Shown here one piece after another: positions 1 through 64,000 of a stretch of 64,000 bases of DNA (within the stretch, counting starts at the first letter, position 1; each line of letters begins with the position of its first letter). The position numbers were made by a program, and so were the translations under genes. The stretch lies in the sequence record MN850601.1. One strand, 5' to 3'. This stretch comes from Escherichia phage inny. Under the pieces are notes generated by a model. The model had not been told where the DNA came from. It ran no database searches and was given only the letters and a program-made list of their open reading frames with translations.

Positions 1-2
1 CG

Positions 3-530
3 AAAGGTACAAAAGTAAGTAAGGTTGTTAAAGATTTAGTTAAAGATTTAGGTACTACAGAAGGTAATATTCACGTAGACACAGAGAAAACTTTATCATC
101 TGCAACAGCTATGTGTGGGAACACATCACATTACTTAGAAAGTATCTGTAAAGGTATTGATCACAATGTGTCGATACAAGATGGATCTGTTTACGTAACA
201 CCAAGATCACAAATGTCTAGCGCAAGATGCGCATATATTAGTGCAGAAACAGGTTTAATTGGTAGTCCAGAACCTTTCCACAACGATATTAAACCGACAC
301 AAAAAGTAACTAAATCTTCTAAGAAAGCTAAAAAGCCTACAGATGGTGTTAAGTTCAGATGTGAGATGAACGGTGCTATCCTACCAGAAAAAACTGTTTG
401 GCTCAAGAGCCATAACTACGATGGTGGTTTTAAGGTAGTATCTGTTGTTCATACAGGAGATAGGGAAGGTAAAGACTGGACAACTGAAGTAGAGTCTGTA
501 TCTGTATCTGCAATTATTAAGAAGGGCTAG
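3..530 (+). CDS. structural-module protein, 5' partial (reading frame open to window start; ATG at 111 may be internal)
   Basis: Frame of ORF 111..530 has no stop back to position 3; lies immediately upstream of baseplate genes on same strand. Confidence 0.4.
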   Translation, partial: KGTKVSKVVKDLVKDLGTTEGNIHVDTEKTLSSATAMCGNTSHYLESICKGIDHNVSIQDGSVYVTPRSQMSSARCAYISAETGLIGSPEPFHNDIKPTQKVTKSSKKAKKPTDGVKFRCEMNGAILPEKTVWLKSHNYDGGFKVVSVVHTGDREGKDWTTEVESVSVSAIIKKG

Positions 531-532
531 AA

Positions 533-1270
533 ATGGATGCTTTAAATTTTGTAACAGCAATCCGTGGATTAATCAACGAGCAAGTTGCGGAAGTACATAC
601 ATCTTTACCTGTAAGGGTAATTGGTGTAGATTATGGATCTAAGACAGTAACTTTAGAATCTATCGTAAAAAATACCAGATCTACTGAAGATGAAATAGAT
701 TACCCAACATTCCACGATGTTCCTTTTATGGTAAATGGTGGCGGTACAGGTAGAATTTCATTCCCAATCAAAGCAGGAGATATTGGTGTTGTTGTCTTTT
801 CAGAAAGAGATCCGTCGAATGCTTTCCAGACAGACGGAGATACAGCCAGCAGCGGAACATTAATTCAACCTTGTGGTTTGTATCCAGCCTGTTTTATTCC
901 TAAGATAGCAACAGCTACAGATTCTTCAGAAGAAGTAGACTCTGAAAAAGTTGTTATCTCAAATAATAAGCAAACTTACGCTTCGTTTGATCCTAACGGT
1001 AATATATCTGTGTACAACACACAAGGTATGAAAATAGATATGACACCAAACAGTATCGTTCTTACTGATGCAGGAGGAGGAAAACTTACACTGCAAGGTG
1101 GGACTATGACATATAAAGGTGGTACTGTAAATTTAAACGGTTTAACAATCACACCTGACGGTCGTATGAAAGATAGTGGTGGCATTGGTTTACACACACA
1201 TACACACCCTGTACGCGGTGTTGAAACTGGTGGTAGCACTGTTACTTCCGACAAACCAAATGGAGGTTAA
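533..1270 (+). CDS. baseplate central spike protein (gpV/gp5-like) with His-rich apex motif
   Basis: N-terminal spike-like OB region (VRVIGVDYGS...GDIGVVVF), C-terminal GLHTHTHPV HxH repeat; first of a V-W-J-I style baseplate gene order. Confidence 0.5.
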   Translation: MDALNFVTAIRGLINEQVAEVHTSLPVRVIGVDYGSKTVTLESIVKNTRSTEDEIDYPTFHDVPFMVNGGGTGRISFPIKAGDIGVVVFSERDPSNAFQTDGDTASSGTLIQPCGLYPACFIPKIATATDSSEEVDSEKVVISNNKQTYASFDPNGNISVYNTQGMKIDMTPNSIVLTDAGGGKLTLQGGTMTYKGGTVNLNGLTITPDGRMKDSGGIGLHTHTHPVRGVETGGSTVTSDKPNGG

Positions 1271-1273
1271 CAG

Positions 1274-1909
1274 ATGGGAATACCATTTGATTTAAAACTT
1301 GATGGTTCTAATGATTTAGTGATGGTGGATGGTGATTTAACACTAACCACAACTAAAAGTGAAATTGCATCACAGACGCTTGGAATAACACTTAGAACTT
1401 TCCGTGGAGAATGGTTCCTCAATTCTAATTTTGGGGTTCCATATCTGCAAGAGATTATTGGTGTTGCCAAGAAGAAAGAGATTGTTGATCGCATTTTCTT
1501 ATCAACTATAGCAAGTAATGTTTATATAGATAATATCAATTCCTACACATCCTCTTATGATAGAGATGATAGGTATTACTCAATGAACGTTACTGTTACA
1601 GTTGGTGAACAAGTTGTTAGTGCTCTATTCAGTACACAGCCGTCTGAAGAATATATCTATCCAGAAGCTGGTGATGATAATGCAGCAATCACTTGTGAAG
1701 CATTTGAAATTGTTGAATCTGCAAATAGACTCTATCGCTTTATTAACATTGTTGGTCTTCCTAAAGATACTTATTCTACTTGGTGGAATGAGTGGTCTAA
1801 CGAGGCATTGATTGAAAAATACCTTGTTAACGAAGCCAATAAAGGTCTTGCAACCAATTACAACTATGCTATAACAGCAACAATGGGAGCTACAAATAAT
1901 AATGGCTGA
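1274..1909 (+). CDS. baseplate wedge protein, gp25/GPW-like N-terminal domain
   Basis: TLRTFRGEWFLNSNFGVPYLQEIIG resembles gp25/W family core; 4-nt gap to spike gene. Confidence 0.45.
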   Translation: MGIPFDLKLDGSNDLVMVDGDLTLTTTKSEIASQTLGITLRTFRGEWFLNSNFGVPYLQEIIGVAKKKEIVDRIFLSTIASNVYIDNINSYTSSYDRDDRYYSMNVTVTVGEQVVSALFSTQPSEEYIYPEAGDDNAAITCEAFEIVESANRLYRFINIVGLPKDTYSTWWNEWSNEALIEKYLVNEANKGLATNYNYAITATMGATNNNG

Positions 1910-2375
1910 TTTAACTACAATCAAGGTGACTGATCTACCTGTAACAACATCTGTTTCAGACACAGATTATTTTGTAACAGATCAATCAGGCATCACTAAG
2001 AAAACATCATTACGTGTTCTTCTTGCGGGTGCTGGTGTTACACGAAATCGTCTTTCTGCAAGGGGTACTGTTACAAATACCCTAGCTTTAGATATTAGCA
2101 CGGCAGAGTATTTCTCTGCCACTTTATCTAGTCCAACTTGCAGTATTTCATTTAGTAATGTTCCAGTTACAACTAACATTGTTCAAAACTTTACGCTATC
2201 CCTACGTCAAGGCAGTGGAGCAAATAAAGTAACGTGGCCTCAATCTGTTAAATGGAGTTTTGGTCGCGCTCCTGTTTTGAGTTATAAACAGGGAGCTACA
2301 GATATTTTTGAATTTGTTAGTTATGATAATGGAGCTACCTGGATAGGTAGTTTAGTGATGGCAGGAGTGATTTAA
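1902..2375 (+). CDS. hypothetical structural protein
   Basis: 157 aa ORF, 8-nt overlap with upstream gene, ATGA overlap with downstream gene; inside baseplate block. Confidence 0.4.
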   Translation: MADLTTIKVTDLPVTTSVSDTDYFVTDQSGITKKTSLRVLLAGAGVTRNRLSARGTVTNTLALDISTAEYFSATLSSPTCSISFSNVPVTTNIVQNFTLSLRQGSGANKVTWPQSVKWSFGRAPVLSYKQGATDIFEFVSYDNGATWIGSLVMAGVI

Positions 2376-5251
2376 TGTCAAGAATTAAGCACAGAATTGA
2401 CAATGTTTTTCAACTGATCGATGGACATATTCAGTTCTTAGATCGTAATACAGGTTTAACTGTAGATCCTACAGTGCAACACTATGTATTAAACCCACAA
2501 AACGTTCTAGCTAATAACAGACACTTTATAAACTGGACTGCTCAAGAAGGGCAACCAAACGGGGATGCTACAACAGAAGGTCAATCCGTGCTTATTCTTG
2601 GTTGCGCTTATGCATACCTAGCTTCCGGCGATACAAAGTATTTAGACTCTGCTAAAAAATATTGGCAAGCCTATATAGATTACTTCTTTGGTGGTCAACC
2701 TATCCCAGATCCGCCAGCAAAGTATCGCCCTAACTGGATTATTAACGGTAAAGAACCACGTCTTGCACATTATCCTCTTACAGATGATGGCTACCCTACA
2801 CACGGAGGTTTTAAGGGTAGCTTAATGACGTGGACTAACGGTAGAACAGTTATTCCTCATGGTGCTCCACATTGGGGAGAATACCTTGACAAAGCATGGT
2901 TTGCTTTTAATGGTAATCTAGGATGGAACTCTGTAAACGCTACAGTATATGCTGTTAATGCAGATGGTACAACAGATTGGTCTAAGAAGGGAGATCAATG
3001 GGATGTTGATTGGATCATTGATCGCCTAGGACGTAAAGTTGATTGGGATGGAAATATCTTAGAAGAAGGTTTTCCAACATCTCAATACGGAACAGTTCAA
3101 CTAAAAAATACTTCTGTAAATGGTACATATAAATTTAACTACGCGACTTGTAACCCTGTTGAACACGGTGGTTATTTAATGGAGCGTAACACTATGTGGC
3201 ATAACAGACCAGTTAACGTTCCGGTAGAAATGGGTTTTCAGGATAATGCGTCAGATGCTGAAACTTGGTGGTGTGATGCTAATTACCTGATGTACCAAAT
3301 TACAGGAGAAAGAAAATATTGGCTATGCTGGCAGTCTTCACTGTTAGTGTGTCAAGATTATTCAAACATTGATATGTTTGATAAATTCTTCCGTAAGTCT
3401 ACATATGCAACTATTCCGTTTACAGATGGCATCTCTTACGATTATTCGTATCCATCTACAGCAATACCTAAATATTCAAGAGATACTTTAGGTTATATTG
3501 TTATTAGACAAGATGTTGCTGCTCAAACAACATTAGAACAGCAATCCATTTGGTTTAAAGTTGATCAGAACTCTAAGTTACGAGTTCAGTTCCAAGGTGT
3601 AGATGACGCAGGACATGGTATTCTTTTCCGTCCAGAATTGGAGCTAAGTAAGACCAAAGATGAAAATAACACAGTAACTTACCGTTGTGGCTTACCATTA
3701 GGTACAGCTAATATGACAAGCATGGATATTCCATTATCCAGCTTTATGAGAAGTACCCCTCCAAATGGTGGAACATATATTATCGCAGATCCGCGAATTA
3801 TTGTTGACTGGGGTGACAATACTGTGGTACAATTTAAGTATGTAACAGGTATTACTGGAACTAATGATGACCAGATTGTTACTGCATCAATGGATACGGA
3901 TGGTGGTGTCACTGTTGGTTTTTGGTTAACCCCTACATCAAAAGCTAATGTTAAGTCTATCACATATAGAACATATGAAGATGACTTTAACATGACTATC
4001 ACGGATGCTCAAGGTTGGAGATGGTGGGCTATGCTACCTAAAACGCAAGGAGCATGGAGTACGAAGACTTTATCAGCCTCTGATTTTAAGTTAAGTGCTT
4101 ACCAGCCTAATCATCCAGAAACAGATCCTAAACCTTCAGCAATAAATCTTACTGCTGTAGATCAGGTAAATTTAGTTCTCGATACGGCTCCTGTCAATGG
4201 TTTAACAGGAACAATAGATTTCTATTGTATTAACGATGTGCCTGAAAGATATTCGTCATCTTCTGGTGATGATTATACCATGTACTTCCGTATCACTGTA
4301 CAGGCTTCAAGTCCTCATACTGCTAAGTTAGGTGATTGTACTATTATTGACTATAAGTTAAATAGTCTTAATTACACACCAGGAATAATTCCATTCTCTA
4401 ATATTAGTGACCCAAACACTGCATTGTATGATGGCTGGCGTGGTATTCCATACCCAGGATACCAATACCCTTCCTTATACTGTTTTGCAGGTAGAGATAT
4501 TGATTGGACGCGTTTAAATAACAGTATCAATTTCTTGTATGATTCTCAAATGTGGTTTTATAACACATTCGATCCTGTGATGCCTGGGCCTATGGCACAA
4601 GCGTATGTGTGGGATCGTTGGGATGCAAGAAAATACGGTGAACCAAATACGTTCACAATGAAACACTGGAATGAAAAAGCGTGGGATGGTTATGAAGCTC
4701 GTGCATTCTACTGTGCTTGTCATGCTGTATACGAACTTGTACAAAGAGGAGAAACACCTCCTGAAAAACTAGTAACAGTTTGTAAAAATTGGATCAACTA
4801 TCTTAAATGGTTCCAAGACAATAATGATGGAAGAACACCAACTATCTTTAACCCAGATGGTACAGTTCTTGCGCCTATAGATGACTTTACTAGTCATATG
4901 TCTGCACTGTTTATGGCGGGTTGTTCAATCATGGGCTTGGCAGGTTATGATTCACAAATTCCAAACATTGGTATTGTAGCAGACAGATGTTTTGATCTGA
5001 TTCAGCAAAACTATATTGTGCTTTCCCCTAACCATCCGATGAATGGTTCCTGGAGTGTTGCACCACGCCCAGATTCAGATAACGGAATGTTCTTTGGTTT
5101 CCATGCTGGAGAACTATTACGTGGTTTTGGTTTATATGCCTTGTATCGTAAACTAAACCCTCAAAACGCTTTACCAATTTTGGATAATAGTAACATACCA
5201 ACACTAACTGTTCTAACTATGAATGATATTAGTGTTGATGTAACCAAATAA
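2375..5251 (+). CDS. large baseplate-associated protein, possible (alpha/alpha)6 glycosidase-like domain
   Basis: 958 aa; segment LGCAYAYLASGDTKYLDSAKKYWQ reminiscent of alpha/alpha-toroid glycoside hydrolases; embedded between wedge and J-like genes. Confidence 0.4.
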   Translation: MSRIKHRIDNVFQLIDGHIQFLDRNTGLTVDPTVQHYVLNPQNVLANNRHFINWTAQEGQPNGDATTEGQSVLILGCAYAYLASGDTKYLDSAKKYWQAYIDYFFGGQPIPDPPAKYRPNWIINGKEPRLAHYPLTDDGYPTHGGFKGSLMTWTNGRTVIPHGAPHWGEYLDKAWFAFNGNLGWNSVNATVYAVNADGTTDWSKKGDQWDVDWIIDRLGRKVDWDGNILEEGFPTSQYGTVQLKNTSVNGTYKFNYATCNPVEHGGYLMERNTMWHNRPVNVPVEMGFQDNASDAETWWCDANYLMYQITGERKYWLCWQSSLLVCQDYSNIDMFDKFFRKSTYATIPFTDGISYDYSYPSTAIPKYSRDTLGYIVIRQDVAAQTTLEQQSIWFKVDQNSKLRVQFQGVDDAGHGILFRPELELSKTKDENNTVTYRCGLPLGTANMTSMDIPLSSFMRSTPPNGGTYIIADPRIIVDWGDNTVVQFKYVTGITGTNDDQIVTASMDTDGGVTVGFWLTPTSKANVKSITYRTYEDDFNMTITDAQGWRWWAMLPKTQGAWSTKTLSASDFKLSAYQPNHPETDPKPSAINLTAVDQVNLVLDTAPVNGLTGTIDFYCINDVPERYSSSSGDDYTMYFRITVQASSPHTAKLGDCTIIDYKLNSLNYTPGIIPFSNISDPNTALYDGWRGIPYPGYQYPSLYCFAGRDIDWTRLNNSINFLYDSQMWFYNTFDPVMPGPMAQAYVWDRWDARKYGEPNTFTMKHWNEKAWDGYEARAFYCACHAVYELVQRGETPPEKLVTVCKNWINYLKWFQDNNDGRTPTIFNPDGTVLAPIDDFTSHMSALFMAGCSIMGLAGYDSQIPNIGIVADRCFDLIQQNYIVLSPNHPMNGSWSVAPRPDSDNGMFFGFHAGELLRGFGLYALYRKLNPQNALPILDNSNIPTLTVLTMNDISVDVTK

Positions 5252-5259
5252 GGAAAATA

Positions 5260-7335
5260 ATGAAACAGGCTATTTTTACTGTAACTCGAAATACGAGAGT
5301 AAATGCCAGTTCATTCAGCTATAAGACCGTCGATGGAACGGCGGTCGCTGGTAGAGATTATGTAGCTAAACAGGGAACAGTAACGTTCCCTTCTGATGCA
5401 GATTCTGTTACTGTAGTAGTTGATGTATATGAACGTCCGGCAAACTCTTTAGATCTTTATTTTACTCTTGAGATTACTAGCATAAGTCAAAATAACATGA
5501 TGATCAATGAAGAAATTCGTTGTGTTATTACGACTAATCAATCGAATACAACCCCGCTAACTTGGCCTGTTGTGAAGTCTAGAATGTTTGATCCTAAGTT
5601 TTGGACAATAGATTCTCAAGCAACAGAGAGTTGTTCTATTATCTCTAATGGTGATTCTTTCACAGCAAGAATGGTTAATAGGACAGTGGCTGGTCTTGCT
5701 GGGATTATTTGGTCAACTTACGATAAATATGATCACAAAGGATTAGGCTACCAAGAACATTCTGACTTAAGTAAAGAGAAACTTTGGTTTAAAATGGAAC
5801 TTAGTCAAGGTGTTCCTGGATTAAAAGAAGAAAAATTATTGCCATCCTTAACAGTGACACTGAAGGATGAAACAGTTCATTATGTATCTCTAAACTTTTA
5901 TGCAGAAGAAGTTTCAGAGGACGGTAAAACAGCAATAATCAAATTAGATTTCTCAAATTTAAAATCTGGGCCAGAAAATGATATTGTTGTTGACACTACA
6001 CAGATAGATAACATGTTCTTCTCCTTGATTTCCGCAAGGTATCAAGAAATTGAAGATGTTATACCAGTAGACAATATAGATCTTTCCTTTAAGTTTACCA
6101 TACTAGAGCCTGATACTGGTTACAGTATGATGAATATGGGTAATTTAAATGTTCCGGCGCACACCATAAGAATGTGTACATCTTATGATGATATGTATAA
6201 CCTAACCCCAGAGCGAGTTATTTCTAACACCTATAGATTAGGTTATAGAGATATGATTAACCATTATAATGGTATGTCACACTATTATCAATTTAGTTGG
6301 GATGCTGGATCTAATAAATGGGCTTTGAACAGAACAGAATATTTAAACCCAGCAACAGAAGCCTGGTTTGATAATTTCCACGCTAATGCAAAAGCTATGG
6401 GCTACACAGTAATGAACTCCTTAAGTTTTGAAATTATGAGTACAGTGTGTCCTGTAGAATGGGTACAACATACTTGGAATGATGATCTGGCTGCTACAGG
6501 TTATGAGCCACCAAGTTATGTTTTATCTCCTTCAATTGATGAAGGGATGAATTATTTACAAGGTGTAATAAATAAGATAGCTTCTATATCCGCTGCTAAT
6601 GATCTTCCGGTTATTATTCAGGTTGGTGAACCGTGGTGGTGGTATAACACAGCTACCAATCTACCGTGTATTTATGATTATGCAACCAAAGTTGCATTTA
6701 ATAATGAAACTGGGTTATATGCACAAGATGTTGGTACAGTTAAGAATTATAAAACTGGTACACCATATGATGAATATTATGCATTCCTATCTAAAACATT
6801 AGGACTGCGTGTTGCTAAATTTGCAACAGATACTAAATTAGCCTATCCTGGAGCTAAAGTTACATTATTACCATTTGTGCCATCCATTTTAGGTAATGGT
6901 ATGATGGAGTTTGTTAACTTCCCTAAAGATTATTATATCCCAGAAAACTTTGACTTTTATTGTTCAGAATGTTATGACTGGTTGTTGGAAGGTCAGATGG
7001 AAAGATCTTTCGACGCTATTAAAATACCTAATGAGCAACTAGGTTTTAGTTATGATAAGATACATTATCTTGCAGGGTTTGTTCCAGATGCAACTCTAGC
7101 ACCATTATATGGCTTTGATCCTGAATCAGACTACAGAACATATTTGTGGAAAATGATTATAGGTAATATCGTATTGAACGACCAGAAGTTTGTTGGTTTG
7201 TATCAATACATATGGGCTTATCCACAAATTATGGCAGATTCATTAACTGTTCTTAATTCAAAATCCCAAGTTTTTTATATGGGTAACGTACCTCTGAATG
7301 TCTTTTTACAAGATACAGTATATGTTTCTTCTTAA
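5260..7335 (+). CDS. baseplate-associated protein with N-terminal Calx-beta-like domain
   Basis: 691 aa; N-terminus VDGTAVAGRDYVAKQGTVTFPSDADSVTVVVDVYE matches Calx-beta pattern. Confidence 0.4.
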   Translation: MKQAIFTVTRNTRVNASSFSYKTVDGTAVAGRDYVAKQGTVTFPSDADSVTVVVDVYERPANSLDLYFTLEITSISQNNMMINEEIRCVITTNQSNTTPLTWPVVKSRMFDPKFWTIDSQATESCSIISNGDSFTARMVNRTVAGLAGIIWSTYDKYDHKGLGYQEHSDLSKEKLWFKMELSQGVPGLKEEKLLPSLTVTLKDETVHYVSLNFYAEEVSEDGKTAIIKLDFSNLKSGPENDIVVDTTQIDNMFFSLISARYQEIEDVIPVDNIDLSFKFTILEPDTGYSMMNMGNLNVPAHTIRMCTSYDDMYNLTPERVISNTYRLGYRDMINHYNGMSHYYQFSWDAGSNKWALNRTEYLNPATEAWFDNFHANAKAMGYTVMNSLSFEIMSTVCPVEWVQHTWNDDLAATGYEPPSYVLSPSIDEGMNYLQGVINKIASISAANDLPVIIQVGEPWWWYNTATNLPCIYDYATKVAFNNETGLYAQDVGTVKNYKTGTPYDEYYAFLSKTLGLRVAKFATDTKLAYPGAKVTLLPFVPSILGNGMMEFVNFPKDYYIPENFDFYCSECYDWLLEGQMERSFDAIKIPNEQLGFSYDKIHYLAGFVPDATLAPLYGFDPESDYRTYLWKMIIGNIVLNDQKFVGLYQYIWAYPQIMADSLTVLNSKSQVFYMGNVPLNVFLQDTVYVSS

Positions 7336-7346
7336 GGATCTCTAGT

Positions 7347-7592
7347 ATGAGAAAATTTTTAATAGGTATGTTTTGTACATATCCTGATAATAAAGTCAGT
7401 TCTACTAAAGTTTGGAATGCTATTGGTATGATTGTTATGTCCAGTATGTTTATTTATTTGGGAATTGATAAAGAAATTCCTGAGTGGATGGGCTGGGCTT
7501 TTGTTTTTATGATCACACCATCCAGACTAATGAAGAATTTAATAGATTTACGTTGGGGCAGATCACCTGCCCCTGATAAGGAGGATAACTAA
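7347..7592 (+). CDS. small membrane protein
   Basis: 81 aa, two hydrophobic segments; ATGG/TAATG coupling to downstream J-like gene. Confidence 0.35.
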   Translation: MRKFLIGMFCTYPDNKVSSTKVWNAIGMIVMSSMFIYLGIDKEIPEWMGWAFVFMITPSRLMKNLIDLRWGRSPAPDKEDN

Positions 7593-9079
7593 TGGCAGAT
7601 TATGGTTTAACAGATGCTGGTTTTGTCATTCCAACGTTTGATGATATTTTAAATAATTATATGACAGCATTGAAAAACACTTTTGGTGCAGATACAGCTA
7701 CATCTGAAGATACTGTCTTTGGTCAACTGTTTCGTATTATTGCATATACAGATTACACCCTTTGGGAAGGTATGCAAGGTGTTTACAATACCCAAACCTT
7801 AGATGGTGCAGAAGGTATTTACCTTGATGAAATTTTCTCTAAGAGAGGTTTTTATCGTAAGGCAGCTTCTGCTGGTAGTGGTTATGCTTATGTTAAATCT
7901 AACAATAAGGCAGCTTGGACTTATGAACTAAGCACCGATGTTTATTTTAATGCCGATAACGATTTGACATATTATGTCAGTGCACCAACAATGTTGAATG
8001 CTAAGATTGGAGCATATACCATTTCTAAAGCAAACGCAACAGCTTCTGGTGAAACTTCTATTACTTTCTACATTCAAAGTGCTATTGACGGTGGTCTTAA
8101 CAGTAAAACACTAAGTCCTAGCAATACAAACTTTATTTTAGATCTCACGAATTTCATTAAAGCTAACGTATCAACAACAGATCGTGCTTTAGTATGGAAT
8201 GATGCTAGTAATGTTTACATGGGTTATAATCCAGAAGATAATGTTAACCCAATAGGTCTAGTAACACCAGTGAAATTTTACGCATCTATTGCAATTGGTA
8301 CAAAATGGAGTGAAATTCCAGTTACGTGTTCAGACGTTGGTTATAATCCAGTAGGTACAGAAAGTATTACAGGTATTTCTTCAACGTTTACAGGCTTTTT
8401 AGATACAGGTAACTTCTACCCATTCTCTCCAGGTACGGATGTTGAAACAGATGCAGAATTCCGTTCTCGTTTCAATGATAATATGGATGAAGCTAATGCT
8501 GCTACTCGTGCTGCTATTGTTAAAGCTCTGCTACTGACAGATGGTGTGACAAAGGTTAAGATTTATGATAACCCTACATTACATGATCAGGAACATGCTC
8601 CAGCTATGACATTCCAGACTATTGTGTATGGCGGTACAGCAGAAGAAGTTGCACAGGTTATTTATAATACTAAGCCTATTAACACCTTAACCTATGGTAC
8701 AACAGCAATTACTATTATAACAGAAGACGGCGGTCAAGAAGTAATTCGTTTTTCTCCTGGTGACAATGCTGAATATTCACTTAGACTAGTATATCAAACT
8801 GGCAATGGTAGTGTGTTAAGTACAACAGAAAGAGAAAATATTGTTTCTGCTCTTTCAAATCTACAGGCTTATTTTGAGCTAGGGTCAACAGTAACTAACG
8901 ATCAGATAAAAGGTGTAATTTATTCTGCACTTGCGTTCGGACGCTTGACTTCTCTCCGTGTTTATGTTAAACTTAATACTGAGGATGACAGTAAATATAA
9001 TGAGGGAGATATCACTCCAGCGTACAATGTTGTACCATCCTTTGACCTTGATAATATTTCCTACGAGTACGGAGTCTAA
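7592..9079 (+). CDS. baseplate J-like protein
   Basis: 495 aa; N-terminal GLTDAGFVIPTFDDIL...FGAD...LWEGMQGVY pattern typical of Baseplate_J/gp47 family; followed by I-like gene. Confidence 0.6.
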   Translation: MADYGLTDAGFVIPTFDDILNNYMTALKNTFGADTATSEDTVFGQLFRIIAYTDYTLWEGMQGVYNTQTLDGAEGIYLDEIFSKRGFYRKAASAGSGYAYVKSNNKAAWTYELSTDVYFNADNDLTYYVSAPTMLNAKIGAYTISKANATASGETSITFYIQSAIDGGLNSKTLSPSNTNFILDLTNFIKANVSTTDRALVWNDASNVYMGYNPEDNVNPIGLVTPVKFYASIAIGTKWSEIPVTCSDVGYNPVGTESITGISSTFTGFLDTGNFYPFSPGTDVETDAEFRSRFNDNMDEANAATRAAIVKALLLTDGVTKVKIYDNPTLHDQEHAPAMTFQTIVYGGTAEEVAQVIYNTKPINTLTYGTTAITIITEDGGQEVIRFSPGDNAEYSLRLVYQTGNGSVLSTTERENIVSALSNLQAYFELGSTVTNDQIKGVIYSALAFGRLTSLRVYVKLNTEDDSKYNEGDITPAYNVVPSFDLDNISYEYGV

Positions 9080-9081
9080 AA

Positions 9082-9711
9082 ATGGCAGTGAGTGTTGACC
9101 ATGTGACAACGTGGGATAGTATCAATGAAGATGTTAAAGACCTACTGATTGAAGATTTTAAATCTTCTCCGAACATTGTCAAACTACTCTATATCATTTC
9201 TAGCGAAAAACAAAAGATAGATCAGGCAATGATCTATCTTGCCAAACACCGCTTGATCTCTACTGCAACTGGTAAGTATTTAGATCTTATTGGTGAAGAG
9301 ATGGGGATGGAAAGAAATGGTGCTACAGATGAAGAGTATCGTACAATATTAAAAATCAGGGCTTATCGTGTTGCGTCTTCTGGTACGCGAGATGATATCA
9401 TTGATATGTTCGCTCGTTTTACAGGAACAGAAAAAGAAACGATCAATACATACGTTGGATTAAATAAAACATTCGACGTATTCTTTTATAATTTGTGTCT
9501 ACAATCCGATCAGGCAGTAGCACAGTTACTTAACGTTTTCCCGATCCTAAGTAGTTATCGCTTAGGTGCGAAAGCGGGTTCAGCCTTTGGTTTCACTTCC
9601 TATTATGCCACAACTCCACCTCATGGCATAGGTGGTTTAGGTTCTCTTTACACAGAGGCTGAAGGAGATGATACAGGGCGAATGACTATGCTGATAGCTC
9701 AAATAGAATAA
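9082..9711 (+). CDS. baseplate/tail protein I-like
   Basis: 209 aa; follows J-like gene in canonical order; segment YLDLIGEEMGMERNGATDEEYR resembles gpI-like tail proteins. Confidence 0.5.
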   Translation: MAVSVDHVTTWDSINEDVKDLLIEDFKSSPNIVKLLYIISSEKQKIDQAMIYLAKHRLISTATGKYLDLIGEEMGMERNGATDEEYRTILKIRAYRVASSGTRDDIIDMFARFTGTEKETINTYVGLNKTFDVFFYNLCLQSDQAVAQLLNVFPILSSYRLGAKAGSAFGFTSYYATTPPHGIGGLGSLYTEAEGDDTGRMTMLIAQIE

Positions 9712-9724
9712 GGAGTTACCCTTA

Positions 9725-10705
9725 ATGGCAAAGCCACAATACTACCCTGACTGGGCGACACAAACAGTAACCCTCCCAGGAACGGGAAACACAAACAAGA
9801 TTAGACCAAAAGAAACCATCCGTAATGTTGGTATGGACTTTGGTCAGATTATGACTTGTGAAGAAATGAACTGGATCTTAAACAATATTGGGTCTTGGAT
9901 TCGCTATATGCAAGATGAATTCTTCCCAACATTGCCTACTACATATCTTCCTATAGTCGGTACTAAAATTACAATGGCAGGTGATGCTACAGGTGAAGTT
10001 ACATGGAATGGTAATGCTGCTGTAACATTATCTATTCAAGTAGTAGATAACAGTCATAATCACTTATCAGCTAACATTACAGACGCAACATCGAACCAAG
10101 TTGTAGGAAATGTCCTTGTTAAGCGTGATAATGGTGGTGCTATCTATGCAGGTGATATTTACACTTGTGGTACAGGTGCTACAGATCCTGCAACATTATT
10201 TTTTAGAAACTATAATGGACAAACAGTAGGCAATATGTCTTCTGAACCAGGTGCAGGTGGTCAACTCTATATTTATAGAATAAATCCATCTACTGGAGGA
10301 ACATCTTGTGGAGTCCGTTTGTATGATGCAGGTTATGTTTTAATAGACAATCCTCGTTCTAATTCTGGTCAAGATACTGGCAATGGTAATGCTCTTGTAA
10401 GATTAGATTATCTTAACTCAAGACTAAACTCATTGCAAAGTACACTGCAAAATAATATTAACAACGTTAATAGCAACTTGCAAGGCCAAATTAATAACAT
10501 TAACAACAGAGTTTCTTCTGTTGTGTCTTCTATCCGTCTAGGTACACGTATTAAAGCTGGTGTATCTGAATCTCCTTTCTATGCTGGTCACGTGATCACA
10601 GGTTGGGGTTTTGGTGATAAGAAAGAACTTCGTGGTGCTTGGTATTGGTCTGCTCCGCTACAATATTACATTAATGGTAGCTGGATAACAGTAACCAACG
10701 TTTAG
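9725..10705 (+). CDS. tail fiber protein (short)
   Basis: 326 aa after J/I genes; Asn/Gln-rich coiled segment NNINNVNSNLQGQINNINNR; followed by Tfa-like chaperone gene. Confidence 0.5.
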   Translation: MAKPQYYPDWATQTVTLPGTGNTNKIRPKETIRNVGMDFGQIMTCEEMNWILNNIGSWIRYMQDEFFPTLPTTYLPIVGTKITMAGDATGEVTWNGNAAVTLSIQVVDNSHNHLSANITDATSNQVVGNVLVKRDNGGAIYAGDIYTCGTGATDPATLFFRNYNGQTVGNMSSEPGAGGQLYIYRINPSTGGTSCGVRLYDAGYVLIDNPRSNSGQDTGNGNALVRLDYLNSRLNSLQSTLQNNINNVNSNLQGQINNINNRVSSVVSSIRLGTRIKAGVSESPFYAGHVITGWGFGDKKELRGAWYWSAPLQYYINGSWITVTNV

Positions 10706-10717
10706 TAAGGAGAACAC

Positions 10718-11269
10718 ATGAAAAAAGATGTTATTTACACTGGCTTTGAACTATATCAACCAGAATTGACAGAAGAAAATGTCATCTATCTTTCAATAGG
10801 TGCTGGTTTTCTTAAAGATAAAGATGGTAATGATTGGTACGAAATTCAGAAATATTTATCCAAAAATTACCCTGATGCCTATTTCTTAACTCTAGATCAC
10901 AACAATGTAGTTGTTGCAGCTACGAAAGATGTTTCTACATATTTTCCCGCTGGTCTTACTGTTCTTGTAACATACAATGTTCCAGATAAAATAGAAGAAG
11001 AAAGCAACCTAGGGTCGTGGAGATATGACAATGGTAAGTTTATTTCTCATAATGGGTTTGCAATAGAAGATGCCAACCTTAAAATGGAAAAAGAATTAAC
11101 TTGGGCCACAAATCAAATATCTGCAATTCAAGATTTAGAGGAATTACAAGGTTTATCTGAAGAACAAAAAGATTGGTTAGGAAAAGTTAAACTCTATCGT
11201 GCAACATTAATTCAAATTAACGTTGAAGATGCACCTAATATAACTTGGCCTACAAGACCTAAGAAATAG
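10718..11269 (+). CDS. tail fiber assembly protein (Tfa-like)
   Basis: 183 aa; C-terminal KLYRATLIQINVEDAPNITWPTRP resembles Tfa family C-terminus. Confidence 0.5.
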   Translation: MKKDVIYTGFELYQPELTEENVIYLSIGAGFLKDKDGNDWYEIQKYLSKNYPDAYFLTLDHNNVVVAATKDVSTYFPAGLTVLVTYNVPDKIEEESNLGSWRYDNGKFISHNGFAIEDANLKMEKELTWATNQISAIQDLEELQGLSEEQKDWLGKVKLYRATLIQINVEDAPNITWPTRPKK

Positions 11270-11278
11270 GGGCAATGT

Positions 11279-11620
11279 ATGGAGCTAACAGAAGTATGGG
11301 ATATCGCTAAAGAGGCGATTATCCCTCTTATTGGCGTAATCTGGGTGGTCTTCAAACAGAAGATAGATGATATGGCAAGTGATTTGGATAAAATGGAAGA
11401 CAAATACCGCGAACTAGAAAAGAAGTTGGTGTTTGTTGAATCCACTTATGCTACCAAAGCAGAACTTGCTCAAATGCTTAACCAGATCAACTCTACATTA
11501 ATGGCAAATAATACTGCCTTAGAACAGAAGATTGAAAAAATAATGGATTTAAAAAATGCTCCTGTTCAATTAATGCTAGAGGAGATTACAAAGCGCACAC
11601 AAAGTAAGGACAAAAATTAA
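11279..11620 (+). CDS. hypothetical protein, N-terminal hydrophobic helix plus coiled coil
   Basis: 113 aa; IIPLIGVIWVVF helix then heptad-like charged region; ATGG overlap with next gene. Confidence 0.4.
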   Translation: MELTEVWDIAKEAIIPLIGVIWVVFKQKIDDMASDLDKMEDKYRELEKKLVFVESTYATKAELAQMLNQINSTLMANNTALEQKIEKIMDLKNAPVQLMLEEITKRTQSKDKN

Positions 11621-14034
11621 TGGCGAATTTTCCAACATATCCTGCTACGACACTAGAACAAGGTGTTGATCTGGTTATATTCTCGTCTAACCAGATGCAT
11701 GATGTTATTAATGGGGATGCTACAGCAACTGTAGAAACCGAAACAGGTTTAATACCTACACTGCGTAAAGCACTTGTTGATAACTTCTTCTTTAAGAGTC
11801 CTGTTGCTTGGTCAGCAGGATCAACTGAAACTGTATTTAACCAGTTACGTTATTTTGAAAACGGTATCTTGAGTGGGTACTATTATGCCCCATCTGCCAC
11901 TACTGCGAACCCTGTACCTATGCAGGGCACACCTGTAGGGGACAGTAACTGGACTCTGTACGCTCTTAAAACTGAACAGTTAGCTTCAGATGTGTATCCT
12001 TGGTATTTTAAAGGTGCTACAGGATATGAAACAGAAATCAGTCCTCCTTATATCTTTGATAATGCTATTGTCACCATTAACGGTGTAATTCAGATTCAAG
12101 GTGAAGCATTTACTATCAAAGATAGTAAAATTATTCTGGCAGAACCATTAGGTTTAGATCCGTCTACTGGTCTACCTAACAAATTGTTTGCTTTTATTGG
12201 TAAAACAACAGCCTCTACTTCTTACGTAGAGAAAAACCTTTTGTCATCTACCACTGGTGCAGCAATGGTTGGTCTTCCATCTGGAGGCAACCTGTTACAA
12301 GCTCAATACTTTGTAACGCCTGAGCAGTTTGGTGCAATTGGTGATGGAGTTACCGATGATACTCAAGCAATTTTAAAAACTATTACTTTCGCTAACACGA
12401 ATAACATTCAAGTACGTGCAGATAAGAATTATAGATTCACAAGCTCAATTGCTATGTCTGGTATTCGTTGGTATGGTGGTACATTCACTGGTAACGGTGG
12501 AACAATGATTTCTACTGTGTCCTGTTGGATGGAAAACGTTCGCTTTGAAAAATGTTATGTTAAGATGTTAGGTGGTGATTGCCGATTCTATCGTAATATC
12601 TTCTCCAACGCAACATCTACAGCAGCATTCTTAATGCAAGCAATGACAAGTGAAGGTACGTTGGACTTCAGTTACAACGAAATGTATGGTTGTAAATATG
12701 CGATCCTGCAACAAGGTACTGGAGAAGTAATGACCTACGGGCGTTACTCTAACAACTATATTCACGATATTAAAGGTGATGCTATTGAACTTAACGTAGT
12801 TCAAAAACACTACACTGAAGGTTTGATTATCGAGAATAACCACATTGCTAACGTAGATGCTTCTGGACAAGGGGCAAACTGGGGTATTGGTATTGGTGTA
12901 GCAGGTAGTGGCCCATATGGTGTTGATGTTCCTGATTCACAATATGTACGTAACTTCAGTATCGTTGGGAATAGGGTTTACAATTGCCGTCAATGTTTAC
13001 ACGTTGAAATGGGTAAAAACTTCACAATACGTGATAATGAAGTTTATCCTAACACAGCAGTTTCAACAGGTACAGGTTTAACTACTTGTGGTGTTGCATT
13101 ATACGGATGCCAAGATTTTGAAGTTGATGGTTTAACTGGTTATCTGCTTAATGATCCGTCTGTTTCAACACGCATGGTCTTTATTGATTGGGGTGTTAAC
13201 AGTGGAAGATATGCGGGGCCACCAATTAACTTTACAATTAAGAATTTGGATATTCCAGAATCCTCAATTGAGATTGCAACCTCTGGATCAGATGCTTGGG
13301 AAAACTCTACAATTGTTAGTAATATCAATTGTAATGTTTTTAAATGGCGTGGGCTACCATCTAGCTCTACTTTTAATAATATTCGTTGCCGTAGTATTGA
13401 CTTTATTGGTCAACACGGAAGCGGAGAAGGAAGTGGTGGCGGTTTCTATACTCGCAGCCAATTCACGTATATGAAGTGGGTAGGATGTACAGCACTTAGC
13501 GGAGATGAAACAACAGTTTCTTTTGCTAAAATCTACACTGATCGTTGCGATCAGGTTGGAAATAACTTTGGTGTTCCAACTGCTGTTGATGGTACAGGTC
13601 ATCGTGGGCCAGTTTTAACTACTATTTCTGAACAATATTTTACAGCTTATGATGAATTCCCAGGTGGGCGTGAATTCCCTACTGGAACAGTTATTCATTG
13701 TGCAAGCGGTAAAAAACATGTTGTTACAGTAGGTGGTGCTTTCTTTAGTGCCAACGAGAAAATAAAAGCAACTGTTACAGGTCAAACCTATCTACAGTCT
13801 AATGCTTTAAACTGGGCTAGTAATGGCTACGCTAAAGCAGCAGGTACTAAAATTGTTATTCCAGGTGCAGGTGCAAATGGCGGCGATCTTGTGACAACTA
13901 TAGCACGTGCTACATACGTGACAAATAGTTTGTACACAATAGATATTGCAGATCCAATTGTAACACCTACAGCAGAGAATACACAAATTAAAGCTCTGAA
14001 TCCTGTTACTTTTGTTACTGTCAACAATGCTTAA
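11620..14034 (+). CDS. tailspike with right-handed beta-helix (pectate-lyase-like) domain, putative depolymerase
   Basis: 804 aa; FGAIGDGVTDDTQAI motif typical of pectate lyase superfamily beta-helix proteins; repetitive beta-rich body. Confidence 0.65.
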   Translation: MANFPTYPATTLEQGVDLVIFSSNQMHDVINGDATATVETETGLIPTLRKALVDNFFFKSPVAWSAGSTETVFNQLRYFENGILSGYYYAPSATTANPVPMQGTPVGDSNWTLYALKTEQLASDVYPWYFKGATGYETEISPPYIFDNAIVTINGVIQIQGEAFTIKDSKIILAEPLGLDPSTGLPNKLFAFIGKTTASTSYVEKNLLSSTTGAAMVGLPSGGNLLQAQYFVTPEQFGAIGDGVTDDTQAILKTITFANTNNIQVRADKNYRFTSSIAMSGIRWYGGTFTGNGGTMISTVSCWMENVRFEKCYVKMLGGDCRFYRNIFSNATSTAAFLMQAMTSEGTLDFSYNEMYGCKYAILQQGTGEVMTYGRYSNNYIHDIKGDAIELNVVQKHYTEGLIIENNHIANVDASGQGANWGIGIGVAGSGPYGVDVPDSQYVRNFSIVGNRVYNCRQCLHVEMGKNFTIRDNEVYPNTAVSTGTGLTTCGVALYGCQDFEVDGLTGYLLNDPSVSTRMVFIDWGVNSGRYAGPPINFTIKNLDIPESSIEIATSGSDAWENSTIVSNINCNVFKWRGLPSSSTFNNIRCRSIDFIGQHGSGEGSGGGFYTRSQFTYMKWVGCTALSGDETTVSFAKIYTDRCDQVGNNFGVPTAVDGTGHRGPVLTTISEQYFTAYDEFPGGREFPTGTVIHCASGKKHVVTVGGAFFSANEKIKATVTGQTYLQSNALNWASNGYAKAAGTKIVIPGAGANGGDLVTTIARATYVTNSLYTIDIADPIVTPTAENTQIKALNPVTFVTVNNA

Positions 14035-14037
14035 TTA

Positions 14038-14060
14038 AAAAGGGGCGAAAGCCCCTTTAT
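14038..14060 (+). terminator. rho-independent terminator
   Basis: AGGGGC-GAAA-GCCCCT hairpin followed by TTTAT, directly after tailspike stop. Confidence 0.6.
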
Positions 14061-14075
14061 AAAAGGAGTAGTAAA

Positions 14076-16037
14076 GTGATTTTAACACGTCCAAATAGTG
14101 CCATTGCAGACATGGTAGAGTCTCGCTATAGAAAGCGTAGAAGTTTTGCAAGTGGTTTTACCTTAAGAGATGCTCGTGAAGCATTGCTCTTTGAAACTGA
14201 CGGTAACTACTATCAGTGGAAAGGTTCTCTACCTAAAGTTGTACCTGCTAACTCTACTCCTACATCTACTGGAGGGATTTCAGATACAGCTTGGAAAAAT
14301 GTGGGTAATGCAGATGACATTGCTCAAATAGAATCAGAATTAGATGCTATTGAAGCTGAAATTGAAGATCTTAGAGAATCCATTCCAGAAGCTGGTAAAT
14401 CAGCTTACCAGATTGCCGTAGACAATGGTTTCCAAGGTACTGAGACAGACTGGTTGGCTTCTTTAAAAGGTGATCCAGGTGCTCCATTAAAGCTGCTAGG
14501 GACGCTATCTAATACCAACCAATTACCTACAACTGGAAACAATGCAGGAGATGCATGGATTGTAGGCGAGAATATGTATGCTTGGGATGGTACTGCTTGG
14601 AGAAAAGTAAACTCACAGGGGCCAGAAGGTAAATCAGCTTATCAAGTTTGGCTTGCAGCAGGAAACCAAGGTACAGAACTAGATTATCTTGCTTCAATTA
14701 AAGGTGATAAAGGGGAGCCTGGCCCAGAGGGGCCACAAGGTGTGCCAGGTAACAATGCTAATGGTTTTGATTACCAAGGTGCAGCTAATTCCGTTTCAGA
14801 TCTTCCTTCTGCATCTCCTGGAAACACATCTCAAGCATGGAGTATTGGTACATATCTATACGTGTCAAACGGTGTAGAATGGATCAATATGGGTGCTATA
14901 GTGGGGCCAAAAGGAGATAAAGGCGACAAAGGAGATAAGGGTAACACTGGTGATTCAGCTTATCAAGTCTGGTTAAATGCTGGTAACGTTGGTACTATTG
15001 ACGAATATATTGCCTCTCTGAAAGGAGAAAAAGGTGATAAGGGAGACAAGGGTGATCAAGGTGAGCAGGGTATACAAGGCTTGACGGGGCCAACTGGTGC
15101 AGGGTTGACCATTATTGATATTCTGACTGACACTTCTGAACTACCAGGAACTGGAGAAGATGGTGATGGTTATCTGATCAATAATGAACTTTGGGTTTGG
15201 TTGCAAGGAGCCACACAGTGGACAAATGTTGGTCGTTTAGCTGGTACTCCAATCACTGCAAAAGGACACGTTGCATCTGCAAGTGCACTTCCTCCTACAT
15301 CCAATTACGGTGATGCTTATCTGACGGAAGATACAGGTCATCTTTACATTTACACCTATGATGAACAAACTCAAACTGCTGAATATGTAGATATGGGTAG
15401 TTTGAAAGGTGATAAGGGTGAGAAAGGTGACGCTGGTACTAACGGTACGGATGGCGCAACTTGGATTGTTAAAACAACAGATCCAATCTCTAGGGATGGT
15501 AAACAAGGGGATTATGCCTTTAATATCTCCACTGGCGAGGTGTTCTTAAAAACATCTGCAACTGTCTGGACTTCTCAAGGTACACTACCTAGCATCACAG
15601 ATGCACCTAGTGACGGTAAAATCTATGCTCGTAAAGATGGAGCATGGGAAGAACTCACTAGTTCTGTAGATGGTCAAGATATAGTTCCAACAAAAGTAAC
15701 AACTAATTTTATAGAGGTTACAGCATACACCAACAACTCTGTTACAGGGGACTGGACACCTCCAGGAACACATAACATGAATGTGTTGAATCTTACTGGT
15801 AACTCTACTATAAAAGCATGGCCTGGTGTCGAAGATAGCACAAAACCTAAACCATTCTCTGCAATAGTTTATCTTATCCAAGATGCCACTGGGGGTCGTA
15901 CTGTTACTTTAGACCCATCTTACAAAGTAATTGGTTCTAGTGATATTAATACAGATCCTAACGGAGTAACAATACTACAACTAACATATTGTGGTGTTGG
16001 TGATTACGTGGATGCTATTGTTGCTAAACGCACATAA
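14076..16037 (+). CDS. tail fiber with collagen-like G-X-Y repeats
   Basis: 653 aa, GTG start with AAAAGGAG RBS; runs GDKGDKGDKG and GEKGDKGDKGDQGEQGIQGLTGPTG; threefold repeat of SAYQ(I/V)..(N/D).G.QGTE.D(W/Y)LAS(L/I)KG. Confidence 0.65.
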   Translation: MILTRPNSAIADMVESRYRKRRSFASGFTLRDAREALLFETDGNYYQWKGSLPKVVPANSTPTSTGGISDTAWKNVGNADDIAQIESELDAIEAEIEDLRESIPEAGKSAYQIAVDNGFQGTETDWLASLKGDPGAPLKLLGTLSNTNQLPTTGNNAGDAWIVGENMYAWDGTAWRKVNSQGPEGKSAYQVWLAAGNQGTELDYLASIKGDKGEPGPEGPQGVPGNNANGFDYQGAANSVSDLPSASPGNTSQAWSIGTYLYVSNGVEWINMGAIVGPKGDKGDKGDKGNTGDSAYQVWLNAGNVGTIDEYIASLKGEKGDKGDKGDQGEQGIQGLTGPTGAGLTIIDILTDTSELPGTGEDGDGYLINNELWVWLQGATQWTNVGRLAGTPITAKGHVASASALPPTSNYGDAYLTEDTGHLYIYTYDEQTQTAEYVDMGSLKGDKGEKGDAGTNGTDGATWIVKTTDPISRDGKQGDYAFNISTGEVFLKTSATVWTSQGTLPSITDAPSDGKIYARKDGAWEELTSSVDGQDIVPTKVTTNFIEVTAYTNNSVTGDWTPPGTHNMNVLNLTGNSTIKAWPGVEDSTKPKPFSAIVYLIQDATGGRTVTLDPSYKVIGSSDINTDPNGVTILQLTYCGVGDYVDAIVAKRT

Positions 16038-16039
16038 TC

Positions 16040-16065
16040 AAAGCCCCTTCGGGGGCTTATTGTTT
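16040..16065 (+). terminator. rho-independent terminator
   Basis: AAGCCCC-TTCG-GGGGCTT hairpin followed by ATTGTTT. Confidence 0.55.
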
Positions 16066-16076
16066 AAGGAGATTAA

Positions 16077-18896
16077 ATGTATCCTATTCCTTTATTTATG
16101 TCAACAACATCAGCTTCAGTAGTAACAGCTACATCTATAACTACTTCCTCTATTGGTATTGCAATAGTTGGTGGTAAAAAACAACTGACATACACAGTTA
16201 CACCGGAAGATGGTGCATTATTTGATATAGCTTTTTCATCTTCAGATAATACCAAAATGGTTATAGATAATAGTGGTATGATGGAGTTTGTTGCCGAAGG
16301 TGGTTTTGATGCAATAATGACAGCTAAAAATAATTTAGGTGCTGTCTTAACTGATCAATCTGGTGGTTATGCTTCAGAATTAAGTGTGTACACTGAAAGT
16401 CTATCGGCTATGGATGTAGGCACTACTCAACAGTTGGTTGCTACAATCAGTCCAGAAGGTGCTAAAGACCTTCCAGATATGGTAATTACATACACCACAA
16501 CAGATCCAGAAGTAGCTACTGTAAGCCCTACAGGGTTAATAACTGCTCTTAAAGATGGCGGTTGCCGTATAGGTTGTACTGCAACGTATCAAGGAACAGT
16601 TGTGGCCTCTGATAGTTCTTATTTAGGTGTTAATGCTATTCCTGTTATTTCTAATGTAACAGCCGTGGCAAACAGCTATGGAGACGTTCGTGTTGCTTGG
16701 GATGTAACTGATCCTCTAGATGGTGATACTTATACTGTAGAAGTATTAGATTTAAGTAATAATAGTGTTCAGTGGACTACAACAACCACGAATACTCATG
16801 CTTACTTTGATATCTCTGACTCTATTCCTCTTTATGGGTTTGCTCCAACATACCTTAAAATTAGCGTTAAGAGCACCAAAGCAGCAGCCGTTATCTTTAA
16901 TAACTCAATAGCTACAGATGATTCGTTCATTAAAGAAGTTATTGTCTTTGCTGGACAAGATAACGTAAATGCACACTTTACAGAACTATCTGGTGCAAAT
17001 AAAGCAGCAATGGGTAGCACAACAGCCCGTAATGCATATGCTACGCAACGTGGTTTAGCAAATGCTGAAGTTCTTCCGTTAAATACAGCTTCTGGATCAT
17101 CAGCAGCAGATAAATATGCTGACGATAAAGCTGGAACAGGTACACCAGATAACTACTGGTATGATCTGGATAACACAGCAGATGGGCCATGCTTAACTAA
17201 CTTTATCACTAAAGTCACACCTTATGCAAGTAAGGTTAAAGCAATTATTTGGGGACAAGGTGAAAATGATGCTGTATCAGCATCTTCGACTGTTGCAGGT
17301 AGGTACAGTAACACTACACGTTACCATGATGCTACGATAGCTATCTTTGATAAGATGCGTACAATAGTTCCTGCTTCTCAAGCAAAAATTGTTTGGCAGA
17401 TCCTAGGACGTTCTTATTTATATGGTGTAGAAGTTAATGGTGTGGATTGGCAGAAGTACAGAAATGTACAAAGAACCATCTCTACAGCACGTGATGATGT
17501 TATCATTGGTTCTTGGGTAGATGGTGCTGAACGTTACAGTGGTTATGTTTATGAAGAAGGTATTGATGGTCGTATCCATTATATTTCTTCTGTATACCAA
17601 ACAGCAGCTACAAAACTTGCTAAATCAGCAGCAGACGGTACAGACTTAACATCAACGTCACCTGTTTGGGTTGATATGGCTGTTCCAACTGGAGCAACAG
17701 CTACTTCCCAACCTAATCAAGATACAATTTTAGCATGGGATGCTCAAGGCTATAGTAAACACTACTTCCGTAATATTAACGTCTTAACCGCATCTGTATT
17801 AACTGAACAAACGCTTAATACGAACAGTTATACGTTTACCTATGCAGATCAAGTAGAACAATATGGTTTTGCAGCAGGAACTACTATATTTGATGTTGCA
17901 TATTATGACGAAGCAAATGATGTGTTATCTCCTTTAGTACGTTTTAATGTTAACGTTACAGCAGGAACCGTAGAAGATAAACCTGTCGTGATGGACTATG
18001 ATTTGACGCAAGAAACTCTTCCATCAGATGTTAAGGTTAATGGTGGGAACTCTTTTGCTCGTGCTTCTGGAGATATACTTGTAGCCACTAACACCTTGGT
18101 TGCTCCGTTGGAGTATGTTGGTAATACCCCTGTAGGTAGACGTGTAACAGCTAACACAGCTTCACAAATTTTTGTCAACAACGCCTTAACAAGTGCAAGC
18201 CCGTGGGTAAAGACCAACTTAACTGTTGCAGCTTCATCTGATAAATCTCCGGCTGGAACTACTGCCAATGTATTCAAATTAACTCCGACTACAACCTCTG
18301 GTAGTCATATCTTAACTGCAACATATACTAACGCGTACAACATATCTGCCGGACGTAACTGGTCTGCCTCTGTTTTCTTGAAAGCAAACGGGATTACTAA
18401 GGCCAAACTAAGATTAAAAGCAGGAACTGAAGTTAATGAGGGTACTTTTGATTTAGCAGCAGGTACATTCACAGGAAGTGAAGCTAATATTATATCTATG
18501 GGCAACGGTTGGTATCGTGCTATTCTGCATAAAACAGGGATAGCCAAACAGTCCTTCATAAGTTTTGAAATAATTGCCTTGGATGCAACTGGTGCGGAGA
18601 TTTTCGCTGGAGATGGTACTAGTAACCTTGCAGTTTGGTTGCCACAGCTTGAAGGTGCTTCTACAGGAGAAACATCAAAAGCTGGATCGCCTTATGTCTG
18701 CACATATCCTGGAAATTTAGGAGGAGTATCCTTCACTATACCAAGGAACGGACATACTGGTGTGGATGTTTACTATTCCAACGGAGACGTTGTTCGTGAC
18801 GTATTCTCTGGTACGGCATCTACTTGGACAATAAACTACTCCAGTTTGTACGATTGGGGATCAGTCTTTATTACAGGTTTGAAATATTACGACTAA
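16077..18896 (+). CDS. tail spike/fiber with Ig-like domain and SASA/SGNH-type carbohydrate esterase-like domain
   Basis: 939 aa; Big_2-like segment (TYTTTDPEVATVSPTGLITALKDG); esterase-like VIVFAGQDNVNAHF and IIWGQGENDA. Confidence 0.6.
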   Translation: MYPIPLFMSTTSASVVTATSITTSSIGIAIVGGKKQLTYTVTPEDGALFDIAFSSSDNTKMVIDNSGMMEFVAEGGFDAIMTAKNNLGAVLTDQSGGYASELSVYTESLSAMDVGTTQQLVATISPEGAKDLPDMVITYTTTDPEVATVSPTGLITALKDGGCRIGCTATYQGTVVASDSSYLGVNAIPVISNVTAVANSYGDVRVAWDVTDPLDGDTYTVEVLDLSNNSVQWTTTTTNTHAYFDISDSIPLYGFAPTYLKISVKSTKAAAVIFNNSIATDDSFIKEVIVFAGQDNVNAHFTELSGANKAAMGSTTARNAYATQRGLANAEVLPLNTASGSSAADKYADDKAGTGTPDNYWYDLDNTADGPCLTNFITKVTPYASKVKAIIWGQGENDAVSASSTVAGRYSNTTRYHDATIAIFDKMRTIVPASQAKIVWQILGRSYLYGVEVNGVDWQKYRNVQRTISTARDDVIIGSWVDGAERYSGYVYEEGIDGRIHYISSVYQTAATKLAKSAADGTDLTSTSPVWVDMAVPTGATATSQPNQDTILAWDAQGYSKHYFRNINVLTASVLTEQTLNTNSYTFTYADQVEQYGFAAGTTIFDVAYYDEANDVLSPLVRFNVNVTAGTVEDKPVVMDYDLTQETLPSDVKVNGGNSFARASGDILVATNTLVAPLEYVGNTPVGRRVTANTASQIFVNNALTSASPWVKTNLTVAASSDKSPAGTTANVFKLTPTTTSGSHILTATYTNAYNISAGRNWSASVFLKANGITKAKLRLKAGTEVNEGTFDLAAGTFTGSEANIISMGNGWYRAILHKTGIAKQSFISFEIIALDATGAEIFAGDGTSNLAVWLPQLEGASTGETSKAGSPYVCTYPGNLGGVSFTIPRNGHTGVDVYYSNGDVVRDVFSGTASTWTINYSSLYDWGSVFITGLKYYD

Positions 18897-18897
18897 T

Positions 18898-18928
18898 AAA
18901 AAAGGAGCCATTAGGCTCCTTTTCTTTT
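18898..18928. terminator. bidirectional terminator at structural/early block boundary
   Basis: GGAGCC-ATTA-GGCTCC hairpin flanked by A-run upstream and T-run downstream; sits between convergent genes. Confidence 0.6.
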
Positions 18929-18931
18929 ATC

Positions 18932-19363
18932 TTAATCAGTGAAAATTACGCTTACATCTTCTTTAGAGAAGAGTTTATGATCTTCACCTTTTGTCTCAAG
19001 AGTTTCATACAGGTTAAGAAGTTCTGAAACATCTTTCTCTACCAGTTTCTTCAATGTTGCAATTTTCTGTTTGCGACTCTTAATACGTTCAGCTACAACC
19101 TTACGCTGGTATCCGGCAGTACGATAACCTGAGAAAGTTACACCAGTGAGACTTGCAGTTACAGGATCGTAGTGACGTTCAATCTGAAACTTATTAAAAG
19201 GTACAGCGTCATCACGAATAATCTTACCGCCATTACTTACCTGACGAAGACCAGTAACTTGTTCCAGTCGTGCCATAGAAATCTTTGGAGACAGACCAGA
19301 GTCCAGGTTCATACCGTTGTTAATCAGTGCTTTCAGGGTGATTTTGCTGTTCAGTGTACTCAT
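18932..19363 (-). CDS. hypothetical protein
   Basis: 143 aa; GGAGG RBS located inside 3' end of upstream MTase gene, 44-nt overlap. Confidence 0.45.
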   Translation of the reverse strand: MSTLNSKITLKALINNGMNLDSGLSPKISMARLEQVTGLRQVSNGGKIIRDDAVPFNKFQIERHYDPVTASLTGVTFSGYRTAGYQRKVVAERIKSRKQKIATLKKLVEKDVSELLNLYETLETKGEDHKLFSKEDVSVIFTD

Positions 19364-20051
19364 TTAGTCGTTCCTCCGCTTGCTTAAAAATATTTACATC
19401 GGCTTCACAGCCTAAGTATTCTCTACCTGTTAAAAGTGCCGCAACTTGTGTTGTTGCACTTCCAGAGAAGAAGTCTAAGACTACATCTCCTTCGTTGGTG
19501 TGTATATTAATAAGGTCACAAAACAAAGTCAAGTGTTTTTGTGTTGGATGAAAACGATCTGCTCCTTGATAGATAGGATACTCAAACACACCCTTATGGT
19601 AGGAAGCATTGAAGGTTGGCTTCGAACCTTTAACACAAACAATAGCCATCTCTTTAGCGTTACTAAGATAGTTAACACCACTGTTGATGGGTACAGGGTT
19701 TGTTTTAATCCATTCGATAGTACGGAACATACGAAAACCAAGCGGTTCAAGGATTTCACGTAGCTCCTGGATCTTCCAGATATCATACCAAACTATGCAA
19801 GTACCACCTTTTCTAAGCACCCTGTAGGCTTCTTTGAATACTTCTTTAAAATAAGGAATATCTACAACATCCCAATCACCGAAGTTGTAAGATACACGGA
19901 ATCTATCCGTATCTTTTCCAGTAGGCTCTCCAGACTGAAAATTTGTGTCACGAGAAATAGCATATGGTGGGTCAGTAAGAATCAAATCTACACTATTGCT
20001 TTCGAGGGTTTGCAGGTAGTTTAATGCAGTGTTGTTTACAAATTCGCTCAT
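19320..20051 (-). CDS. DNA methyltransferase (amino-MTase; N6-adenine or N4-cytosine)
   Basis: N-terminal LILTDPPYAI (DPPY motif IV) and C-terminal VVLDFFSGSATT (FxGxG motif I); no adjacent restriction gene seen. Confidence 0.8.
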   Translation of the reverse strand: MSEFVNNTALNYLQTLESNSVDLILTDPPYAISRDTNFQSGEPTGKDTDRFRVSYNFGDWDVVDIPYFKEVFKEAYRVLRKGGTCIVWYDIWKIQELREILEPLGFRMFRTIEWIKTNPVPINSGVNYLSNAKEMAIVCVKGSKPTFNASYHKGVFEYPIYQGADRFHPTQKHLTLFCDLINIHTNEGDVVLDFFSGSATTQVAALLTGREYLGCEADVNIFKQAEERLNEYTEQQNHPESTD

Positions 20052-20065
20052 TATATCTCCTTCAA

Positions 20066-20092
20066 AGAAAAGGAGCCGTTAGGCTCCTTATA
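20066..20092 (-). terminator. rho-independent terminator downstream of SSB gene
   Basis: GGAGCC-(GTTA)-GGCTCC hairpin followed on minus strand by TTTTCTTT. Confidence 0.5.
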
Positions 20093-20111
20093 TTCACACA
20101 ATACTTAACTA

Positions 20112-21059
20112 TTAGAAACAGTGCAGGAAGTTTCGACCATACTGCAAACCAATAGGAGCAAATGGGATATCATCATCGAAATCTTGAACAACAGGTTCTG
20201 GTTCTTTCGGTGCTGGTTCTTTCTTCTCTACTTTTTTAGTTTCTTTCTTAACTTCTTGTACTGGGGTAGACATTCCACGGATAGCAGCAGCTACTTTATC
20301 AGACAAAGCAAGAACTTCACGAGCAGCTTCAATAATCTCTTCTGCCGTTACAGTTTTACCTGTATGATCACGACAAGCGTTAAGAATTGCGTGTCCAACT
20401 GAAGCACCAAGATCATAGTCAGTCACATCAACGCCACGATCTTTAGCAATTTCTGCTTTCAGAGTAACAGTTGCAGATTGTACCACACCAGCCAAGTCGA
20501 AAGCATCACCTTTCACACCAGCACGTAGAAGCTCCAGAGCGCCGTTTACAGCGTGTCCTGTTTCAATCCCTACGGTATCACGTTTTTTGTAGTTAGGCTT
20601 GCTACCTTCGTTATTAGATGGCTTATTTCCACCTTTTGAAGAAGATTGTGCTTGCTGAACACCTTCTGTTGAAAGAATAGTGATTTTACCTTTAGAGGAA
20701 TTGTAGTATGTTTTGCCATTCCATTCAGAAGGTTTAACATCCATAGTTAGTTCTACACCTTTTTCGATAGTAACCCACTTATCACCATCTTTAACTTGCA
20801 GGTTTTCATGTTCTGGGTGCAGTTTAACTTCACCTAGGCTAACCCAAACACCTTTATCATCAGCACCAGCACCTTTCTCTTTAATAAGCAGGGATGCTTT
20901 GTGAGTTGATTCAATTTTCTTATCTGGTTGACCTGCAACCTTAATATAAGAGACTTTCATTTCATCAAACTTATCCAGTTTGACATATTCAACGATACCT
21001 TCAGCCCAGAATGCTTCTTTTTTAGTACGACGGTCGATTTCAGAATTAATTACTGGCAT
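20112..21059 (-). CDS. ssb: single-stranded DNA-binding protein
   Basis: 315 aa; Gly/Ser/Lys-rich linker and acidic DFDDDIPF motif identical to the E. coli SSB C-terminal tip, here followed by 15 extra residues. Confidence 0.7.
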   Translation of the reverse strand: MPVINSEIDRRTKKEAFWAEGIVEYVKLDKFDEMKVSYIKVAGQPDKKIESTHKASLLIKEKGAGADDKGVWVSLGEVKLHPEHENLQVKDGDKWVTIEKGVELTMDVKPSEWNGKTYYNSSKGKITILSTEGVQQAQSSSKGGNKPSNNEGSKPNYKKRDTVGIETGHAVNGALELLRAGVKGDAFDLAGVVQSATVTLKAEIAKDRGVDVTDYDLGASVGHAILNACRDHTGKTVTAEEIIEAAREVLALSDKVAAAIRGMSTPVQEVKKETKKVEKKEPAPKEPEPVVQDFDDDIPFAPIGLQYGRNFLHCF

Positions 21060-21075
21060 AAATTCTCCTCTATAA

Positions 21076-21474
21076 TTACATTACTTTAACACAAAACTCT
21101 CGTAAAAGAGTAGCGTCAGTTTCTTCCAACAGGTATTTACCAAGACCAATACCAAATCCTATTTCACCACTTTCGAAATGGAGGATTTGTATCTTTTCTC
21201 CACCAAGATTAATTACTTTTGCTTTTCCAGGATTATCCAAAACATCTCGTATTGTATCCTGTAGTAACATAAGCTCACGTTTTGTGATAGTGGTTTCAGA
21301 TATCTCTTTGTTTTCTACTCTCACTGTTAAACGATTGTATCCACCAAAGAGACATAGTATTTGAATAAAAAAGGTATTATCTTGAGGTTCAACATCTTTT
21401 TTGGTTAGCTCAAGACGATTAGTTTCTCTACTGTAGAACGTCTCGACTAAGATTTTAGAACGATTATCTGTCAT
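21076..21474 (-). CDS. hypothetical protein
   Basis: 132 aa ORF with GAGGA RBS. Confidence 0.45.
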   Translation of the reverse strand: MTDNRSKILVETFYSRETNRLELTKKDVEPQDNTFFIQILCLFGGYNRLTVRVENKEISETTITKRELMLLQDTIRDVLDNPGKAKVINLGGEKIQILHFESGEIGFGIGLGKYLLEETDATLLREFCVKVM

Positions 21475-21517
21475 TCAAGTCCTCATAATAACACATAATT
21501 ATAATGTTTGTCAACAC

Positions 21518-22111
21518 TTAAATTTTAAATTCTTCATTGTTAAATGAATCCAGTGTACGTACTTCTGGTTCTTTGGGAATGAAAACGTCTTTTACAAAAC
21601 GGAACATAGGGAAACGTTCTGCCATTTTACGGACGTGTGCTTCTTTACCCGTGTATCGGTGATTAATAGTACAAATATTAGTTTTCAGTGCAAATTCAAA
21701 ATCTGGATGATATACGTAATTTTGACCATCCCAGTAACACAAGCAAATAGCTACATCAAAGTTCCATACGATTTCACTGCGTACACCTTCTTCCATGATC
21801 ATAAAGTTAAACTTAAGATCTTTATAGTATGCTTCAAATACCCATTTCAAATGTGGTAGTTCGGCATAAGTGTGTTCTGTTTGCTTAGTAAGTTGTTTAA
21901 CATTACGTGCACCAACACCCAACATCAAAAATTTCTCTACTAGTACGAGTGTATTGTGGTTAGGCATACGCAAGTAAATATCAATATCTTGCGCAGGTTT
22001 CTCTAATCGCCAGTCACGTACAGCGCCGCCAGCTACAATTGCAAACGGATCTACCAGTTGGCACATACGTAATACTTCTAAAGCTCGTACTTTTTGATCT
22101 TCAATATTCAT
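21518..22111 (-). CDS. minimal Pol-beta-superfamily nucleotidyltransferase
   Basis: 197 aa; VAGGAVRDWRLEKPAQDIDIYL = GGxVRD plus DxD catalytic pattern as in CCA-adding/polyA polymerase head domains. Confidence 0.5.
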   Translation of the reverse strand: MNIEDQKVRALEVLRMCQLVDPFAIVAGGAVRDWRLEKPAQDIDIYLRMPNHNTLVLVEKFLMLGVGARNVKQLTKQTEHTYAELPHLKWVFEAYYKDLKFNFMIMEEGVRSEIVWNFDVAICLCYWDGQNYVYHPDFEFALKTNICTINHRYTGKEAHVRKMAERFPMFRFVKDVFIPKEPEVRTLDSFNNEEFKI

Positions 22112-22250
22112 ATTTTCTCCTATCTCTTATGGTCTTTGCGTTATTCTAGATGTTCAAACATCTAATTATGAAATGGTTTAAAAGTGCGGAACAACCTTGG
22201 CAATCACAGATTGTTCCACATAAAAACTCCTTATAAAACAATATGTTAGA

Positions 22251-24830
22251 CTAGTGACAAGACGCCCATGAGTTACCAACATCGTAACCAGCAGTGAGAG
22301 GTACATTAAGATTGTAATACTCACCAGCTTTATTAACAGCGATAGATGCTAATTCTCCAGCACGACTGTAGGCTGTAAACCAACCACCTTTCGGAGATTC
22401 ATGTACGTTAGCCCAAATCTTGCCAGTACGTTTCTCTTCCTCTTCTTTCCAGGCATTAACCTTATCCAAACATTCTTTATCAATTTTCTTTTGTTCTTCT
22501 GGATCATCAACTTGAGTCCAACCTAAAGATTCTTTAGAAAACCATTTAAAATGCACCAGATCACGAGTTACTTCAAGCTGTGCTTCATCGTGATATGCAA
22601 TCATTTGTTGAACGAATGACTTATTTTTCCAGTCATCAACAAAAAAGTCAACAGCTAATCCTTCTTCTTCGATAAGATCGTCGTAGATAACCATTGCTCT
22701 TTTTGCACAAATAACACCACCACTCTGGAACAGAGAGTTAAGTATTGCGTGTGCAGATCGTGTAGGTACTTTTCTACCATCAATACCAAGAATGTATTTC
22801 TTACCTGTTTTAACCCAAAAATCATGCAGACGTTCTTTAAGAAGCGCAAGAGGTTTTGCAGCTTCCCAGAAAGCATCGTATACAAGTTGTCCTGTATACA
22901 TATCACTACCTATAGTTTTTGCTACTTTTGCAGCTTGAGCACCATAAGTAATACCATACTTAACAGATTTAGCAGGGCTTCGTTCAAACTTACGACCAAT
23001 AGTGTCAGAAATACGTCGAGCCATCATTGTATGAACATCATTAGGTTTTTCCAATAATAGAGCATTACAATATTCGTGTGGTTCCTGCTCGTACCGCCAA
23101 CAGTAGTGTGATTCTATTTTTGCCTCAAGAGAATCAAAGTCATAACCAATTTGGAAGTATTTTGGAACTTCTACACCAAATAAGTTACGCATTTCATATC
23201 CGTACAGAGATGTTACACGTGGGATATTTGCTACTAACCTATGTTTCATACGAGACGTAGCTGCATCACACGTTGCAGCAGGGGTTGGTATACGACCATC
23301 AGCCCTTACTGCCGCCAGATAACCTTTATCGTAATCCTCTTCATCTTCTTCCCAATCAGCACCACCACCTAGGATAGAGTTTCTACGATGTTTATACGTA
23401 AGATATTGCACAATCTGCGTAGCATAAGGAAACTTTTCACCCAGTGCTTCCAAGTTAGGACAAATATCTTTCTCTTGCCCTTTTGTAAAGGAAGGGTTAG
23501 TAAGCACTTTAACACCACGACCTTTAGCTTTAGCAATACGATCTCTTAGTTTCCATTCCAAAGTTTCTGGTGTGCACTCCAGATGATCACATCTGTCCTG
23601 GCAGAAGTTAGATGCTAATGTTTGATCAACATAGTCACGAATAGCTTTCTCCATTTGTGCTTCATCTTTCTTAATCTTAGTGCCAGATTTAAGAGTGATA
23701 TCTTTATCTTTATATTCAGATGGACTCCAACCTAAACCAACTAACCAGTTTTTAATATGTGTAGTGTCGTCTAAAGTAGCAGGTACTGTAGGATCACAAA
23801 TAGGTTCTTCTGCTGGAATAGGGAGTTTAAACTCTTTACCTAATGCAAATAGCCACCAACCATCTTCTTTTTGTACAAGTTCACCAGAATGTTTCTCTGC
23901 AAACTTTATCATGTTACTTGAAGGTTCACCATTCTTTTTAAACTGTAGTTTAGGTGGAATGAATGATTTCAAATAACCTTTAGTAGCAGGTTTAGGAGGT
24001 AACACAGGTTCTGCCTCTAAACGACATGCTTCCATTCGAGCATCCAGATCACGAATATTATCTTCTGCTTGTTTCATATTGAAAGCAAAGCCACGGTGCT
24101 CTTGACGTGTAATAATATCAGCTACACGTTGTTCTAAGTTAAAGGGTTCAGACCATTTATTATAATCACCCCACTCTTCCATCAAATAACGGAATACTGC
24201 GGTGTTAGCTTTGTTATCGTAAATACAGTAATACAGCATATCTGCTGCAAATGTTTTAAATCTTTCAGTTTCAGGAATGTTTTTTCTAAAATCAATTTTA
24301 ACATCCCCTCCAGCTTTCTTAGATAACTCTGCCAGACTATGACCACCGAAGCGATCAGGGTTTAGTGTCTTACTTAAGATCATAGTATCACAAATTTCAA
24401 TGTTACTATTACCCCAAGTATTGTACTTAATACTGTAGTTGAGTTTAAAAAATAATTTAATTGCCAGTAAGTCAAAGTTAATGATGTTATGTCCAACTAC
24501 TTTGGTAATTTTATAGTTTGAATTACCTTTAAATTTACCTGTTCCATTTACAAAATCAGGAAAATCTTTAAGAGGGAAATGGGTATATTCTAAATGCTCA
24601 TATTCCTCCAGTCGGTATTCATACTTTCCGTCAGTCTCAACATACGGACGACCATCGAAAAGATATTTATCACCATCATGGAAAGCAATAATCTCTCCAG
24701 TATCATGACTTTCGCACACAATACAGTGCATTGCAAAACTATCTTTTAAACGATATGGACTTGCCAAGTAATCTACACTTTCGTCATTAAGCAAGTTGTT
24801 ACTTTCAATGTCGAAAGTAAAAGCTCCCAT
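22251..24830 (-). CDS. family A DNA polymerase with 3'-5' exonuclease domain
   Basis: 859 aa; exo motif FDIESNNL near N-terminus; polymerase motifs DFDSLEAK, KSVKYGITYG and HDE; AGGAGG RBS. Confidence 0.85.
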   Translation of the reverse strand: MGAFTFDIESNNLLNDESVDYLASPYRLKDSFAMHCIVCESHDTGEIIAFHDGDKYLFDGRPYVETDGKYEYRLEEYEHLEYTHFPLKDFPDFVNGTGKFKGNSNYKITKVVGHNIINFDLLAIKLFFKLNYSIKYNTWGNSNIEICDTMILSKTLNPDRFGGHSLAELSKKAGGDVKIDFRKNIPETERFKTFAADMLYYCIYDNKANTAVFRYLMEEWGDYNKWSEPFNLEQRVADIITRQEHRGFAFNMKQAEDNIRDLDARMEACRLEAEPVLPPKPATKGYLKSFIPPKLQFKKNGEPSSNMIKFAEKHSGELVQKEDGWWLFALGKEFKLPIPAEEPICDPTVPATLDDTTHIKNWLVGLGWSPSEYKDKDITLKSGTKIKKDEAQMEKAIRDYVDQTLASNFCQDRCDHLECTPETLEWKLRDRIAKAKGRGVKVLTNPSFTKGQEKDICPNLEALGEKFPYATQIVQYLTYKHRRNSILGGGADWEEDEEDYDKGYLAAVRADGRIPTPAATCDAATSRMKHRLVANIPRVTSLYGYEMRNLFGVEVPKYFQIGYDFDSLEAKIESHYCWRYEQEPHEYCNALLLEKPNDVHTMMARRISDTIGRKFERSPAKSVKYGITYGAQAAKVAKTIGSDMYTGQLVYDAFWEAAKPLALLKERLHDFWVKTGKKYILGIDGRKVPTRSAHAILNSLFQSGGVICAKRAMVIYDDLIEEEGLAVDFFVDDWKNKSFVQQMIAYHDEAQLEVTRDLVHFKWFSKESLGWTQVDDPEEQKKIDKECLDKVNAWKEEEEKRTGKIWANVHESPKGGWFTAYSRAGELASIAVNKAGEYYNLNVPLTAGYDVGNSWASCH

Positions 24831-24871
24831 TCTCCCTCCTTAAAATATTTCTAAAGTCTTAATTTGTTAAT

Positions 24872-24900
24872 ACTGTACCACAAATTAATTGTTTTGTAAA
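24872..24900 (-). promoter_or_regulatory. candidate sigma70-like promoter upstream of DNA polymerase gene
   Basis: Minus-strand TTTACA, 17-nt spacer, TACAGT; overlaps upstream hairpin. Confidence 0.25.
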
Positions 24901-24922
24901 GGGGCTTTCGCCCCTTCTTGTT
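24898..24922 (-). terminator. hairpin terminator
   Basis: GGGGC-TTTC-GCCCC hairpin between upstream gene stop and polymerase gene. Confidence 0.45.
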
Positions 24923-25316
24923 ATTTATTGTCAGCACTTAGTTGTACTTTAATAAGGCAATTAGGGACACCATTGGTATTTCTCAAGCCTACACGTTCAA
25001 TTTTAACAGTGCCTGTCAAACCATTAAAAGTGGAAACAATGTTATTAATGTTTTCATCCTTACTAGTGATATCAAGAATAACTTTATCACTAACATTTTT
25101 CAACATACGATCTACAAGCTCTCCCACAAAACCACTGGTAGTTTGAATGAGAAGGTATAGACAACCATCTTCAAACCACAAATGTTCACCATAAGCATAA
25201 CCGTATGGTTCTAATTCTGATCCGTCTTGAAATTTAAACTTAGCAATAGTTTTCGTATAATCATACGCTAAAGCAGAAGGGCATACCCCATAGAGGATAT
25301 TTTCGTTGTCTTTCAT
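24921..25316 (-). CDS. hypothetical protein (start moved to internal ATG with GGAG RBS)
   Basis: ORF 24921..25445 overlaps primase-helicase 3' end; ATG at 25316 preceded by TAAGGAGAAAAAT directly after primase stop. Confidence 0.45.
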   Translation of the reverse strand: MKDNENILYGVCPSALAYDYTKTIAKFKFQDGSELEPYGYAYGEHLWFEDGCLYLLIQTTSGFVGELVDRMLKNVSDKVILDITSKDENINNIVSTFNGLTGTVKIERVGLRNTNGVPNCLIKVQLSADNK

Positions 25317-25326
25317 ATTTTTCTCC

Positions 25327-27099
25327 TTAATAAGAACCAGCAGAAATATTTTCTGGGTTACTTGTGTATTGATCGTAATCGTGAAGTGTAGCTGTTTTAA
25401 TCTCATAAAAGAAACTACCTGCTGCACCAGTCTCTGAAAACTCACGGTTCTTTAGAATGTAGCAATATGTGCGGTTACGTTCCATAGGATCTTCAGCTTG
25501 TTTATCACGCTCCAGCGCAATTGTGATACCAGCACCTTTAGCAAGGAAGCTACTACCCATTGCATCATCTTCTACAATATGTTCATTACTATTGTTAGAA
25601 GACTTTTTAACGTGTGAAATTACAACAATGGTTATTGCGTACTCTTTCATAATGCGTTTCAGCCACGTCGCAAGTTCCTCTTGTTGTGACACGTCCATAC
25701 CAGAAAGCAAGTCAGAATAAGGGTCGATAACAAGAATGGTTACTCCGAAATAAATAATCATTTCCAGAACCTTCTCTTTAATCACATCTACGTTAGCTCC
25801 ACGATCATCACAAACATAGAAACGTGGTGTTCCATCTTCTCGTTCGTAAAAATCACGAATCTTTTCTTCATTATCTTTTAAAATCTTTTCCTTCTCTTCT
25901 TTCGTTTTACGGTGAAGAGGGATATGCAAGAATGAAGACAGTAAGTTACGAGAATACTTCTTATACGTTGCCTCCAAAGATAAAATACCAAGAGTATGTT
26001 CTGGGTGTGCAAGAATAATGTGTTTCGTAATCTCGTTAACCAACAGTGTCTTACCGATACTTGTTTTTGCAAGTATAACAGTAATTTCTTCTTCTACCAA
26101 GCCTCCACCTAACATATTTGAAGCAACACGCATGAATGGAGGAAGGGTGATCATTTTAGCTTCCAGGCATTCCAAGGCTGCTTCATACAGTACGTTAGAA
26201 GCGTAAACACCAGCAGGTGTGTACAGTTTAGCTTTGAAAAAGCGATCAATAAAATGATCAATTTTTCCTTCTACTAGTGCCTGGTTAGGATCTTTAACAT
26301 CAGTTAGTTCCATCACGTAAACTTTATTACGTGGTAAGATTTTAACACATTTCTCAACTGCTGCACGTCCAGCTTCATCATTATCCATACATAGAACAAT
26401 CTTTTTAAATTGGTCTAAGAATTTATAACGATGTTGAAGCTGCTTATGCAGAGATGTTTCGCCACAAGTACCAGATACTACAGCAGGAACAGGATATTTA
26501 CCACCCTTGTTATAATCTTTTAGCATCTGTGTTGCAGCCAGCATATCGTGTTCACCACCAACGATTAGAATAGTACCGCTGTGGTTACGATATTTAAACT
26601 CCCCAAAAAGATCACAATCCTTTCCTGTTTCACCGATAGGATGTGAGAAATCTTTTGGATCGATACGTTGTTTATACCCAGCAATATTGTAATCTTTAGT
26701 TGTAGGGTATAGTGTTGAAATTACTTCGCCAGTAGCTTCATCGTACATATAACGTACACCGAAAGGCTTAGAGATATCTTCACGAATACCGCGATAACCT
26801 TTTGGATTAGTTCCAGTGCTGGCTTTTAGTTTATCATGTACTTCTGGATTAAACTCACTACCCAAGATATCCTCCTCTTCAATTTCTTCGCCGTGTGCAT
26901 TTAACCATTTTTGATCAGGGATAGTAAAGCCACAAGAAAAACAATGTGCGCCTCGATGGTCTTCATCGGCATCTAAGCCATATACCATCAAATTGTTTTG
27001 TGATCGATCACGCCCTCCTTTCATACAACGAGGACACCCAGTATGTCCTTCTTGACTCAGATCAATGTTATACCCATATTTATTTACAACATAAGACAC
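25327..27099 (-). CDS. bifunctional primase-helicase (T7 gp4-like)
   Basis: 590 aa; N-terminal zinc-binding CPRC...CFSCGF; central TOPRIM-like region; C-terminal helicase with Walker A ILAKTSIGKT and Walker B ILVIDPYSD. Confidence 0.75.
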   Translation of the reverse strand: MSYVVNKYGYNIDLSQEGHTGCPRCMKGGRDRSQNNLMVYGLDADEDHRGAHCFSCGFTIPDQKWLNAHGEEIEEEDILGSEFNPEVHDKLKASTGTNPKGYRGIREDISKPFGVRYMYDEATGEVISTLYPTTKDYNIAGYKQRIDPKDFSHPIGETGKDCDLFGEFKYRNHSGTILIVGGEHDMLAATQMLKDYNKGGKYPVPAVVSGTCGETSLHKQLQHRYKFLDQFKKIVLCMDNDEAGRAAVEKCVKILPRNKVYVMELTDVKDPNQALVEGKIDHFIDRFFKAKLYTPAGVYASNVLYEAALECLEAKMITLPPFMRVASNMLGGGLVEEEITVILAKTSIGKTLLVNEITKHIILAHPEHTLGILSLEATYKKYSRNLLSSFLHIPLHRKTKEEKEKILKDNEEKIRDFYEREDGTPRFYVCDDRGANVDVIKEKVLEMIIYFGVTILVIDPYSDLLSGMDVSQQEELATWLKRIMKEYAITIVVISHVKKSSNNSNEHIVEDDAMGSSFLAKGAGITIALERDKQAEDPMERNRTYCYILKNREFSETGAAGSFFYEIKTATLHDYDQYTSNPENISAGSY

Positions 27100-27111
27100 A
27101 GGATTCTCCTA

Positions 27112-27381
27112 CTAAAATGATTCGTTTGTCTCCATAATATATTGCATTTCCAAATCTTCCATATGTTTCTTAAATTGGTAAACAATTTCCGATGGGGAAA
27201 TATCTATATCAAAAAGTTCTTTTGTACCAGAATAAAATCTAATACCATCAACAATAAGACCACCATAATAATCCCAATCACTTTCTCGTGAGAAAGGGTT
27301 AGGTTCTTCATAATAGTAATCTACTTCAACAATAATAGGTTCTTTATTATCTTGTTTATACTCAAAATCAAAAGTGTTCAT
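27112..27381 (-). CDS. hypothetical protein
   Basis: 89 aa; TAATG stop/start coupling with upstream glycosyltransferase gene. Confidence 0.4.
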   Translation of the reverse strand: MNTFDFEYKQDNKEPIIVEVDYYYEEPNPFSRESDWDYYGGLIVDGIRFYSGTKELFDIDISPSEIVYQFKKHMEDLEMQYIMETNESF

Positions 27382-28325
27382 TATAAATCCTCGATAAGCA
27401 GTCTGCGGGTTTCATTTAAATCATCAATATTGTAGTTATCTCTTACATACTTAGCAAGAGCCAATCCCTTCTCAATACAAACATCAGGAGATTCGATTAA
27501 GTATTCTACAATATCTTTCCACTCTTTAACTGAATCAGCAAAGAAGATTAGATCTTTAAATTCTTCAGTATAATAGTTCTCTCGTGGTGAACAAACGAGT
27601 GGCAAACCTTTAGCACCAGCTTCAAGAATTTTTAAATTACTTTTGGCATTATTAAAATGATTATTTACTAATGGAGCTATGGAGATTTGATGACCATCGT
27701 ATGCTTCCATATAACACTCATAAGGACGAATACCTTCATAAACACAATCTGGTTGAATATCTTCTTTAATTTGCAACCATTGAGCACTACTTAACTCTTC
27801 GTGATCTCTACGAAATCCACATAAAGTTAAATCTTTACCAAAACCAGGAAGAATTGCTAAATCATGTTTATGTGTTTCACTTCCCGCCCAAACTAGTGGA
27901 CTTTTAGAATAACGGTCTTTCGTAAGAACAAACTGTCCTTCATCAAAAGGTAATCCGTTAGGCACAATATGTACATTATCATTGTATTGGCTTAATTCAA
28001 CCTTTAATGCCGGAGTTGTTGTAGTTACAAGATCGCTTCTTTCAAGGAACCATTTTAGGTCATCTCGGATTTGATTTTCAAATAGTCCTTCAAGCATATG
28101 CCCTTCAGGAATAATTAAAGAATCATCCAGATCCATTACCAATTTAAACCCAAGTTGTTTAAGAGCCAGGAAACCTGGCTTTCCACGTGTTGGTACTCCA
28201 TTGAACACAAAAATATTATGCTTAGGATTAATTGTCAGTTTGCGTTTATATGGCAAAATGATTCTATGAAAATCACATATACTATACTTTTCATTTCCGC
28301 GTGTGTCAAGAATAATATTAGGCAT
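27381..28325 (-). CDS. glycosyltransferase, GT-B fold (GT1/GT4-like)
   Basis: 314 aa; C-terminal NAKSNLKILEAGAKGLPLVCS resembles GT4 E-x7-E region; AAGGAG RBS. Confidence 0.6.
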   Translation of the reverse strand: MPNIILDTRGNEKYSICDFHRIILPYKRKLTINPKHNIFVFNGVPTRGKPGFLALKQLGFKLVMDLDDSLIIPEGHMLEGLFENQIRDDLKWFLERSDLVTTTTPALKVELSQYNDNVHIVPNGLPFDEGQFVLTKDRYSKSPLVWAGSETHKHDLAILPGFGKDLTLCGFRRDHEELSSAQWLQIKEDIQPDCVYEGIRPYECYMEAYDGHQISIAPLVNNHFNNAKSNLKILEAGAKGLPLVCSPRENYYTEEFKDLIFFADSVKEWKDIVEYLIESPDVCIEKGLALAKYVRDNYNIDDLNETRRLLIEDL

Positions 28326-28336
28326 ATATCTCCTTG

Positions 28337-29311
28337 TTAAAGACTTTCAATAACTTGACGACGCAGTTCATTGGCATCTGCAAGATTATAATTAAGACGA
28401 ACGTGTTCTGCAAGCATCATACCACGATCTTCTGTGTATCTAGGGTTCCTCATTAGCTTGACAACTTCATAATGCCAAGATGCTTTAGAGTCTGCATAGA
28501 TAACAGCCTTTGCATCTACCGGATTGAAGTACGGCAGCACAGGAGAACAGATAATAGGAAGACCCTTTGCACCTGCTTCCAAAATCTTCAAATTGCTTTT
28601 ACAGTTGTTGAAGTCATTATCTACCAGGGGAGCAATTGCAATACTGTGACCGTCATACACAGACATATACTCACCTAAATTTTTAATAGCTGGTTTATAC
28701 TGTGCATTTGGAATCTTACGTTTTATTTTAACCCACTCCGCAGTAGTTAGATACTGACTATTATTTCCAACAGGTGCAGAAGGATACACTTCATACCCTG
28801 CAATTGTCAATAGTGTATCATCAAATGTATTAGCTACAAGAGATAAATCAGGTTCGTGGCTTGCTCCTCCAGCCCAGATAATAGGCGTGTCAGAATTACG
28901 GTCTTTTGTCAAAGTAAATTGACCTTCGTCGTAAGGTAGTGCGTTTCTAATAACGACAACATTACGATTTAAATGACGAATTTTGTAAGCTAGGTATTCT
29001 GTTGTTACAGTAACAACATCTGCTAACTTGACCATCTCTACAATAGTCTTTGAGTGATTAGTAAATACGCCAGCCATATAATGTTCAGGATTAAGTGAAT
29101 AAAAATCATCTAAATCAACAATAATCTTAACACCTTGTGCCTTCAGGCGTTTAACCTCGTCTGCTCCACGAGAATACACTCTATTAAAAACTAAAACGTC
29201 TTTCTTAGGTTTAAACGTATTTCCAGCAAATGGCATTACAATACGATGGTAATCACAACCACTGCCTAACTTATTATCACACTTAAGTACAGGAGTATTA
29301 GGATTTACCAT
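28337..29311 (-). CDS. glycosyltransferase, GT-B fold, paralog of 27381..28325 (start set at internal ATG 29311)
   Basis: Colinear similarity to neighbour including CKSNLKILEAGAKGLPIICS; N-terminus aligns from MVNPNTPV; GAGGAGG RBS. Confidence 0.6.
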   Translation of the reverse strand: MVNPNTPVLKCDNKLGSGCDYHRIVMPFAGNTFKPKKDVLVFNRVYSRGADEVKRLKAQGVKIIVDLDDFYSLNPEHYMAGVFTNHSKTIVEMVKLADVVTVTTEYLAYKIRHLNRNVVVIRNALPYDEGQFTLTKDRNSDTPIIWAGGASHEPDLSLVANTFDDTLLTIAGYEVYPSAPVGNNSQYLTTAEWVKIKRKIPNAQYKPAIKNLGEYMSVYDGHSIAIAPLVDNDFNNCKSNLKILEAGAKGLPIICSPVLPYFNPVDAKAVIYADSKASWHYEVVKLMRNPRYTEDRGMMLAEHVRLNYNLADANELRRQVIESL

Positions 29312-29984
29312 ATTTTTGAGCCTCCTCATAAGAGATAAAAGTTTTACCATTGCGAAGATCCTCCAGTGATTGTTTATATTGTTCCCAGTTTACACCAATC
29401 CCCTGTTCTTTCTCTTCTTTTGACAGATTCGCAAAAGGTAAAGGATTATCTCCAAATACATCATCAGGATGGATAAACGCCATAATTCGAATAGGACATG
29501 GCACGCCTTGAATACCTCGGTTCAAACCTGCCAGTGGAACGCGATGAATCCACTCTGCATCTTCATATCCATAACCGTGGGTGTATGAGCGGAAATAGCC
29601 AGCTTTCTCAATAACTGCACGGGAATACATACCAAACTGGCACATACCTAGTTCCCAAATAACCACTTCCCCTTCAATACCTTTTACTTTATCTTTAAAG
29701 TATTCAGGCATACCAAAGAAATCCCAACCATTTTCCTTCGCCTGTTTTACAAAATATGTTTCCCAACCTTGAACAACAGGATAGCAATCATCATCAAAAA
29801 TAAACCAGTAATCATACCCTTCATCATAAAACTTTTTCATCAGTTCATTACGAGCATATGCAACACCTTTTCGTTCACGATCATACTGTACAACAAAAGT
29901 AGCATTAGGATCAGTCACAAGATAATCTTTAAGAGGACGCTTACCTACAGTAATAACACCAACACCAATTTTTGTATTTTCCAA
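29298..29984 (-). CDS. glycosyltransferase, GT-A fold (family 2-like)
   Basis: 228 aa; VGVITVGKR...DYWFIFDDDCYP with DxD-type acidic motif; TTG start after AAGGAG. Confidence 0.55.
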   Translation of the reverse strand: MENTKIGVGVITVGKRPLKDYLVTDPNATFVVQYDRERKGVAYARNELMKKFYDEGYDYWFIFDDDCYPVVQGWETYFVKQAKENGWDFFGMPEYFKDKVKGIEGEVVIWELGMCQFGMYSRAVIEKAGYFRSYTHGYGYEDAEWIHRVPLAGLNRGIQGVPCPIRIMAFIHPDDVFGDNPLPFANLSKEEKEQGIGVNWEQYKQSLEDLRNGKTFISYEEAQKYGKS

Positions 29985-29993
29985 AATAACTCC

Positions 29994-30557
29994 TTAAATA
30001 ATTTTATTCATGTCTTGACAATGTAAAAGGTGTGAAACAGCTTTTCTAGGATCATCATTACCTAAACGGTAGGTGTGAAATAAATATAACCCACGTAATA
30101 AACCTAGCCTTTTGTTGTTAGCATGTAATGCTTTAGAGAAAATTATATCAAACTGTATTGACCTTTCCTCAAAAGGGATTTCATTCCACAGACTCTTACG
30201 AAAGAGAAGAAAGAATCCTGCTAAGATAGCATCTGTAGGTACTTCCTCTATTGAGTTTCCCCATTCTAGATGTGCTCTTTTTGCAATCTCAATGTGGTGT
30301 AATATATTCGGATCTTCACTTCTTTCATTATTAAATAATTGATATGTTGATCCCAATCTGTTACAAGATGCACCAAGAACATCAAAATCAGGATTTGAAC
30401 GGACAATTGATTCCAGCCAAGCAGGTTGTTCTGGAAGAAGAAACATTGTATCAATGTCTCTTAGGCAAATCCAACTATCTTCTGGTAAGACACTTATTGT
30501 GTCATTGATACCTTTTCCAATATCTCCAGAAAGATAGGGAGTTATGTGAAATATCAT
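29994..30557 (-). CDS. putative glycosyltransferase-like protein (GT-A-like N-terminus)
   Basis: 187 aa; N-terminal GDIGKGINDTISVLPEDSWICLRDIDTMF resembles GT-A nucleotide-sugar binding start. Confidence 0.35.
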   Translation of the reverse strand: MIFHITPYLSGDIGKGINDTISVLPEDSWICLRDIDTMFLLPEQPAWLESIVRSNPDFDVLGASCNRLGSTYQLFNNERSEDPNILHHIEIAKRAHLEWGNSIEEVPTDAILAGFFLLFRKSLWNEIPFEERSIQFDIIFSKALHANNKRLGLLRGLYLFHTYRLGNDDPRKAVSHLLHCQDMNKII

Positions 30558-30614
30558 ACTCCCTCCGTATTATTACTTTAGCATTTTTAGACTAAAAAGT
30601 CCAAATGGTTTTAC

Positions 30615-30809
30615 CTATTGATTACGTTTTGCGAGTTCCATTTGGATAGCTAAACTGTGATCTCGTGCTTCCATATACTCTTTATATGTTTCATTAAGAT
30701 GATCACAACAAACATCACGCAGTTTAATCAGTTTATCTGTAGGGATACCACTAAGATCATCCCAAGATTTTACAACTTCACCAGTATCATTGATCCCAAT
30801 GGTTTTCAT
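30615..30809 (-). CDS. hypothetical protein
   Basis: 64 aa; AAGGAGG RBS. Confidence 0.35.
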   Translation of the reverse strand: MKTIGINDTGEVVKSWDDLSGIPTDKLIKLRDVCCDHLNETYKEYMEARDHSLAIQMELAKRNQ

Positions 30810-31017
30810 CTACAACCTCCTTAATTGCTACAGCACAGTTTTTGCAGATACACTGCCCTTTACCTTTAGAAATCTGAATGTAAGGTTCATTTTCATTTTC
30901 GCCCTTACGTGAGTCATATATTACAGTATTGAAGCACACAACGCAAATATTTTTTAAGATTGTATACTTATCAACTTTCTTTTTTGTTTTAAAGTTAACT
31001 TCAATAACATCAGCCAT
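30787..31017 (-). CDS. small Cys-rich zinc-ribbon-like protein (start at internal ATG)
   Basis: CVVCFNTV ... CICKNC paired CxxC motifs; TGATG stop/start overlap with upstream gene. Confidence 0.35.
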   Translation of the reverse strand: MADVIEVNFKTKKKVDKYTILKNICVVCFNTVIYDSRKGENENEPYIQISKGKGQCICKNCAVAIKEVVDENHWDQ

Positions 31018-31295
31018 CAGTGTAACACTCCCAGTATGTTGCTTTGTGACATAACCATAGAACATTCAACATTATCGTGACTACGTGAAAAACGTTCCCA
31101 AACCTCTTCATCGACTCGTAAAGCTATACAAGGATAGACGTTATCATTGATCATTTCAATTGAATAAACATCCATATTGTCTTCGTCTTCGATGAACATC
31201 ATTGCAAACTGTTCTAAATGTTTCCTAATGTAATGTACATCCTCTTCTGTAAGACCAATAACAAGATAACTTGCAACGATAACGCCATCTTTCAT
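31017..31295 (-). CDS. hypothetical protein
   Basis: 92 aa; AAGGAG RBS. Confidence 0.35.
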   Translation of the reverse strand: MKDGVIVASYLVIGLTEEDVHYIRKHLEQFAMMFIEDEDNMDVYSIEMINDNVYPCIALRVDEEVWERFSRSHDNVECSMVMSQSNILGVLH

Positions 31296-31305
31296 CTATA
31301 TCTCC

Positions 31306-31815
31306 TTAGCGATAAAATTGATGTTCTTTGTAGCGGTACACTAGAACCATATCTTTTTCCCAGTGTGCTCTTATTGTAGATTTTTTAAAGTATAATGCTC
31401 CTTTTGTAATATCTAATGCAATTCGTAATTCTGGAAAATGCGTATCGAGATAAAGTAGACGTTCTGCTATAGCCTTAGCTTCCTTCCACTTATCACGTTC
31501 CATAACGTTGAATGTCTTTGTGTAAGAGAATTGTCCTTTTTGAAACAAAACTTCTTTTATAGTATCAGGGAAATATGAATCTCTAGCCCTATTCAATACT
31601 ACATTACCAACAGCAGACATACCGCGCTTTCCTTGATTACGACTTTCTGCATAGATTGCACAAGCTAATAGATTTTCTTTACTATCACGCTTTGTACACT
31701 TGTGAACTACTTTAGCAGTTTTTACGTTTGCAGCTTCGGCTTGCGCCACAACAGGTGTAAATGTAAAAGCAGTTAAGGATAGTAACGCAATTGCGACAAA
31801 GGTTTTTATTGACAA
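31306..31815 (-). CDS. secreted cell-wall hydrolase, SleB/Hydrolase_2 family
   Basis: TTG start after AGGAGG; signal peptide ending VVAQA; core CAIYAESRNQGKRGMSAVGNVVLNRARDSYFPDTIKEVLFQKGQFSY. Confidence 0.65.
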   Translation of the reverse strand: MSIKTFVAIALLSLTAFTFTPVVAQAEAANVKTAKVVHKCTKRDSKENLLACAIYAESRNQGKRGMSAVGNVVLNRARDSYFPDTIKEVLFQKGQFSYTKTFNVMERDKWKEAKAIAERLLYLDTHFPELRIALDITKGALYFKKSTIRAHWEKDMVLVYRYKEHQFYR

Positions 31816-31848
31816 ACTTGCCTCCTATTTTGTTAAACGAACTTTTAT

Positions 31849-31876
31849 TGTAACACAGAAGAGGCTGTTTTGCAAG
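31849..31876 (-). promoter_or_regulatory. candidate sigma70-like promoter for SleB-like gene
   Basis: Minus-strand TTGCAA, 16-nt spacer, TACAAT, about 35 nt upstream of start codon. Confidence 0.4.
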
Positions 31877-31878
31877 TG

Positions 31879-31898
31879 GAGGGGGGATAATCCCCCTC
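31879..31898 (-). terminator. GC-rich hairpin (terminator candidate, no clear U-tract)
   Basis: GAGGGGG-GATAAT-CCCCCTC inverted repeat just downstream of gene 31909..32511. Confidence 0.4.
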
Positions 31899-31908
31899 TT
31901 AGACTCTG

Positions 31909-32511
31909 TTAGATATTGTAAACCTTTGTATGAGTTACTACACCATCTTCTACAAAATCAATACGTTCTTGATCCGTAACTAGTGCAGACAACACTTTAA
32001 ATTTAATTTTTACACGTTCAAAAGCTGGTTGACCATCTTTAAGATAATTATGTTCGGTTGTCACTGTCTTGTTTACAAAATCAACTTTCGCTTTACCGTT
32101 TTCGCGCAAGTGGAATGTTTTTCCTGCTTTATACACAATTTCAACATTACCTTCGAGAGTAATTCCTTCAAAAAGTTCACCCTCTTCTTCATTTTCTTCA
32201 CTTTTGAACAGACGACGAAACTCTTCCATATCAAGATAAACAACATCTTCAGAATAACTATCAGTAAGGTATGTCTTACCATCCATTAACCCGAAATATT
32301 GCCAGATCGCAGAATAAACATCACTAGTTGATCCAAGGGTTTCTCTGAGTTTAGTTCCACGGATTACTTCATAAACTTCAAAATTGAAACCAGACTGCAA
32401 AGCATCAAACAGTACATCACTAACTTCTACAGCATAATCTTGATTGTTGTCAACATCCACAAGAAAATTGCCGCTACGAATAAGTTTTTGACCTTCTAAA
32501 GTAATACCCAT
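31909..32511 (-). CDS. hypothetical protein
   Basis: 200 aa; AGAGGAG RBS; no TerD signature recognised. Confidence 0.45.
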   Translation of the reverse strand: MGITLEGQKLIRSGNFLVDVDNNQDYAVEVSDVLFDALQSGFNFEVYEVIRGTKLRETLGSTSDVYSAIWQYFGLMDGKTYLTDSYSEDVVYLDMEEFRRLFKSEENEEEGELFEGITLEGNVEIVYKAGKTFHLRENGKAKVDFVNKTVTTEHNYLKDGQPAFERVKIKFKVLSALVTDQERIDFVEDGVVTHTKVYNI

Positions 32512-32536
32512 TGTTTTCTCCTCTTTTATTTAAAAT

Positions 32537-32556
32537 ATGCGCCCCGAAGGGCGCTA
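32537..32556 (-). terminator. hairpin terminator downstream of TerD gene
   Basis: GCGCCC-CGAA-GGGCGC hairpin; minus strand followed by ATATTTTAAAT. Confidence 0.45.
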
Positions 32557-32563
32557 TGATTTA

Positions 32564-33160
32564 TTACTCGAACCAATCGTCGCCAGCGCCAAACGCTTTA
32601 ACTACATCGTAAATGTCAAGCCCAGCTTTACCCACACCATACGCTTTCAGTTTCCATTCGCTATCTTCTCGCACCAGGGAGGCAACGTGGCAAATGGTAT
32701 TACCTGCAAGTTCTGGAGCTAAGAAATCAAAATCCAGCAGTTCAACGTTACGTTCATCATCGAAGATTTTAAGGAAACCTTCGGTAGCGTGACCAAGGCG
32801 TTTTTTACCCGTTTCGTCATCAATAGTAATTACGAATGCAATTTCCTGTGCTTCAGCAGAGATATTATCCAGCGTAACATCAATCTGCTCCATCTGTCCT
32901 ACACCGTCACGAACATCTTCACCTGCAAAAGTAGAACGTTCAGGATCAAATTTCTGTGCGTAGCATACCAGGTGGCGAGGAGACAACAGTTCCGGCAGAC
33001 CAGATGCATTGTGTCGGCAAATCAGAGCACTAACATCCAGATCCAGTTTTTCGTTAGATTTCCAAGAGAATTCCAGACGAATGCGTTTCAGTGCTGGTGC
33101 AATCTTTTTCAGAGAAACTTTTTCGCTAGAACCTTTTTTCAGGGAAATTTTCTGAGTCAT
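32564..33160 (-). CDS. terD: TerD-family protein (tellurium-resistance TerD/TerE/TerZ-like)
   Basis: 198 aa; ISLKKGSSEKVSLKK, LDLDVSALI, ITIDD and C-terminal EWKLKAYGVGKAGLDIY closely follow the TerD pattern. Confidence 0.8.
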   Translation of the reverse strand: MTQKISLKKGSSEKVSLKKIAPALKRIRLEFSWKSNEKLDLDVSALICRHNASGLPELLSPRHLVCYAQKFDPERSTFAGEDVRDGVGQMEQIDVTLDNISAEAQEIAFVITIDDETGKKRLGHATEGFLKIFDDERNVELLDFDFLAPELAGNTICHVASLVREDSEWKLKAYGVGKAGLDIYDVVKAFGAGDDWFE

Positions 33161-33232
33161 AATTTATTATCTCCTTTGTTGTTAATTTACGTTGTCTATT
33201 TTACTAATCTTTTCTACAAAGTCAAGCGTTTT

Positions 33233-34027
33233 TTACGCTTTTGCTCCAAATTTTTTAACCCACTCGCCAAACTCTTCGGATAGCAGTTTATCGTAAAGTT
33301 CTTCGTCAGACAAGGACAAATCTGCAATACCGATAAAATCAACATTATCGTATTCTTTTGCCAAGTCTTTCAGGAATTTAAAGTTTGCATTACCTACACC
33401 AACCATAAACCAGTAAACAGGAGTGTTGCGGTGTTTGTTCAGCAAACTACGTACTGCTGAAGTATCCATGTTCTCCCCGTCAGTTTGGAAGAAAATCATT
33501 GCAGGAGTACGATCAACTTGTGCATCAGTATCTACAACCTGTTCTACAACAGTACGTGTAACTTCTACACGTTCTTTTTTACCAGTTAGTTTAGCAAGGA
33601 AGCCCTTAGCCGGAACTTCTTCATACTCAACGACTTCGCGTGTAATATTTTTCATAGGTACACTACCGAAGTATGTATCATAGATCTCTTGCATTACTGG
33701 AGCATAAGCTGTACCACCATTGATGCAAACATTAGACATACAAGAGCCGACATAATCATCATATACATCAGCCGTTGCAGGAGGCAGTTCAAAAGAAGAA
33801 CTATTGAAAGCCCACATGTCAATCTGTGCATTATCATCAAACTTCATACCAAACGGCAGCAGCTTACCTACAAAATCACTGACAGTGCCATCACGATACA
33901 GCTCACACATACTACCCGAAATATCTAAGGCGCTACCTACACGAAGAACAACATCGTTAATCTTTTTCTTACGCAGGGATACAGTAAGAGTTTCTTGACG
34001 TTTTTTAAGACTGATTTTATTGGACAT
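33233..34027 (-). CDS. von Willebrand factor A domain protein (TerY-like)
   Basis: 264 aa; MIDAS motif ALDISGSM, later IFFQTDGEN; adjacent to TerD as in ter-type neighbourhoods. Confidence 0.7.
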   Translation of the reverse strand: MSNKISLKKRQETLTVSLRKKKINDVVLRVGSALDISGSMCELYRDGTVSDFVGKLLPFGMKFDDNAQIDMWAFNSSSFELPPATADVYDDYVGSCMSNVCINGGTAYAPVMQEIYDTYFGSVPMKNITREVVEYEEVPAKGFLAKLTGKKERVEVTRTVVEQVVDTDAQVDRTPAMIFFQTDGENMDTSAVRSLLNKHRNTPVYWFMVGVGNANFKFLKDLAKEYDNVDFIGIADLSLSDEELYDKLLSEEFGEWVKKFGAKA

Positions 34028-34028
34028 A

Positions 34029-34298
34029 TTATTTCTCCTTTCTGACTGTAATGTTAGTAACTTCTAAATCCACTTCTACCACTTCTGTATCATATAAAAT
34101 ACAGTTAAGTTGACCTCTTTGTGAACCGTTCAGACACATTGCTTGGTTTGTATTAACCTTAATAAACACTAAGTTTCTGAACGTATCTAAACCAGCATCT
34201 TGATAGGCAACATAATATACGAATGTATCACCTGTGTCAAGTTCTCCAAAACATTTAGGTTCATCTGATTTGTCGTCTTTGATATTAAATTTAAGCAC
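34029..34298 (-). CDS. hypothetical protein
   Basis: 89 aa; GTG start after AAGGAG, 8-nt overlap with upstream gene. Confidence 0.35.
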   Translation of the reverse strand: MLKFNIKDDKSDEPKCFGELDTGDTFVYYVAYQDAGLDTFRNLVFIKVNTNQAMCLNGSQRGQLNCILYDTEVVEVDLEVTNITVRKEK

Positions 34299-34854
34299 TG
34301 TCTTCTCCTTTACCTGCTCTCAAGCCTAAATAGAAAGCCTCTCTGGTGATCTTTTGCAACTCGTTTAAAGAGATAGTTACAACTAAATCATCTTCAATTT
34401 CTAGCTTTGAGTCTTCTTCTGTCTCAATGCAAGTATTATGCACTTTGTGGTAAGGATTGTCAACACGTTTAAATTTATTATTTTCAGTGCTGAAGAAGCA
34501 ATCTGGATCTTCTTCCCCATCACCCCAACCCTGGTTAGGATCTTCTTCAGATCTTTCTGTTGGGATCTCGCCTGTAAAGTGCTCTTCTAATACCAGAGCA
34601 ATCCCATCTCCAAGATCGGAAGAGAACATCAAATTACAAACTTCTTCCCAAGGCATAGACCACTTAAATCTTTTACGATTGCCATGTTTATCTTCTTCGT
34701 TAGAGAAAACACTACCATAGCTATCATAATTCCCATACATCTCTTCGACAACCTTACCACCTTTCAAAAGAAATAGGTAGCAAGGAGAGCCATCGAAAGA
34801 GGTAGAAAGAGCAGCATTACCAGACTCTTTGCACAAGAAACTAAAACACCCCAT
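34291..34854 (-). CDS. hypothetical acidic protein
   Basis: 187 aa; TAATG coupling with upstream gene. Confidence 0.4.
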   Translation of the reverse strand: MGCFSFLCKESGNAALSTSFDGSPCYLFLLKGGKVVEEMYGNYDSYGSVFSNEEDKHGNRKRFKWSMPWEEVCNLMFSSDLGDGIALVLEEHFTGEIPTERSEEDPNQGWGDGEEDPDCFFSTENNKFKRVDNPYHKVHNTCIETEEDSKLEIEDDLVVTISLNELQKITREAFYLGLRAGKGEDSA

Positions 34855-35054
34855 TATACACCAGCCTTAAGATCAATTAAAGCCAAAGTTGTTTCAGAGT
34901 GTGTTTGCTCGTCTACAGGTGCAGTCATATGATAATACAAAAAATCTTCGGCATCATACCAATCTGATTCTTGACCTTGTTTCCAACCATCAATGAAAGC
35001 ATCTTCCATAATGGTTTGCAATTCTTCACGAGTTAAGTGAATATCTTTACTCAT
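34854..35054 (-). CDS. hypothetical protein
   Basis: 66 aa; TAATG coupling. Confidence 0.35.
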   Translation of the reverse strand: MSKDIHLTREELQTIMEDAFIDGWKQGQESDWYDAEDFLYYHMTAPVDEQTHSETTLALIDLKAGV

Positions 35055-35260
35055 TACACATTTTCCTCTTTTACCAATTCCATTGTTGAATTGTCAAAAC
35101 CATCTTTAGAAGAATAGGTATAGACAGCACGTAGTTCTCGCAGGACAGTGAATACATTAGGATCATCTAACCAAGCATCCTGGAGGAGAACATAACGATC
35201 TTCATTGTCATACTGGACAGCAATCATAGAGCCAGACAGTTTGTAAATTTTAATATTCAT
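35054..35260 (-). CDS. hypothetical protein (start at internal ATG after AAGGAG)
   Basis: ORF 35054..35287 overlaps TelA-like gene; ATG at 35260 has AAGGAG RBS just after TelA stop. Confidence 0.35.
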   Translation of the reverse strand: MNIKIYKLSGSMIAVQYDNEDRYVLLQDAWLDDPNVFTVLRELRAVYTYSSKDGFDNSTMELVKEENV

Positions 35261-35273
35261 AATATATTTCTCC

Positions 35274-36377
35274 TTAAAGTAGACCACGTTTAACAGTTTG
35301 AATCATACCATCTTCAAGAGATTGCACTTCTTGAATGTAATCAATACGAGCAGCACGGGCTTCAGTGTTGATTCGGTTAGTTTCTTCCAACATTTTAACT
35401 AAGTTTTCTTGATCACGACGCAATGTTTCAATATCCAATACTTGACGATTAGCAAGTTGTGTAGCTTCAATCTGGTTTTGTGCAGCCAGATCACTACCCA
35501 TTGCAATAGCAGCATTAAATTCATTCAGTACGTTGTTCTGTGTATCGGCTGCTTTCTTCTGGCGCAGACTTTCAATATACATAGAAAAGTTTGCAGAGTA
35601 AGCAGGAATAACATTGTTCACAATATTACGGGCTGATCGCATCAAACTTGCAGATACTTTCTGCATACTTTGTACACGTGGCCCCATCTGAACGCACAGT
35701 AAGCGTAAGGCTTTCAGGTCTGCAATACGAATTTCAAGCAGATCCATAGTGTCACGAGTACGTTGACGCTCTTCTACTTCATTTTCAGGTAGTGTATTAA
35801 GGCGAACTTCTTCTTTTTCATAAGTAGCTGTTAGAAGCTCTATATCCCTGTTTAAGCTAAGAGCATATTTTGCAATAGCCTCCTCTAAACGTTGCAGATA
35901 TCGTAAAGAATCTTCTTCTTTTTTCAAGTCTGTTTGGAGTGTCTTTACCAAACCCTCAATACGATTATTGATGGTGTCAAATTCTCCAAACAAATCTTCT
36001 TTCATACCTAATACTTTCTTAACTAACTTACCTAAACCTTTAGATTGTTTAATAGAATTAGGATCAAGTTGCTTTGCTTGCTTAATAAGTGCAGTTAAAC
36101 GTTCACTCATTTCATCTCCCTGAGATGAACGCTGGTGTTTAAGCACTTCAGCATTAAGGTTACGAAGAGTAAGTCCTGCATCAGCACCAACTTGTTCAAT
36201 CTCTTCACGAGACATTGGAGGCAGCATTTGTACAGGTCGTGCAACAGCAGGGGCATATACAGGACTTGCATCCATAGCACTTGGAGCAAACAAAGACTTA
36301 CTTTTTTCTGTTGTTGCCGTGAATACACTCATTTCAGACGGTTTGCTTTTTACGGCACTGATAAAAGGACTGGACAT
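35274..36377 (-). CDS. telA: TelA-like protein (toxic anion resistance / KlaA family)
   Basis: 367 aa mostly helical; LDPNSIKQSKGLGKLVKKVLG...FDTINNRIEGL matches TelA layout as recalled; sits in the Ter cluster. Confidence 0.55.
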   Translation of the reverse strand: MSSPFISAVKSKPSEMSVFTATTEKSKSLFAPSAMDASPVYAPAVARPVQMLPPMSREEIEQVGADAGLTLRNLNAEVLKHQRSSQGDEMSERLTALIKQAKQLDPNSIKQSKGLGKLVKKVLGMKEDLFGEFDTINNRIEGLVKTLQTDLKKEEDSLRYLQRLEEAIAKYALSLNRDIELLTATYEKEEVRLNTLPENEVEERQRTRDTMDLLEIRIADLKALRLLCVQMGPRVQSMQKVSASLMRSARNIVNNVIPAYSANFSMYIESLRQKKAADTQNNVLNEFNAAIAMGSDLAAQNQIEATQLANRQVLDIETLRRDQENLVKMLEETNRINTEARAARIDYIQEVQSLEDGMIQTVKRGLL

Positions 36378-36445
36378 TCAATTTCCTCCATATTCTTTAG
36401 TAGATGGTGATACCTCTGTACCACCATCATAACACAAATTAAGTA

Positions 36446-37297
36446 TTAAACAAACATATCTAAATAATTTGTAGTAATAAATGCTCCATCTGCTTCCAGA
36501 TTAACATAACCAGTAGCATTAGTGGTTAAGAAATCCAGATCGAAGGACTCTTTAACACCCCGTACCTCAACACGAGAGATATCGAATACAGGTAGTGTAA
36601 CAGCCTCTTCGTGCAATACCGTACCTTTGTAGGTTGCCTTAATGATAAACTTGATATTACCCGTTCCAGCATCATACAAAACACTTTCAAACCCTTTGAG
36701 AGTATATTTATCACCAGAAGTGAAGTGCAAAGTTGCTTTGTTTACAGTACGTTTTTTACGAGGAGTTCCTTTCACACGTTTATGATCACTACGTTTTTTG
36801 TATTTAGGAATGAATACAAACGATACACTCTCAAGAAAGGTATCAACATCAAGGATTTTAATATCCTCTGTTGCAGCAAATTTTGAAGTCGTTGCATCAA
36901 AATGCTTTTCCCTGCGATCATACATAAAGATATCAAACCGATCTTCTAAATCAAACAAATTATGTATTTTAATTTCAGAATGCTTGCGCATTGCAGCAAC
37001 CTTGAACTCTTCAAAACGTGGGTGTTCTACAAGTTCTTCAAGTTTTACACCAAAGACAGTATATTGCTTCGAAGTCTTTTCTGGTGTTGGCATTACAGAA
37101 GCATAATCACCGATTGCGCTCTTAAAGCAAAATTGTTCTTGACCTGTATTTTTACCAACGAATTTACAGTATTCGTCATTGTGCATACTTTCCTTAGTAG
37201 TACCAACAAACTCAAAACCATCTTTATTCTTCTCAAGGATTTCTTGATTAAAGATCCAACCTTCCAGGCGATATACTTTACCAACTTCTAGTTTCAT
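36446..37297 (-). CDS. hypothetical protein
   Basis: 283 aa; AAGGAG RBS. Confidence 0.45.
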   Translation of the reverse strand: MKLEVGKVYRLEGWIFNQEILEKNKDGFEFVGTTKESMHNDEYCKFVGKNTGQEQFCFKSAIGDYASVMPTPEKTSKQYTVFGVKLEELVEHPRFEEFKVAAMRKHSEIKIHNLFDLEDRFDIFMYDRREKHFDATTSKFAATEDIKILDVDTFLESVSFVFIPKYKKRSDHKRVKGTPRKKRTVNKATLHFTSGDKYTLKGFESVLYDAGTGNIKFIIKATYKGTVLHEEAVTLPVFDISRVEVRGVKESFDLDFLTTNATGYVNLEADGAFITTNYLDMFV

Positions 37298-37332
37298 CTG
37301 TTTCTCCTTCTTATTTAATCTGTATTAAATTA

Positions 37333-37923
37333 TTAACGACGACGTGAGCTACTAAAACTACGTTTCGACGAAGAATAACTTTTCGAAGACTTACTATAAG
37401 AGCTAATAGGGCTTGAGTAAGACTTACGAGCAGAGTAATCACTATTCACTTTTGTTGTTGACGGGCGTGAATACGTTTGTACACTTTGCTGCTTAATTGT
37501 GTTTTGTTTAGTGGTTGTATATTTATTTCCTTGTTTATCATAAAAACTATGCTTTTGTGTTGTATATGCTTTACTGTTAGTTGTAGGAGCAGCGTTGTTA
37601 TTAATAATTGTTGTACTGCTACCACCATCTCTATAACCGCCACCGCCACTATTACCACTCAACATATGACCAAGAAGCATACCTGTAGCAAACTCACCTA
37701 CACCAGAAGAACCACTGCCGCCTCCTTGCACAACAACTGTTGAAGGTTGTGCAGGTGCTGCTTGAACAACTTGAGGTGCAGGTTGATTTACATATTGTTC
37801 ATCTACCATCTGATTTGGTGTTTGTTGGTAACGTTGATTTTGTACATTTTCAGAATCATCACAACCTACCAGCAATGCACTACCTAATACAACTGCAACA
37901 ATAAAAGATTTAATGTTTTTCAT
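37333..37923 (-). CDS. lipoprotein with glycine-zipper segment (start at second ATG)
   Basis: Signal peptide with lipobox LLVGC; Gly-rich GGGSGSSGVGEFATGMLLGHMLSGNSGGGG; Ser/Gln-rich tail. Confidence 0.5.
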   Translation of the reverse strand: MKNIKSFIVAVVLGSALLVGCDDSENVQNQRYQQTPNQMVDEQYVNQPAPQVVQAAPAQPSTVVVQGGGSGSSGVGEFATGMLLGHMLSGNSGGGGYRDGGSSTTIINNNAAPTTNSKAYTTQKHSFYDKQGNKYTTTKQNTIKQQSVQTYSRPSTTKVNSDYSARKSYSSPISSYSKSSKSYSSSKRSFSSSRRR

Positions 37924-38116
37924 TTGTAACCCTCTCATTTAAAGTCTCAACACAATTTTTAAAATCCCTAGAGAAACAATACATCTGTTCTCCGTTCCTG
38001 TTGATAGTAATTGTATGGTTATCAATATATGTTGTCAAGATAAAAATCAAACAAAACAACCCTAGAGCAAAACAAATATTTTCAAACAGAATCCAAAGAA
38101 CACGTAAAACCACCAT
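37910..38116 (-). CDS. small hydrophobic protein
   Basis: 68 aa with one hydrophobic helix. Confidence 0.3.
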   Translation of the reverse strand: MVVLRVLWILFENICFALGLFCLIFILTTYIDNHTITINRNGEQMYCFSRDFKNCVETLNERVTNEKH

Positions 38117-38155
38117 CAGATCACCTCAACAAAGCCCCCGAAGTGGCTTAATGAA

Positions 38156-39133
38156 TTAAGCAACAGTCTGGTCTTCTTTTTCAGGGAAGATTAAACTTGC
38201 AATAACACCCAACCCAAGAGTACCTAACACAATATACATACTGATCGTCGGATCAATGTGTGCTGGCAGGAAACTCACTTTTGCGTGCAGAGTTTCTGCA
38301 AACGGATGATACATCAGTTTTACACCCACAAACACCAGGACTACGATAACTGCTTTCTCCAGATGAACCAAATACTTCAGTGCAACACTAAGAACAAAGA
38401 ACAGAGCACGTAAACCTAAGATTGCACAAAGCATCGAAGAGAACACCAGCAGAGGTTCTTGTGTCACTGCAATTACTGCTGGAACAGAGTCTACTGCAAA
38501 GATTACGTCTACCATTTCCATTACAAACACACAAACCAGAGCCGGAGTTGCTACACGAACACCATTTTTGATTGTGAAGAACTTCTCACCATCCATCTGA
38601 TCAGATACAGGGAACAGCTTACGAACAATACGAGTAGCCCAGTGTTTAGAGTAATCAATTTCTGCATCATTATCCCCAGCGAATACCATTTTAGCCGCAC
38701 AGAAAAGGATGACAGCACCGAAGAAGATATTAACATACCAGCCCAAACTCAACAAGTAAGTACCTACTGCTACAAACACACCTCGGAAGACAATTGCACC
38801 TGCAATACCCCAAAGTAGAATCTTGTGCTGCAAGTGTGTGCTTTTAATACCAAAACTTGCGAAGACTGCCACAAATACTACTAAGTTATCTACAGAAAGA
38901 GATTTCTCCAACACATAACCACTCAAGAACAAGCTCGCAAAATCAGCACCGTGTTGGAAGTATACAAAACCATAGTAGGCTAATGATACCCCAATCCAGA
39001 AAATTGACCAACCAATTGCAGATTTAAATGAGATCTCTTTGTTTTCTCTGTGTCCAAAGAAGTCAATACAAATCGACAAGACTAAAATACCCACTAAAAC
39101 AACCACATCAATAATTGGGAAACCCAGTTGCAT
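38156..39133 (-). CDS. terC: TerC-family integral membrane protein
   Basis: 325 aa polytopic; EKSLSVDNLVVFVAVF and later AVDSVPAVIAVT match TerC/Alx signatures. Confidence 0.8.
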   Translation of the reverse strand: MQLGFPIIDVVVLVGILVLSICIDFFGHRENKEISFKSAIGWSIFWIGVSLAYYGFVYFQHGADFASLFLSGYVLEKSLSVDNLVVFVAVFASFGIKSTHLQHKILLWGIAGAIVFRGVFVAVGTYLLSLGWYVNIFFGAVILFCAAKMVFAGDNDAEIDYSKHWATRIVRKLFPVSDQMDGEKFFTIKNGVRVATPALVCVFVMEMVDVIFAVDSVPAVIAVTQEPLLVFSSMLCAILGLRALFFVLSVALKYLVHLEKAVIVVLVFVGVKLMYHPFAETLHAKVSFLPAHIDPTISMYIVLGTLGLGVIASLIFPEKEDQTVA

Positions 39134-39151
39134 TCTTTTCTCCTCTTTAAT

Positions 39152-39170
39152 GCGGAGGACAATCCTCCGC
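39152..39170 (-). promoter_or_regulatory. 5' leader hairpin immediately upstream of terC RBS
   Basis: GCGGAGG-(5 nt)-CCTCCGC inverted repeat ends 5 nt before the AGAGGAG RBS of terC. Confidence 0.4.
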
Positions 39171-39182
39171 TCTATGTCTTAT

Positions 39183-39210
39183 ACTATAAACTGTTTTTAA
39201 AGAAAGTCAA
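39183..39210 (-). promoter_or_regulatory. candidate sigma70-like promoter for terC
   Basis: Minus-strand TTGACT, 16-nt spacer, TATAGT directly after upstream stop codon. Confidence 0.35.
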
Positions 39211-39459
39211 CTAGTTCAGTTCTGTAATTTTAAGTTTATCTTCTTTGTTAATGATAGGGAAAGCTACAGCATCACCTACGTCATCAATAAAGCAAATAGC
39301 AATACCACCTTCCACTTTGCTAATCTGACCATTAAAGGCATGATACGGGGCAGGAACTTGATCTCCATCTTCAAGGAGAATAGCCTCGTAAACCTTGCCG
39401 ATAGTACAATCACGAGTGTTTCTAAATTTTTCAAGCACTTCAACATTTACTTTACGCAT
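39211..39459 (-). CDS. hypothetical protein
   Basis: 82 aa; GAGAGGA RBS. Confidence 0.4.
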   Translation of the reverse strand: MRKVNVEVLEKFRNTRDCTIGKVYEAILLEDGDQVPAPYHAFNGQISKVEGGIAICFIDDVGDAVAFPIINKEDKLKITELN

Positions 39460-39473
39460 ATAAAAATCCTCTC

Positions 39474-39680
39474 TTATTTGTTAGATTGAAAGATACCACG
39501 AAGTACCGCAAGAATGAACGTCACACAGACTACACTCCAAAACGTTACAGGAACATGATGCCAGTCTAAACCGATAATGTCAATCATATAGTTGTATGCT
39601 AAAAGCAGTAGCCAACTAGGGATTAACACAATCAAGAACACAACAATAAAACAACCTAATACTGCTAAAACACCTGCCAT
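39474..39680 (-). CDS. small membrane protein
   Basis: 68 aa, two hydrophobic helices; AAGGAG RBS. Confidence 0.4.
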   Translation of the reverse strand: MAGVLAVLGCFIVVFLIVLIPSWLLLLAYNYMIDIIGLDWHHVPVTFWSVVCVTFILAVLRGIFQSNK

Positions 39681-39689
39681 ACTTTCTCC

Positions 39690-40406
39690 TTATTTCAGTT
39701 TGTAAACAATTACATTTAAACCTTTGTTCACTAGAGTTTCTTCGATCATAAGTTTTACAATATTCCAAGAACCTCCAGCCAAACCACAACCAAGCATTGG
39801 TAAACCTACAATTTTACCGCCTGAAGATACAACATCGTCTCCCATACTATCTAACGCATTGTAGATAGCTTCATAATTCAGGTCACGCTTACCTTCCTCA
39901 CGACGACTATAACCATATTGTCCATATAAATTATAAATTGTCAAATTGTTTTCTGTATATTTGGTAAACGTACCTAATTTTTTATAATCACCACGTTTAG
40001 TGGCACAATCTGCTTTAAACGCACCAGGCCACTTGCTTTTAATTTTTGGTGCAATACCACTACCCATAGTGCAAAAACAGTTACAGCAGTGTGCTATAGC
40101 GTCTATATCGCCTCTCTCGGCTGCTGCTAAAAGATCACCGTATACCTCAATGATACCTGCCGGATAACTTGTTACAATTTCATCTTCCCAATACATTTTC
40201 TCTACACCACCGATCAGTGCAAAGTTTTGTGTAATGCGATCATCAATATAGTTAAGACCTGAAACATACACAGCGTATTCATCCTGTGCTGTAATACCTT
40301 GCACACGAATTCTTAAGACACCATCTTTATCTGTTGCTACACGCCCAAAATCTTTTTCTGTAATATTGGTGATAGGATCTCCGAAAGTCATTACTTTATT
40401 AGACAT
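39690..40406 (-). CDS. macro-domain protein (ADP-ribose binding/processing), start at internal ATG overlapping upstream stop
   Basis: GDLLAAAERGDIDAIAHCCNCFCTMGSGIA parallels GDIT..DAIVNAAN..GGGV; later GLPMLGCGLAGGSW; ATGTCTAA start/stop overlap with PRTase gene. Confidence 0.6.
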   Translation of the reverse strand: MSNKVMTFGDPITNITEKDFGRVATDKDGVLRIRVQGITAQDEYAVYVSGLNYIDDRITQNFALIGGVEKMYWEDEIVTSYPAGIIEVYGDLLAAAERGDIDAIAHCCNCFCTMGSGIAPKIKSKWPGAFKADCATKRGDYKKLGTFTKYTENNLTIYNLYGQYGYSRREEGKRDLNYEAIYNALDSMGDDVVSSGGKIVGLPMLGCGLAGGSWNIVKLMIEETLVNKGLNVIVYKLK

Positions 40407-41256
40407 AATAATCCCCTTTAACATTAGGTTTGTTGATAATGTTGCTTTCAAAAAATTGACGTAGGAAATCAAAGTTCTCTTTGTATTTTTCAATGTTATT
40501 GTAACCTTCTGCAAGGCAACCAAAGAACAGTTGTTCTACATAATACAAAGGAAGTTGTGAAAGTGCAATTTTAAAATCAACTTCGCTTTGACTCATTAGA
40601 TACTTAATAGGACGAACCAAACATTTAGCATCAGCTTCTTGCTTAATCATTTTAATAAAAGCTGCCAGATTATTGATATAGTTGAAGTTAAGTGCAGCTT
40701 CGGTGTTGGCTTCTGTACCTTCATACTTTGCAAAGTACAGGAAAAACGTATCGTTTTCAACACCTTCTTTGTCTAAAATTTCAATAAGTTTTTCTTCGTG
40801 TGTTCCTGTAATATTAACATCATCAATGAAAATCAGAGTTTTATTACCCCAGAAATCACGATTGATAGAGAAAGTGTCACCATCGATCAAAGCCTTACGA
40901 TCTTCTTTGCTAAGAAATCCATAATCATTGATATAGCTCACTTTACGATGAACGATATCCCACTCCACTGGTTTACCACCTTTGATAGAGATTAGGTAGT
41001 TGAGGTGATCTACAAAATGTTCAGATAACACTGTAGCTGCATTTTTCACATAGTTATATGGAGATGGAATAACAACAAAACTTTCATTTACCAGTCGTTC
41101 TTCATACTTAGAAAAGAAACTTTCAGCCAGAATGCGCCCCATTCTTTTTGCTGCCTGGTTACTACCAAACTTTAGTTTGGAATAATCTGCAATGTTAAAT
41201 TTTGCTTCCTTCAGGTTAGTAAAAGTATTAGCAAAATGTTGAATTTGATTACGCAT
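40399..41256 (-). CDS. type I phosphoribosyltransferase-fold protein
   Basis: 285 aa; KTLIFIDDVNITGTHEE matches the PRPP-binding motif hhhhDDhhTTGxT; 8-nt overlaps with both neighbours. Confidence 0.65.
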   Translation of the reverse strand: MRNQIQHFANTFTNLKEAKFNIADYSKLKFGSNQAAKRMGRILAESFFSKYEERLVNESFVVIPSPYNYVKNAATVLSEHFVDHLNYLISIKGGKPVEWDIVHRKVSYINDYGFLSKEDRKALIDGDTFSINRDFWGNKTLIFIDDVNITGTHEEKLIEILDKEGVENDTFFLYFAKYEGTEANTEAALNFNYINNLAAFIKMIKQEADAKCLVRPIKYLMSQSEVDFKIALSQLPLYYVEQLFFGCLAEGYNNIEKYKENFDFLRQFFESNIINKPNVKGDYYV

Positions 41257-41905
41257 TAATAAGTTCCTCTTTTTTAAGTTTAGCCAACAAGTCTTCTGGA
41301 TTAATAATATGACAGAACTTCATCCCTATGTCAACAGCTTTTCCATCATAAATCAAACTATCTCCAACGTGTAAAATCTCTTCTGGTGCGAGATCAAACG
41401 TCACCATTTCATCAAAAGAGAGTTTAAAAAACCTAGGATCTGGTTTACACAAGCAAAACTCGTCAGAAAAATGCATAAAGTCAAATGGTAATTTTGTTAA
41501 GCCAGAATATACAGCTAAGAAACTACCTGGTACAAAATTAGTATTGCTCTTAATACTCAAAGAGTAGGTTGAACTTAGCTCTTCCAACTTCTTGCAAAGT
41601 TCAGGATTCAATGTTGGAGGATGTTTTATAAACATTGCCAAACAATCTCTTTTTAACCCATCCACTTTATCAAGATCAATGTTCAAACGAGTAGAAAGTG
41701 TTACCCAAGCATCCTTAGACGTTCCACAAATGCCTTTTTCTGCTTTTAAATCCAAGAAAGTTTTTACCTCTTTGTATACGGTAGCTGCTTCTGCCTCAGA
41801 GCAAGAGGCATACTCGGCAATAACCTTGTTGCGCTCTTCTGCATACAAAGGGTTAGCAGTAATAAGAGTATTCCATACATCAAAAGAAATATGCTTAACA
41901 GTCAT
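41249..41905 (-). CDS. HAD-superfamily hydrolase-like protein (non-canonical motif I), start at ATG with GGAGG RBS
   Basis: N-terminal KHISFDVWNTLI in motif I position (second Asp replaced); C-terminal HVGDSLIYDGKA fits GDxxxD motif IV. Confidence 0.5.
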   Translation of the reverse strand: MTVKHISFDVWNTLITANPLYAEERNKVIAEYASCSEAEAATVYKEVKTFLDLKAEKGICGTSKDAWVTLSTRLNIDLDKVDGLKRDCLAMFIKHPPTLNPELCKKLEELSSTYSLSIKSNTNFVPGSFLAVYSGLTKLPFDFMHFSDEFCLCKPDPRFFKLSFDEMVTFDLAPEEILHVGDSLIYDGKAVDIGMKFCHIINPEDLLAKLKKEELINA

Positions 41906-41907
41906 TT

Positions 41908-42063
41908 TTAATCCTCCGTCCAAAAGAATATCATCTGCTTAATTTTATTGATTTCTTGATGTAGTAACTTTCCAGCATGTGATTGATCTTTAATATTGAC
42001 AGCAAGAATTTCAAGTTCCGTTAGTTTTTCTTGGATAGCTTTATATTCATCATCTGTAAGCAT
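41908..42063 (-). CDS. small hypothetical protein (not in ORF track, below 60 aa)
   Basis: 51-codon ORF with AAAGGGGAAG RBS ending 2 nt before HAD start. Confidence 0.25.
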   Translation of the reverse strand: MLTDDEYKAIQEKLTELEILAVNIKDQSHAGKLLHQEINKIKQMIFFWTED

Positions 42064-42074
42064 TTTCTTCCCCT

Positions 42075-42266
42075 TTAGAATGGTAATCTTTGTATGTCAC
42101 TTATCCCCACACCAAGAAGTCTAGCAATATCCTTATCTAAAAGCAACTCTTTTTGTTCTAAAATGTTAATCAGATCTCCTAATACTTCTTTAATGTCACG
42201 ATCATTTTTAGCAACGTGACCACCTGCTGTATCAACTTTATCTTTAAAAACAAAGTAATGATCCAT
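42075..42266 (-). CDS. hypothetical protein (start at ATG after GGAGGG)
   Basis: 63 aa; first gene after terminator 42286..42309. Confidence 0.35.
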   Translation of the reverse strand: MDHYFVFKDKVDTAGGHVAKNDRDIKEVLGDLINILEQKELLLDKDIARLLGVGISDIQRLPF

Positions 42267-42285
42267 AATACCCTCCATATAAATA

Positions 42286-42309
42286 AAGGAGGCTTTCGCC
42301 TCCTTTTAT
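42286..42309 (-). terminator. rho-independent terminator after AAA+ ATPase gene
   Basis: GGAGGC-(TTTC)-GCCTCC hairpin; minus strand followed by TTTATTTAT. Confidence 0.55.
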
Positions 42310-42312
42310 CAC

Positions 42313-43473
42313 TTAGTAAGAACGACCACCAAACACATACTCTGTGTAGTTTTTACGTTCTTTGTTTTTAATAACAACTTCAATGTTGTTGCCTTTATCA
42401 TCGGTGAACACAAAGTGATAACCGTCACCACCCATTGTACGGATGTGTTTTTCATCATACGTCAGCAAGATACGGTCTACACCCCAGTAGTAGTCACCTT
42501 CTTCATCTTTGTCTTCTACTGTAACGACCCCTTCCATTTCAGGAAGATGCTCCTCTCCTAGCTTATGGTCTACAGCTACAACATAACGATTACCGCTAAA
42601 CAAACCCTGTGCTGTCATACCGTCAATATCGGTATCTGCCGAAACATCTCCTGTACGATCTACACCGTTAACTTTCAGGAGTTTAACTTCTTTTGCAGCA
42701 TAGCGGTGTTCAGTAATACTGATACCCATTAATGCAAGTGCATCAGAGAATTTGTCATTAGGGTAACGGTTAAGTTCTTCTACTAGTGACTGAACAATAT
42801 CAAAGTTCAAGTCCACGGAAAGATTATAAAGCGTTTCAAAATCTGGTAAAAAGGCTTTGTTCTCCAGATTTTTAGCCAGATAGTCATCCATAGTAGCTTT
42901 AGGTAGTTTCTTATAGCTAAAACTGTAGAAAATACGGCTAGGACGATTACGCAAAAATTCTGATACATAACCATCATTTTTAGTCAATACAAACAGCTTG
43001 TCATAGCCACCTACACCATCCAGCAGAGTAAGCAAACCATCCTGTGCATCTTTTTCAGCATACAGTTTATCAAATTCATCGATCATAATCATCACAGGTT
43101 GTGTGATTTTAGACATAAAATTGATAAAGCCTTCGCCATTAAAAGCACTACCGATAGAAATAGTAGGAATACCCATTTCACGAAGAGCAGAAGACAGCAT
43201 TTTAGCTTGCAAAGTTTTACCACTACCCTTCGTACCCTCAAGGAGAACACCTGTGTTTTTACCTTTGCGGCTAAGGAACGTCTTGATAATACGTTCTGAT
43301 TTATCATCAGTATCACCGTATGTTACTGAAGGGACTTCCATATCGTTTTTAGGATACAGGAAGAACTCACCACTTTGAGTAACACCTACACCAAAAGTTC
43401 CTGCTGGAATTTCTTCAATATCTGTACCAGATTTCTGACGCAGGAAGATTTGATTGCCGAATACTGTAAACAT
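42313..43473 (-). CDS. AAA+-type ATPase, paralog A
   Basis: 386 aa; Walker A GTKGSGKT, Walker B VMIMIDEFDK, sensor-like LFVLTKND; colinear with 59019..60146. Confidence 0.6.
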   Translation of the reverse strand: MFTVFGNQIFLRQKSGTDIEEIPAGTFGVGVTQSGEFFLYPKNDMEVPSVTYGDTDDKSERIIKTFLSRKGKNTGVLLEGTKGSGKTLQAKMLSSALREMGIPTISIGSAFNGEGFINFMSKITQPVMIMIDEFDKLYAEKDAQDGLLTLLDGVGGYDKLFVLTKNDGYVSEFLRNRPSRIFYSFSYKKLPKATMDDYLAKNLENKAFLPDFETLYNLSVDLNFDIVQSLVEELNRYPNDKFSDALALMGISITEHRYAAKEVKLLKVNGVDRTGDVSADTDIDGMTAQGLFSGNRYVVAVDHKLGEEHLPEMEGVVTVEDKDEEGDYYWGVDRILLTYDEKHIRTMGGDGYHFVFTDDKGNNIEVVIKNKERKNYTEYVFGGRSY

Positions 43474-43493
43474 AGTTTTCTCCTCTATTTAAT

Positions 43494-43964
43494 TTAGTCA
43501 GATTCCCAAATGTTGTCTTTCTTAACCCACATTCGTTGATTATCTGAACCTCTATAACGTTTCGTTGTTGGTTGATTCATATCATACTTACCATCTATCA
43601 CTATGTCAACCAGTTTTTTAATTTTCTCTGGAATTTCTTCAAAAAGATATCCTGTATATAAGACAATATCTTTTTTGTTTCCAAAACAATCTCTTACCTT
43701 CTCAAGAACATACTCTACAGTGTCAATGTTCTCTTTGTCAAGAGGTTCACCACCTAAAACTGTTAATCCTTTAATGAAAGGTCGAGATAAATCTTCCAAG
43801 ATAAGATCTAATGTTTCAGTAGTGAACTCTTGTCCGTAGTTATACGACCAGGCTTTCTGGTTAAAGCAGCCACGGCAACCGTGGCTACAACCGCTCACCC
43901 ACAAAGAGCATCTTACACCATCACCGTTGAGCATGTCAACAGGTTCATATCCGGCGTAATTCAA
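43494..43964 (-). CDS. nrdG: anaerobic ribonucleotide reductase activating protein
   Basis: 156 aa; radical-SAM cluster motif CSHGCRGC near N-terminus; immediately downstream of nrdD with overlapping stop/start. Confidence 0.85.
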   Translation of the reverse strand: MNYAGYEPVDMLNGDGVRCSLWVSGCSHGCRGCFNQKAWSYNYGQEFTTETLDLILEDLSRPFIKGLTVLGGEPLDKENIDTVEYVLEKVRDCFGNKKDIVLYTGYLFEEIPEKIKKLVDIVIDGKYDMNQPTTKRYRGSDNQRMWVKKDNIWESD

Positions 43965-45760
43965 AAATGTTTCTCCCTTTCTAGTACCTCTTGCATTTTA
44001 CCTTTATTATAAGGGCGAGAGTTAGGGGCAGAAAGGTATCCTGACACTCTTCTGATTACAGATATAGATTCTTCCTCATGATTGCCACAACTTGGACACT
44101 CGAAGCCTTTAGCTGTTGCCTTAAATTCACCATGAAAACCACATTTGAAACACTGATCTACAGGTTGGTTCACGCCAAAATAAGGAATTTTGTTGTAGGC
44201 ATAATCTACAAGAGTTTCCAGTGCTTGCAAGTTATTTTTAAGGTTTGGTGTTTCTACATAACCTATGTTCCCACCGTTACTGATTTGTGCAAAACCTTCC
44301 TCATAATCCCACTTTTGGAACGGGGTAGTGTGCATCCACACAGGTTGATGGAAAGAGTTTGTCAAGTAGTCACGATCAATAGAACCAGGATAGCGATCAT
44401 TTAATGCTTTGGCAAATTTATAGCACAAGGATTCTGCTGGTGTTCCATACAAACTAAAAGCTAAACCAGAACGTTCTTTAAATGTGCCACAGATATCCTT
44501 CATATATTGAAGGATGTTTTTACCCATTGCTTTTGGATTGGTGTTACCTGGGTATAAAATCTCCATAGCTTCTGCTAAACCTACATAACCGATACTAATA
44601 GAGGCATAACCACCTTCAAATAGTTTACCAATCTCTTCATTAGCTTCTAGTCGAGCTAAAGCCCCTTCCATAAACAATGTAGGGTTTTGAGATGCTTTGG
44701 TATGTCTAATACGGTTAACACGTAGCATATGTGCCTTATACGCCATCTCCATATGTTGTTCCAACAGTTCAGTAAATAAGATGCCCTTTTCACGGGACTC
44801 TGCTGCAATGATAGGTAAGTTTAAAGAAACTACGCCTAAGTTGAAACGACCATCATATTTTTCACCTTGCTCTGTTGCATAGTATGACAAGAAGCTACGG
44901 CAACCCATGCTTGTGACGCGACCATCTGAAGATCCTGTAACTTCTTTATTTAAAGGTACAGAGATAAAATCAGGATAAATGCGTTCAGCACAACACTCCA
45001 TTGCCAGTTGCTTCAAATCATAGTTTGGATCGCCAGCTTTCATGTTAACACCATCTTCCAAGAAGAAGATAACTTTAGGAAACACAGGAGTTACCCTATC
45101 TTTTCCCAATCCTTGTTTGTGCACCATTAGGTAGTTTTTAGTGATCATTCTACCAAAAGCAGAGGTATCCAAACCTAAACTAATTGTTATAAAAGGTGAC
45201 TGACCATTTACACTCATTAGAGTGTTCACCTGGTAGATTAAAGTTTGCATTGCATCATAGACCTGTTTATCTACCATACGCATAGCAATATCATAATCGC
45301 CAACATCGGCATATATTTTATTAAAACTTGCTTTAACGTATTGACTAAGCCCAGTATCAACATGTGCACAAGTTTGTCCACCATATTGGCTAGAAGCTAC
45401 TGCTTGAATAATTTGAGTTAGGACAGTAGTCGCTACACCGATAGATTTTGGTTTTTCAATATGTGCATTACCAATACGGAAACCGTTCTCAAGCATATCT
45501 TGGTAATTTACCAGGCAACAATTAGTTAAAGGTGAGAGTAAATAATCTAAATCGTGAATGTGACCATACCCACTTTTATGCCATTCTGCCAGATCTTCCG
45601 GTAAAATATGGGTCATTGCCATGTGCTTGCTTAGGATACCTGCTAGTAAGTCTCGGTGAGTATTAACAATCATTGCAGGTTTGTTTGCATTTTCACGAGT
45701 AAATTCTTCGGATGTTTGTTCGAGGAATCCGATTACATCCTCATATAGTTTTTGGGTCAT
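43961..45760 (-). CDS. nrdD: anaerobic ribonucleoside-triphosphate reductase (start set at ATG with GGAGG RBS)
   Basis: About 600 aa; C-terminal Cys4 ribbon CFKCGFHGEF...CPSCGN and glycyl-radical site RRVSGYL. Confidence 0.9.
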   Translation of the reverse strand: MTQKLYEDVIGFLEQTSEEFTRENANKPAMIVNTHRDLLAGILSKHMAMTHILPEDLAEWHKSGYGHIHDLDYLLSPLTNCCLVNYQDMLENGFRIGNAHIEKPKSIGVATTVLTQIIQAVASSQYGGQTCAHVDTGLSQYVKASFNKIYADVGDYDIAMRMVDKQVYDAMQTLIYQVNTLMSVNGQSPFITISLGLDTSAFGRMITKNYLMVHKQGLGKDRVTPVFPKVIFFLEDGVNMKAGDPNYDLKQLAMECCAERIYPDFISVPLNKEVTGSSDGRVTSMGCRSFLSYYATEQGEKYDGRFNLGVVSLNLPIIAAESREKGILFTELLEQHMEMAYKAHMLRVNRIRHTKASQNPTLFMEGALARLEANEEIGKLFEGGYASISIGYVGLAEAMEILYPGNTNPKAMGKNILQYMKDICGTFKERSGLAFSLYGTPAESLCYKFAKALNDRYPGSIDRDYLTNSFHQPVWMHTTPFQKWDYEEGFAQISNGGNIGYVETPNLKNNLQALETLVDYAYNKIPYFGVNQPVDQCFKCGFHGEFKATAKGFECPSCGNHEEESISVIRRVSGYLSAPNSRPYNKGKMQEVLEREKHF

Positions 45761-45778
45761 TAATCCTCCGTGGAAAAT

Positions 45779-45801
45779 AAAAGCCAGCATTAAGCTGGCT
45801 T
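45779..45801 (-). terminator. rho-independent terminator upstream of nrdD RBS
   Basis: AAAGCCAGC-(4 nt)-GCTGGCTTT hairpin, minus strand followed by TATTTT then GGAGG. Confidence 0.5.
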
Positions 45802-45849
45802 TAGGGTGGATCTTTATTTTAAATCTTTTTCGTAAGATTGTCCTTGATC

Positions 45850-46800
45850 TTAGTCAAGGTTTTTGGTAATACGTGTACAACCATCAGAAGTCAAACCGTC
45901 AACTTGAGTTTCCCAAGTGCCATGAATATTTCGGAACAATGTTGTTACACCTTTTGGTTCATTAATAATGATTGCCATAACAAGTTTAGGATCGATAACA
46001 GACATAATCTTTTCCTCAATACCCTCTGTAATAACATTATTACGCACAATATTAATTACATCTTCTTGTACAGAAAGGGTACTTACGTTCTTAAGAGTAT
46101 ATACCTGCTGCGTAGTGTAAATGATACGAACATAACTTACAGAACGAGTAGGCACAGGTTTACGCGGTCGGCGAAAACGTGGTTTTGGTGAAGATTCAGT
46201 CTTACTTTCATTTTTTGAATAATACTCCTCAAACAGTTTAGTAAATGTTTTTACATCAACTACAAACCGATCTTTCCTATATGGAGAATTCTTATGTGCA
46301 CCATTAATACCACTGTTTTCATCGAAGAAAGTAATGTTTTCTTCAGTTGAATATGTTAGATAATGGTTTGCATCTTTCCAATGTGGTTGTGGACAATGCG
46401 GATTACAAACGGAAAGCAGATAACTAATATCTTCTTCCGTTGCACTAGTATCCAAGAAACACGTATTATGCACAGTCAGTTCTACTTTTGCAACCATATC
46501 CATTTCTTTATCCTCATTGGCAAGATATTCAGTACGAATAATCTCCAGAAAACCTTCAGGTGTTACTTCCATAAATGTGTATTCAGGGTGAAGTTCCATA
46601 TATTCAAATCCACAACCATCTAATTGCTGTAGGAAGTTAGGATAGAAGAACAAGTCATTAACACTATGAATCAGATCATTGATTTCTGCTTCAGATGTGT
46701 AACCAAAACTTTTGTGAATTGCTTCATTAAGAATATGCAGGATACCCATCTCTTCTGCTGCTTTTTTAACTTCCAGTTTATTAGCGTAAAATGCAATCAT
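45850..46800 (-). CDS. hypothetical protein
   Basis: 316 aa; AAGGAG RBS. Confidence 0.45.
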   Translation of the reverse strand: MIAFYANKLEVKKAAEEMGILHILNEAIHKSFGYTSEAEINDLIHSVNDLFFYPNFLQQLDGCGFEYMELHPEYTFMEVTPEGFLEIIRTEYLANEDKEMDMVAKVELTVHNTCFLDTSATEEDISYLLSVCNPHCPQPHWKDANHYLTYSTEENITFFDENSGINGAHKNSPYRKDRFVVDVKTFTKLFEEYYSKNESKTESSPKPRFRRPRKPVPTRSVSYVRIIYTTQQVYTLKNVSTLSVQEDVINIVRNNVITEGIEEKIMSVIDPKLVMAIIINEPKGVTTLFRNIHGTWETQVDGLTSDGCTRITKNLD

Positions 46801-46817
46801 TATGTTCTCCTTCTAAA

Positions 46818-47252
46818 TTAGTTTAAAATTTCTTTGGCAATGGTAGAAGCAAGTTTTCCATCATATTGATTAGGATACTCTGCTTTAAGGTGTTTCATCA
46901 TATCTGGCATTTTCTTGCCTGTCAAGGCAAATTCTTCAGCAATCGCTCGAAGGTCATCTTCAGATAGCATTTCTGGTAAATATTTTTCCAGAGTGGTGAT
47001 ATCACGCATAGCTCGCTCACATTTGCTAATGGAAGCATTAACTTTCTTAAGTGAGTCTAGCTCCTCTTTAGCGTGTGCAATACCAATCTTAACAATGTTA
47101 ATCATAATATCATCTTCTGATTTATTTAGATTTGCCTTTTGAGTACGAGCAAGGTCAAACTCACCAATAATATTAGTTAACAAAGCAAAAGCACCCTTAT
47201 CGGTTGTACGTGCTAAGATACGATCTGCTTTCATTTGTGTCACAATAGACAT
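46818..47252 (-). CDS. GatB/YqeY-domain protein
   Basis: 144 aa; LPEMLSEDDLRAIAEEFALTGKKMPDMMKHLKAEYPNQYDGKLASTIAKEIL follows YqeY pattern. Confidence 0.7.
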   Translation of the reverse strand: MSIVTQMKADRILARTTDKGAFALLTNIIGEFDLARTQKANLNKSEDDIMINIVKIGIAHAKEELDSLKKVNASISKCERAMRDITTLEKYLPEMLSEDDLRAIAEEFALTGKKMPDMMKHLKAEYPNQYDGKLASTIAKEILN

Positions 47253-47264
47253 TCTATTCTCCTC

Positions 47265-47837
47265 TTATTTGCTAATGCTTTGAATCTTATTTACAACACG
47301 GTTTATTGCCAGTGAAGCCCTAGGCTCCGCAATACCTGTTGCATAGATATAAGGATGACCTTTTGGAGACTCCCTTATACCGAATGAACCTAATTCTAAA
47401 CCATATTCATCTTCTACGTCAACCCCAATATTAGTGGGTACTAAATATGTTTTAACTCCATAATAAGTAGAGAAGAAACAGCGCATAGAGTTAGCATACT
47501 CTTCAATTGTAGCATCAGGGTAGAACTCAATCAACTCCAATTTCAAGAAAATATTAAAATGAGTATCATCTAAATTTTCTTCTGTACGGTAACATGGTGT
47601 TAGTGCCATATAAGGATTACCTGCTGCAAATTCAAAACCATCCTTCTCCATTTGCAGGAAAGATTGTTCTGCACTGGCTACATAGTATTTACCGTTAGGA
47701 TGCCCTAATGGGCGATCCTCTTTATTTTCTGGTAGTGTGTACGCCAGTATATCAGCATCCACGAGATATGGAACTTCCAACATCTGTGCAAACCGACCAT
47801 AGTAATCAATAGCTTGAGCTATTACTTCAACATTCAT
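47265..47837 (-). CDS. hypothetical protein with possible class II aminoacyl-tRNA-synthetase-like motif 2
   Basis: 190 aa; TPCYRTEENLDDTHFNIFLKLELIEFY resembles class II motif 2 (FRNE...H..EF..lE.y); weak single-motif evidence. Confidence 0.3.
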   Translation of the reverse strand: MNVEVIAQAIDYYGRFAQMLEVPYLVDADILAYTLPENKEDRPLGHPNGKYYVASAEQSFLQMEKDGFEFAAGNPYMALTPCYRTEENLDDTHFNIFLKLELIEFYPDATIEEYANSMRCFFSTYYGVKTYLVPTNIGVDVEDEYGLELGSFGIRESPKGHPYIYATGIAEPRASLAINRVVNKIQSISK

Positions 47838-48085
47838 GAGCGACCTCCATTGCGGAATGCACGTTTAGTAATGTTCGACATAGTGATCAAATCTTGAAGC
47901 GTCATATCAGGAAAATGCTGTTCAAGAACACCTTCAACAGCGCCTACAATATCTGATAACTCGATAAGTTGCATCAGCTTGCAATCTTGATCAATAGCAT
48001 CCTGAAGTTCATAAAGCTCTTCTTGAATTTTAGCAATAGAACCATATTCCTCTTTGCTAATCTCCTTCAAATGATACCCTGCCAC
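47834..48085 (-). CDS. MazG-like nucleotide pyrophosphohydrolase-like small protein
   Basis: 83 aa all-helical; IQEELYELQDA and ELSDIVGAVEG resemble MazG/HisE EExxE...D pattern; GTG start after AAGGGGG. Confidence 0.4.
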   Translation of the reverse strand: MAGYHLKEISKEEYGSIAKIQEELYELQDAIDQDCKLMQLIELSDIVGAVEGVLEQHFPDMTLQDLITMSNITKRAFRNGGRS

Positions 48086-48095
48086 TTTAACCCCC

Positions 48096-49832
48096 TTAGT
48101 TTACCAGTTTATTTATATCTGGTAAAAGATTTATTTCACCTAAAAAATCACCTTCACCTTCCTCTAACCAACTCTCATATGCTTGTGCATGATTATAGTT
48201 ACCATCAAAAGAATCTGCAACAAATTTTTCTACAGCTTTTCGAGATGTGCCAGTGCCAAATACACCAAGTTTAATACCATTGATCGGTAAAGTGGTGCTT
48301 GTTGGTACTTTCTCTGTTGCAACACGGTTAATATCTATAATCTCCTGTACGGTTGTGTTCCATTGTAAGCATTTAACACAACGGGTATGCGCTACATACA
48401 GTAGGTTTCGCTCTGCCTCTTCCAGTCCTATCCATTGACCAGTCTTTTTATCATAGTTGGAAGGAAAATCATTAGCAACAATAACCTGATCCCACTCCAA
48501 ACCTTTAGACTTGTGTGCTGTAGTCAGTGTGACTTTTGCTGTAGGAGAATTTCTATGCGTTCTAAGTGTATGTGCTATAGTGTTTGCCTTACCAGAAACT
48601 ACGATGTTTAACAAGCGTTTAGCATCTGGATCAGCCTCTGCACACTCAACAAATTCATTCCAGTCTGCGTAAGGTAATACAGTTTCATGTTTTACTTTCT
48701 CAATATCTCCTCTCCGAAGAGCATTAACACTATCTACCATAGAGATAAAATCCCTGGTATCTACGTTAATAATAATTTCTTCCCCATCTGCAATACGATC
48801 CATTGCCTCCATAAGCAAGGTTAAATTCTTGCGAAAGATGATAGTGTAAGGTTTTGTATAGTCTACAACATCTGATTTGTAGCTACCTACTACAGTATCA
48901 AAGCCTTTACCAACCAAAGGATGACGCAAAGGTTCTTTATCGCTTAAAATCATATTGGCAATGTTTGCCACTTTGGGGCCAAAACGGAAGCAAGCAGTTA
49001 ATGGAAGCTCTGCCCCATATGTAGAGGTTTCCTTCATCATATTTTGGCTTCCACGGAACTGGTAGATGCTCTGATATTCGTCACCCACCACTACTACTTG
49101 TTTTGCAGATTTAGCATTTCGCAGAATAGACAAGAATGCAGGGTTAACATCCTGAAATTCATCACCAAAAATAATATCATAACCAAGATCAGCACCAGAT
49201 AATTCAAACAATTTTACATAGGTATCATGCGTCATCAAAGTATCTGTATTAGGATCGATGCGCTCTCGCCACAATTGTTTTGCATACTTAACTACTTCTG
49301 TAATTAGTTTGTGTTCGTTAATACCTTTTCTTTTAATATCTGCAAGATGTACACTAGGAAAATGTTTACGGCTGATAAAAGGATCATCCGAAAATTCAAA
49401 CTTACCTACGGTTTGCTTGATCATTAAACCAATCATAGCACGAGTTAAAAGTGTTTTCCCTCGTTTATCAATAAGATTATTAATCTTAAATTTCTTTGCT
49501 ATCTCACTACCTGTACCTGCAACGTTAACATACTGTCCTTCTGGTCGTGACAGTTTTGCACGTAAACGATGATCCAGGAATTGATAGCAAATAGAATGCA
49601 ATGTACGGCATTCTACATTTAGTGGCATCTTACGTCGTGCTTCTTCTGCCATGCTTTTATTGAAAGCTAAGTAAAGAATGCGATCTTCTGTACTGTTAGC
49701 CAGCAAATAAAGTGTTGACGTTTTGCCTGATCCAGATTTAGCTTGGATAGTTAAAAAGCGATGGTCTGGAAAAGCCTCCTTAATAGCTGTTTGCTCTTCT
49801 GTTGGAGTGAAGCTCAACTCTTTCTTAGCCAT
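48096..49832 (-). CDS. UvrD/Rep-type SF1 DNA helicase (start at ATG with AGAGAGG RBS)
   Basis: Walker A QAKSGSGKTSTL and motif II IIFGDEFQD. Confidence 0.8.
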   Translation of the reverse strand: MAKKELSFTPTEEQTAIKEAFPDHRFLTIQAKSGSGKTSTLYLLANSTEDRILYLAFNKSMAEEARRKMPLNVECRTLHSICYQFLDHRLRAKLSRPEGQYVNVAGTGSEIAKKFKINNLIDKRGKTLLTRAMIGLMIKQTVGKFEFSDDPFISRKHFPSVHLADIKRKGINEHKLITEVVKYAKQLWRERIDPNTDTLMTHDTYVKLFELSGADLGYDIIFGDEFQDVNPAFLSILRNAKSAKQVVVVGDEYQSIYQFRGSQNMMKETSTYGAELPLTACFRFGPKVANIANMILSDKEPLRHPLVGKGFDTVVGSYKSDVVDYTKPYTIIFRKNLTLLMEAMDRIADGEEIIINVDTRDFISMVDSVNALRRGDIEKVKHETVLPYADWNEFVECAEADPDAKRLLNIVVSGKANTIAHTLRTHRNSPTAKVTLTTAHKSKGLEWDQVIVANDFPSNYDKKTGQWIGLEEAERNLLYVAHTRCVKCLQWNTTVQEIIDINRVATEKVPTSTTLPINGIKLGVFGTGTSRKAVEKFVADSFDGNYNHAQAYESWLEEGEGDFLGEINLLPDINKLVN

Positions 49833-49833
49833 T

Positions 49834-50310
49834 TCAACCTCTCTTAATTTGTTTAACAAGCATAGGAACAAAATCTCGTTTTAAAATTTGTTCAATAATA
49901 TGATCAGGTAGCTGTTGGAAATTATAATTAAAAGCTACTGTCTCACCTTTAGGTGTTTCTACCCGCACATATAACATGTTACGAAGTTTATCCACTTGTG
50001 CTGTATATTCTAAACCATGTAATTGATGCATTGCAAACATCAAGTCATCAGTTTCAGTTTGGAATCTATCATTTGCTTGCATTAAGGACAAGGTAAAAGG
50101 TAGATTTTCCCTAAGAGCCACCTTCTTAGGAACTAGTGAAGGAAAATACTCACCAATAACTTCCTGTGTAAGCTGGATACACTCTTTTTCAAGTTGGTTT
50201 TGTTCCTTAAGTTCACAAACACTTTTTTGTAAAGTGTTAACCTCTTTTTGCAAAGCTGCTAGTTGAGCACTTAACTTTCTTTTTTGATTACGACCAAAAC
50301 GTTTAGACAT
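49834..50310 (-). CDS. hypothetical coiled-coil protein
   Basis: 158 aa; basic N-terminus then heptad-like region. Confidence 0.45.
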   Translation of the reverse strand: MSKRFGRNQKRKLSAQLAALQKEVNTLQKSVCELKEQNQLEKECIQLTQEVIGEYFPSLVPKKVALRENLPFTLSLMQANDRFQTETDDLMFAMHQLHGLEYTAQVDKLRNMLYVRVETPKGETVAFNYNFQQLPDHIIEQILKRDFVPMLVKQIKRG

Positions 50311-50318
50311 ATTTCCCC

Positions 50319-50834
50319 CTAGTAAAACCCTTTAACAATCTGTATTAACTCGGCACAACGGTTGACCAACTTTTCCTCATACAATACACGTTGTGGCATA
50401 TGTTGTATAATATACTCCATTTGCTCATGCCATGTCCACTTTTCTTTTTTGTCTGGGATAACATCACTAGCACGAGAATTATCTTTTAATGTTTGTATAA
50501 TCCAATTGCTTGGAAAGTGCTCTCCACCTTTCTTAAATGGTTTATAGTGGCCTAGAGTGAATTGAGAATCCCCTGTTAGAGCACCCAATTTATTTAAATG
50601 GATAATCAAACTACGAAACACGTAGTATTCATAGATGTTATCCACCGTATAGCAAGCATAATATTTCAAGATGCCCTTATCTCGCGGATACTTACCAACA
50701 TCCAGATTGCACCAGTTGACATTTTCTGGATCATAGTGGTGTTCCTTAAGCCATATTTCTCTTTCATCAAAGTCTGGATATATTACCGCCCTGCTTACAG
50801 AGTCAACAAGTGGAAATTGAGCATCAAAAAACAT
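50319..50834 (-). CDS. hypothetical protein
   Basis: 171 aa; AAGGAAAATATA RBS. Confidence 0.45.
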   Translation of the reverse strand: MFFDAQFPLVDSVSRAVIYPDFDEREIWLKEHHYDPENVNWCNLDVGKYPRDKGILKYYACYTVDNIYEYYVFRSLIIHLNKLGALTGDSQFTLGHYKPFKKGGEHFPSNWIIQTLKDNSRASDVIPDKKEKWTWHEQMEYIIQHMPQRVLYEEKLVNRCAELIQIVKGFY

Positions 50835-50855
50835 TATATTTTCCTTATTGGTTTG

Positions 50856-51221
50856 TTAAACGTTTTCTAAATCTTTTAAGGCATTACCCAACGTTAGAAC
50901 AATAACATCGTTTGCTGCCTCTTCCCCATTGATATTGGTGAAATTTGGTGTGACAAAAGTAACCATATAAAACTCGTCTACCTGGAAGACAGCAATAACA
51001 CCATCCATCTTAACATCTTGACGAAAGGAAAAACCAATCATCTTCTCTTGCAAAGGCATATCCCCTTCCTTCATTACCGCTAGGGAGTTTTCAGGAATGT
51101 TATATTTATCTGCTCCGATGTAGATGTACGTAATGTTATCTTTATCGTGATGATACAGGGTTGCTTTTTCCATATCTAAACCTGACAGATCAAATACGTT
51201 AATTTCTTGTGTAGTCTTCAT
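50856..51221 (-). CDS. hypothetical protein (start at internal ATG with GGGAGG RBS)
   Basis: ORF 50856..51296 trimmed to ATG at 51221. Confidence 0.4.
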   Translation of the reverse strand: MKTTQEINVFDLSGLDMEKATLYHHDKDNITYIYIGADKYNIPENSLAVMKEGDMPLQEKMIGFSFRQDVKMDGVIAVFQVDEFYMVTFVTPNFTNINGEEAANDVIVLTLGNALKDLENV

Positions 51222-51585
51222 AAATATCCTCCCAAATCCAATAATCATCTGTGTAAGTAGGATGCCTTTTATCCCACTCTGTTCTAGCCCAAGCAACCGC
51301 TGCTACTAACACATCACCATGACAAGGTTGAGGTGAGCAGAAGCAAACTAAGTCTTTCCCTTCTAATTCTAACAAATCCTCAAGAGTGATTTTACCACAA
51401 CGAATTTGTTCCCACAACCACTCTTTATATCTTTGTATAGTTGACCCTCGTGGTTCATCATCCTTTAACTTAAAAGGATTTGCAAACTTTGAGGCTTTTA
51501 ACCCCATATGAGGCATAGCTCTGCCAATGTAAACTGCACCTTCAGGTATTACTTTACCTAAGTGGTAAAAATTTAATACTTTCAT
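51199..51585 (-). CDS. hypothetical Cys/His-motif protein
   Basis: Contains KDLVCFCSPQPCHGDVL; start ambiguous (TTG at 51609 or ATG at 51585). Confidence 0.4.
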   Translation of the reverse strand: MKVLNFYHLGKVIPEGAVYIGRAMPHMGLKASKFANPFKLKDDEPRGSTIQRYKEWLWEQIRCGKITLEDLLELEGKDLVCFCSPQPCHGDVLVAAVAWARTEWDKRHPTYTDDYWIWEDIYEDYTRN

Positions 51586-51586
51586 A

Positions 51587-51937
51587 TTAACCCAAACACA
51601 TCTGTGCAATCAAGCCCTGTATAAATTTATTAGCTTCTTTACTGTCGTAGTCAGTCTCTTCTGGATATCCATCTTCATCGTACACAACTGTACCTTCAAT
51701 ATACCCTGCCTCAATTAAGGCGCGGATCATATCAAATTGCCAGCATGAGTTACCAAATGGACGTTTACCATTAAAACACTCTTCTTCTCTCCATAACGTA
51801 GAGAGTAGTTGTCGGAAATATTCCCGTACAGTGACAGTACCAAGATCTGAATCCTCAAACATAACATCCAAGGCATCAGGATTGCTTTTCTCTACATAAG
51901 GAATATATTTAACACCATTAATAGTTACATCAAGCAT
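51587..51937 (-). CDS. hypothetical protein
   Basis: 116 aa; AAGGAG RBS, start abuts upstream stop. Confidence 0.45.
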   Translation of the reverse strand: MLDVTINGVKYIPYVEKSNPDALDVMFEDSDLGTVTVREYFRQLLSTLWREEECFNGKRPFGNSCWQFDMIRALIEAGYIEGTVVYDEDGYPEETDYDSKEANKFIQGLIAQMCLG

Positions 51938-52300
51938 TTATTTCTCCTTATCATCATATTCTAGGAACATATCTGCACGATATGCTTTACGCTCTTCAAA
52001 CTTAGCAGGATCTACAACAATAAGCAATACAAGGTTAACATCTAAATACTTCTTAACAAATAGAAATAAATCTTTTCCACAGTTAAAACCTACACCAGTA
52101 TAGGCATCCCCATATTGATCTACTGATTTAATCTTCTTACTAACCGTACACTCTATGCTATTCTTTTCTTCTTGGTATAAGGCTTTCCCACCCCAATATG
52201 TAAAGAATTTAGTACCGTCAGCACCAAGTTTAAAACCCTCTGTTGCATGTCCCGCAAATGAAAGTAAACATAACCAAGTGATCATCAGGTACTTTAGCAT
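51938..52300 (-). CDS. predicted secreted protein (start at ATG giving signal peptide)
   Basis: N-terminus MLKYLMITWLCLLSFAGHA signal-peptide-like. Confidence 0.4.
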   Translation of the reverse strand: MLKYLMITWLCLLSFAGHATEGFKLGADGTKFFTYWGGKALYQEEKNSIECTVSKKIKSVDQYGDAYTGVGFNCGKDLFLFVKKYLDVNLVLLIVVDPAKFEERKAYRADMFLEYDDKEK

Positions 52301-52301
52301 T

Positions 52302-52784
52302 TTAACCACCCAATTGCAAATGTTTAGAAAGAACAATATCCCACTGATCACCACAACCGTTATCTATGCGGAACATAATGTACGTATCATCTTCTTCTAC
52401 AACATACCGTACCTCATAGGAGTTACAACAGCCTTCCCAATTTTTAACGGCTTCTGGTGTATGATGTGTAAGAATTTCATTACCATCATATGACCAAAAC
52501 AAAGGGGTAAGGTTTTCGAAGGTCAGTGAAGTAGGGTTTACTTCGTCTTTAACTGCTTCCTCATATTCCTTATGCGTTTGTACTGCTTTAGTTAGTGTAC
52601 TCATGTCTATCTCCTTTTCTCCTTCTTGACTATAGAGGATAGCGAACTCTCTAAACTCCACTTCACGCCATGTTTTCAGGTAGTGCTTTATAATTTTATC
52701 AACATCTGCCTGTTCAACATTACTTTTCAAGCAATAGTAGTCATGGTCTTCACCCATTCTACCCCATATGCTATACATTATCAT
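52302..52784 (-). CDS. hypothetical protein
   Basis: 160 aa ORF. Confidence 0.45.
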   Translation of the reverse strand: MIMYSIWGRMGEDHDYYCLKSNVEQADVDKIIKHYLKTWREVEFREFAILYSQEGEKEIDMSTLTKAVQTHKEYEEAVKDEVNPTSLTFENLTPLFWSYDGNEILTHHTPEAVKNWEGCCNSYEVRYVVEEDDTYIMFRIDNGCGDQWDIVLSKHLQLGG

Positions 52785-53052
52785 CTGATTGATCCTTCAC
52801 ATTGCTCTTGGCATACACAGGAATAACATCATGGTGATCTTTATTACTTTCGTCTGTTAAAGCCCAAAACAACTTACCTGCCGGATGTTTAAAGATGTAA
52901 GCAATAGGTTCCTCTTCCTGTGCCTCTTTGCTACGGATGCCATCCCGCCAGGCAAGCCAAGTGTAGATCATCATCTCTTGACGTTCTTCTTCATTAGGCC
53001 ACAGATGGGGTAGAAAGTTTTTATCAAACCATTGCTTAAATTCTTCAGTCAT
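52771..53052 (-). CDS. hypothetical protein
   Basis: 93 aa; AAGGAG RBS. Confidence 0.4.
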   Translation of the reverse strand: MTEEFKQWFDKNFLPHLWPNEEERQEMMIYTWLAWRDGIRSKEAQEEEPIAYIFKHPAGKLFWALTDESNKDHHDVIPVYAKSNVKDQSDDNV

Positions 53053-53061
53053 AGTCTACTC

Positions 53062-53226
53062 CTTAGCGTACAAAATTAACTTCTGCTTCTTTCAGCTTTG
53101 ACACTTCTACATAACCACCATGATCATCTTTAATCCATTCTTTTCCTTTACGGATGATAACAGGATATGTAGAGTGAGTAAGTTTAGGTACAGATCTTTT
53201 TGTTTTAGTGATAGAAATGTTTTGCA
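53062..53226 (-). CDS. small hypothetical protein (not in ORF track)
   Basis: 54-aa ORF starting ATGCAAAAC with AAGGAG RBS; stop overlaps next RBS. Confidence 0.3.
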
Positions 53227-53287
53227 TAGTAATCTCCTTAGTAAACTTTACATAGAGTTTAGATTATTTAGTAGGTAGAGTCAATAA

Positions 53288-53554
53288 CTAATTACTGTTA
53301 GATCTGTATTCTGTCTTCCATTCACAATGGTAAACTTCAACAGGTTCTAACTTCCAATGTTCAGGAACTAATTCAGGGCAATATCTACAAAAGAGAAATA
53401 GATAGATAACTAAGACAGGTATTAAATAGTAAAATGGTATACGATCATAACCATACTTACGAGATAACATGTAGACATATAGATAGGGTATAACAATTAA
53501 TCCTATAACTATAAGTAAGAAGAGAAGTATAAACCTTAGTGTAGTAACACCCAT
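53288..53554 (-). CDS. small membrane protein
   Basis: 88 aa, two hydrophobic helices; TAGGAGAATGCT RBS. Confidence 0.4.
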   Translation of the reverse strand: MGVTTLRFILLFLLIVIGLIVIPYLYVYMLSRKYGYDRIPFYYLIPVLVIYLFLFCRYCPELVPEHWKLEPVEVYHCEWKTEYRSNSN

Positions 53555-53718
53555 AGCATTCTCCTATACAGTAATATACTCTGTTCCTGCCCCTCCATGA
53601 GTGACAGGAACAATATCTATAGAGAATACTAACTCGCTTCGCTCGTCACCTTTCAGGTTTAGGGTAGCATGTTTTTCTGAAAAAGTCAATACTCTCCACA
53701 AAACTTTACAAAATACTT

Positions 53719-53991
53719 TTACATAGGTACAACAGAGTCTGTTTTGAAGTCGTACATATGATTTACACCTGTGATTTTTGACATAGAGATTGCACGTTTA
53801 GCACCTGCAATTACCTGGTCTGTCTTCTTAATCTCTTCACGGAACTTACGTACAGTTAAAGAGAAGAAACGATGATCCATCCATTGACGATTCACACGAT
53901 CACGCTTGAAGTGACGGAAATCTTCAATCTGTTTATTGCGCAATCGGCGCAGTACATGCAATAGTTTATAGTAAGGGTGTTTATTTTTCAT
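53719..53991 (-). CDS. hypothetical basic protein
   Basis: 90 aa; GGAGAATAAATT RBS. Confidence 0.4.
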   Translation of the reverse strand: MKNKHPYYKLLHVLRRLRNKQIEDFRHFKRDRVNRQWMDHRFFSLTVRKFREEIKKTDQVIAGAKRAISMSKITGVNHMYDFKTDSVVPM

Positions 53992-53994
53992 AAT

Positions 53995-54423
53995 TTATTC
54001 TCCAAATCGAAAATCGTCAATATCATCAAACCATACACAATGGCGAGTCCTTTCTTTTTCTGTTGCAGACATTGTTTCAACAGCTTTAGGACTAAGCACA
54101 ACAGGAATGTAACGAACAGGTCGTTCATAATAGTAGCCATACTTTTCTGTATTAGCTGCCTCAAAGACTTTACGGCGTTCTTCAAGATCTTCTATGGTGA
54201 ATCCTACCATATAACCATCATGTTTGCTACCCCATCCTTCCTCACTTTCAACAATCGGGATATAAAAGCCGTTACGCGTCCCTGACGCTGGTTCTTCTTG
54301 AGCCTGAAGGCAAGCCTCCCATCCTGCTTTAAAGACGTTATAGAGCGATTTACGCACGTTATGAGTGCCGCTTTCGCTTGCTGGATAGAGTTCATTAAAT
54401 TTGTCTTGGATTTGTTGTGTCAT
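53995..54423 (-). CDS. hypothetical protein
   Basis: 142 aa; AAGGGG RBS. Confidence 0.45.
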   Translation of the reverse strand: MTQQIQDKFNELYPASESGTHNVRKSLYNVFKAGWEACLQAQEEPASGTRNGFYIPIVESEEGWGSKHDGYMVGFTIEDLEERRKVFEAANTEKYGYYYERPVRYIPVVLSPKAVETMSATEKERTRHCVWFDDIDDFRFGE

Positions 54424-54566
54424 ACTCGCCCCTTAGTGATTATTTGACCAGCTAAACAAATAGCTTGTAGTACAATAAAGAAGTAGCCTAATTTTACACT
54501 ACCCAATACCCAGAATGCAATGTTTGCAAACAAACAAAAAGCAATATTAAGTCTAAAGAATAACAT
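54420..54566 (-). CDS. small hydrophobic protein (not in ORF track)
   Basis: 48-aa ORF MLFFRLNIAFCLFANIAFWVLG... directly after upstream TAA, overlapping downstream start. Confidence 0.3.
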   Translation of the reverse strand: MLFFRLNIAFCLFANIAFWVLGSVKLGYFFIVLQAICLAGQIITKGRV

Positions 54567-54767
54567 TTAATCCCCTTCATATTTAGGTAAAGGCATATAT
54601 GCCACAATAGGAGGGTAATCAAAGTGAAAATGATGGTTCACCACAATAATCTTACCAGACATACTTTTATGCACTTCACAATACCCTTTTCCACCATCTT
54701 CCATTACCACCACATACTCACCTAGTGGGATATCGTATGGGTCTTCTACTTTTACCCATTCTGTCAT
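54567..54767 (-). CDS. hypothetical protein
   Basis: 66 aa; ATGA start/stop overlap with upstream gene. Confidence 0.35.
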   Translation of the reverse strand: MTEWVKVEDPYDIPLGEYVVVMEDGGKGYCEVHKSMSGKIIVVNHHFHFDYPPIVAYMPLPKYEGD

Positions 54768-55033
54768 TTTGGAAACACCTCTTGTCCATCTTCATGCATT
54801 TGTAGTAAAGTTTCACAGATTTCATACACATCTTGATATGTTACAACTGAGAGATCAGATTCTTGATCTTCGACAAGCATAGCACAAAGAGCTTTAATGT
54901 CAATACCTTTACAATGTTCCGTAGCTATACGGTACATTTCACCATCCTCCCAAACAATTGGTTGCGGAAGCAAAACGTCTGTACCATCTTCACAAGTTAC
55001 AATGTAGTCTGCAATATTATCACGAATTTTCAT
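54764..55033 (-). CDS. hypothetical protein
   Basis: 89 aa; AAGGGGG RBS. Confidence 0.4.
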   Translation of the reverse strand: MKIRDNIADYIVTCEDGTDVLLPQPIVWEDGEMYRIATEHCKGIDIKALCAMLVEDQESDLSVVTYQDVYEICETLLQMHEDGQEVFPK

Positions 55034-55287
55034 TGTACTACCCCCTTAAATCCAGATGTGCTGCCAGTTTTAACTTTTGCTTTAAGATGTTCCAACTCTA
55101 CCATAGGTGTTGCTACTTGTATAGGATTTTCCTCAACCTCATGGATATAATATTCATAATAAGCATACTTACCAATAGAGTGCAGATACTTAATTGCATG
55201 TTCAGGCGAATCTGCTTCGACATACCCTAAATCTTTTGTGGTACGACCTTCGCAATCACCTTCGGTAGTTACATGATAAAGTGTCAT
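55030..55287 (-). CDS. hypothetical protein
   Basis: 85 aa; GAGGAGG RBS. Confidence 0.4.
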   Translation of the reverse strand: MTLYHVTTEGDCEGRTTKDLGYVEADSPEHAIKYLHSIGKYAYYEYYIHEVEENPIQVATPMVELEHLKAKVKTGSTSGFKGVVQ

Positions 55288-55436
55288 AAAACCTCCTCAT
55301 AGTAAGGTAAAGCCTTGATCAGTTGTTCTGAAGTGCCATTTTGTACCCACGTAACACCATTGTCAACAGAAACATACCCTTTTTTGTCAATAAATTTACG
55401 CAGACAGCCAGTGAACTTATTTTTGTAGATAACCAT
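55284..55436 (-). CDS. small hypothetical protein (not in ORF track)
   Basis: 50-aa ORF MVIYKNKFTGCLRKF... with AAGGAG RBS; ATGA overlap with downstream gene. Confidence 0.3.
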   Translation of the reverse strand: MVIYKNKFTGCLRKFIDKKGYVSVDNGVTWVQNGTSEQLIKALPYYEEVL

Positions 55437-55445
55437 GTTTACTCC

Positions 55446-56549
55446 TTAATCAATTTTTTCACTAACAAAATTTTTTATATTTTCATAATCTTCTAGATTA
55501 TATGTTTCTGTATATCCATCCGGTAGCCACTCTTTTAAGCATAAAGAGCGGTTAAAACATTTTTTAACTTCTTTCTCCAAAGCGAAAATAGTAGCATAAT
55601 CTCCACTGAAACTGTCAAGTAGATAATGCTTAAACATGCTGTTTTTACTTTGCTCTTTGATTCTACGATCAATATCTACCGTAATCCCTGCTTTCAAGCA
55701 GGTATAAAACGGAGAAACCAATTTTTGTATATAAAAACACCAATTTGATTGTTGGTTTTCGGTGTACGGAATTTCTTTTACTCTTTTTTGCTTTTTAACA
55801 TTCATCTCTGTAAAGGGTAATGCTTTATAGAGTGATGTTTGACCGTGGCGTGTCTCTACAGAAAGAACTCCCATATCAACAAACATATTTATAATATTGC
55901 GTACCTGACGATCACTAACCATTCCAATATTAGCTAATGTTTTTTGAGTAGCGTAACATTCTTGCCCTTGTTCATTGAATCCAGCTATATAGCTATAGAT
56001 TTCAACGGCTGGCAGTGTAGCGGTGTATTCATTACCAGATGGTGAATACCATTTTTTAAACATTTTCCATTCTGTAGGGGGAAGCTGTTCAGGAACAGCT
56101 TTAACAGTAGATACTTGCTCTGTCTGTGGCTTTTCTGCATTTACAGAGGCTTTCGCTTCTCTTGGGGGAGTAATATGTGCATCTGTGAGAGGTAGCGCAC
56201 GTAATTTTAAAGGACGTTTTGGAATTCGTTCTCCGACCTCTTCTAAAAGACCGATTTTAATCATAATACCAATCAATTCATTAACTGTCTTACGGCTACA
56301 GCTACAAACTTTACTTAACTTCGTTTGTGTTTCAAAACATATTCCCCCTGATTTATCCCAATCTGAAACATAGCAATATAATTTTTGCATTTCTACACTA
56401 AACTTAACTTTTCCACCACCAACACTTGAGGAGTAGATAAACTCAATCTCACAAAAGTAATGAGGTATATTCAAAGTTCGGTCTTTAATTTCTCCTGTTT
56501 GTTTATCAACATACTGGTATTTTTCACGAATCAATTTAATTTTAGACAT
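55446..56549 (-). CDS. hypothetical protein with two helix-turn-helix-like segments (start at ATG with AAGGAG RBS)
   Basis: Segments TVNELIGIMIKIGLL and ATQKTLANIGMVSDRQVRNIINMFVDMGVL resemble winged-helix recognition regions. Confidence 0.45.
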   Translation of the reverse strand: MSKIKLIREKYQYVDKQTGEIKDRTLNIPHYFCEIEFIYSSSVGGGKVKFSVEMQKLYCYVSDWDKSGGICFETQTKLSKVCSCSRKTVNELIGIMIKIGLLEEVGERIPKRPLKLRALPLTDAHITPPREAKASVNAEKPQTEQVSTVKAVPEQLPPTEWKMFKKWYSPSGNEYTATLPAVEIYSYIAGFNEQGQECYATQKTLANIGMVSDRQVRNIINMFVDMGVLSVETRHGQTSLYKALPFTEMNVKKQKRVKEIPYTENQQSNWCFYIQKLVSPFYTCLKAGITVDIDRRIKEQSKNSMFKHYLLDSFSGDYATIFALEKEVKKCFNRSLCLKEWLPDGYTETYNLEDYENIKNFVSEKID

Positions 56550-56586
56550 TAGAATAATCTCCTTATAAATCACGCTTAATGCGCTA

Positions 56587-56769
56587 CTAAAGTGAATGAG
56601 GATCATTTACCTTTTTTTGTTTGATATTCTCTGCTGCTTCAGTAATGATTTCTAACATCAAATCACTGACCATAATTTGCCTTTTCTTGGCTTCAGCAAA
56701 TAAAACCTTGAAGATTTCAGGGTCAACGTGTAGGTAAGTGCGCGGAATTGGTTTCTTAGTTTCGCTCAT
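56587..56769 (-). CDS. small ribbon-helix-helix-like protein (start at internal ATG with AAGGAG RBS)
   Basis: 60 aa; PRTYLHVDPEIFKVLFAEAKKRQIMVSDLMLEII resembles RHH/Arc-type regulators. Confidence 0.35.
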   Translation of the reverse strand: MSETKKPIPRTYLHVDPEIFKVLFAEAKKRQIMVSDLMLEIITEAAENIKQKKVNDPHSL

Positions 56770-56782
56770 AGTTTTCTCCTTA

Positions 56783-57136
56783 TTACATCCACAGATTATG
56801 GAAATACTTAGCAAACAAAATACGACCTTCTAAACGATCTTGCCGCTGTTTTTCATTAACTTCTTCTGGTGGAGTTGAGTCCTTAAAAGAAGACTCCATT
56901 TTTTCAAGAATTTCTAACCAGTGTTCTGCTGCTCGTTCTTCCATATAAGGTAGATAGTCACCTTTAGCGTGTGGGTACATCCGACGAAGTAACCCACTAG
57001 GAATTTTAACATTGTTTGTGGCTATCACTTTTGCACGATATGCAGAAAGTGCATTGTAGATCAGTTTACTTAGTGTCACATCTAGATCAAGAAGATCACT
57101 CTCTTCAAATTGAATTTCATCGTGTACAATTTTCAT
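56783..57136 (-). CDS. hypothetical protein
   Basis: 117 aa; AAGGAGAG RBS. Confidence 0.4.
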   Translation of the reverse strand: MKIVHDEIQFEESDLLDLDVTLSKLIYNALSAYRAKVIATNNVKIPSGLLRRMYPHAKGDYLPYMEERAAEHWLEILEKMESSFKDSTPPEEVNEKQRQDRLEGRILFAKYFHNLWM

Positions 57137-57147
57137 ATCACTCTCCT

Positions 57148-57438
57148 TTATAGTAAAACACGTTTTGCACTGCTTGGTGCATTGTCGAACATGTTTATCA
57201 CTTTGTCAAGTTTGTGTATTAACTCGTTCGTAATGTTCCACTCTTTGTATGATCTCCATTGTTTCTTATTCTCACCTACCTGGTGTAAAACTTTGATTGG
57301 TGCATTCAAACGTACATTGCGTTCTTTGTCCTCTTCAAAAGAGGCTAACCATTTTTCGTTATGCCCATGAACAGCAATAATAATGCCAAAACCATCAAAA
57401 GTTTCTGTAATATTCTTAGTTGCTAGTGTGATGTTCAT
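57148..57438 (-). CDS. hypothetical protein, first gene of minus-strand block
   Basis: 96 aa; AGAGG RBS; preceded by divergent intergenic region. Confidence 0.4.
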   Translation of the reverse strand: MNITLATKNITETFDGFGIIIAVHGHNEKWLASFEEDKERNVRLNAPIKVLHQVGENKKQWRSYKEWNITNELIHKLDKVINMFDNAPSSAKRVLL

Positions 57439-57497
57439 ATCTAACCTCTTTTGTTACGATGCACACAGAGTACCAGAAATTAATTTCAGATCAAGTA

Positions 57498-57526
57498 TTG
57501 ACATACTGTTTTATTGTGCTAATCTT
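57498..57526 (+). promoter_or_regulatory. candidate sigma70-like promoter in divergent intergenic region
   Basis: TTGACA, 16-17 nt spacer, TAATCT/AATCTT, about 30 nt upstream of ATG at 57558. Confidence 0.3.
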
Positions 57527-57557
57527 AATGCATACACAAATGAGAGGAGATAAACGA

Positions 57558-58109
57558 ATGCAAAACATCGATCTGACTTGGATAGAAGCCAAAGAAGCAA
57601 TGTTAAAAGGCAAACGCGTTAAACATAAATACTTCTGCGAAGGAGAATGGTTTGAAATGTGTAACCGATCCATTGTAGATGAAAAAGGGAATGACATGCA
57701 ACAATGGTTCAAAAATGAAATTTGGCAGGGAACAGGTTGGTCTATAGTTGAAGAGCAGCCTAGCTCAAGCGCACTGTTTAGCCCTATTATGTATCGCGTT
57801 ATCGGTGCTTTAGTTGTTGATCACGGGATTGCAGTGGAAAAAGAATGCTGGGAAGAGGTATCTTTTTTCAACCTGGCTTCTTATGCAAAAAGCCATATGC
57901 ACTTGTTTGAAGAAGGGGATGAATTTGTTCTTCGTATGCGATATGGCAAAGAATTCAGATTACCACTTGATAACGATGTAGACACTGTTGTAAAATGGTT
58001 AGCAGAGCATTACGCTTACGATGCAATTTGTGGTCGCAGCTTCGGCAACGAACGCTGGGACATGATTTGTGAAAAATATGATTTTGAGCCGGAGTACGGA
58101 GTTTTATAA
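57558..58109 (+). CDS. hypothetical protein (start at ATG with GAGAGGAG RBS)
   Basis: ORF 57459..58109 trimmed to ATG at 57558. Confidence 0.45.
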   Translation: MQNIDLTWIEAKEAMLKGKRVKHKYFCEGEWFEMCNRSIVDEKGNDMQQWFKNEIWQGTGWSIVEEQPSSSALFSPIMYRVIGALVVDHGIAVEKECWEEVSFFNLASYAKSHMHLFEEGDEFVLRMRYGKEFRLPLDNDVDTVVKWLAEHYAYDAICGRSFGNERWDMICEKYDFEPEYGVL

Positions 58110-58360
58110 TGTTAAGTATCAAACCTAAAATGATAACAGAAGACGAAGCAGACTTTATTTTCAAATGTGGACGTGTATGGAGAGAATTCACAAAAGGGAA
58201 TGAAGTGGTGGTTGTTGTCGAACACAAGATATCTATCCAGGATCTGTTTGGACAATATGTTGATGTTATTAAATTAGGTATTGACAAGGGTTTAGTTGAG
58301 GTGTTAACATTAGATCAAGTTGAAGCAGAGCACCTCGACAAAGTAGTGGTTGAATTTTAA
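58109..58360 (+). CDS. hypothetical protein
   Basis: 83 aa; TAATG coupling. Confidence 0.4.
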   Translation: MLSIKPKMITEDEADFIFKCGRVWREFTKGNEVVVVVEHKISIQDLFGQYVDVIKLGIDKGLVEVLTLDQVEAEHLDKVVVEF

Positions 58361-58380
58361 AATACAGATGGGAGAAAGGT

Positions 58381-58554
58381 ATGAGTTTCTTTGTTACAGT
58401 ATTTATGGCTATCTGGATTGTAGTCTCACTCGTTCTTTTCCTGGTGGGTTGTCTGGAAGAGATTAAGAAAGCGGTTATTTGCGGTTTCTTTGGCTTTATT
58501 ATCTCTCCTGCCTGGATGTGGTTCTTCATTATGATTGGTTTCCTTAAAAGGTAA
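58381..58554 (+). CDS. small membrane protein (not in ORF track)
   Basis: 57-aa ORF MSFFVTVFMAIWIVVSLVLFLVGC... with GGAGAAAGGT RBS. Confidence 0.3.
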   Translation: MSFFVTVFMAIWIVVSLVLFLVGCLEEIKKAVICGFFGFIISPAWMWFFIMIGFLKR

Positions 58555-58568
58555 GTGAGGAATAAAGA

Positions 58569-59006
58569 ATGAGTAAAACAAACGCAATCGCAGATAAAGC
58601 AACTGATGTACTTCTGAACATGGTTAACGTCACTATTCAAACAATGAGTGATGTTGTAGAGTTTGGAAAACAACAAATTCCAGAAGTAATTCATCAATTA
58701 TTAATGTGGAAAGCAGTATCCGCAGGTTTATGGCAACTTTTTAGTATTTGCTTTATGTTTATTACTTTTATTGTTGTGCGGAACCTCATAAAAGCAATTA
58801 AAGATAAAGAATGTCTGTGGTCACGAGATCGCTATGGTGAGGTATCTGCTTTGCCTATTGTTGGTCTTGTTGTCTGTGCTTTCTTTTTCTTTTTAGGATT
58901 TGTTATTTTCTTTTCGAATTTCGATTGGCTAAAAATTATTATTGCACCAAAAGTGTATCTGATTGAATTTGCTGCTGATTTAATTCGTTCATCTCAACAA
59001 AGATAA
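58569..59006 (+). CDS. membrane protein
   Basis: 145 aa with two or three hydrophobic helices; GAGGAATAAAGA RBS. Confidence 0.45.
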   Translation: MSKTNAIADKATDVLLNMVNVTIQTMSDVVEFGKQQIPEVIHQLLMWKAVSAGLWQLFSICFMFITFIVVRNLIKAIKDKECLWSRDRYGEVSALPIVGLVVCAFFFFLGFVIFFSNFDWLKIIIAPKVYLIEFAADLIRSSQQR

Positions 59007-59018
59007 AAGGGGTTTAAA

Positions 59019-60146
59019 ATGAAATACACGATTTATGGTGATATTGTAAGTGTAAATAAAGATATGGGCGTGGAATCTAACTATCTTCCACCTGGATTCT
59101 ATACTGTTAGTCGTGATCCCCTTGGCAATTACTTTTTAAGCCGTGGTAATCTAACAGGTGTACCGGATGTTCTGTATGGTGAAACAGAAAAACGAGCAAA
59201 TCACGTTATTCGTACATTCCATCGCCGGAGTGCACAAGGTAAAAACACAGGTTTGCTCCTGACAGGCACTAAGGGCAGTGGTAAAACTATGTTAGCCAAA
59301 CTCATTAGTCGTGACCTTGTAGAAGAAGGTATTCCAACTATTATGGTTACTCAAGCCTACAGCGATGCTAATTTCATTGAACTTATTAGCAAGATCACCG
59401 ACAAAGCAGTGATTATTTTTGACGAGTTTGATAAAGTATATGAGAAGAAACAAGATCAAGAAGCACTTCTCACTTTGTTAGATGGTACTGGCAGTGGTAA
59501 TAAACTGTTTATTCTAACTAAAAACAGTGGCTTTATCTCTGAATTCTTTCTAAATCGTCCTAGTCGTGTGTTTTATAATTTTAATTATGATAAAATCTCA
59601 CTAGAAACTATGATTGACTATTTAGATAAAAACCTGGATAACAAAGCACACTTTGATAATTTCCAAAGGCTTTGGGATGTAAGTTTAGAGTTGTCCTTTG
59701 ATGTGATCCAAGGTATAGTAGAAGAACTTAATTTCTACCCTGATTTATCCTTTAAAGAATGCATCTCTATGATGGGCGTTTCTTTGGGTGGTGGTAATAA
59801 GTGGGATATCAGCAGCGTTGTTATTAATGGGAAACTTCAGAAAGTTAGCTGGGTATCTAGTTGGCATAACTTCACACCTGCAATCTTTTTAGGTGGCTCG
59901 TGCACACTAGACGTGTACTTGTCATCTCCAAGTGATGCAGACTCTAAAGAAGCCCTTGCTAATAGCTCTTACGTGGTTTTTGATGATGAAGGAGATGCTC
60001 GAATTCCATTGAATGCGACAAAAATGAAAGCAGATCTTATTACAGGCGGTAAAATCGTTGTGTTTAGTGATGATCCAGAAGATTCTTTCCGTATTGTTCT
60101 GGAACCAACTATCACCAATGGTGCAACTTTGGCAAGCGTGTTTTAA
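59019..60146 (+). CDS. AAA+-type ATPase, paralog B
   Basis: 375 aa; Walker A GTKGSGKT, Walker B VIIFDEFDK, LFILTKNS; colinear with 42313..43473 over the first ~250 residues. Confidence 0.6.
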   Translation: MKYTIYGDIVSVNKDMGVESNYLPPGFYTVSRDPLGNYFLSRGNLTGVPDVLYGETEKRANHVIRTFHRRSAQGKNTGLLLTGTKGSGKTMLAKLISRDLVEEGIPTIMVTQAYSDANFIELISKITDKAVIIFDEFDKVYEKKQDQEALLTLLDGTGSGNKLFILTKNSGFISEFFLNRPSRVFYNFNYDKISLETMIDYLDKNLDNKAHFDNFQRLWDVSLELSFDVIQGIVEELNFYPDLSFKECISMMGVSLGGGNKWDISSVVINGKLQKVSWVSSWHNFTPAIFLGGSCTLDVYLSSPSDADSKEALANSSYVVFDDEGDARIPLNATKMKADLITGGKIVVFSDDPEDSFRIVLEPTITNGATLASVF

Positions 60147-60163
60147 GTAAGCCAGCAAATAAA

Positions 60164-60186
60164 AACCCGCTCCGGCGGGTTTTCTT
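60164..60186 (+). terminator. rho-independent terminator
   Basis: AAAAACCCGC-TCC-GGCGGGTTTTCTTGTAT. Confidence 0.6.
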
Positions 60187-60220
60187 GTATTGATGCCAGA
60201 TTTAATAAGAGGAGTAATAG

Positions 60221-61393
60221 ATGACAGCACCAAAATCATGGGAACAATATAAAGAAGAATTAACACCCCTTGCTAAAAATCGCAATATTCAAATCCGGGG
60301 TTATGTTGGTGAATGGAAAGGGAACAAGACTAAACTTAAGCTATCTTGCCCTAAACATGGAGAGTGGAACACCACGAACATTAATGATTTTAAGAAGGGA
60401 CGTGGTTGTCCTATCTGTTCTGGTAAGAAGCCGTTAACATGGGAAACAGAATTGCCGATCTTGGAAGAGATAGCACAGAAGAGGGGGTATCAGGTGTTAG
60501 GGTACGTGGGAGAATGGAAAGGGAATAAAACAAAACTTGATTTGTTGTGTCATTGTGGTAATAAATGGGATACTACAAGTATTAACAATTTTAAACGTGG
60601 TAGCGGTTGTCCACAATGTAAGAGGGAGAGACAAACAATGTCCGACGATCAACATATTGCAGATTTCTTTTCTACAGGGGAATTTAAGGAAGGCACTATC
60701 TTCACCAATACAGGGAAACGTAACAAGCGTGATGCAGTATGGATGGTTGAGTGTCCTGTTTGCTCCCATGATGAATATGTTCAAGCAGGTGTTTGTGATG
60801 GTAAATTTTACTCTGCAGGACATAACCTTAAACAAGGGTATATTCCGTGTCGTTGTGGGAACTATCAGTATACAGAAGACCAGATCACCTATAGGGTAAA
60901 AAAGGAAGTAGAAGGGAAAGGGTATGTCTGGGTAGATTGGATTACCAAACCCTCTTCTATAGGTAAGTTTAAATATCTTTGTCTTGTGCATGGTGAGCAG
61001 ATAGGGAGTGCTCGTAATTTATTAAGCCTCGGTCAAGGTTGTCCACAGTGTGCTGGTCATAATCAACAGCAATTATATATTAATATTGTTAAAGATAATG
61101 ATATTATAGTTGCTCTTAAGTTTGGTATATCTAAAGATAGCGATAGACGATTAAACGGTCAAAATAGCCGTAATCTGTTTTTTATGGAGCGTATTTGTTT
61201 ATATGATTTTAGCACAGTGAAACAATGTAGGGCTGCTGAAAGAGCTATAAAGAAAAAATTAAAAACTGGTATTTTAACGGCAAGAGAGTTGAAAGATGGT
61301 TATACAGAAACAGTAAGTGTTTCTGATTTGGAAAATCTTCAAAAAATTATTACACAATATGGTGGCAAATTAGTATACAGTAAGGAGATGTAA
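60221..61393 (+). CDS. zinc-ribbon repeat protein with C-terminal T5orf172/GIY-YIG-like region (tentative)
   Basis: Repeated module Y(V/L)GEWKGNKTKL..C..HG.W.TT.IN.FK.G.GCP.C three times (CPIC, CPQC, CPQC); C-terminus IVALKFGISKDSDRRL. Confidence 0.5.
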   Translation: MTAPKSWEQYKEELTPLAKNRNIQIRGYVGEWKGNKTKLKLSCPKHGEWNTTNINDFKKGRGCPICSGKKPLTWETELPILEEIAQKRGYQVLGYVGEWKGNKTKLDLLCHCGNKWDTTSINNFKRGSGCPQCKRERQTMSDDQHIADFFSTGEFKEGTIFTNTGKRNKRDAVWMVECPVCSHDEYVQAGVCDGKFYSAGHNLKQGYIPCRCGNYQYTEDQITYRVKKEVEGKGYVWVDWITKPSSIGKFKYLCLVHGEQIGSARNLLSLGQGCPQCAGHNQQQLYINIVKDNDIIVALKFGISKDSDRRLNGQNSRNLFFMERICLYDFSTVKQCRAAERAIKKKLKTGILTARELKDGYTETVSVSDLENLQKIITQYGGKLVYSKEM

Positions 61394-61945
61394 ATGCGGA
61401 TTACTGATAAGTATGTGTTCTTCTTCTCGGCAAAAGATGAATTTAGCAACTGGTATCTATCATCTTTTATTGAACCTTTAGCTCCCAAGTATAATAATTC
61501 TATTACAAGTTCTGTTGAATTTACTTGTGTGGAACAATATATGATGTGGAGAAAAGCATGTTTGTTTTATGATTACAACATTGCATCTTCTATTTTAACC
61601 GGAGATCTAAGATATACAGGAGAAAAAGAACAGGCATATTATAAGCGACTAGGTAGATTAGTTAAAGATTACGATGAAGCTACTTGGACTTCTTTACGGG
61701 AGAAGATTGTCAAGCGTGGTTTGTATCTTAAATACACACAAAATGAAGATCTCAAAAATAAACTTATCGCTTACGCAGATAAGGAGTTCGTAGAGGCAAG
61801 CCCTTATGATTCTATTTATGGTATCAAAATGGGAATGTGGGATCGTGATGTGGAAAATAAGGACTGTTGGAAAGGACAAAATCTTTTAGGAAAATGGCAT
61901 ACAGACCTTGCTGTTTATCTAAAAGCACAATCTGATATTTCCTGA
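61394..61945 (+). CDS. NADAR-domain protein (YbiA/DUF1768-like)
   Basis: 183 aa; FFFSAKDEFSNWY, EQYMMWRKA, LVKDYDEATW, EFVEASPYDSIYGIKMG and GQNLLGK are colinear with E. coli YbiA; TAAATG coupling. Confidence 0.8.
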   Translation: MRITDKYVFFFSAKDEFSNWYLSSFIEPLAPKYNNSITSSVEFTCVEQYMMWRKACLFYDYNIASSILTGDLRYTGEKEQAYYKRLGRLVKDYDEATWTSLREKIVKRGLYLKYTQNEDLKNKLIAYADKEFVEASPYDSIYGIKMGMWDRDVENKDCWKGQNLLGKWHTDLAVYLKAQSDIS

Positions 61946-62160
61946 TATTTTGAAAATTTTTATTTTTATAAAAAGGGGTGTGGGTTTCATGTACGGAAAT
62001 CCACCCTCTGAATAATATATCCAGAGTAAATATTATTCTGTACTCTGTTAATAAAGTATTTAATTTGTTTGTTTGACTATGGTATCTGATCTTTAAAAGA
62101 CATACTATCTCTTAACTACTACTTATAACAGAACAGTAAAATCATTTTTATAAAAAGTAC

Positions 62161-62365
62161 AAAATTATTTAAAGTTTTTACAGATTTTTGGGTACAAATT
62201 TTGAAAATGAAAAGTTCAAGTTTGGTCAAAATTATTTAAAGTTTTTGTACGTATTTCTGTCCAGATTTTGAAAATGAAAACTTCAATTTTTTAAAAATTC
62301 CCCAGTTTATTTAAAGTTTTTTTGCCTTTTTCCGTAGAAAAATCAAAAATGAAAAGTTCAATTTC
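62161..62365. repeat. three imperfect tandem direct repeats (~67-78 bp period)
   Basis: Each unit holds ATTATTTAAAGTTTTT and GAAAATGAAAAGTTCAA cores (units at about 62161, 62228, 62306); AT-rich, no ORF. Confidence 0.6.
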
Positions 62366-62385
62366 GTGTTTTTATAGGTGTGTTA

Positions 62386-62497
62386 ATGAGAATCATTTTC
62401 GTTTGTAAATGAGAATCATTATCATTTAACTATGTAAGTGATAATCATTCTCAGTAAGAGAATGAGAATCATTAGCAAATGAGAATTTTCTCATTTA
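62386..62497. promoter_or_regulatory. array of Fur-box-like palindromes (candidate iron-responsive operator cluster)
   Basis: AATGAGAATCATT at 62386, 62409 and 62462, GATAATCATTCTC at 62441 and AATGAGAA-TT-TTCTCATT at 62480; 62409..62425 matches the Fur box core at 15 of 16 positions. Confidence 0.5.
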
Positions 62498-62731
62498 GAG
62501 AATAACGCGCAGGGGCGGTGTTTGTCTCGCGCTCCCGTGTCCCCTCGCCATACAATAAGAATAGCATAACCAACAACAAAAGCAAGCGATTATTTTTATC
62601 TTTACATTTCTTTACAAATTTATTTTAGACGAGCTACCGGCGATCAACCTTCCAACCAGTGCCCCCTGGTATGTTAGCCCCGCCTTTACGCCGTGGGGGT
62701 GGCGTTTCCTCTTCTGTATGTAAAACAGTAT

Positions 62732-62750
62732 AAGCCCGATCCCTGGGCTT
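62732..62750. terminator. bidirectional hairpin terminator
   Basis: AAGCCC-GATCCCT-GGGCTT; T-rich on plus side (ATTATTTTTTGTTTT) and directly downstream of minus-strand ORF 62758..63024. Confidence 0.45.
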
Positions 62751-62757
62751 GTCAAGA

Positions 62758-63024
62758 TTATTTTTTGTTTTCTTGCCAGGATAGGACACCTAACCAAAAA
62801 TACATGTCGCCCCGCGCCCCTGGCGGGATCTTGCTTTCCCCGCCGCCACTACAAGCCCATAGATAACCATTAGCGAACGGATCAAAATGATCTATTTCTT
62901 CCACCTTATGATCGCCCAGGTTGAGAACGGTTTCAACCTTTAAGCCCGTTGCGCTTGCTACCTGGTGCACCGTGCCGCCTTGCCAGCCTAATGAGTGCAT
63001 GAGGTGTAGAGTAGTATTTGTCAT
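62758..63024 (-). CDS. hypothetical protein in GC-richer segment
   Basis: 88 aa; AAGG-type RBS; codon usage visibly GC-richer than the phage core. Confidence 0.4.
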   Translation of the reverse strand: MTNTTLHLMHSLGWQGGTVHQVASATGLKVETVLNLGDHKVEEIDHFDPFANGYLWACSGGGESKIPPGARGDMYFWLGVLSWQENKK

Positions 63025-63137
63025 GGTATCGCCCTTTCTTTGATGTGCGCCCTGGTTGGCGCGGTAGAAAGATAATAGCCCTTTCCTTTATAGATAGCAA
63101 GCAAAAAAAAGAAATGAAAAAAAGATTAAAAAAGGGG

Positions 63138-63166
63138 TTGACGTTCCTCACCTGGTAGCGTATTAT
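63138..63166 (+). promoter_or_regulatory. candidate sigma70 promoter
   Basis: TTGACG, 17-nt spacer, TATTAT, preceded by A-rich tract. Confidence 0.4.
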
Positions 63167-63293
63167 TCATCTTGTCGAGGGGGGCGAGGCACAACGACAA
63201 TAAACAAAAGGAGGGCGCAATGTAGGACGGGCAAAGGTGAGGATCTCCATAATCCACCGTCACAATAACATTACTTATAAAAGGTTGATAACG

Positions 63294-63389
63294 ATGATCA
63301 AGAAAGAAAACAGCTTGACGGTTGGAACGATTAACGCTATCATTCTTGCCGTTCCATTTTGGATTGTAGTTGCGGTTATTATTTTTTAA
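63294..63389 (+). CDS. small hydrophobic peptide (not in ORF track)
   Basis: 31-aa ORF MIKKENSLTVGTINAIILAVPFWIVVAVIIF with AAGG upstream. Confidence 0.3.
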   Translation: MIKKENSLTVGTINAIILAVPFWIVVAVIIF

Positions 63390-63397
63390 AAATATTC

Positions 63398-63425
63398 TTG
63401 ACAACGTTTTTTAATCTGATAAGAT
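63398..63425 (+). promoter_or_regulatory. candidate strong sigma70 promoter
   Basis: TTGACA, 16-nt spacer, TAAGAT, about 50 nt upstream of ATG at 63478. Confidence 0.45.
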
Positions 63426-63477
63426 GTATCACATAGGGCGGCAATAGTGCCGCTCATAACAGAAGAGAGAAATAATC

Positions 63478-63750
63478 ATGGCATCATATAGCGCATCAAT
63501 GATCGTAATGGGCATCACTGGTAAACCTATGCGCGGTGGCGGATCTTTCGCTAACATCAATATTGATGGGCGTTTATCCCTGGATGCAGCGATCACCGTG
63601 GCACGGGAAACATTTAAAAAAGAATGTAATTTCAATAAACAAGATTATCTCGGTTTCGCTATTGAAAAAACCGCGCGATTTGTGGATTATAAAAGCCCGA
63701 AAATGATCGACACTACACTAAAAGCGCAAGATGTAGCGTTTTTGCTTTAA
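63478..63750 (+). CDS. hypothetical protein
   Basis: 90 aa; GAGAGAAATAATC RBS; downstream of TTGACA promoter. Confidence 0.45.
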   Translation: MASYSASMIVMGITGKPMRGGGSFANINIDGRLSLDAAITVARETFKKECNFNKQDYLGFAIEKTARFVDYKSPKMIDTTLKAQDVAFLL

Positions 63751-63753
63751 GTC

Positions 63754-63781
63754 TTGACACTGAAAAATAATTTGGTAATAT
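63754..63781 (+). promoter_or_regulatory. candidate strong sigma70 promoter
   Basis: TTGACA, 16-nt spacer, TAATAT, about 55 nt upstream of ATG at 63839. Confidence 0.4.
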
Positions 63782-63838
63782 ATACTCCATAAGGCGGGAA
63801 ATGGTTTCCCGCCAGGCCATCAAAGAAAGGGTAACACA

Positions 63839-64000
63839 ATGAGCAAGCAAATCAATACTATCATGTTAAACCTGGTATCTTTCCGCGACGACGTGAAAAA
63901 TCTTCCACGTGATGCAGTGGATGCACGGATCGAAAGCTATCGCTCACAGATCGCAACGCTACCGCTAAAACGTGATCAACATGCCGCTAATATGATGCTT
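63839..64000 (+). CDS. hypothetical protein, 3' partial (runs off window end)
   Basis: ATG at 63839 with AAAGGG RBS; frame open to window end. Confidence 0.4.
   Translation, partial: MSKQINTIMLNLVSFRDDVKNLPRDAVDARIESYRSQIATLPLKRDQHAANMML

Follow-up and report, generated by a model that had tools for sequence, protein, structure and literature searches.

Related systems

New chemistry has come to light with each of the paralogues of aminoacyl-tRNA synthetases (aaRSs) that work outside translation: AsnA, HisZ, EpmA, the amino acid:[carrier protein] ligases, BirA, and LplA. The amino acid:[carrier protein] ligases, which are tRNA-independent paralogues resembling seryl-tRNA synthetase (SerRS), derive from the methanogen-type zinc-dependent SerRS and have a phosphopantetheinylated carrier protein as partner; HisZ has lost its catalytic residues. 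SerRS itself carries an N-terminal coiled-coil arm that binds tRNA and a T-x-E element that contacts the alpha-amino group of the amino acid. Small catalytic class II subunits that need a separately encoded partner have precedents in GlyRS (alpha2beta2) and in PylSc with PylSn. Class II enzymes are defined by the device with which they bind ATP, namely two arginines (the "arginine tweezers" of motifs 2 and 3), the first of which is followed two residues on by a Glu (PMC5919687), and the motif 2 loop of SerRS docks the tRNA acceptor stem (PMC9427863).

Here, we describe a gene pair of Escherichia phage inny (MN850601.1) that encodes a 190-aa SerRS-like class II core and an 83-aa partner, with a YqeY gene next to it. 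The window analyzed is a stretch of 64,000 nucleotides. At a probability of about one in two, we read the pair as a tRNA-independent serine-type adenylating enzyme together with a nucleotide pyrophosphohydrolase, YqeY being an unrelated or accessory neighbor. Our literature searches on a phage mini-SerRS, a link between YqeY and SerRS, and a pairing of aaRS-like with MazG proteins found nothing relevant.

Locus layout

All three genes lie on the minus strand:

46818-47252, minus: YqeY gene (144 aa)
47265-47837, minus: core gene, a predicted minimal class II SerRS-like adenylating core (190 aa; phrog_4806)
47834-48085, minus: partner gene (83 aa; GTG start; phrog_6408)
47834-47837, minus: ATGA, in which the 83-aa stop and the 190-aa start overlap by 4 nt (read from the sequence)

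The ATGA overlap, with a GGAGG 8 nt upstream, would couple the 83-aa and 190-aa genes translationally, and the junction is overlapping or abutting in phAPEC8, CcrColossus, and Vibrio phage 2.275.O as well. The YqeY gene is located 12 nt downstream of the core gene and has its own GAGGA.

The 190-aa core

A class II aaRS-like call for the 190-aa protein, drawn from the segment TPCYRTEENLDDTHFNIFLKLELIEFY (residues 80-106) and rated weak in the earlier note, is now strong on the combined grounds of profile matches, structure, and motif conservation. A family profile was needed for PDB matches; a single-sequence PDB search with the 190-aa protein gave noise only (FGF1; E value, 0.88), Pfam (tRNA-synt_2b included) returned nothing above threshold, and NCBIfam returned 0 families. 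The predicted structure has the antiparallel beta-sheet alpha+beta fold of class II synthetases, 185 of the 190 residues align to the synthetase catalytic domain only, and the top Foldseek matches include PylRS catalytic domains. Conservation was computed over 216 distinct sequences, and the following elements were located:

47757-47831, minus: motif 1 region, a helix (residues 3-13) and then a strand with P23 and VPYLV (hhalign)
47667-47675, minus: S55-A-E57, the equivalent of SerRS T-x-E (aligned to E. coli T237-A-E239)
47535-47600, minus: motif 2, T80-P-C-Y-R84-T-E86 ... F97-L-K99-L-E101 (aligned to E. coli SerRS)
47373-47396, minus: strand E148-L-G-S151-F-G-I-R155, with the SerRS E-x-x-S Mg2+-site pattern (pattern and topology)
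47313-47354, minus: motif 3, a strand (residues 162-171) and a helix from residue 173, T167-G-I-A-E-P-R173 (model and pattern)

The VPYLV of the core was aligned by hhalign on the VPYLV of E. coli SerRS, P23 being conserved in 97% of the 216 sequences, and motif 2 was aligned with TPCFR268-S-E270 ... F287-D-K-V-E291 of the same enzyme. Invariance across the 216 sequences is 100% for S55, E57, R84, F97, K99, E101, D140, E148, G150, S151, T167, P172, and R173; position 86 is occupied by Glu or Asp in 96%, and R155 is kept in 96%. Residues 148-156 form a beta-strand in the structural model; the equivalence of E148-S151 to E. coli SerRS E355-I-S-S358 rests on pattern and topology rather than on a sequence alignment of this half. 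R173 stands at the strand-helix junction of the model, and the motif 3 pattern matches E. coli SerRS S391-G-L-A-V-G-R397 (a match of pattern and topology only). The SerRS signature appears complete in the core (T/S-A-E; TPC[FY]RxE; FxKxE; ExxS; [ST]G[LI]AxxR), the first three elements being aligned by hhalign and the last two placed by pattern and topology only. Motif 3 and the ATP-binding arginines (R84 and R173), which had been named as the features to look for, are present; the result that would have refuted the call, a fold unrelated to class II aaRSs with no conserved ATP-binding residues, was not obtained.

The catalytic domain of SerRS is longer than the core by about 100-140 residues, and the core falls short of the Pfam and NCBIfam models for SerRS. 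It also lacks the arm: no N-terminal coiled coil (Pfam Seryl_tRNA_N) was found in the core, which starts at motif 1. Identity to the amino acid:[carrier protein] ligases (Bll0957, PDB 3mey) is only 10%.

Identity is 15-19% to SerRS versus 8-11% to HisRS/HisZ, HisRS is absent from the 35 PDB profile matches, and the core shows neither a HisRS-like sequence relationship nor a C-terminal anticodon-binding domain; its signatures are SerRS-like, not HisRS-like. These values weigh against the reading in which the core is a noncatalytic ligand sensor, as HisZ and the HisRS-like GCN2 domain are, and controls a catalytic MazG/HisE-like pyrophosphatase with, for example, (p)ppGpp or dNTPs as substrates. 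Unlike HisZ, the core keeps all catalytic residues, and the invariance of both arginines, the Mg-site Glu and Ser, and the adenine-stacking Phe is the pattern of an active enzyme. Because catalytic-type residues are invariant in 216 distinct sequences, the core is not a decayed pseudoenzyme, and we regard a sensor role as improbable.

The 83-aa partner

The partner was modeled as a three-helix domain (AF2 pLDDT, 90). It had been called a small MazG-type NTP pyrophosphatase; the resemblance stands, in that every best sequence or structure match is to HisE or MazG, both all-alpha NTP pyrophosphohydrolases, but the matches themselves fall below threshold. The best Foldseek matches were HisE 1yvw and 2a7w and MazG 3cra (E values, 1.6-8; TM, 0.47-0.57; below threshold), Pfam PRA-PH scored 14.5 bits (cut-off, 21.3), and the PDB profile match had an E value of 0.45. 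Among the partner family members, 12 of 20 matched PRA-PH below threshold (best E value, 0.001). Two acidic motifs were mapped:

47999-48022, minus: E22-E23-x-x-E26-x-x-D29, putative metal-binding helix (conservation and HisE alignment)
47951-47962, minus: E42-L-S-D45, second acidic motif (conservation)

Over 46 distinct sequences, E22, E23, and E26 do not vary (100%), and D29 is conserved in 96%. In the second motif, E42, L43, and D45 are 100% invariant and S44 only 85% conserved; Y4, H5, and K19 are likewise invariant. The E22-D29 segment was aligned to KvaEEaaE of HisE 2a7w, the acidic residues sit on helices 17-32 and 36-57 of the model, and together they give the EExxE...ExxD signature, of acidic metal-binding type, of the MazG/HisE superfamily. 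In this signature and in being small and all-alpha, the partner is like the phage MazG-family NTP pyrophosphohydrolases (Atd1 and cyanophage MazG), from which it differs in being shorter (83 aa, three helices) and in falling below the Pfam MazG and PRA-PH thresholds. The pair also differs from HisZ/HisRS with HisE (PRA-PH) in that no HisG accompanies it and the partner stays under the PRA-PH gathering threshold.

A role as a carrier protein was considered and rejected: the 85% conservation of S44 argues against a phosphopantetheine-carrying serine, no ACP or PCP matches were obtained, and the signature is of acidic metal-binding type. Neighbor clustering yielded no carrier-protein gene. With no carrier-protein match and with its NTP-pyrophosphohydrolase-type signature, the 83-aa protein is set apart from the partner of the carrier-protein ligases.

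Distribution of the pair

The core family has 1,594 representatives at 50% identity, of which 29 loci entered the locus analysis. Nearly all phage loci examined have the partner next to the core or fused to it, and in phiTE, CcrColossus, phAPEC8, and Vibrio phage 2.275.O, as well as in a JGI contig, it is adjacent or close upstream. Of the 20 loci from the genome collection, 18 have it adjacent or fused (12 adjacent or close upstream, besides 6 fusions). Among the 150 best representatives, 8 carry the partner fused to the C terminus of the core (E values, 1e-14 to 6e-26), and core-partner fusions also occur in LMM01 gp131 and in 6 CPR/DPANN loci; one natural fusion is a Woesearchaeota protein (locus L016, 6001-6801). 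In phi92, the two proteins have their counterparts in gp196 and gp197. In phage records, the partner (262) and the core (272) are nearly equal in number and their genus counts mirror each other. No partner was seen here as an independent gene family; it is tied to the class II core by adjacency or fusion, and no SerRS is known to have such an obligate HisE/MazG-like partner. The 83-aa protein is thus the dedicated partner of the 190-aa core in what is probably a widespread two-part enzyme, found in large phages and in the tiny-genome CPR bacteria and DPANN archaea. Other N- and C-terminal extensions of core family members, Cys-rich tails included, had no Pfam domain match. A PADLOC search for known antiphage defense or antidefense components gave 0 families with each of the core, the partner, YqeY, and a fused homologue.

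The three genes might instead be functionally unrelated neighbors in a dense early/middle phage gene block. Phages pack unrelated small genes tightly, and promoter-like and terminator-like sites at the locus were no commoner than in shuffles. Fusions, an adjacency conserved across domains of life, and nearly identical phyletic profiles refute this reading for the 83-aa and 190-aa genes, and for all three genes together we give it hardly any credence; that YqeY is functionally unrelated to the pair is quite possible.

YqeY and tRNA

The 144-aa protein is a genuine YqeY/GatB C-terminal domain, as first read: it exceeds the Pfam PF09424 threshold (30.3 bits; cut-off, 27; E value, 5e-7; model positions 34-143 of 143) and matches phrog_1460 (E value, 1.5e-36) and Bacillus subtilis YqeY 1ng6 (E value, 1e-4). 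The GatB domains that lie N-terminal to a YqeY-like tail were not found in the 144-aa protein, YqeY being the sole domain; because the rest of GatB is missing, the labels "tRNA amidotransferase" and "Asp/Glu-tRNA synthetase" are overannotations. Grouping of the three genes as a functional trio did not survive the comparison of loci. The 83-aa and 190-aa genes form the conserved pair, YqeY is absent beside the core in the other 27 distinct core-containing loci examined, and its phage distribution differs from that of the core. What had been taken for a trio is therefore two genes with a neighbor: YqeY lies beside the pair in Justusliebigvirus only, is outside the conserved module, and is probably a separate, tRNA-associated protein. 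Cellular yqeY, too, is typically linked to rpsU and not to synthetase-like genes. A candidate fusion of YqeY with a 316-aa protein in phAPEC8 (gp043; 462 aa) was discarded, as gp043 has no similarity to YqeY.

YqeY is related to the tRNA-binding domains of GatB and GlnRS (PMC13374519), and its position as the next gene would suit a minimalist aaRS in several pieces, in which the core serylates a host or phage tRNA or a tRNA-like acceptor and YqeY, the 83-aa domain, or other factors bind tRNA in trans. The fully conserved SerRS-type active site agrees with such an arrangement, as does a phage YqeY homologue that lies inside a tRNA gene array. According to PMC8464048, bacterial GlyRS is split into a catalytic alpha and a tRNA-binding beta subunit, and the PylSc of Desulfitobacterium hafniense, a stand-alone catalytic domain, is among the PDB matches of the core. 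In these split class II synthetases, however, the separate partner binds tRNA, whereas the universal partner of the core has an acidic signature of nucleotide- or metal-binding rather than RNA-binding type, and YqeY is missing from the other loci.

The motif 2 loop of the core is 12 aa long with a net charge of -3; that of E. coli SerRS is 18 aa long with a charge of +1. A loop shorter by 6 residues and acidic makes canonical acceptor-stem docking less likely. The conserved basic residues of the core are those of the active site only. At a Nanoarchaeota locus (L020), a canonical SerRS gene adjoins the fused core-partner gene, so that the core coexists with the ordinary enzyme. Near 19 loci, 8 tRNA genes were counted, all differing in identity and none for Ser, which is about background for small genomes, and the 64-kb window contained no tRNA or Rfam matches. 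A tRNA substrate, one of those earlier proposed for this gene group, is accordingly disfavored for a core that has no tRNA-binding appendage, a short acidic loop, a canonical SerRS beside it in L020, and neighbors from nucleotide metabolism; we hold the multipiece aaRS to be possible but doubtful. The acidic pI of the core (4.6) was dropped as an argument against tRNA binding, since the pI of E. coli SerRS (5.3) lies on the acidic side too.

Gene neighborhood

In this phage, the genes for the ribonucleotide reductase proteins NrdD and NrdG lie near the pair, and at other loci the neighbors include NrdR, radical SAM proteins, NUDIX hydrolases, AAA_28 and Udk-type kinases, and RlaP. These genes suggest a setting in nucleotide metabolism. 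The recurrent radical SAM neighbor was tried as QueE or NrdG without support, its matches being generic (MoaA, viperin, and NrdG2) and far below cut-offs; in the CPR loci, no NrdD was found beside it.

Among class II enzymes, SerRS is reportedly a classical producer of Ap4A (Belrhali et al., 1995), and the pair could form a module for Ap4A, Ap4N, or a related messenger, the core adenylylating a second NTP via the aminoacyl-adenylate and the partner supplying, shaping, or degrading the polyphosphate product. The recurrence of NUDIX hydrolases next to the pair, the resemblance of the partner to enzymes that cleave the alpha-beta bond of NTPs, and a core free of tRNA-binding parts all agree with this. 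A synthase fused to the hydrolase of its own product, however, would run a futile cycle unless the specificities differ, and no result is specific to Ap4N; we consider the messenger module unlikely.

Proposed activity

In the reading that we prefer, the core would most likely bind ATP via R84 and R173 and Mg2+ via E148 and S151. A small polar alpha-amino acid, with L-serine the likeliest, would then probably be activated by the core at its carboxylate, yielding aminoacyl-adenylate and PPi. The EExxE...D / ExxD cluster of the partner, with K19 and R82, would probably bind Mg2+ and a nucleoside polyphosphate, whose alpha-beta bond the partner probably cleaves. Because they are fused in several lineages, core and partner are probably one complex, presumably a 2:2 dimer. 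They would share a nucleotide-type substrate or catalyze successive steps of one pathway, with no tRNA body involved.

A more far-reaching version, which we advance tentatively, is that the pair is a previously unrecognized, ancient two-domain enzyme in which serine is activated and moved to a nucleotide held on the HisE/MazG-like domain, giving an aminoacyl-nucleotide or a related metabolite or messenger, or in which RNA 3' ends are serylated without recognition of a tRNA body. If true, either version would give the synthetase superfamily an activity not described before and would make this the smallest class II aminoacylating enzyme found in nature. The core family carries an apparently complete SerRS-type active site in about 180 residues, occurs in viruses, bacteria, and archaea, and is covered by neither a Pfam nor an NCBIfam model. 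At that length, the core comes close in size to the engineered "urzymes" and is a natural test case for the minimum size of a functional class II catalytic core.

Annotation

In near-identical phages, GenBank labels the core a seryl-, histidyl-, or "putative" tRNA synthetase, YqeY as GatB/YqeY, and the partner as PRA-PH or MazG-type. The inconsistent core labels ("histidyl," "seryl," and "putative") extend to hundreds of phage genomes, among them those of E. coli phages that are candidates for therapy. Phage papers should no longer take the core gene as evidence that a phage has a tRNA synthetase of its own; its substrate, once known, would allow the labels to be corrected and would reveal a need shared by large phages and ultrasmall symbiotic cells. 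The "histidyl" label for the core is the one used by PHROG and RefSeq.

The main new result is that the 83-aa protein is a dedicated partner of the 190-aa protein, itself a genuine, minimal class II core resembling seryl-tRNA synthetase (SerRS). Both genes lie, with that of the 144-aa YqeY protein, within a long minus-strand gene block, in the following transcript order:

48096-49871, minus, UvrD-type helicase
47834-48085, minus, 83-aa protein (partner)
47265-47837, minus, 190-aa protein (core)
46818-47252, minus, YqeY
45850-46800, minus, 316-aa protein
43961-45790, minus, NrdD, followed by NrdG

The three open reading frames were present as the earlier note described, and the motif it quoted corresponds to core residues 80-106. 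The partner stop and the core start share ATGA (GGAGG 8 nt upstream), and YqeY starts 12 nt past the core stop with its own GAGGA. Justusliebigvirus phages of E. coli (phi92, outra, muut, and alia; family Stephanstirmvirinae) are ~99% identical to the window, and no tRNA genes or Rfam families were found within its 64 kb. Because public records carry equivalent names, the gene calls are not new; they agree with existing annotations, though those contradict one another (core, "seryl," "histidyl," or "putative" tRNA synthetase; YqeY, "tRNA amidotransferase" or "GatB/YqeY"; partner, "PRA-PH" or "MazG-type fold").

A word-indexed search found 59 core homologues, and an exhaustive search by profile gave 1,594 cluster representatives; most are 175 to 200 aa long. 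The family profile matched A. aeolicus SerRS first in the PDB (E value, 7.7e-5), then AspRS and PylRS, and hhalign against E. coli SerRS (probability, 88%; E value, 3e-6) paired VPYLV of SerRS motif 1 with VPYLV of the core, TAE with SAE, TPCFRSE with TPCYRTE, and FDKVE with FLKLE. The AlphaFold model was very confident (pLDDT, 95.2; pTM, 0.89), and in Foldseek it matched the catalytic domains of PylRS and SerRS at ~1e-9. The second half gave no significant sequence alignment with E. coli SerRS; by pattern, E148-x-x-S151 corresponds to E355-I-S-S358 and T167-G-I-A-E-P-R173 to S391-G-L-A-V-G-R397, and in the model they occupy the strand and strand-helix elements where they would be expected.

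Among 216 distinct core sequences, S55, E57, R84, F97, K99, E101, D140, E148, G150, S151, T167, P172, and R173 were 100% invariant. This complete conservation of catalytic residues speaks against the core being a HisZ-like sensor that regulates a pyrophosphatase, which we regard as very unlikely. ATP binding in class II enzymes is defined by two "arginine tweezers" (PMC5919687). Their counterparts are R84 and R173, with an acidic residue two positions past R84. The class II fold and these invariant ATP-binding arginines clearly bear out the aaRS-like call that the earlier note had based on one motif. In complexes of T. thermophilus SerRS, the residues equivalent to E57, E101, and T167 presumably touch serine at its amino and hydroxyl groups, and those equivalent to E148 and S151 presumably hold Mg2+; serine specificity of the core is something we infer.

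The core is neither a conventional SerRS nor a conventional HisRS. Both the N-terminal helical arm and the anticodon-binding domain are missing, and it fell below every threshold of the Pfam and NCBIfam synthetase models. Its motif 2 loop has 12 residues and a median net charge of -3, compared with 18 residues and +1 in E. coli SerRS; the SerRS loop enters the acceptor-stem groove (PMC9427863). At a cutoff of 90% conservation across the family, basic residues remain at just four positions, all in the active site. A Nanoarchaeota MAG (L020) carries a canonical 431-aa SerRS (3798-5090; Seryl_tRNA_N plus tRNA-synt_2b, with N-terminal arm) two genes upstream of its fused mini-core. The "histidyl" label is without support, as no HisRS occurred among the PDB profile matches and structural identity to HisRS was 8 to 11%. 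Some cores (P0103, P0097, P0157, and P0037) have, in place of the 83-aa domain, Cys-rich tails resembling zinc ribbons at the C terminus; these matched no Pfam model.

Full-length fusions, with the core N-terminal and the 83-aa domain C-terminal, made up 8 of the 150 best representatives (phmmer E values, 1e-14 to 6e-26); gp131 of Microcystis phage LMM01 is a core-partner fusion. The partner gene is directly upstream of the core in phiTE, CcrColossus, and phAPEC8 and abuts it in Vibrio phage 2.275.O, and on a 229-kb JGI contig the protein upstream of the core carries the domain at its N terminus. The partner was present in 262 phage records and the core in 272, and their counts per genus were almost the same. 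A prokaryote scan (one genome per species) yielded 20 core loci, several of which are real chromosomes; the domain lay upstream in 12 (immediately next to the core in 11 and separated from it by one gene in the other), fused in 6 (Woesebacteria, WWE3, Woesearchaeota, two Nanoarchaeota, and one archaeon), and undetected in 2. A 0.8-Mb contig of Saccharibacteria has the cassette flanked by fusA-rpsG and rpoC. For the core and partner, chance proximity of unrelated neighbors is refuted, and for the three genes together it is scarcely credible. In a Chloroflexota MAG (L029), a 166-aa ORF with two tandem 83-aa domains (339-836) lies directly upstream of the core.

The partner is probably MazG/HisE-like. 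Its invariant residues are Y4, H5, K19, E22, E23, E26, E42, D45, and T73, and it was modeled as three helices (pLDDT, 90). The earlier MazG-type call holds in that the best matches were all all-alpha NTP pyrophosphohydrolases, and falls short in that none reached significance: 12 of 20 members matched Pfam PRA-PH (best E value, 0.001), the top PDB profile match was HisE 2a7w (E value, 0.45), and the top Foldseek matches were HisE 1yvw and 2a7w, MazG 3cra and 2yxh, and HisIE 6j2l.

Clustering of 437 flanking ORFs from 26 loci revealed no third gene universal besides the pair. In five CPR/DPANN loci, a radical-SAM protein of roughly 225 aa abuts the fused gene, and a 305-aa relative lies near that of LMM01; the radical-SAM protein had generic matches only (MoaA, viperin, and NrdG2) and could be a third pathway member. 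A 279- to 290-aa protein without Pfam, NCBIfam, or PHROG match is encoded divergently upstream in four DPANN loci.

Neighbors of the fused gene
L003, 6908-7822, radical-SAM protein
L015, 5234-6001, radical-SAM protein
L016 (Woesearchaeota), 6791-7471, radical-SAM protein; 4580-5416, minus, divergent protein
L017, 5272-5946, radical-SAM protein
L018, 6795-7457, radical-SAM protein; 5033-5869, minus, divergent protein
L020 (Nanoarchaeota), 5087-5956, minus, divergent protein
L028, 6771-7454, radical-SAM protein; 4996-5847, minus, divergent protein

Recurrent neighbors of the pair were RlaP-type nucleotidyltransferases (4 phage-type loci) and, in 3 loci each, NrdR, NUDIX hydrolases, and AAA_28 (NadR-RNK-type) kinases, the last lying directly upstream; a uridine-kinase-family protein and an NAD(P)HX dehydratase were each seen once. 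The window has NrdD and NrdG. As a whole, these surroundings have the character of nucleotide metabolism rather than translation. An Ap4N or nucleotide-messenger module is a further, rather improbable reading of the pair. None of the proteins matched PADLOC defense models.

YqeY, as called earlier, passed Pfam and matched B. subtilis YqeY. It is real but outside the conserved module, and the proposed trio is not supported. YqeY was found at none of the 27 other distinct loci that contain the core, and among phages (Vibrio T5-like, Sinorhizobium, and jumbo phages) it is distributed differently from the core. In Phapecoctavirus, the sister genus, the next gene comes directly after the core. A minimalist tRNA synthetase in several pieces, using YqeY in trans in this phage, seems unlikely. 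In the T5-like Vibrio phage Chester (L032, NC_055830.1), a YqeY homologue (3396-3839) lies amid a 20-gene tRNA array, which suggests a tRNA-related role for phage YqeY independent of the mini-synthetase. Cellular YqeY is still called poorly characterized (PMC13374519), and "tRNA amidotransferase" and "Asp/Glu-tRNA synthetase" are overannotations of a lone GatB-tail-like domain. In Sinorhizobium phage phiN3 (L031), YqeY (3495-3920) lies 1.6 kb upstream of NAD salvage genes (NMN/NaMN adenylyltransferase and nicotinate phosphoribosyltransferase, 5571-7414).

The most likely mechanism (probability, about 0.5) is an adenylating core and a nucleotide-cleaving partner in a complex independent of the tRNA body. 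The core, probably dimeric, would use ATP to convert a small polar amino acid, most likely serine, into an aminoacyl-adenylate; its partner would bind, and probably cleave, a Mg-nucleoside polyphosphate; and the two would work together in a single complex, either on a nucleotide-type substrate or in consecutive steps. The fold, the conserved residues, the pairing and fusion, the distribution, and the lack of appendages for tRNA binding are observed, whereas specificity, chemistry, complex formation, and the acceptor are inferred.

The family was classified among the non-canonical class II synthetase paralogues. No curated model (Pfam or NCBIfam) and, in literature searches, no paper was found for it; the distinct SerRS-derived mini-core of ~180 residues, its obligate coupling or fusion to a HisE/MazG-like domain, and the occurrence of the pair in large phages, CPR bacteria, and DPANN archaea alike appear undescribed.

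The 316-aa protein is named "ribonucleotide reductase" (phrog_15930 and RefSeq) yet has no Pfam domain; it shares with its phAPEC8 counterpart (gp043, 462 aa) only a weak N-terminal match and a C-terminal segment of ~100 aa (46% identity), and the name looks unsupported. GenBank MG065639.1 and MG065656.1 ("Campylobacter phage A150" and "C3"; stated host, C. jejuni) encode the three locus proteins at 96 to 100% identity (hits H29, H88, and H130), and that host assignment looks doubtful. GC skew changes sign at about 18000-20000 and 56000-58000 (cumulative peak near 18 kb, minimum near 58 kb), consistent with switches of the predominant coding strand.

Follow-up and report, generated by a model that had tools for sequence, protein, structure and literature searches.

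What does the gene at positions 60221 to 61393 of a stretch of DNA from Escherichia phage inny (sequence record MN850601.1) encode, and does its place between an AAA+ ATPase gene and a NADAR gene tell us anything of its role? The window in which we addressed this question is the whole stretch of DNA that was analysed, 64,000 nucleotides in length.

The locus and its setting

The source phage is a Justusliebigvirus (phi92-like) coliphage of the subfamily Stephanstirmvirinae; the Justusliebigviruses are phi92-like myoviruses with genomes of ~146 kb. The region of the open reading frame (ORF) is matched in 61 phage records, the majority of them Justusliebigvirus, and its DNA is 99.7-99.9% identical to that of Escherichia phages vB_EcoM_ZYD, Nernie, outra and Paula. 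Matching records annotate the product either as 'hypothetical protein' or as 'endonuclease', the phi92 copy being gene 222, and a literature search judged by title and abstract found no paper on the gene. The ORF, termed the endonuclease ORF below, lies among the following features.

59019-60146, plus strand: AAA+ ATPase gene (PF00004, PHROG 2376), upstream context outside the element
60162-60183, plus strand: terminator-like hairpin (AAAACCCGCTCCGGCGGGTTTT with a T-rich tail) 3' of the ATPase gene, from a terminator scan
60210-60214, plus strand: ribosome-binding site AGGAG of the endonuclease ORF, 6 nt upstream of its ATG
60221-61393, plus strand: endonuclease ORF, 390 aa plus stop, from the ORF list
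61382-61387, plus strand: ribosome-binding site AAGGAG of the NADAR gene, inside the last endonuclease codons and annotated in phi92
61394-61945, plus strand: NADAR gene (PF08719, E = 2.3e-36), downstream context outside the element

The phi92 record annotates an identical AGGAG for gene 222. An earlier note on this DNA had labelled the ATPase gene 'AAA+ paralog B', and the label is apt, since the window holds a second ATPase copy at 42313-43473 on the minus strand, 47% identical over 254 aa. On the other side, the NADAR protein scores 109.8 bits with TIGR02464, the YbiA-type N-glycosidase model, against a cutoff of 73.7. The endonuclease stop codon (TAA, 61391-61393) abuts the NADAR ATG at 61394, and across four alleles of the genus the 3'-terminal endonuclease bases that lie over the NADAR ribosome-binding site show a single-base difference, in the last codon. 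Given the abutting stop and start, and a NADAR ribosome-binding site that lies inside the endonuclease 3' end, it is plausible that the two genes are co-transcribed. Rfam gave 0 matches within 59000-64000, and the endonuclease protein matched no PADLOC and no NCBIfam family.

Four CapR-type zinc-finger modules

The N-terminal part of the protein had previously been described as three tandem modules. The repeats are real, well beyond what chance would give, and they are supported by alignment, but the count was wrong: Pfam resolves four modules, with PF21817 (the CapR homology domain) matching the whole protein at E = 5.9e-43 in four stretches. DUF4379 and DUF723 also match the module array. 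The four module segments were each scanned singly against Pfam, and we took their register from the Pfam profile, because a MAFFT alignment of the four, which we discarded, had placed module 3 out of register.

60236-60430, plus strand: CapR-type module 1, residues 6-70 (PF21817, E = 4.7e-12)
60431-60628, plus strand: CapR-type module 2, residues 71-136 (PF21817, E = 1.1e-16)
60629-60862, plus strand: CapR-type module 3, residues 137-214, divergent and with a longer spacer (PF21817, E = 5.1e-14)
60863-61063, plus strand: CapR-type module 4, residues 215-281 (PF21817, E = 3.6e-4 alone)

Scanned alone, module 4 scores 21.1 bits, which is under the PF21817 gathering score of 24.2. The segment YVGEWKGNKTKL is present only twice, at residues 28 and 95 of the protein, and G.GCP[IQ]C three times, at residues 60, 127 and 271; in the module of the third of these, a G.GCPQC, the upstream segment reads YVWVDWITKPSSIGKFKY. 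The module missed earlier is the divergent one at residues 137-214, which carries CPVC...CRC and lies between modules 2 and 4. Pairwise identity is 51% between modules 1 and 2 and 30% between modules 1 and 4, and an AlphaFold2 model gives all four a common helix-strand-strand-strand-helix-helix order (in module 1, helix 7-20, strands 24-29, 38-43 and 47-49, and helices 54-58 and 66-69).

Each module carries a set of four putative zinc ligands: C43/H46/C63/C66 in module 1, C110/C112/C130/C133 in module 2, C178/C181/C210/C212 in module 3 and C254/H257/C274/C277 in module 4. The CxxC...CxC pattern of module 3 is that of CapR itself. Among 64 homologs, and wherever the module concerned is present, no ligand is less than 90% conserved and some do not vary: C130 and C133 of module 2 are invariant, and conservation of 90% or more holds for C110 of that module, for C178, C210 and C212 of module 3 and for C254, C274 and C277 of module 4.

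What kind of finger would these residues build? The modules had been called zinc ribbons, and they are indeed repeated modules of a zinc-binding type, but the family to which they belong is CapR/DUF723/DUF4379, treble-clef-like according to Pfam and the literature. A zinc ribbon has two zinc knuckles, each borne on a beta-hairpin. In the model, by contrast, DSSP has the second ligand pair where a short helix begins (C63/C66, for instance, precede helix 66-69), and Pfam describes DUF4379 as 'probable treble clef'. From these two observations together, we tentatively favour treble-clef-like fingers over classical zinc ribbons as the modelled fold. A profile search of the PDB weakly linked one module to ribosomal protein bL31 (E = 0.029). 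Furthermore, PHROG 559 ('HNH endonuclease') matches residues 8-184, so that HNH-type enzymes use the same modules too.

A C-terminal T5orf172 nuclease domain

The remainder of the protein forms a single further domain.

61064-61390, plus strand: T5orf172 (GIY-YIG superfamily) nuclease domain, residues 282-390 (PF10544)

The loose likeness of this region to T5orf172 and GIY-YIG-type domains, noticed earlier, holds up. PF10544 matches residues 291-349 with 22.8 bits, a marginal pass of its gathering score of 20; MUG113, a member with T5orf172 of the GIY-YIG clan, matches the domain weakly; and PHROG 681 ('endonuclease') matches residues 6-389 at E = 3.4e-87. By its profile matches the protein is in the T5orf172 branch of the GIY-YIG clan, and outside the canonical GIY-YIG family PF01541, which gave no match at E <= 1. 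A search of the PDB with Foldseek, using the isolated C-terminal model, returned GIY-YIG nucleases and so supports a GIY-YIG-type alpha/beta fold, with EF2693, I-TevI, a GIY-YIG restriction enzyme and UvrC lower in the list. The same search with the full-length model gave no significant match, since a multi-domain model dilutes the signal, and a profile search of the PDB by sequence gave none for the nuclease domain. The coexistence of this domain with a zinc-finger-type array bears out the suggestion that the protein is probably nucleic-acid-binding or nuclease-associated.

Residues Y286, K300, G302, R310, Q314, E340, G360, E363 and T364 are invariant in the 64 homologs, which reach down to ~25% identity. 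Y286 is the 'GIY' tyrosine, and K300-x-G302 (K300-F301-G302) is the T5orf172 version of 'YIG'. It is important to note that the motif is atypical, with Lys in place of the second Tyr and Gln in place of the helix-1 His. Aligning the C-terminal profile by hhalign with the I-TevI catalytic domain, the query sequence of which we verified against T-even phage records, revealed no similarity, so that we assigned the catalytic residues from motif order and fold. The order of Y286, R310, E340 and E363 is as expected for a site of the I-TevI Y6, R27, E75 type, and we infer that Y286, R310 and E340/E363 are the catalytic Tyr, Arg and Glu.

The full-length AlphaFold2 model has a pLDDT of 93.5 and a pTM of 0.59, which we take to mean well-folded domains that have no fixed mutual arrangement. 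At E <= 0.001 it has 219 matches among predicted viral structures, under names such as 'CapR homology domain-containing', 'zinc-ribbon', 'treble clef zinc finger' and 'GIY-YIG domain-containing'.

Proteins of this architecture have been described. T5orf172 homing endonucleases with repeated CapR/DUF723 fingers, and recombination between the repeats, have been reported (PMC10448857); CapR, DUF723 or DUF4397 fingers, often repeated, are carried by 87% of 229 T5orf172 homing-endonuclease genes (PMC10448857, Barth 2023), and recombination among the repeats duplicates, deletes and swaps fingers (PMC10448857). CapR, a protein of the Vibrio satellite PLE, binds DNA through a zinc finger and descends from the N-terminal domains of T5orf172 homing endonucleases of ICP1 (PMC8096241), and gel shifts show that its DNA binding needs its four cysteines (PMC8096241, Netter 2021). 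The nuclease activity of Odn, a T5orf172 protein of ICP1, depends on a conserved glutamate (PMC8263062). By its domain content, the protein studied here is predicted to be an ordinary member of this already-described class, the T5orf172 homing endonucleases whose CapR zinc fingers are repeated; we found phi92-like phages neither in the text nor in the supplements searched of Barth 2023 (PMC10448857).

An insertion slot that is filled, empty or otherwise occupied

The gene is free-standing, and it is present or absent among genomes that are otherwise syntenic. In phiWec188 (Phapecoctavirus) the slot is empty, the ATPase gene being followed by a 121-aa gene, a 62-aa gene and NADAR. Klebsiella phages phi1_175008 and KP2025 have an empty slot as well, as probably does Citrobacter phage Tr1, for which the match to the empty-site probe is partial (54% covered, in two pieces). 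An N6/N4 DNA methylase occupies it in the Klebsiella phage FKP3. Elsewhere in the subfamily it is occupied by CapR-T5orf172 genes of 329-486 aa, those of Phapecoctavirus phiWec179, nepoznato and nieznany encoding 337, 394 and 486 aa. All 55 of the 55 full-length matching Justusliebigvirus records carry the endonuclease gene and, since every E. coli record of the genus does so, a gene-less target is not visible in the phage's own genus.

When the empty and occupied junctions are aligned, the insert falls downstream of the ATPase terminator and upstream of the next gene's ribosome-binding site. The hairpin AAACCCGCTyCGGCGGGTTT is common to gene carriers in two genera (including nepoznato), and the hairpin of phiWec188 is different. 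In a megablast search, DNA homology with Phapecoctavirus begins at query base 1145, which is position 60163 of the window, at the hairpin. Thus the hairpin, being shared and standing where the homology starts, seems to travel with the cassette.

Module turnover, mosaicism and selection

The number of modules varies among alleles: VEcB has 3 (329 aa), the window and phi92 have 4, and alia and PaulScherrer have 5 (465-467 aa). The joints of the deletions fall inside the repeated GEWKG motif, and the VEcB allele is without module 1. Ancestry is also mosaic. Against phi92, of the same genus, modules 3 and 4 are 40% and 45% identical and the nuclease domain 94%, whereas against nepoznato, of another genus, modules 3 and 4 are 76% and 70% identical and the nuclease domain 46%.

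Rates of change differ sharply between the gene and its neighbour, the ATPase protein being 99.7-100% identical in 54 records and the endonuclease protein 67-100%. Within the genus, the nuclease domain has a dN/dS of 0.15-0.42 at a dS of 0.10-0.24, and the ATPase gene a dN of 0 at a dS of 0.06-0.13. A dN/dS below 0.5 at a flank-like dS indicates that the nuclease domain is kept by selection and is about as old, within the genus, as its flanks. Between genera, divergence of the endonuclease (57%) is comparable to that of the ATPase (64%) and NADAR (59%), a likeness to the flanks that led us to reject the idea that the entire gene moved recently from one genus to another and that makes much of its history compatible with vertical descent. 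From these comparisons, only the terminator, the leader and modules 3-4 look to have been exchanged between genera.

The life cycle of homing endonucleases predicts decayed copies, and none of the candidate alleles was convincing. The truncation in vB_EcoM_01 coincides with a run of N in the assembly. In KKP 3954 the ATPase gene is frameshifted too, making a sequencing error likely, and ECGD1 differs by a single 1-nt frameshift of uncertain reality.

A probable homing endonuclease, and the alternatives

Our reading of these results, to which we give a probability of roughly 0.68, is that this is a free-standing gene for a homing endonuclease, one that belongs to the T5orf172 branch of the GIY-YIG superfamily. 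The four tandem CapR-type modules would be arranged as beads on a string, each holding one zinc ion, and would jointly read an extended DNA target, with the C-terminal T5orf172 domain cutting the DNA nearby through an active site of conserved Tyr, Arg and Glu. When a phage with the gene and a relative without it infect the same cell, the break would be repaired from the gene-carrying genome, and the cassette of terminator hairpin, leader and ORF would thereby be copied into the slot that follows the ATPase terminator, ahead of the next gene. Recombination among the repeated modules would alter their number and swap them between alleles, so that target specificity shifts.

It is important to note that the intact gene, the purifying selection and the fixed state within the genus fit a retained useful function as well as they fit ongoing homing. 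The gene could accordingly descend from a homing endonuclease and have been domesticated: its product would still bind or cut DNA at specific sequences, and the gene would be kept for the good of the phage rather than spreading selfishly, with possible roles in excluding co-infecting relatives, in attacking satellite or host DNA (as Odn does) or in repression at a binding site (as by CapR and I-TevI). Such a derivative has precedents in CapR (PMC8096241) and Odn (PMC8263062), and would account for an intact gene in essentially all E. coli Justusliebigvirus records, for a nuclease domain under purifying selection, and for the integration of the gene into the operon, its 3' end carrying the ribosome-binding site for NADAR. 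Nevertheless, we consider it rather unlikely: relatives that are syntenic in other respects are without the gene, which is thus dispensable for this type of phage, its DNA-binding array changes much faster than the flanks do, as expected of a selfish nuclease that chases new targets, and it is not known to act on a satellite or on any other specific target.

That the T5orf172 domain is catalytically inactive, leaving the protein as a DNA-binding factor only, is very unlikely in our view. The first prediction for T5orf172 was one of DNA binding (cited in PMC8096241), and both the marginal Pfam score and the atypical active-site motif, with its Lys for the second Tyr and Gln for the helix-1 His, point that way; yet the Tyr, the Arg and both Glu are invariant across the 64 homologs, the dN/dS stays below 0.5, and Odn, a proven nuclease, is also without the helix-1 His/Tyr (PMC8263062).

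Joint action with the NADAR enzyme on modified (e.g. ADP-ribosylated) DNA, a role at which the earlier note saw a hint in the co-transcription of the two genes, finds no support and seems highly improbable: stop and start abut with no terminator between the genes, and phage NADARs remove ADP-ribose from DNA (PMC11825919), but phiWec188 keeps NADAR with the slot empty of the endonuclease, the adjacency is specific to Justusliebigvirus (two genes intervene in Phapecoctavirus), homologs turn up in 526 phage records amid many unrelated gene settings (e.g. ICP1, RaK2, Aeromonas and Vibrio phages), and PADLOC gave no match. NADARs of phages can counter DarT1 (PMC11825919). Should the adjacency have a meaning, we would speculate that a counter-defence gene hitch-hiking beside a homing endonuclease is more likely than a shared role.

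Returning to the homing endonuclease, a bolder version of it may be stated, which we consider quite improbable as a whole. The CapR array might be a DNA reader programmable by recombination, each module reading a few bp, and the cassette, which is fixed in the genus and provides the NADAR ribosome-binding site, might also spread NADAR by co-conversion. If so, the alleles of 3, 4 and 5 modules, together with the swapped modules 3-4, all found in nearly identical phages, would be a running series of specificity changes, and the link with NADAR, a probable counter-defence gene, would be one of hitch-hiking and not of shared biochemistry.

Comparison with known systems

No new class of biology is opened by this gene. 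What it offers is a better annotation, as a T5orf172 homing endonuclease with a four-module CapR array, for dozens of phi92-like coliphages that are therapeutic candidates; the position behind the ATPase terminator can likewise be marked as a site of variable insertion. Furthermore, the alleles of 3, 4 and 5 modules, along with the empty site of phiWec188, make a convenient E. coli system for asking how arrays of CapR modules read DNA and if T5orf172 enzymes home at all.

Among known systems, the most distant comparison is with SLX1 and HIGLE, eukaryotic structure-specific repair nucleases with a RING/PHD partner domain, with which the protein shares 14-16% identity and only the fold. I-TevI and the Seg proteins of T4 share the homing lifestyle proposed here and the fold superfamily. 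They differ in having a canonical GIY-YIG domain, which in I-TevI is N-terminal so that the domain order is reversed, and they have no detectable sequence similarity to our protein; their DNA-binding domain consists of a minor-groove helix and a helix-turn-helix, the single zinc finger of I-TevI being a linker.

Odn (ICP1 Gp88, PMC8263062) resembles the protein in a T5orf172 domain that is without the helix-1 His/Tyr and keeps the Arg and Glu. Odn, however, is a proven nuclease with a RepA_N DNA-binding domain and serves as an anti-satellite weapon, whereas the array here is of the zinc-finger type. A second T5orf172 gene in the window, at 55446-56606, has a design closer to that of Odn. With CapR, the repressor of the capsid operon encoded by the Vibrio cholerae satellite PLE (PMC8096241), the protein shares the PF21817 zinc-finger domain that is named after CapR. 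CapR, as we understand PMC8096241, comprises the DNA-binding part only, acts as a repressor and belongs to a satellite, whereas here four modules are joined to T5orf172 in a lytic phage. We therefore rejected the possibility that the gene is a CapR ortholog, given its conserved T5orf172 domain and its place in a lytic phage; the two share a domain only.

The closest known relatives are the CapR-T5orf172 homing endonucleases of the ICP1 type (e.g. Gp165 and Gp174; PMC10448857), which have the same N-terminal repeated CapR/DUF723 modules and C-terminal T5orf172 domain, are likewise free-standing, and undergo recombination and swapping of modules. In a tblastn search the ICP1 genes match the endonuclease protein with 27.8% identity at E of about 1e-23. 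The differences lie in the low sequence identity, in the four modules present here, in the lineage, which here is that of Stephanstirmvirinae coliphages rather than of a Vibrio phage, and in the insertion site: the sites emphasised in PMC10448857 adjoin structural, terminase or ribonucleotide-reductase genes, and the site here does not. Judging from the alleles compared above, change in module number and swapping of modules, as in the Vibrio phages, also operate in Stephanstirmvirinae coliphages.

Conserved and variable neighbours of the CapR-T5orf172 gene

The window encodes a pair of paralogous AAA+ ATPases that share 47% identity over 254 aa:

42313-43473, minus strand: AAA+ ATPase gene
59019-60146, plus strand: AAA+ ATPase gene, adjoining the CapR-T5orf172 gene

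Among 54 related phages the product of 59019-60146 is 99.7–100% identical, with a dS of 0.06–0.13, and such near-invariance of the protein despite synonymous differences indicates very strong purifying selection. The slot 3′ of this gene's terminator is variable in the Stephanstirmvirinae: some members have a gene for a CapR-T5orf172 endonuclease there, some one for an N6/N4 DNA methylase, and in others the slot is empty. Its positions in two relatives are:

3057-3779: slot in Klebsiella phage FKP3 (our sequence L012)
2933-2977: slot in phiWec188 (our sequence L013)

Four records (MG065645, MG065689, MG065639 and MG065656) are titled 'Campylobacter phage', with C. jejuni as the stated host; they are 93–94% identical to the E. 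coli phage locus of the window and equal in genome size. Their Campylobacter host label looks doubtful.

Repeats and transcription-unit boundary

The NADAR gene is followed by a non-coding gap of ∼800 nt containing repeats; terminator-like and promoter-like elements lie at 62680-62760:

62144-62486: three AT-rich direct repeats of ∼70 nt (72% identical; spacings 67 and 75 nt), then three GAGAAT-rich repeats of 29 nt
62680-62711, plus strand: overlapping cluster of G+C-rich, terminator-like hairpins
62750-62732, minus strand: hairpin near that cluster
62755-62727, minus strand: predicted near-consensus sigma-70-like promoter, TTGACA-17-TATACT

The repeat region, which has no match in Rfam, looks iteron-like and may be an origin or a regulatory region; phage alia carries a 'repeat_region' annotation at the equivalent position. 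Together, the hairpins and the promoter-like sequence at 62680-62760 mark a border between divergent transcription units.

A second T5orf172 gene

The window carries one further gene of this kind:

55446-56606, minus strand: T5orf172/MUG113-domain gene, 386 aa

At the C-terminus the encoded protein shares 31% identity with the CapR-T5orf172 protein, and its N-terminal part contains two HTH_36/DnaD-like winged-helix domains, matching PHROGs of phage replication initiators. In this fusion of an initiator-type DNA-binding domain to a T5orf172 nuclease, the product resembles ICP1 Odn in design (PMC8263062).

Follow-up and report, generated by a model that had tools for sequence, protein, structure and literature searches.

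What does a phi92-like phage gain from a gene for a NADAR protein, and does the protein act on ADP-ribosylated DNA, on some other ADP-ribose (ADPr) conjugate or in an unrelated housekeeping reaction? The question arises from an open reading frame in a 64,000-nt stretch of phage DNA (the window). A preliminary description, made from the sequence, took this reading frame to encode a 183-aa NADAR protein colinear with E. coli YbiA. It pointed to a macro domain encoded elsewhere in the window and suggested that the phage, with two ADP-ribose-processing domains, deals with ADP-ribosylation, most plausibly as anti-defence.

The NADAR gene, its family and its fold

The 183-aa reading frame is present on the + strand exactly where it had been described. 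Its ATG start codon directly abuts the TAA stop codon (61391-61393) of the preceding gene and follows a ribosome-binding site:

61394..61945, + strand: NADAR gene, 183 aa, orthologue of adfN^Bas60 (open reading frame, Pfam, orthology, AlphaFold2, Foldseek)
61382..61387, + strand: ribosome-binding site AAGGAG, 6 nt 5' of the NADAR ATG (direct sequence reading)

Profile searches agree on the family. Pfam NADAR (PF08719) scores 126 bits (cut-off 35.1; E = 2.3e-36), with residues 13-168 matching profile positions 9-154 of 163, and NCBIfam TIGR02464 scores 109.8 bits (cut-off 73.7). The NADAR identity that had been proposed is confirmed by these two models, both of which exceed their curated cut-offs; PHROG 1017 is matched as well (E = 4e-50). 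The AlphaFold2 model has a mean pLDDT of 96.6 and a pTM of 0.91, and both the model and its Foldseek comparison reveal the YbiA-like alpha-helical core with small flanking beta-sheets. In the Foldseek search, the only significant matches in the PDB were 8BAU (E = 1e-9, TM 0.77) and 2B3W (E = 5e-6, TM 0.69-0.75). The former is the crystal structure of the Phytophthora nicotianae NADAR (PnNADAR) with bound ADP-ribose (PMC11543638). The latter is the NMR structure of E. coli YbiA. Colinearity with YbiA also holds: the two proteins share sequence blocks at 25% identity (alignment A1), and Foldseek gives TM values of 0.69/0.75 to 2B3W.

Pairs of relatives differ in this gene by 11-17 synonymous versus 1-3 non-synonymous codon changes. 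The gene encodes an intact enzyme and is under purifying selection. Several GenBank records name the protein 'YbiA-like N-glycosidase' or 'GTP cyclohydrolase II'.

The window protein is the orthologue of AdfN^Bas60

Megablast of positions 60000-63000 of the window returned Escherichia phage Paula at 99.4% identity and dozens of Justusliebigvirus genomes at 93-99% identity, including the BASEL phages Bas60 (PaulScherrer) and Bas62 (JohannJBalmer). The window belongs to Justusliebigvirus and stems from a phi92-like E. coli myovirus of the subfamily Stephanstirmvirinae. The matched Justusliebigvirus genomes, all from phi92-like myoviruses, measure ~146 kb. In the GenBank record of Bas62, the NADAR gene is bas62_0106, a 'putative YbiA-like N-glycosidase', and the macro gene is bas62_0068, a 'putative macrodomain protein'.

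The window NADAR is identical to the product of bas60_0111 at 180 of 183 positions (98%) and to that of bas62_0106 at 182 of 183 (99%). Gene order is conserved with both phages, and so is protein length. The substitutions relative to the Bas60 allele are N62S, A96D and A178T, none of which falls on an active-site position.

The Bas60 allele is the one for which experimental data exist. In a search for NADARs among the phages of the BASEL collection, Johannesman et al. (Nat Commun 2025, PMC11825919) found them in Bas60, Bas61 and Bas62 and gave the Bas60 protein the name AdfN^Bas60, for anti-DarT factor NADAR. Expressed from a plasmid, AdfN^Bas60 neutralised the DarT1 toxin in uninfected E. coli and restored plaquing on DarTG1 for three unrelated sensitive phages, namely RB69, T5 and Bas25 (PMC11825919). 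T5 was not rescued on DarTG2, whose target is thymidine, and AdfN^Bas60 is thus specific for the guanine-type modification (PMC11825919).

With orthology supported by both identity and synteny, the window NADAR is effectively the same protein as AdfN^Bas60. Because that protein is 98% identical and its action on DarT1 and DarTG1 has been demonstrated experimentally, the anti-defence reading of the preliminary description is well founded, and it had already been published. The finding is known both from annotation and from experiment; the gene adds a phi92-like phage to the carriers of a validated counter-defence, and leaves little to discover in this respect. Collections assembled with therapy in mind make use of phages of this genus, for which the presence of an anti-DarTG1 enzyme helps to predict host range.

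A complete ADP-ribose-binding and catalytic site

We mapped the active site by HMMER alignment to 8BAU and by alignment A1, taking residue roles from the PnNADAR-ADPr crystal structure and from mutagenesis of the E. coli C7 NADAR (PMC11543638). All residues for guanine de-ADP-ribosylation are present in the phage protein: E47, K54, K84, R88, W98, R102, E134 and D139. Their counterparts in PnNADAR (Pn), the C7 protein (C7) and the T4 protein (T4), together with that of the adenine-stacking Y93, are as follows:

E47: Pn E43, C7 E88, T4 E36; distal ribose
K54: Pn K50, C7 K95, T4 K43; diphosphate, essential
K84: Pn K75, C7 K115; this Lys is required for toxicity rescue in vivo
R88, W98, R102 and D139: Pn R79, W89, R93 and D130; diphosphate network
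Y93: Pn Y84; stacks on adenine
E134: Pn E125, C7 D171, His in T4-type NADARs; second acidic residue

The ADPr contacts seen in 8BAU are kept one for one in the phage NADAR, with the conservative change of W133 to Y142 as the sole exception. When the protein is aligned with 120 homologues from the database, K54 proves invariant, and conservation is at least 90% for each of E47, K84, R88, W98, E134 and D139. Loss of catalytic residues, which the preliminary description had named as the point to check, is not what we find: E47, K54 and E134 are retained along with the ADPr-binding residues.

This bears on the idea that the protein is no catalyst but inhibits another defence by binding ADPr or a protein. 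There is a precedent in the phage NADAR of the Retron-Eco1 study, which, in the contrast with AdfN drawn by Johannesman et al. (PMC11825919), acts without a need for enzymatic activity. An active site that is complete and strongly conserved argues for catalysis, however, and we consider a purely binding role for the window protein very improbable.

Comparison with known NADAR types

The position of the protein among NADARs was assessed from signature residues, best hits and the published tree, in which AdfN^Bas60 groups with bacterial NADARs that are neither of the YbiA nor of the DarG1 kind (PMC11825919). A phmmer search of the PDB retrieved PnNADAR at 2.5e-12 and did not find YbiA at E<=0.01. 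Similarly, the PADLOC model for stand-alone NADARs, PDC-M42C, gives 117 bits for the window protein versus 56 for YbiA. PnNADAR, at 28% identity, and YbiA, at 22%, are the closest proteins with solved structures (8BAU and 2B3W). Compared with both, the window NADAR has 12-13 inserted residues (~28-40), and its loop at 145-160 is longer. PnNADAR and YbiA are cellular proteins, unlike the phage-encoded counter-defence.

The DarG1 antitoxins of E. coli C7 and G. lovleyi share fold and chemistry with the window NADAR, which has the equivalents of E88, K95 and K115. They differ from it in having an adjacent DarT1, an N-terminal beta1-beta2-alpha1 extension and the catalytic Asp171, all of which are absent here. 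We rejected a DarG1-type antitoxin on these grounds: the window gene has no DarT neighbour, the core fold of its product begins at residue ~7 with no N-terminal extension, and Glu134 stands in place of the Asp. The DarG1 models in NCBIfam and PADLOC gave no match to the window NADAR.

AdfN^T4 (T4 gp30.3) is likewise an orphan phage NADAR, and its Glu/Lys pair, E36/K43, corresponds to E47/K54. It counters DarTG1 through removal of ADPr from guanine and depends on a T-even-specific factor (PMC11825919). Assignment of the window protein to the T4 type was nevertheless rejected, with only 13% identity between the two (alignment A1) and His in the T4 type versus Glu134 here. Function separates the two as well: AdfN^Bas60 rescues cells from DarT1 toxicity alone, whereas AdfN^T4 alone does not. 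The Bas60-type and T4-type AdfN proteins are independent acquisitions.

Glu at the position of residue 134 is a signature of the YbiA family (PMC11543638), and the window protein combines it with a TIGR02464 match, the two features expected of a riboflavin N-glycosidase. Together with the GenBank labels, the 109.8-bit score against a cut-off of 73.7 could be read as the mark of a housekeeping YbiA-like N-glycosidase that destroys reactive intermediates of the riboflavin pathway during infection. Closest kinship to YbiA and a link to riboflavin genes, the further features of such an enzyme, are both missing. PnNADAR is nearer than YbiA by phmmer, and no riboflavin (rib) genes lie near the NADAR gene, either in the window or in the Bas62 annotation. 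YbiA, like T4 gp30.3, is active in vitro yet fails to rescue cells from DarT1 toxicity (PMC11125620), a test in which AdfN^Bas60 succeeds (PMC11825919), and in the published tree AdfN^Bas60 falls among bacterial NADARs outside the YbiA group (PMC11825919). A riboflavin-related role is hence very hard to sustain. The labels 'YbiA-like N-glycosidase' and 'GTP cyclohydrolase II', as well as the riboflavin name of the NCBIfam model, fit this protein poorly, and an AdfN-type annotation would be preferable.

Proposed mechanism and substrate range

We propose, with a probability of roughly 0.85, that the NADAR gene encodes an orphan ADP-ribosylglycohydrolase, the orthologue of AdfN^Bas60, which undoes the guanine ADP-ribosylation of phage DNA by DarT1. 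Upon infection of a host with DarTG1, DarT1 would place ADP-ribose on guanine in single-stranded phage DNA and so block replication. The NADAR would then bind the ADP-ribose moiety, holding the diphosphate with K54, R88, W98 and R102, stacking Y93 on the adenine and flanking the distal ribose with E47 and E134. Cleavage of the N-glycosidic bond between ribose and guanine would restore unmodified DNA, on which replication could resume. An enzyme of this kind acts catalytically on the lesion and not by binding the toxin, and is therefore expected to be active against any guanine-directed DNA ADP-ribosyltransferase.

For the window protein itself, the analysis shows that it belongs to the family and has its fold and active-site residues, that it is an orthologue of AdfN^Bas60 and that selection constrains it; the residue-level scheme is transferred from the PnNADAR-ADPr structure and the C7 mutagenesis and would apply by analogy. 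In the same way, the window allele probably behaves like the Bas60 allele, and its own phage presumably needs it; the AdfN^Bas60 tests used ectopic expression from plasmids (PMC11825919). All NADAR types tested, including the housekeeping YbiA, remove ADPr from guanine in vitro (PMC11125620), and homology alone is therefore no proof of antitoxin-grade activity. We infer such activity for the window NADAR because of the Bas60 data obtained in vivo.

The removal of guanine-linked ADPr may be part of a wider activity. In an extension of the main explanation, the protein would also erase ADPr from cytidine and from RNA, and thereby act against pierisin/ScARP-like, YarT-like and RNA-targeting systems. 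Members of the stand-alone 'NADAR' family and of the YbiA family strip DNA and RNA of C-ADPr, an activity that the DarG1 and T4 types lack (PMC12945103), and the window protein is stand-alone/YbiA-like by three measures: Glu134, PnNADAR as best PDB match, and the PDC-M42C score of 117 bits with no DarG1 match. This placement, however, draws on a residue signature and best hits. We found no literature assay of a Bas60-type protein on C-ADPr or RNA, nor did we identify an E. coli defence that ADP-ribosylates cytidine. The extension is accordingly a tentative one, and we would sooner expect the activity to be confined to guanine.

A different reading holds that the main substrate of the NADAR is not DNA, but small-molecule derivatives of ADP-ribose, such as immune signals, NAD+ breakdown products or by-products of RNA repair. 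Iyer et al. (2022) proposed such a role, from genomic context, for most phage NADAR and Macro domains. It would suit the wide NAD+/ADPr toolkit of the near-identical phage Bas62, which beyond the region covered by the window encodes a sirtuin, an RNA-repair set and a PRPP-synthetase-like plus NAMPT-like pair. This gene set is consistent with a lineage on which NAD+/ADPr-based immunity exerts broad pressure. Against a small-molecule substrate stands the neutralisation of a DNA-modifying toxin in vivo by the Bas60 allele (PMC11825919). Moreover, no such substrate has been reported for the clade, and the NADAR gene does not lie beside those NAD+ genes. We therefore regard this reading as unlikely, although less so than a riboflavin-related or non-catalytic role.

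Genomic neighbourhood of the NADAR gene

The NADAR gene is the last of a run of + strand genes, in which it is preceded by a CapR/T5orf172 gene and, further upstream, by an AAA ATPase gene:

59019..60146, + strand: AAA ATPase, 375 aa (Pfam AAA, PHROG 2376)
60221..61393, + strand: protein with three CapR stretches and a T5orf172 domain (endonuclease-like), directly upstream of the NADAR gene (Pfam CapR 145 bits over the three stretches, T5orf172 20.7 bits; PHROG 681 'endonuclease')

The CapR/T5orf172 gene varies in length among relatives, reaching for example 1404 nt in Bas60. Profile annotation of the neighbouring genes revealed no ADP-ribosyltransferase or DarT beside the NADAR gene, and its 3' flank is a repeat region free of open reading frames. 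The AAA ATPase is a paralogue of a second ATPase encoded at 42313..43473, upstream of the HAD, PRTase and macro genes described below, with 47% identity over 254 aa. Since each of the two hydrolase clusters contains one of these paralogues, we considered a functional link between NADAR and ATPase; it was rejected as evidence of a general kind, the linkage being confined to Stephanstirmvirinae. In Vequintavirinae, the NADAR homologue (39-45% identity) is found among genes for an HNH endonuclease, an exonuclease, EndoVII and a DNA polymerase, and there is no ATPase. This context suits a DNA-directed role.

Scans for tRNA genes and Rfam families over the whole 64,000-nt window returned no matches. 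The number of promoter-like sites in the window lies within the expectation from shuffled sequence and outlines no clear transcription unit. The terminator scan found no terminator-like hairpin immediately 3' of the NADAR gene; over the window as a whole it found 14, versus 4.6 expected from shuffling.

The macro-domain protein and its cluster

The second ADP-ribose-processing protein named in the preliminary description, a macro domain at 39690..40406, proved equally real: the gene lies on the - strand, its product scores above the Pfam Macro cut-off, and Foldseek recognises a macro fold. It is found in a cluster with the following genes:

38156..39133, - strand: TerC-family membrane protein, three genes downstream of the macro gene (Pfam TerC 132.9 bits)
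39690..40406, - strand: macro-domain protein, 238 aa (Pfam Macro 31.3 bits, cut-off 22; Foldseek, phmmer)
40399..41256, - strand: ComF-like phosphoribosyltransferase, PRTase_3 (Pfam PF15610 143 bits)
41249..41923, - strand: HAD-family hydrolase (Pfam Hydrolase 26.2 bits, marginally under the cut-off of 26.4)

Residues 1-85 of the macro protein form a genus-specific, poorly predicted N-terminal extension, and residues ~86-238 constitute the macro domain; in the predicted model, the C-terminal ~150 residues have a pLDDT >90. The best matches by PDB phmmer were SCO6735 (5E3B; 3e-15), the Bacteroides protein BT1257 and TARG1; DarG was matched weakly. Foldseek ranked TARG1 first (TMt 0.91), ahead of BT1257, Thermus DarG and SCO6735. 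Where TARG1 and DarG have their catalytic Lys (K84 and K80, respectively), the phage protein has Gln163, and an Ala replaces TARG1 D125. Both N109 and Q163 are invariant in 121 homologues. Sequence and predicted fold together assign the protein to the SCO6735 subtype of the TARG1/ALC1-like class.

The comparison with SCO6735 of Streptomyces coelicolor is instructive for function. The two proteins have the TARG1/ALC1-like fold in common, H24/N27 of SCO6735 correspond to H106/N109 of the phage protein, and Gln85 corresponds to Gln163. SCO6735 depends on Gln85 to remove ADPr from thymidine on DNA, and it protects E. coli against DarT2 (PMC9411070). By analogy, it is plausible that the phage macro protein erases the thymidine-ADP-ribose made by DarT2 and so has an anti-DarTG2 role. 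Our literature search retrieved no DarTG2 test of Bas60-62 and none of the Gln-type phage macro clade. If the macro protein does erase thymidine-ADPr, resistance to DarTG2 would be explained and a Gln-type mechanism would join the phage anti-DarT repertoire.

By contrast, the catalytic Lys of DarG (K80), TARG1 (K84) and AdfM (K78) is lacking in the phage macro protein, as is the C-terminal DarT2-binding domain of DarG2. AdfM, described in 2026, is the Lys-type phage macro anti-DarTG2 factor of chimalliviruses (PMC13309987). A macro antitoxin of the DarG2/AdfM type was rejected for the window protein in view of the Gln in place of Lys and of an NCBIfam DarG score of 48.9 bits (cut-off 250), which covers only positions 4-147 of 338; the PADLOC DarG model likewise matched partially, at 49 bits. 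What sets the phage protein apart from SCO6735, DarG2 and AdfM alike is the 85-aa N-terminal extension and the surrounding HAD-PRTase-TerC cluster.

Alternatively, the macro protein may act together with the HAD-PRTase_3 module on a ribosyl or ADPr metabolite. The genes are tightly packed: the PRTase_3 stop overlaps the macro start by 8 nt, and the HAD gene overlaps the PRTase start by another 8 nt. The order HAD-PRTase-macro-TerC, including the position of TerC, is kept in the Phapecoctavirus phiWec179. PRTase/HAD modules are presumably associated with Ter systems, to go by the Pfam family name. Synteny does not prove a functional link between the macro protein and the HAD-PRTase pair, as each occurs without the other in other phages. 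The pair forms a two-gene module that recurs, with no adjacent macro gene, in unrelated phages of Caulobacter and of Rhizobium, in the latter next to an NMNAT/Nudix gene; a macro gene with no PRTase occurs in Vequintavirinae and in Pseudomonas phage PaoP5, where it adjoins NAMPT-like and PRPP-synthetase-like genes. NARP3 was also considered as the identity of the PRTase cluster and rejected, since NARP3 consists of PnuC and NadR and is unrelated.

Co-carriage of NADAR and macro domains

A distance of 21 kb separates the NADAR and macro genes, which belong to different clusters and are read from opposite strands. One could imagine that they protect complementary bases, with the NADAR acting on guanine (possibly also on cytidine and RNA) and the Gln-type macro protein on thymidine, so that DarTG1 and DarTG2 would both be countered. 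We put this forward as a speculative possibility that we would not bet on. Were it true, the Gln-type macro protein would represent a second macro anti-DarT factor, mechanistically distinct from the Lys-type AdfM of chimalliviruses.

As for the two ADP-ribose-processing domains of the preliminary description, both genes stand up to scrutiny and the NADAR has a supported anti-defence role, but the pairing is not special to this phage and is common in large phages. Phages with both domains were already known, and our analysis gave no evidence of cooperation between the two enzymes. In DNA viruses, Macro and NADAR domains co-occur above expectation (Iyer et al. 2022). Macro homologues, T4 Tk.4 among them, are present in ~2,900 phage records and NADAR homologues in 716, and T4 carries one of each kind.

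Surroundings of the NADAR gene

The NADAR gene (61394–61945, +), the counter-defence gene of the window and an orthologue of AdfN^Bas60, is directly abutted by a gene at 60221–61393 (+) whose product combines three zinc-finger-like CapR-homology domains with T5orf172 and carries the PHROG label 'endonuclease'. The length of this gene differs between close relatives, measuring 390 aa in the window, 1404 nt in Bas60 and 1398 nt in phage alia. In Vequintavirinae, NADAR is followed by an HNH endonuclease instead. The CapR/T5orf172 gene may be a homing-endonuclease-like mobile gene that sits beside a counter-defence gene.

Immediately 3' of the NADAR gene lies a stretch without ORFs (61950–62500) that has a GC content of 23% and contains two sets of repeats:

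62144–62364, three direct repeats of ~70–79 nt each, with 72% identity
62388–62486, three 29-nt repeats ('GAGAATCATT...')

At the homologous place, repeat regions are annotated in phage alia. The stretch looks iteron-like and could represent an origin or a regulatory region.

A GC island spans 62450–63200, where the GC content reaches 45–49% compared to about 35–40% in the surroundings. tRNA and Rfam scans of this island yielded no match. Its features are:

62680–62830, both strands, GC-rich terminator-like hairpins
62758–63024, –, 88-aa ORF, hypothetical in Bas62

Two paralogous AAA ATPases are encoded in the window, one within the NADAR cluster (59019–60146, +) and the other within the HAD-PRTase-macro cluster (42313–43473, –). 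Their first 254 residues are 47% identical, and their C-termini are unrelated. Public records label these proteins as 'FtsH-like protease' or 'putative ATPase or Zn metalloprotease'.

The HAD-PRTase module and the macro protein

The genes for the HAD hydrolase and the ComF-like phosphoribosyltransferase (PRTase_3) have overlapping reading frames and form a two-gene module (40399–41923, –). This module is kept in 156 phage records from unrelated lineages, its carriers including Stephanstirmvirinae as well as phages of Rhizobium, Caulobacter, Brevundimonas and Xanthomonas. Its neighbours are an NMNAT/Nudix gene in the Rhizobium phages and the macro and TerC genes in the window. The module may constitute an uncharacterised phage pathway related to nucleotides or NAD.

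The macro protein (39690–40406, –) has an N-terminal extension of ~85 aa (residues 1–85), for which a β-hairpin is predicted with low confidence. This extension is missing from nearly all macro homologues, stand-alone proteins about 150 aa long, and is seemingly common to just one further database protein (P0002, 230 aa).

Related phage records

The PRTases of two records, MG065639.1 and MG065650.1 ('Campylobacter phage A150/B15'), are 98.9% and 64.6% identical to that of the window at the amino-acid level. Their genomes measure ~146–151 kb, which is typical for Justusliebigvirus and Phapecoctavirus of E. coli. Five 'Campylobacter' records also match the DNA of the NADAR region. The host label of these records looks doubtful.

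The 98–99%-identical relative Bas62 (MZ501084.1) encodes further NAD+/ADPr-related genes in a part of its genome that falls outside the window. These comprise a sirtuin-family protein, a set of polynucleotide kinase, RNA ligase and phosphoesterase, and a neighbouring pair of PRPP-synthetase-like and nicotinamide-PRTase-like genes that is, by annotation only, reminiscent of phage NAD+ reconstitution pathways.

Follow-up and report, generated by a model that had tools for sequence, protein, structure and literature searches.

Three tandem AT-rich direct repeats lie upstream of an array of Fur-box-like palindromes in Escherichia phage inny (sequence record MN850601.1; the 64,000-nucleotide stretch analysed here is called the window), and the locus raises the question of what such repeats do for the phage. 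A first-pass annotation of this DNA had named replication origins, packaging sites and stacked early promoters as the settings typical of iteron-like arrays. The repeats are a real, conserved non-coding element that acts at the DNA level. They probably form a phased, sequence-specific protein-binding array under purifying selection. As to the function of this array, the leading reading is that of iteron-like sites for origin-type initiation of replication, which we put forward tentatively.

The region between 61900 and 62560 shares 95-100% identity with that of roughly 50 Justusliebigvirus phages of Escherichia, which are phi92-like myophages of the subfamily Stephanstirmvirinae with a genome of about 146 kb. 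In public records the repeat tract is unannotated, covered by short spurious ORFs, or, in phages alia and muut, entered only as 'repeat_region'; the bare features of this last kind in the records of alia, muut, tuntematon and anhysbys give no function for the non-coding cassette around the repeats. Our literature search found the region described nowhere, the rV5 paper showing merely a 'non-coding' box. The phi92-, phAPEC8- and rV5-like phages are common in therapeutic coliphage collections, and the cassette is the largest conserved non-coding element that we found near their early region. Knowledge of its function would offer an engineering handle, as an ori fragment or as a region to be left undisturbed, and might reveal how these phages couple infection to the iron status of the host via Fur. 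As a side observation, the host labels of several records may be unreliable: at this locus, sequences entered as Campylobacter phage (A150, A145, C3, A110a and B15), Acinetobacter phage ABPW7, Serratia phage KKP_3264 and Klebsiella phage ZCKP1 share 95-99% identity with E. coli Stephanstirmvirinae.

The triple repeat and the cassette that holds it

A repeat search of the window identified one family of three 79-nt copies (62144-62222, 62211-62289 and 62286-62364), which show 72% identity to the reference copy and start-to-start spacings of 67 and 75 bp; TRF detected the first two copies only (period 67). The 15-mer TTATTTAAAGTTTTT is exact in all three copies, and the core AAAATGAAAAGTTCAA is found, with 0-1 mismatch, at the start of each of the three B boxes listed in Table 1. 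Neither sequence is in excess over chance elsewhere in the 64 kb, where TTATTTAAAGTTTTT finds one further match at up to 2 mismatches (28339, minus strand) against a chance expectation of 1.2. Of the 16- and 17-mer cores given in the first-pass annotation, one or two copies are exact and the remaining ones differ at a single position. Within 62101-62400 a word of 15 nt was the longest to recur in three or more places separated by 30 bp or more, while the longest triple word in dinucleotide-preserving shuffles of the same segment (n=2000) had a mean of 6.8 and a maximum of 10, and 15 nt was reached in 0 of 2000. The three tandem AT-rich repeats noted earlier are thus real, and their origin by chance is excluded.

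Each unit consists of a box A (core ATTTAAAGTTT, starting at 62167, 62234 and 62309) and a box B situated 46 bp downstream, and the geometry of the window can be written A1-46-B1-21-A2-46-B2-29-A3-46-B3, with the first Fur-type palindrome starting about 30 bp further on. The repeat tract has the highest A+T content (78%, 99.97th percentile) of all 222-bp stretches in the 64 kb, and by the wedge model also the strongest curvature, the latter ranking being approximate.

Table 1. Features of the non-coding cassette and its borders in the window.
Feature	Coordinates	Strand	Basis
Left border, two copies of (C)TGATATTT	61932-61953	+	TRF: CTGATATTTC x1.9
Imperfect hairpin, candidate bidirectional terminator between NADAR operon and cassette	61974-62009		Folding
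Three bipartite direct-repeat units	62144-62364	+	Repeat search, TRF, shuffle test
Box A1, TTATTTAAAGTTTTT	62165-62179	+	Word search and cross-genome alignment
Box B1, AAAATGAAAAGTTCAAGTTT, core 46 bp past A1 core	62204-62223	+	Word search and cross-genome comparison
Box A2	62232-62246	+	Word search and cross-genome comparison
Box B2	62271-62290	+	Word search and cross-genome comparison
Box A3	62307-62321	+	Word search and cross-genome comparison
Box B3	62346-62365	+	Word search and cross-genome comparison
Array of 4-5 Fur-box-like palindromes (AATGAGAATCATTCTCATT type)	62381-62500		Repeat search, cross-genome comparison
GC-rich segment, near base-for-base conserved across two subfamilies	62500-62726		Alignments
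Sigma-70 promoter TTGACA-17-TATACT	62755-62727	-	Promoter scan, 11/12 matches
88-aa ORF, conserved, function unknown, syntenic anchor of the cassette	62758-63024	-	ORF list and homologue searches
Start of rightward early-gene block, sigma-70 promoters at 63138, 63315, 63398 and 63754	63138-63781	+	Promoter scan

The repeats had been placed right after the gene for a NADAR/YbiA-like protein (ORF 61394-61945; Pfam PF08719, E=2e-36), which in fact ends about 200 bp upstream of them. The control region likewise proved larger than the approximately 350 bp proposed, since the non-coding stretch measures about 810 bp (61946-62757) and is more modular than had been described. Its description as ORF-free stands, save for short ORFs lacking conservation; a hidden small gene was rejected, since comparison of the genera revealed no ORF with a conserved position, strand or sequence. 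From left to right the modules are the TGATATTT doublet, the hairpin, the three repeat units, the Fur-like palindromes, the GC-rich segment and the minus-strand sigma-70 promoter.

The (C)TGATATTT doublet overlaps the stop codon of the upstream gene and supplies it, whatever gene stands there in a given lineage. It also ends the upstream gene in Tr1, KP13-26, tuntematon, Av-05 and the IMG/VR loci L018 and L024, and it is found at the starts of the non-coding regions in loci L003, L004, L010, L013, L018 and L024. The hairpin lies within an 85-nt segment (61946-62030) that folds with -22.6 kcal/mol on the plus strand (z=-3.0) and -17.6 kcal/mol on the minus strand (z=-2.05); a T-run follows the stem on the minus strand, and from these sequence features the hairpin is probably a bidirectional terminator.

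At the other end of the cassette, the promoter is near-consensus, stands directly after the stop of the 88-aa ORF and has hexamers conserved in relatives. A GC hairpin is enclosed in its 17-nt spacer, and the pairing is kept by compensatory changes in relatives; in the covariation analysis of the conserved segment such changes were confined to this hairpin. The promoter fires leftward into the cassette, with non-coding DNA only and no ORF downstream.

The GC-rich segment includes CTTTACATTTCTTTACAAA and CTACCGGCGATCAACCTTCC...GTTAGCCCCGCCTTTACGCCGTGGGGGTGGCG, and a direct doublet, CTTTACA-TTT-CTTTACA, is also present in it. Justusliebigvirus and Phapecoctavirus have nearly the same sequence in this segment, which is still well conserved in Vequintavirinae, in contrast to the neighbouring repeats, whose identity is only about 66% or which show no relation. 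With indels that are not multiples of 3, the segment lacks a coding frame. A structured non-coding RNA in the segment was considered and rejected for want of thermodynamic or covariation support (covariation term -0.7 kcal/mol, z -0.5 and +0.9).

Among the flanking genes, the 88-aa protein was modelled by AF2 as a five-helix bundle (pLDDT 94), and a structural neighbour search with this model found none. The gene upstream of the cassette varies by lineage, encoding NADAR, DUF6939 or an unknown protein, and was rejected as the source of a cognate factor of the repeats because it differs between lineages. Further upstream, at 60221-61393 of the window, a 390-aa protein carries three CapR-homology zinc-finger repeats and a T5orf172 domain (PHROG 'endonuclease'); the length of its gene differs among close relatives (1398 bp in alia, 978 bp in EmilieFrey), which suggests that this gene just upstream of the NADAR gene may be mobile or rapidly changing.

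Four of the palindromes that follow the repeats match the E. coli Fur consensus GATAATGATAATCATTATC at 15-16 of 19 positions (counted by eye), and this match suggests control by iron. Elsewhere in the window a single palindrome of this type was found, at 2398 with 3 mismatches. The cassettes of relatives contain one to five such palindromes, often 29 bp apart, and in Vequintavirinae the last one stands between TTGAAT and TAGAAT (18-nt spacer), resembling a Fur-repressed promoter as seen in the alignment. The phage palindrome consensus TGAGAATCATTCTCA is a perfect palindrome, with two symmetric positions that differ from the Fur 7-1-7 motif. No paper found in our literature search links Fur to T5, rV5 or phi92.

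Conservation of the array in related phages

The cassette was located in relatives with the conserved minus-strand 88-aa ORF as anchor, and a non-coding gap of 780-880 bp was found to recur in Stephanstirmvirinae and in Vequintavirinae (Av-05, Kashira, phiTE and IMG/VR contigs). The repeats are present in the related phages, with the same geometry in the window and four other Stephanstirmvirinae lineages: the spacing A1-46-B1-20/21-A2-46-B2-29/30-A3-46-B3 is common to the window, PHB05, Citrobacter phage Tr1 and the Klebsiella phages KP13-26 and KP2025, while the sequences between the boxes diverge freely. Several direct repeats in conserved phase, here three bipartite units in five lineages, are what is expected of iterons. 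An 8-bp length difference reported by blast for records of the PHB05 type was dismissed as an off-register artefact that leaves the geometry unchanged.

The sequence ATTATTTAAA of box A1 is invariant in all 13 aligned Stephanstirmvirinae sequences. Box B of the other genera is again (A)TnTAAAGTTT, that of Justusliebigvirus having drifted to AGTTCAAGTTT, and this resemblance to box A indicates that the array really consists of six related boxes. Within Justusliebigvirus, the 8 genomes compared vary at 7 sites, none of them in a box; with the boxes making up 42% of the tract, the binomial P is about 0.02 (calculated from these 7 sites after four alignment-end columns had been discarded). The arrangement is not invariable, as Phapecoctavirus retains A1, B1, A3 and B3 with a decayed middle unit, and a 1-bp insertion after A1 in phi92 indicates some freedom in the spacing.

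In the sister subfamily Vequintavirinae (Av-05, Kashira and phiTE), unrelated three-unit arrays occupy the same position before the Fur palindromes, with unit spacings of 75/67, 67/65 and 78/63 bp, respectively, and the unit sequence GTTCTCGATCG...AATCGTATT...GCGAAAAATTTTT. Such retention of position, copy number and period with replacement of the sequence is the pattern expected of sites that co-evolve with a lineage-specific protein. The label 'iteron-like' of the first-pass annotation is supported by the comparison: boxes and spacing are conserved across genera, spacers drift, and the sister subfamily has a different three-unit array. These Vequintavirinae arrays contain 3-6 GATC (Dam) sites against 1.4-1.9 expected, and they are of 52-64% A+T against 78% for the Stephanstirmvirinae repeats, so that a role in melting would not be general. 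As to their composition, the units of Av-05, Kashira, phiTE and L024 are built on TCTCGATCG and GATCGTATT boxes, and those of Av-05 and Kashira terminate in A5-6T4-5 tracts.

Candidate functions of the array

We infer that protein binds to the repeats, and the mechanism considered here starts from this binding. The six boxes of the three A/B units, carried on curved AT-rich DNA, would be docking sites for a lineage-specific DNA-binding protein, probably encoded by the phage. Together with the adjoining Fur-box array, the repeats might be assembled into a single nucleoprotein complex at the upstream boundary of the early genes that occupy the right terminus, and origin-type initiation of replication could follow from this complex, with the boxes as iterons and the AT-rich repeats as the DNA that melts easily. 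The leftward promoter, having no gene to express, could provide activating or priming transcription through the cassette. Both the origin role and its activation by transcription are speculative.

Several observations point to an origin: the fixed box geometry in five lineages with drifting spacers, the confinement of variable sites to the spacers in Justusliebigvirus, the unrelated Vequintavirinae arrays of like period at the same position, and the extreme A+T content and curvature of the tract within the 64 kb. It is also favoured by the lack of RNA structure, conserved ORF and Rfam family in the repeats, and by the conserved promoter that fires into a cassette without an ORF, with a hairpin and T-run just past the repeats. 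The GATC excess in the Vequintavirinae arrays adds to this list, GATC clusters being typical of oriC and P1 oriR. Against an origin stand the size and bipartite build of the units (67-75 bp), as classical iterons are 17-22 bp long with a spacing of about 22 bp; the decayed middle unit of Phapecoctavirus and the insertion in phi92; and the modest A+T content of the Vequintavirinae arrays. Fur boxes, moreover, are found where DnaA or IHF sites normally stand, and we know of no role of Fur at any origin. The DnaA box TTWTNCACA is absent from 61946-62757, and among the Vequintavirinae arrays it occurs once each in Kashira and phiTE only. No initiator gene was found adjacent to the cassette, its neighbours being the genes for NADAR, the CapR/T5orf172-domain protein, an AAA ATPase and the 88-aa protein. 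A similarity to plasmid origins was also sought and discarded, the one match being spurious.

The same curvature and A+T content, the highest in the window, would suit an architectural role in transcription, in which a phage regulator or nucleoid proteins of the H-NS, Fis or IHF-like kind would occupy the curved repeats and make them an insulator, roadblock or upstream element; jointly with Fur, this element would govern transcription across the cassette and separate the upstream operon from the early block. This reading, which we consider rather unlikely, agrees with the location of the cassette between a terminator hairpin and divergent or leftward promoters, with the good match of the four palindromes to the Fur consensus, and with the enclosure of the last Vequintavirinae palindrome within TTGAAT-18-TAGAAT, as in a Fur-repressed promoter. 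The distances speak against it: the repeats begin 360-580 bp downstream of the leftward promoter, and the first early promoter is about 780 bp away, whereas classical control of initiation acts over shorter distances. Conserved specific boxes at exact spacing favour a sequence-specific binder over generic nucleoid proteins, the consensus sequences of IHF, Fis and CRP are unmatched as judged by eye, and the promoter scan detected no sigma-70 promoter in the Fur array of the window.

Promoters within the repeats themselves, one per unit, had been suggested in the form of stacked early promoters. In favour of this, they are arranged in tandem, rich in A+T and located upstream of the early region, but the scan found no sigma-70 hexamer pair in them, at a spacing of 16-18 bp, in any unit, and where a -10 element would be expected neither the units nor the genera share a conserved sequence. 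Nor do the boxes represent a dispersed promoter motif, since they are not enriched elsewhere in the window (7 near-matches against 6.75 expected), and the strong early promoters begin about 780 bp downstream, from 63138 onward. The suggestion of stacked promoters is therefore highly improbable. A sigma-28 promoter was also considered, TAAAGTTT being identical to the -35 element of promoters of this class; it was rejected, as the expected -10 element GCCGATAA is absent and no -10 is conserved in the alignment.

An action of the repeats as RNA would be conceivable if the leftward promoter transcribed the units, which might then serve as an antitoxin mimic of the phiTE pseudo-ToxI type, a CRISPR-repeat mimic or an sRNA sponge. 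For such a use there is the precedent of phiTE, a relative that employs tandem RNA repeats against ToxIN (PMC3475682), and the two systems are alike in being tandem repeats in a non-coding locus, phiTE being an rV5-like phage. The pseudo-ToxI of phiTE, however, maps at 106.7 kb, elsewhere than its cassette (about 39 kb), and it consists of 36-nt units that give a folded pseudoknot RNA, while the units here are 67-75 nt long and single units fold no better than shuffles on either strand (z -0.1 to +0.8). A structured RNA or a known RNA family was accordingly rejected for the repeats (z >= -0.1, no Rfam match). To our knowledge the repeats have no likeness to E. coli CRISPR repeats, and we regard an RNA-level function as very unlikely.

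Position in the genome and comparison with known systems

In phi92 the repeats map to 136,755-136,972 of 148,612 bp, that is 11,640 bp (7.8%) from the right end, and the cassette forms the upstream edge of a terminal early-gene block. The genes of this block, gp225-gp248, are all small and on the plus strand, and lie behind strong sigma-70 promoters up to the right end; the same orientation carries on across the terminus into gp001 and beyond. The phi92 record has 343-bp direct terminal repeats (DTR) annotated at both ends, and in BME3 a 342-bp DTR, determined by PhageTerm, is annotated about 12 kb from the locus.

These positions bear on the packaging site that had been proposed for the repeats. 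In lambda cosB (R3-I1-R2-R1), three phased repeats are likewise placed on bent DNA, where they are bound by protein, and this parallel is the argument for a terminase recognition site of the pac or cos type. Whereas cosB adjoins the cut site, the repeats lie 11.6 kb from the phi92 ends and about 12 kb from the DTR of BME3, so that a role in packaging was rejected as hardly credible.

Four more Fur boxes are present in phi92, two in the 343-bp DTR and two in a 1.1-kb non-coding stretch before the right DTR (11407-11435, 11465-11493, 12346-12374 and 12541-12569 in locus L015; 75-95 and 258-292 in locus L016). One of them (AATGATAATCATTATC) is an exact match to the Fur consensus core and sits just downstream of a promoter-like site, TTGATT-17-TATAGA, recognized by eye. 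Together with the array of the cassette, these boxes indicate that Fur-box clusters flank the terminal early block on both sides.

This arrangement recalls the injection-stop signal (iss) of phage T5. In a sensitive blastn search, the cassette matched a feature that T5 and relatives carry in the left terminal repeat under the annotation 'injection stop signal', the matched part being the palindromes DRC/palE-J within the signal (T5 locus L005, 1490-1665), and across 102 nt the two palindrome arrays are 72% identical (local E=7e-8). In T5 the iss (9140-10149 of 121,750 bp) displays the same order of pre-early genes, Fur-like palindromes and direct repeats, the last being the nine DRD repeats. 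By analogy, the cassette could be the inner edge of a first-entering early block and could pause or gate DNA entry or partition the terminal block; we think this improbable, although both the position of the phi92 repeats behind small plus-strand genes with strong promoters and the Fur boxes on the other side of the block agree with it. An untranslated repeat-rich region bounding early genes lies at about 8% from an end in both phages (7.5-8.3% from the left end in T5, with iss at 7.9%), and on this reading the right end of phi92 would be the one to enter first.

The T5 likeness is restricted to the Fur-type palindromes, for which convergence on the host Fur consensus is possible. A tblastx comparison of T5 1-11300 with the right and left ends of phi92 returned palindromes only, and homologues of A1 and A2 were absent; neither these nor dmp, the pre-early proteins of T5, have a homologue in the right block of phi92. 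The DTR is of 343 bp here against 10 kb in T5, the early genes continue past the terminus into gp001 and beyond so that the block is not a closed unit, and the early promoters face the genome end, not inward. Even in T5 the cis determinant of the stop is undefined, and two-step entry has never been reported for phi92- or rV5-like phages. The T5 iss contains paired DnaA boxes in the IRD'/IRC' inverted repeats (Davison, 10.1101/866236), and such pairs are absent from the cassette (61946-62757).

In summary of this comparison, the injection-stop region of T5 (Repeat Region 3 of the left terminal repeat) and the cassette are both long untranslated regions that lie some 8% of the genome away from one end and border sigma-70 early genes on their inner side, with Fur-like palindromes and with direct repeats on the end-distal side; T5 alone has nine 15-bp DRD repeats, paired DnaA boxes, a 10-kb terminal repeat and the A1/A2 proteins. 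The wider proposal drawn from this analogy, that phi92-/rV5-like myophages and the unrelated siphophage T5 share a module of host Fur bound to palindromes beside lineage-specific direct repeats, and that this module gates or pauses entry or partitions a terminal host-takeover block of about 8%, would be a long shot. If it were true, two-step or gated DNA delivery, with a role for Fur, would be more widespread than T5, and the module would give a lead to the cis determinant of the injection stop, which has long been sought in T5; a functional parallel would make this 40-year-old question of T5 entry testable in a second system.

Returning to the leading reading, that of an origin, the known iteron-type origins offer the closest terms of comparison. 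Phased direct repeats are shared with lambda ori, P1 oriR, SPP1 oriL/oriR (box A/B) and the non-coding transcribed ori of lactococcal c2, and so are bent DNA, an AT-rich tract in the Stephanstirmvirinae arrays, a non-coding nature, a promoter firing in, and a repeat sequence that changes between related lineages. The cassette differs from these origins in its long bipartite units, where theirs are of about 20 bp, and in that the window has Fur boxes in place of an adjacent initiator gene, DnaA site or IHF site. The bipartite 67-75-bp geometry, the pairing with a Fur array and the conservation over two subfamilies appear to be undescribed, while the kind of element to which the cassette belongs, tandem protein-binding repeats in a phage control region, is a familiar one.
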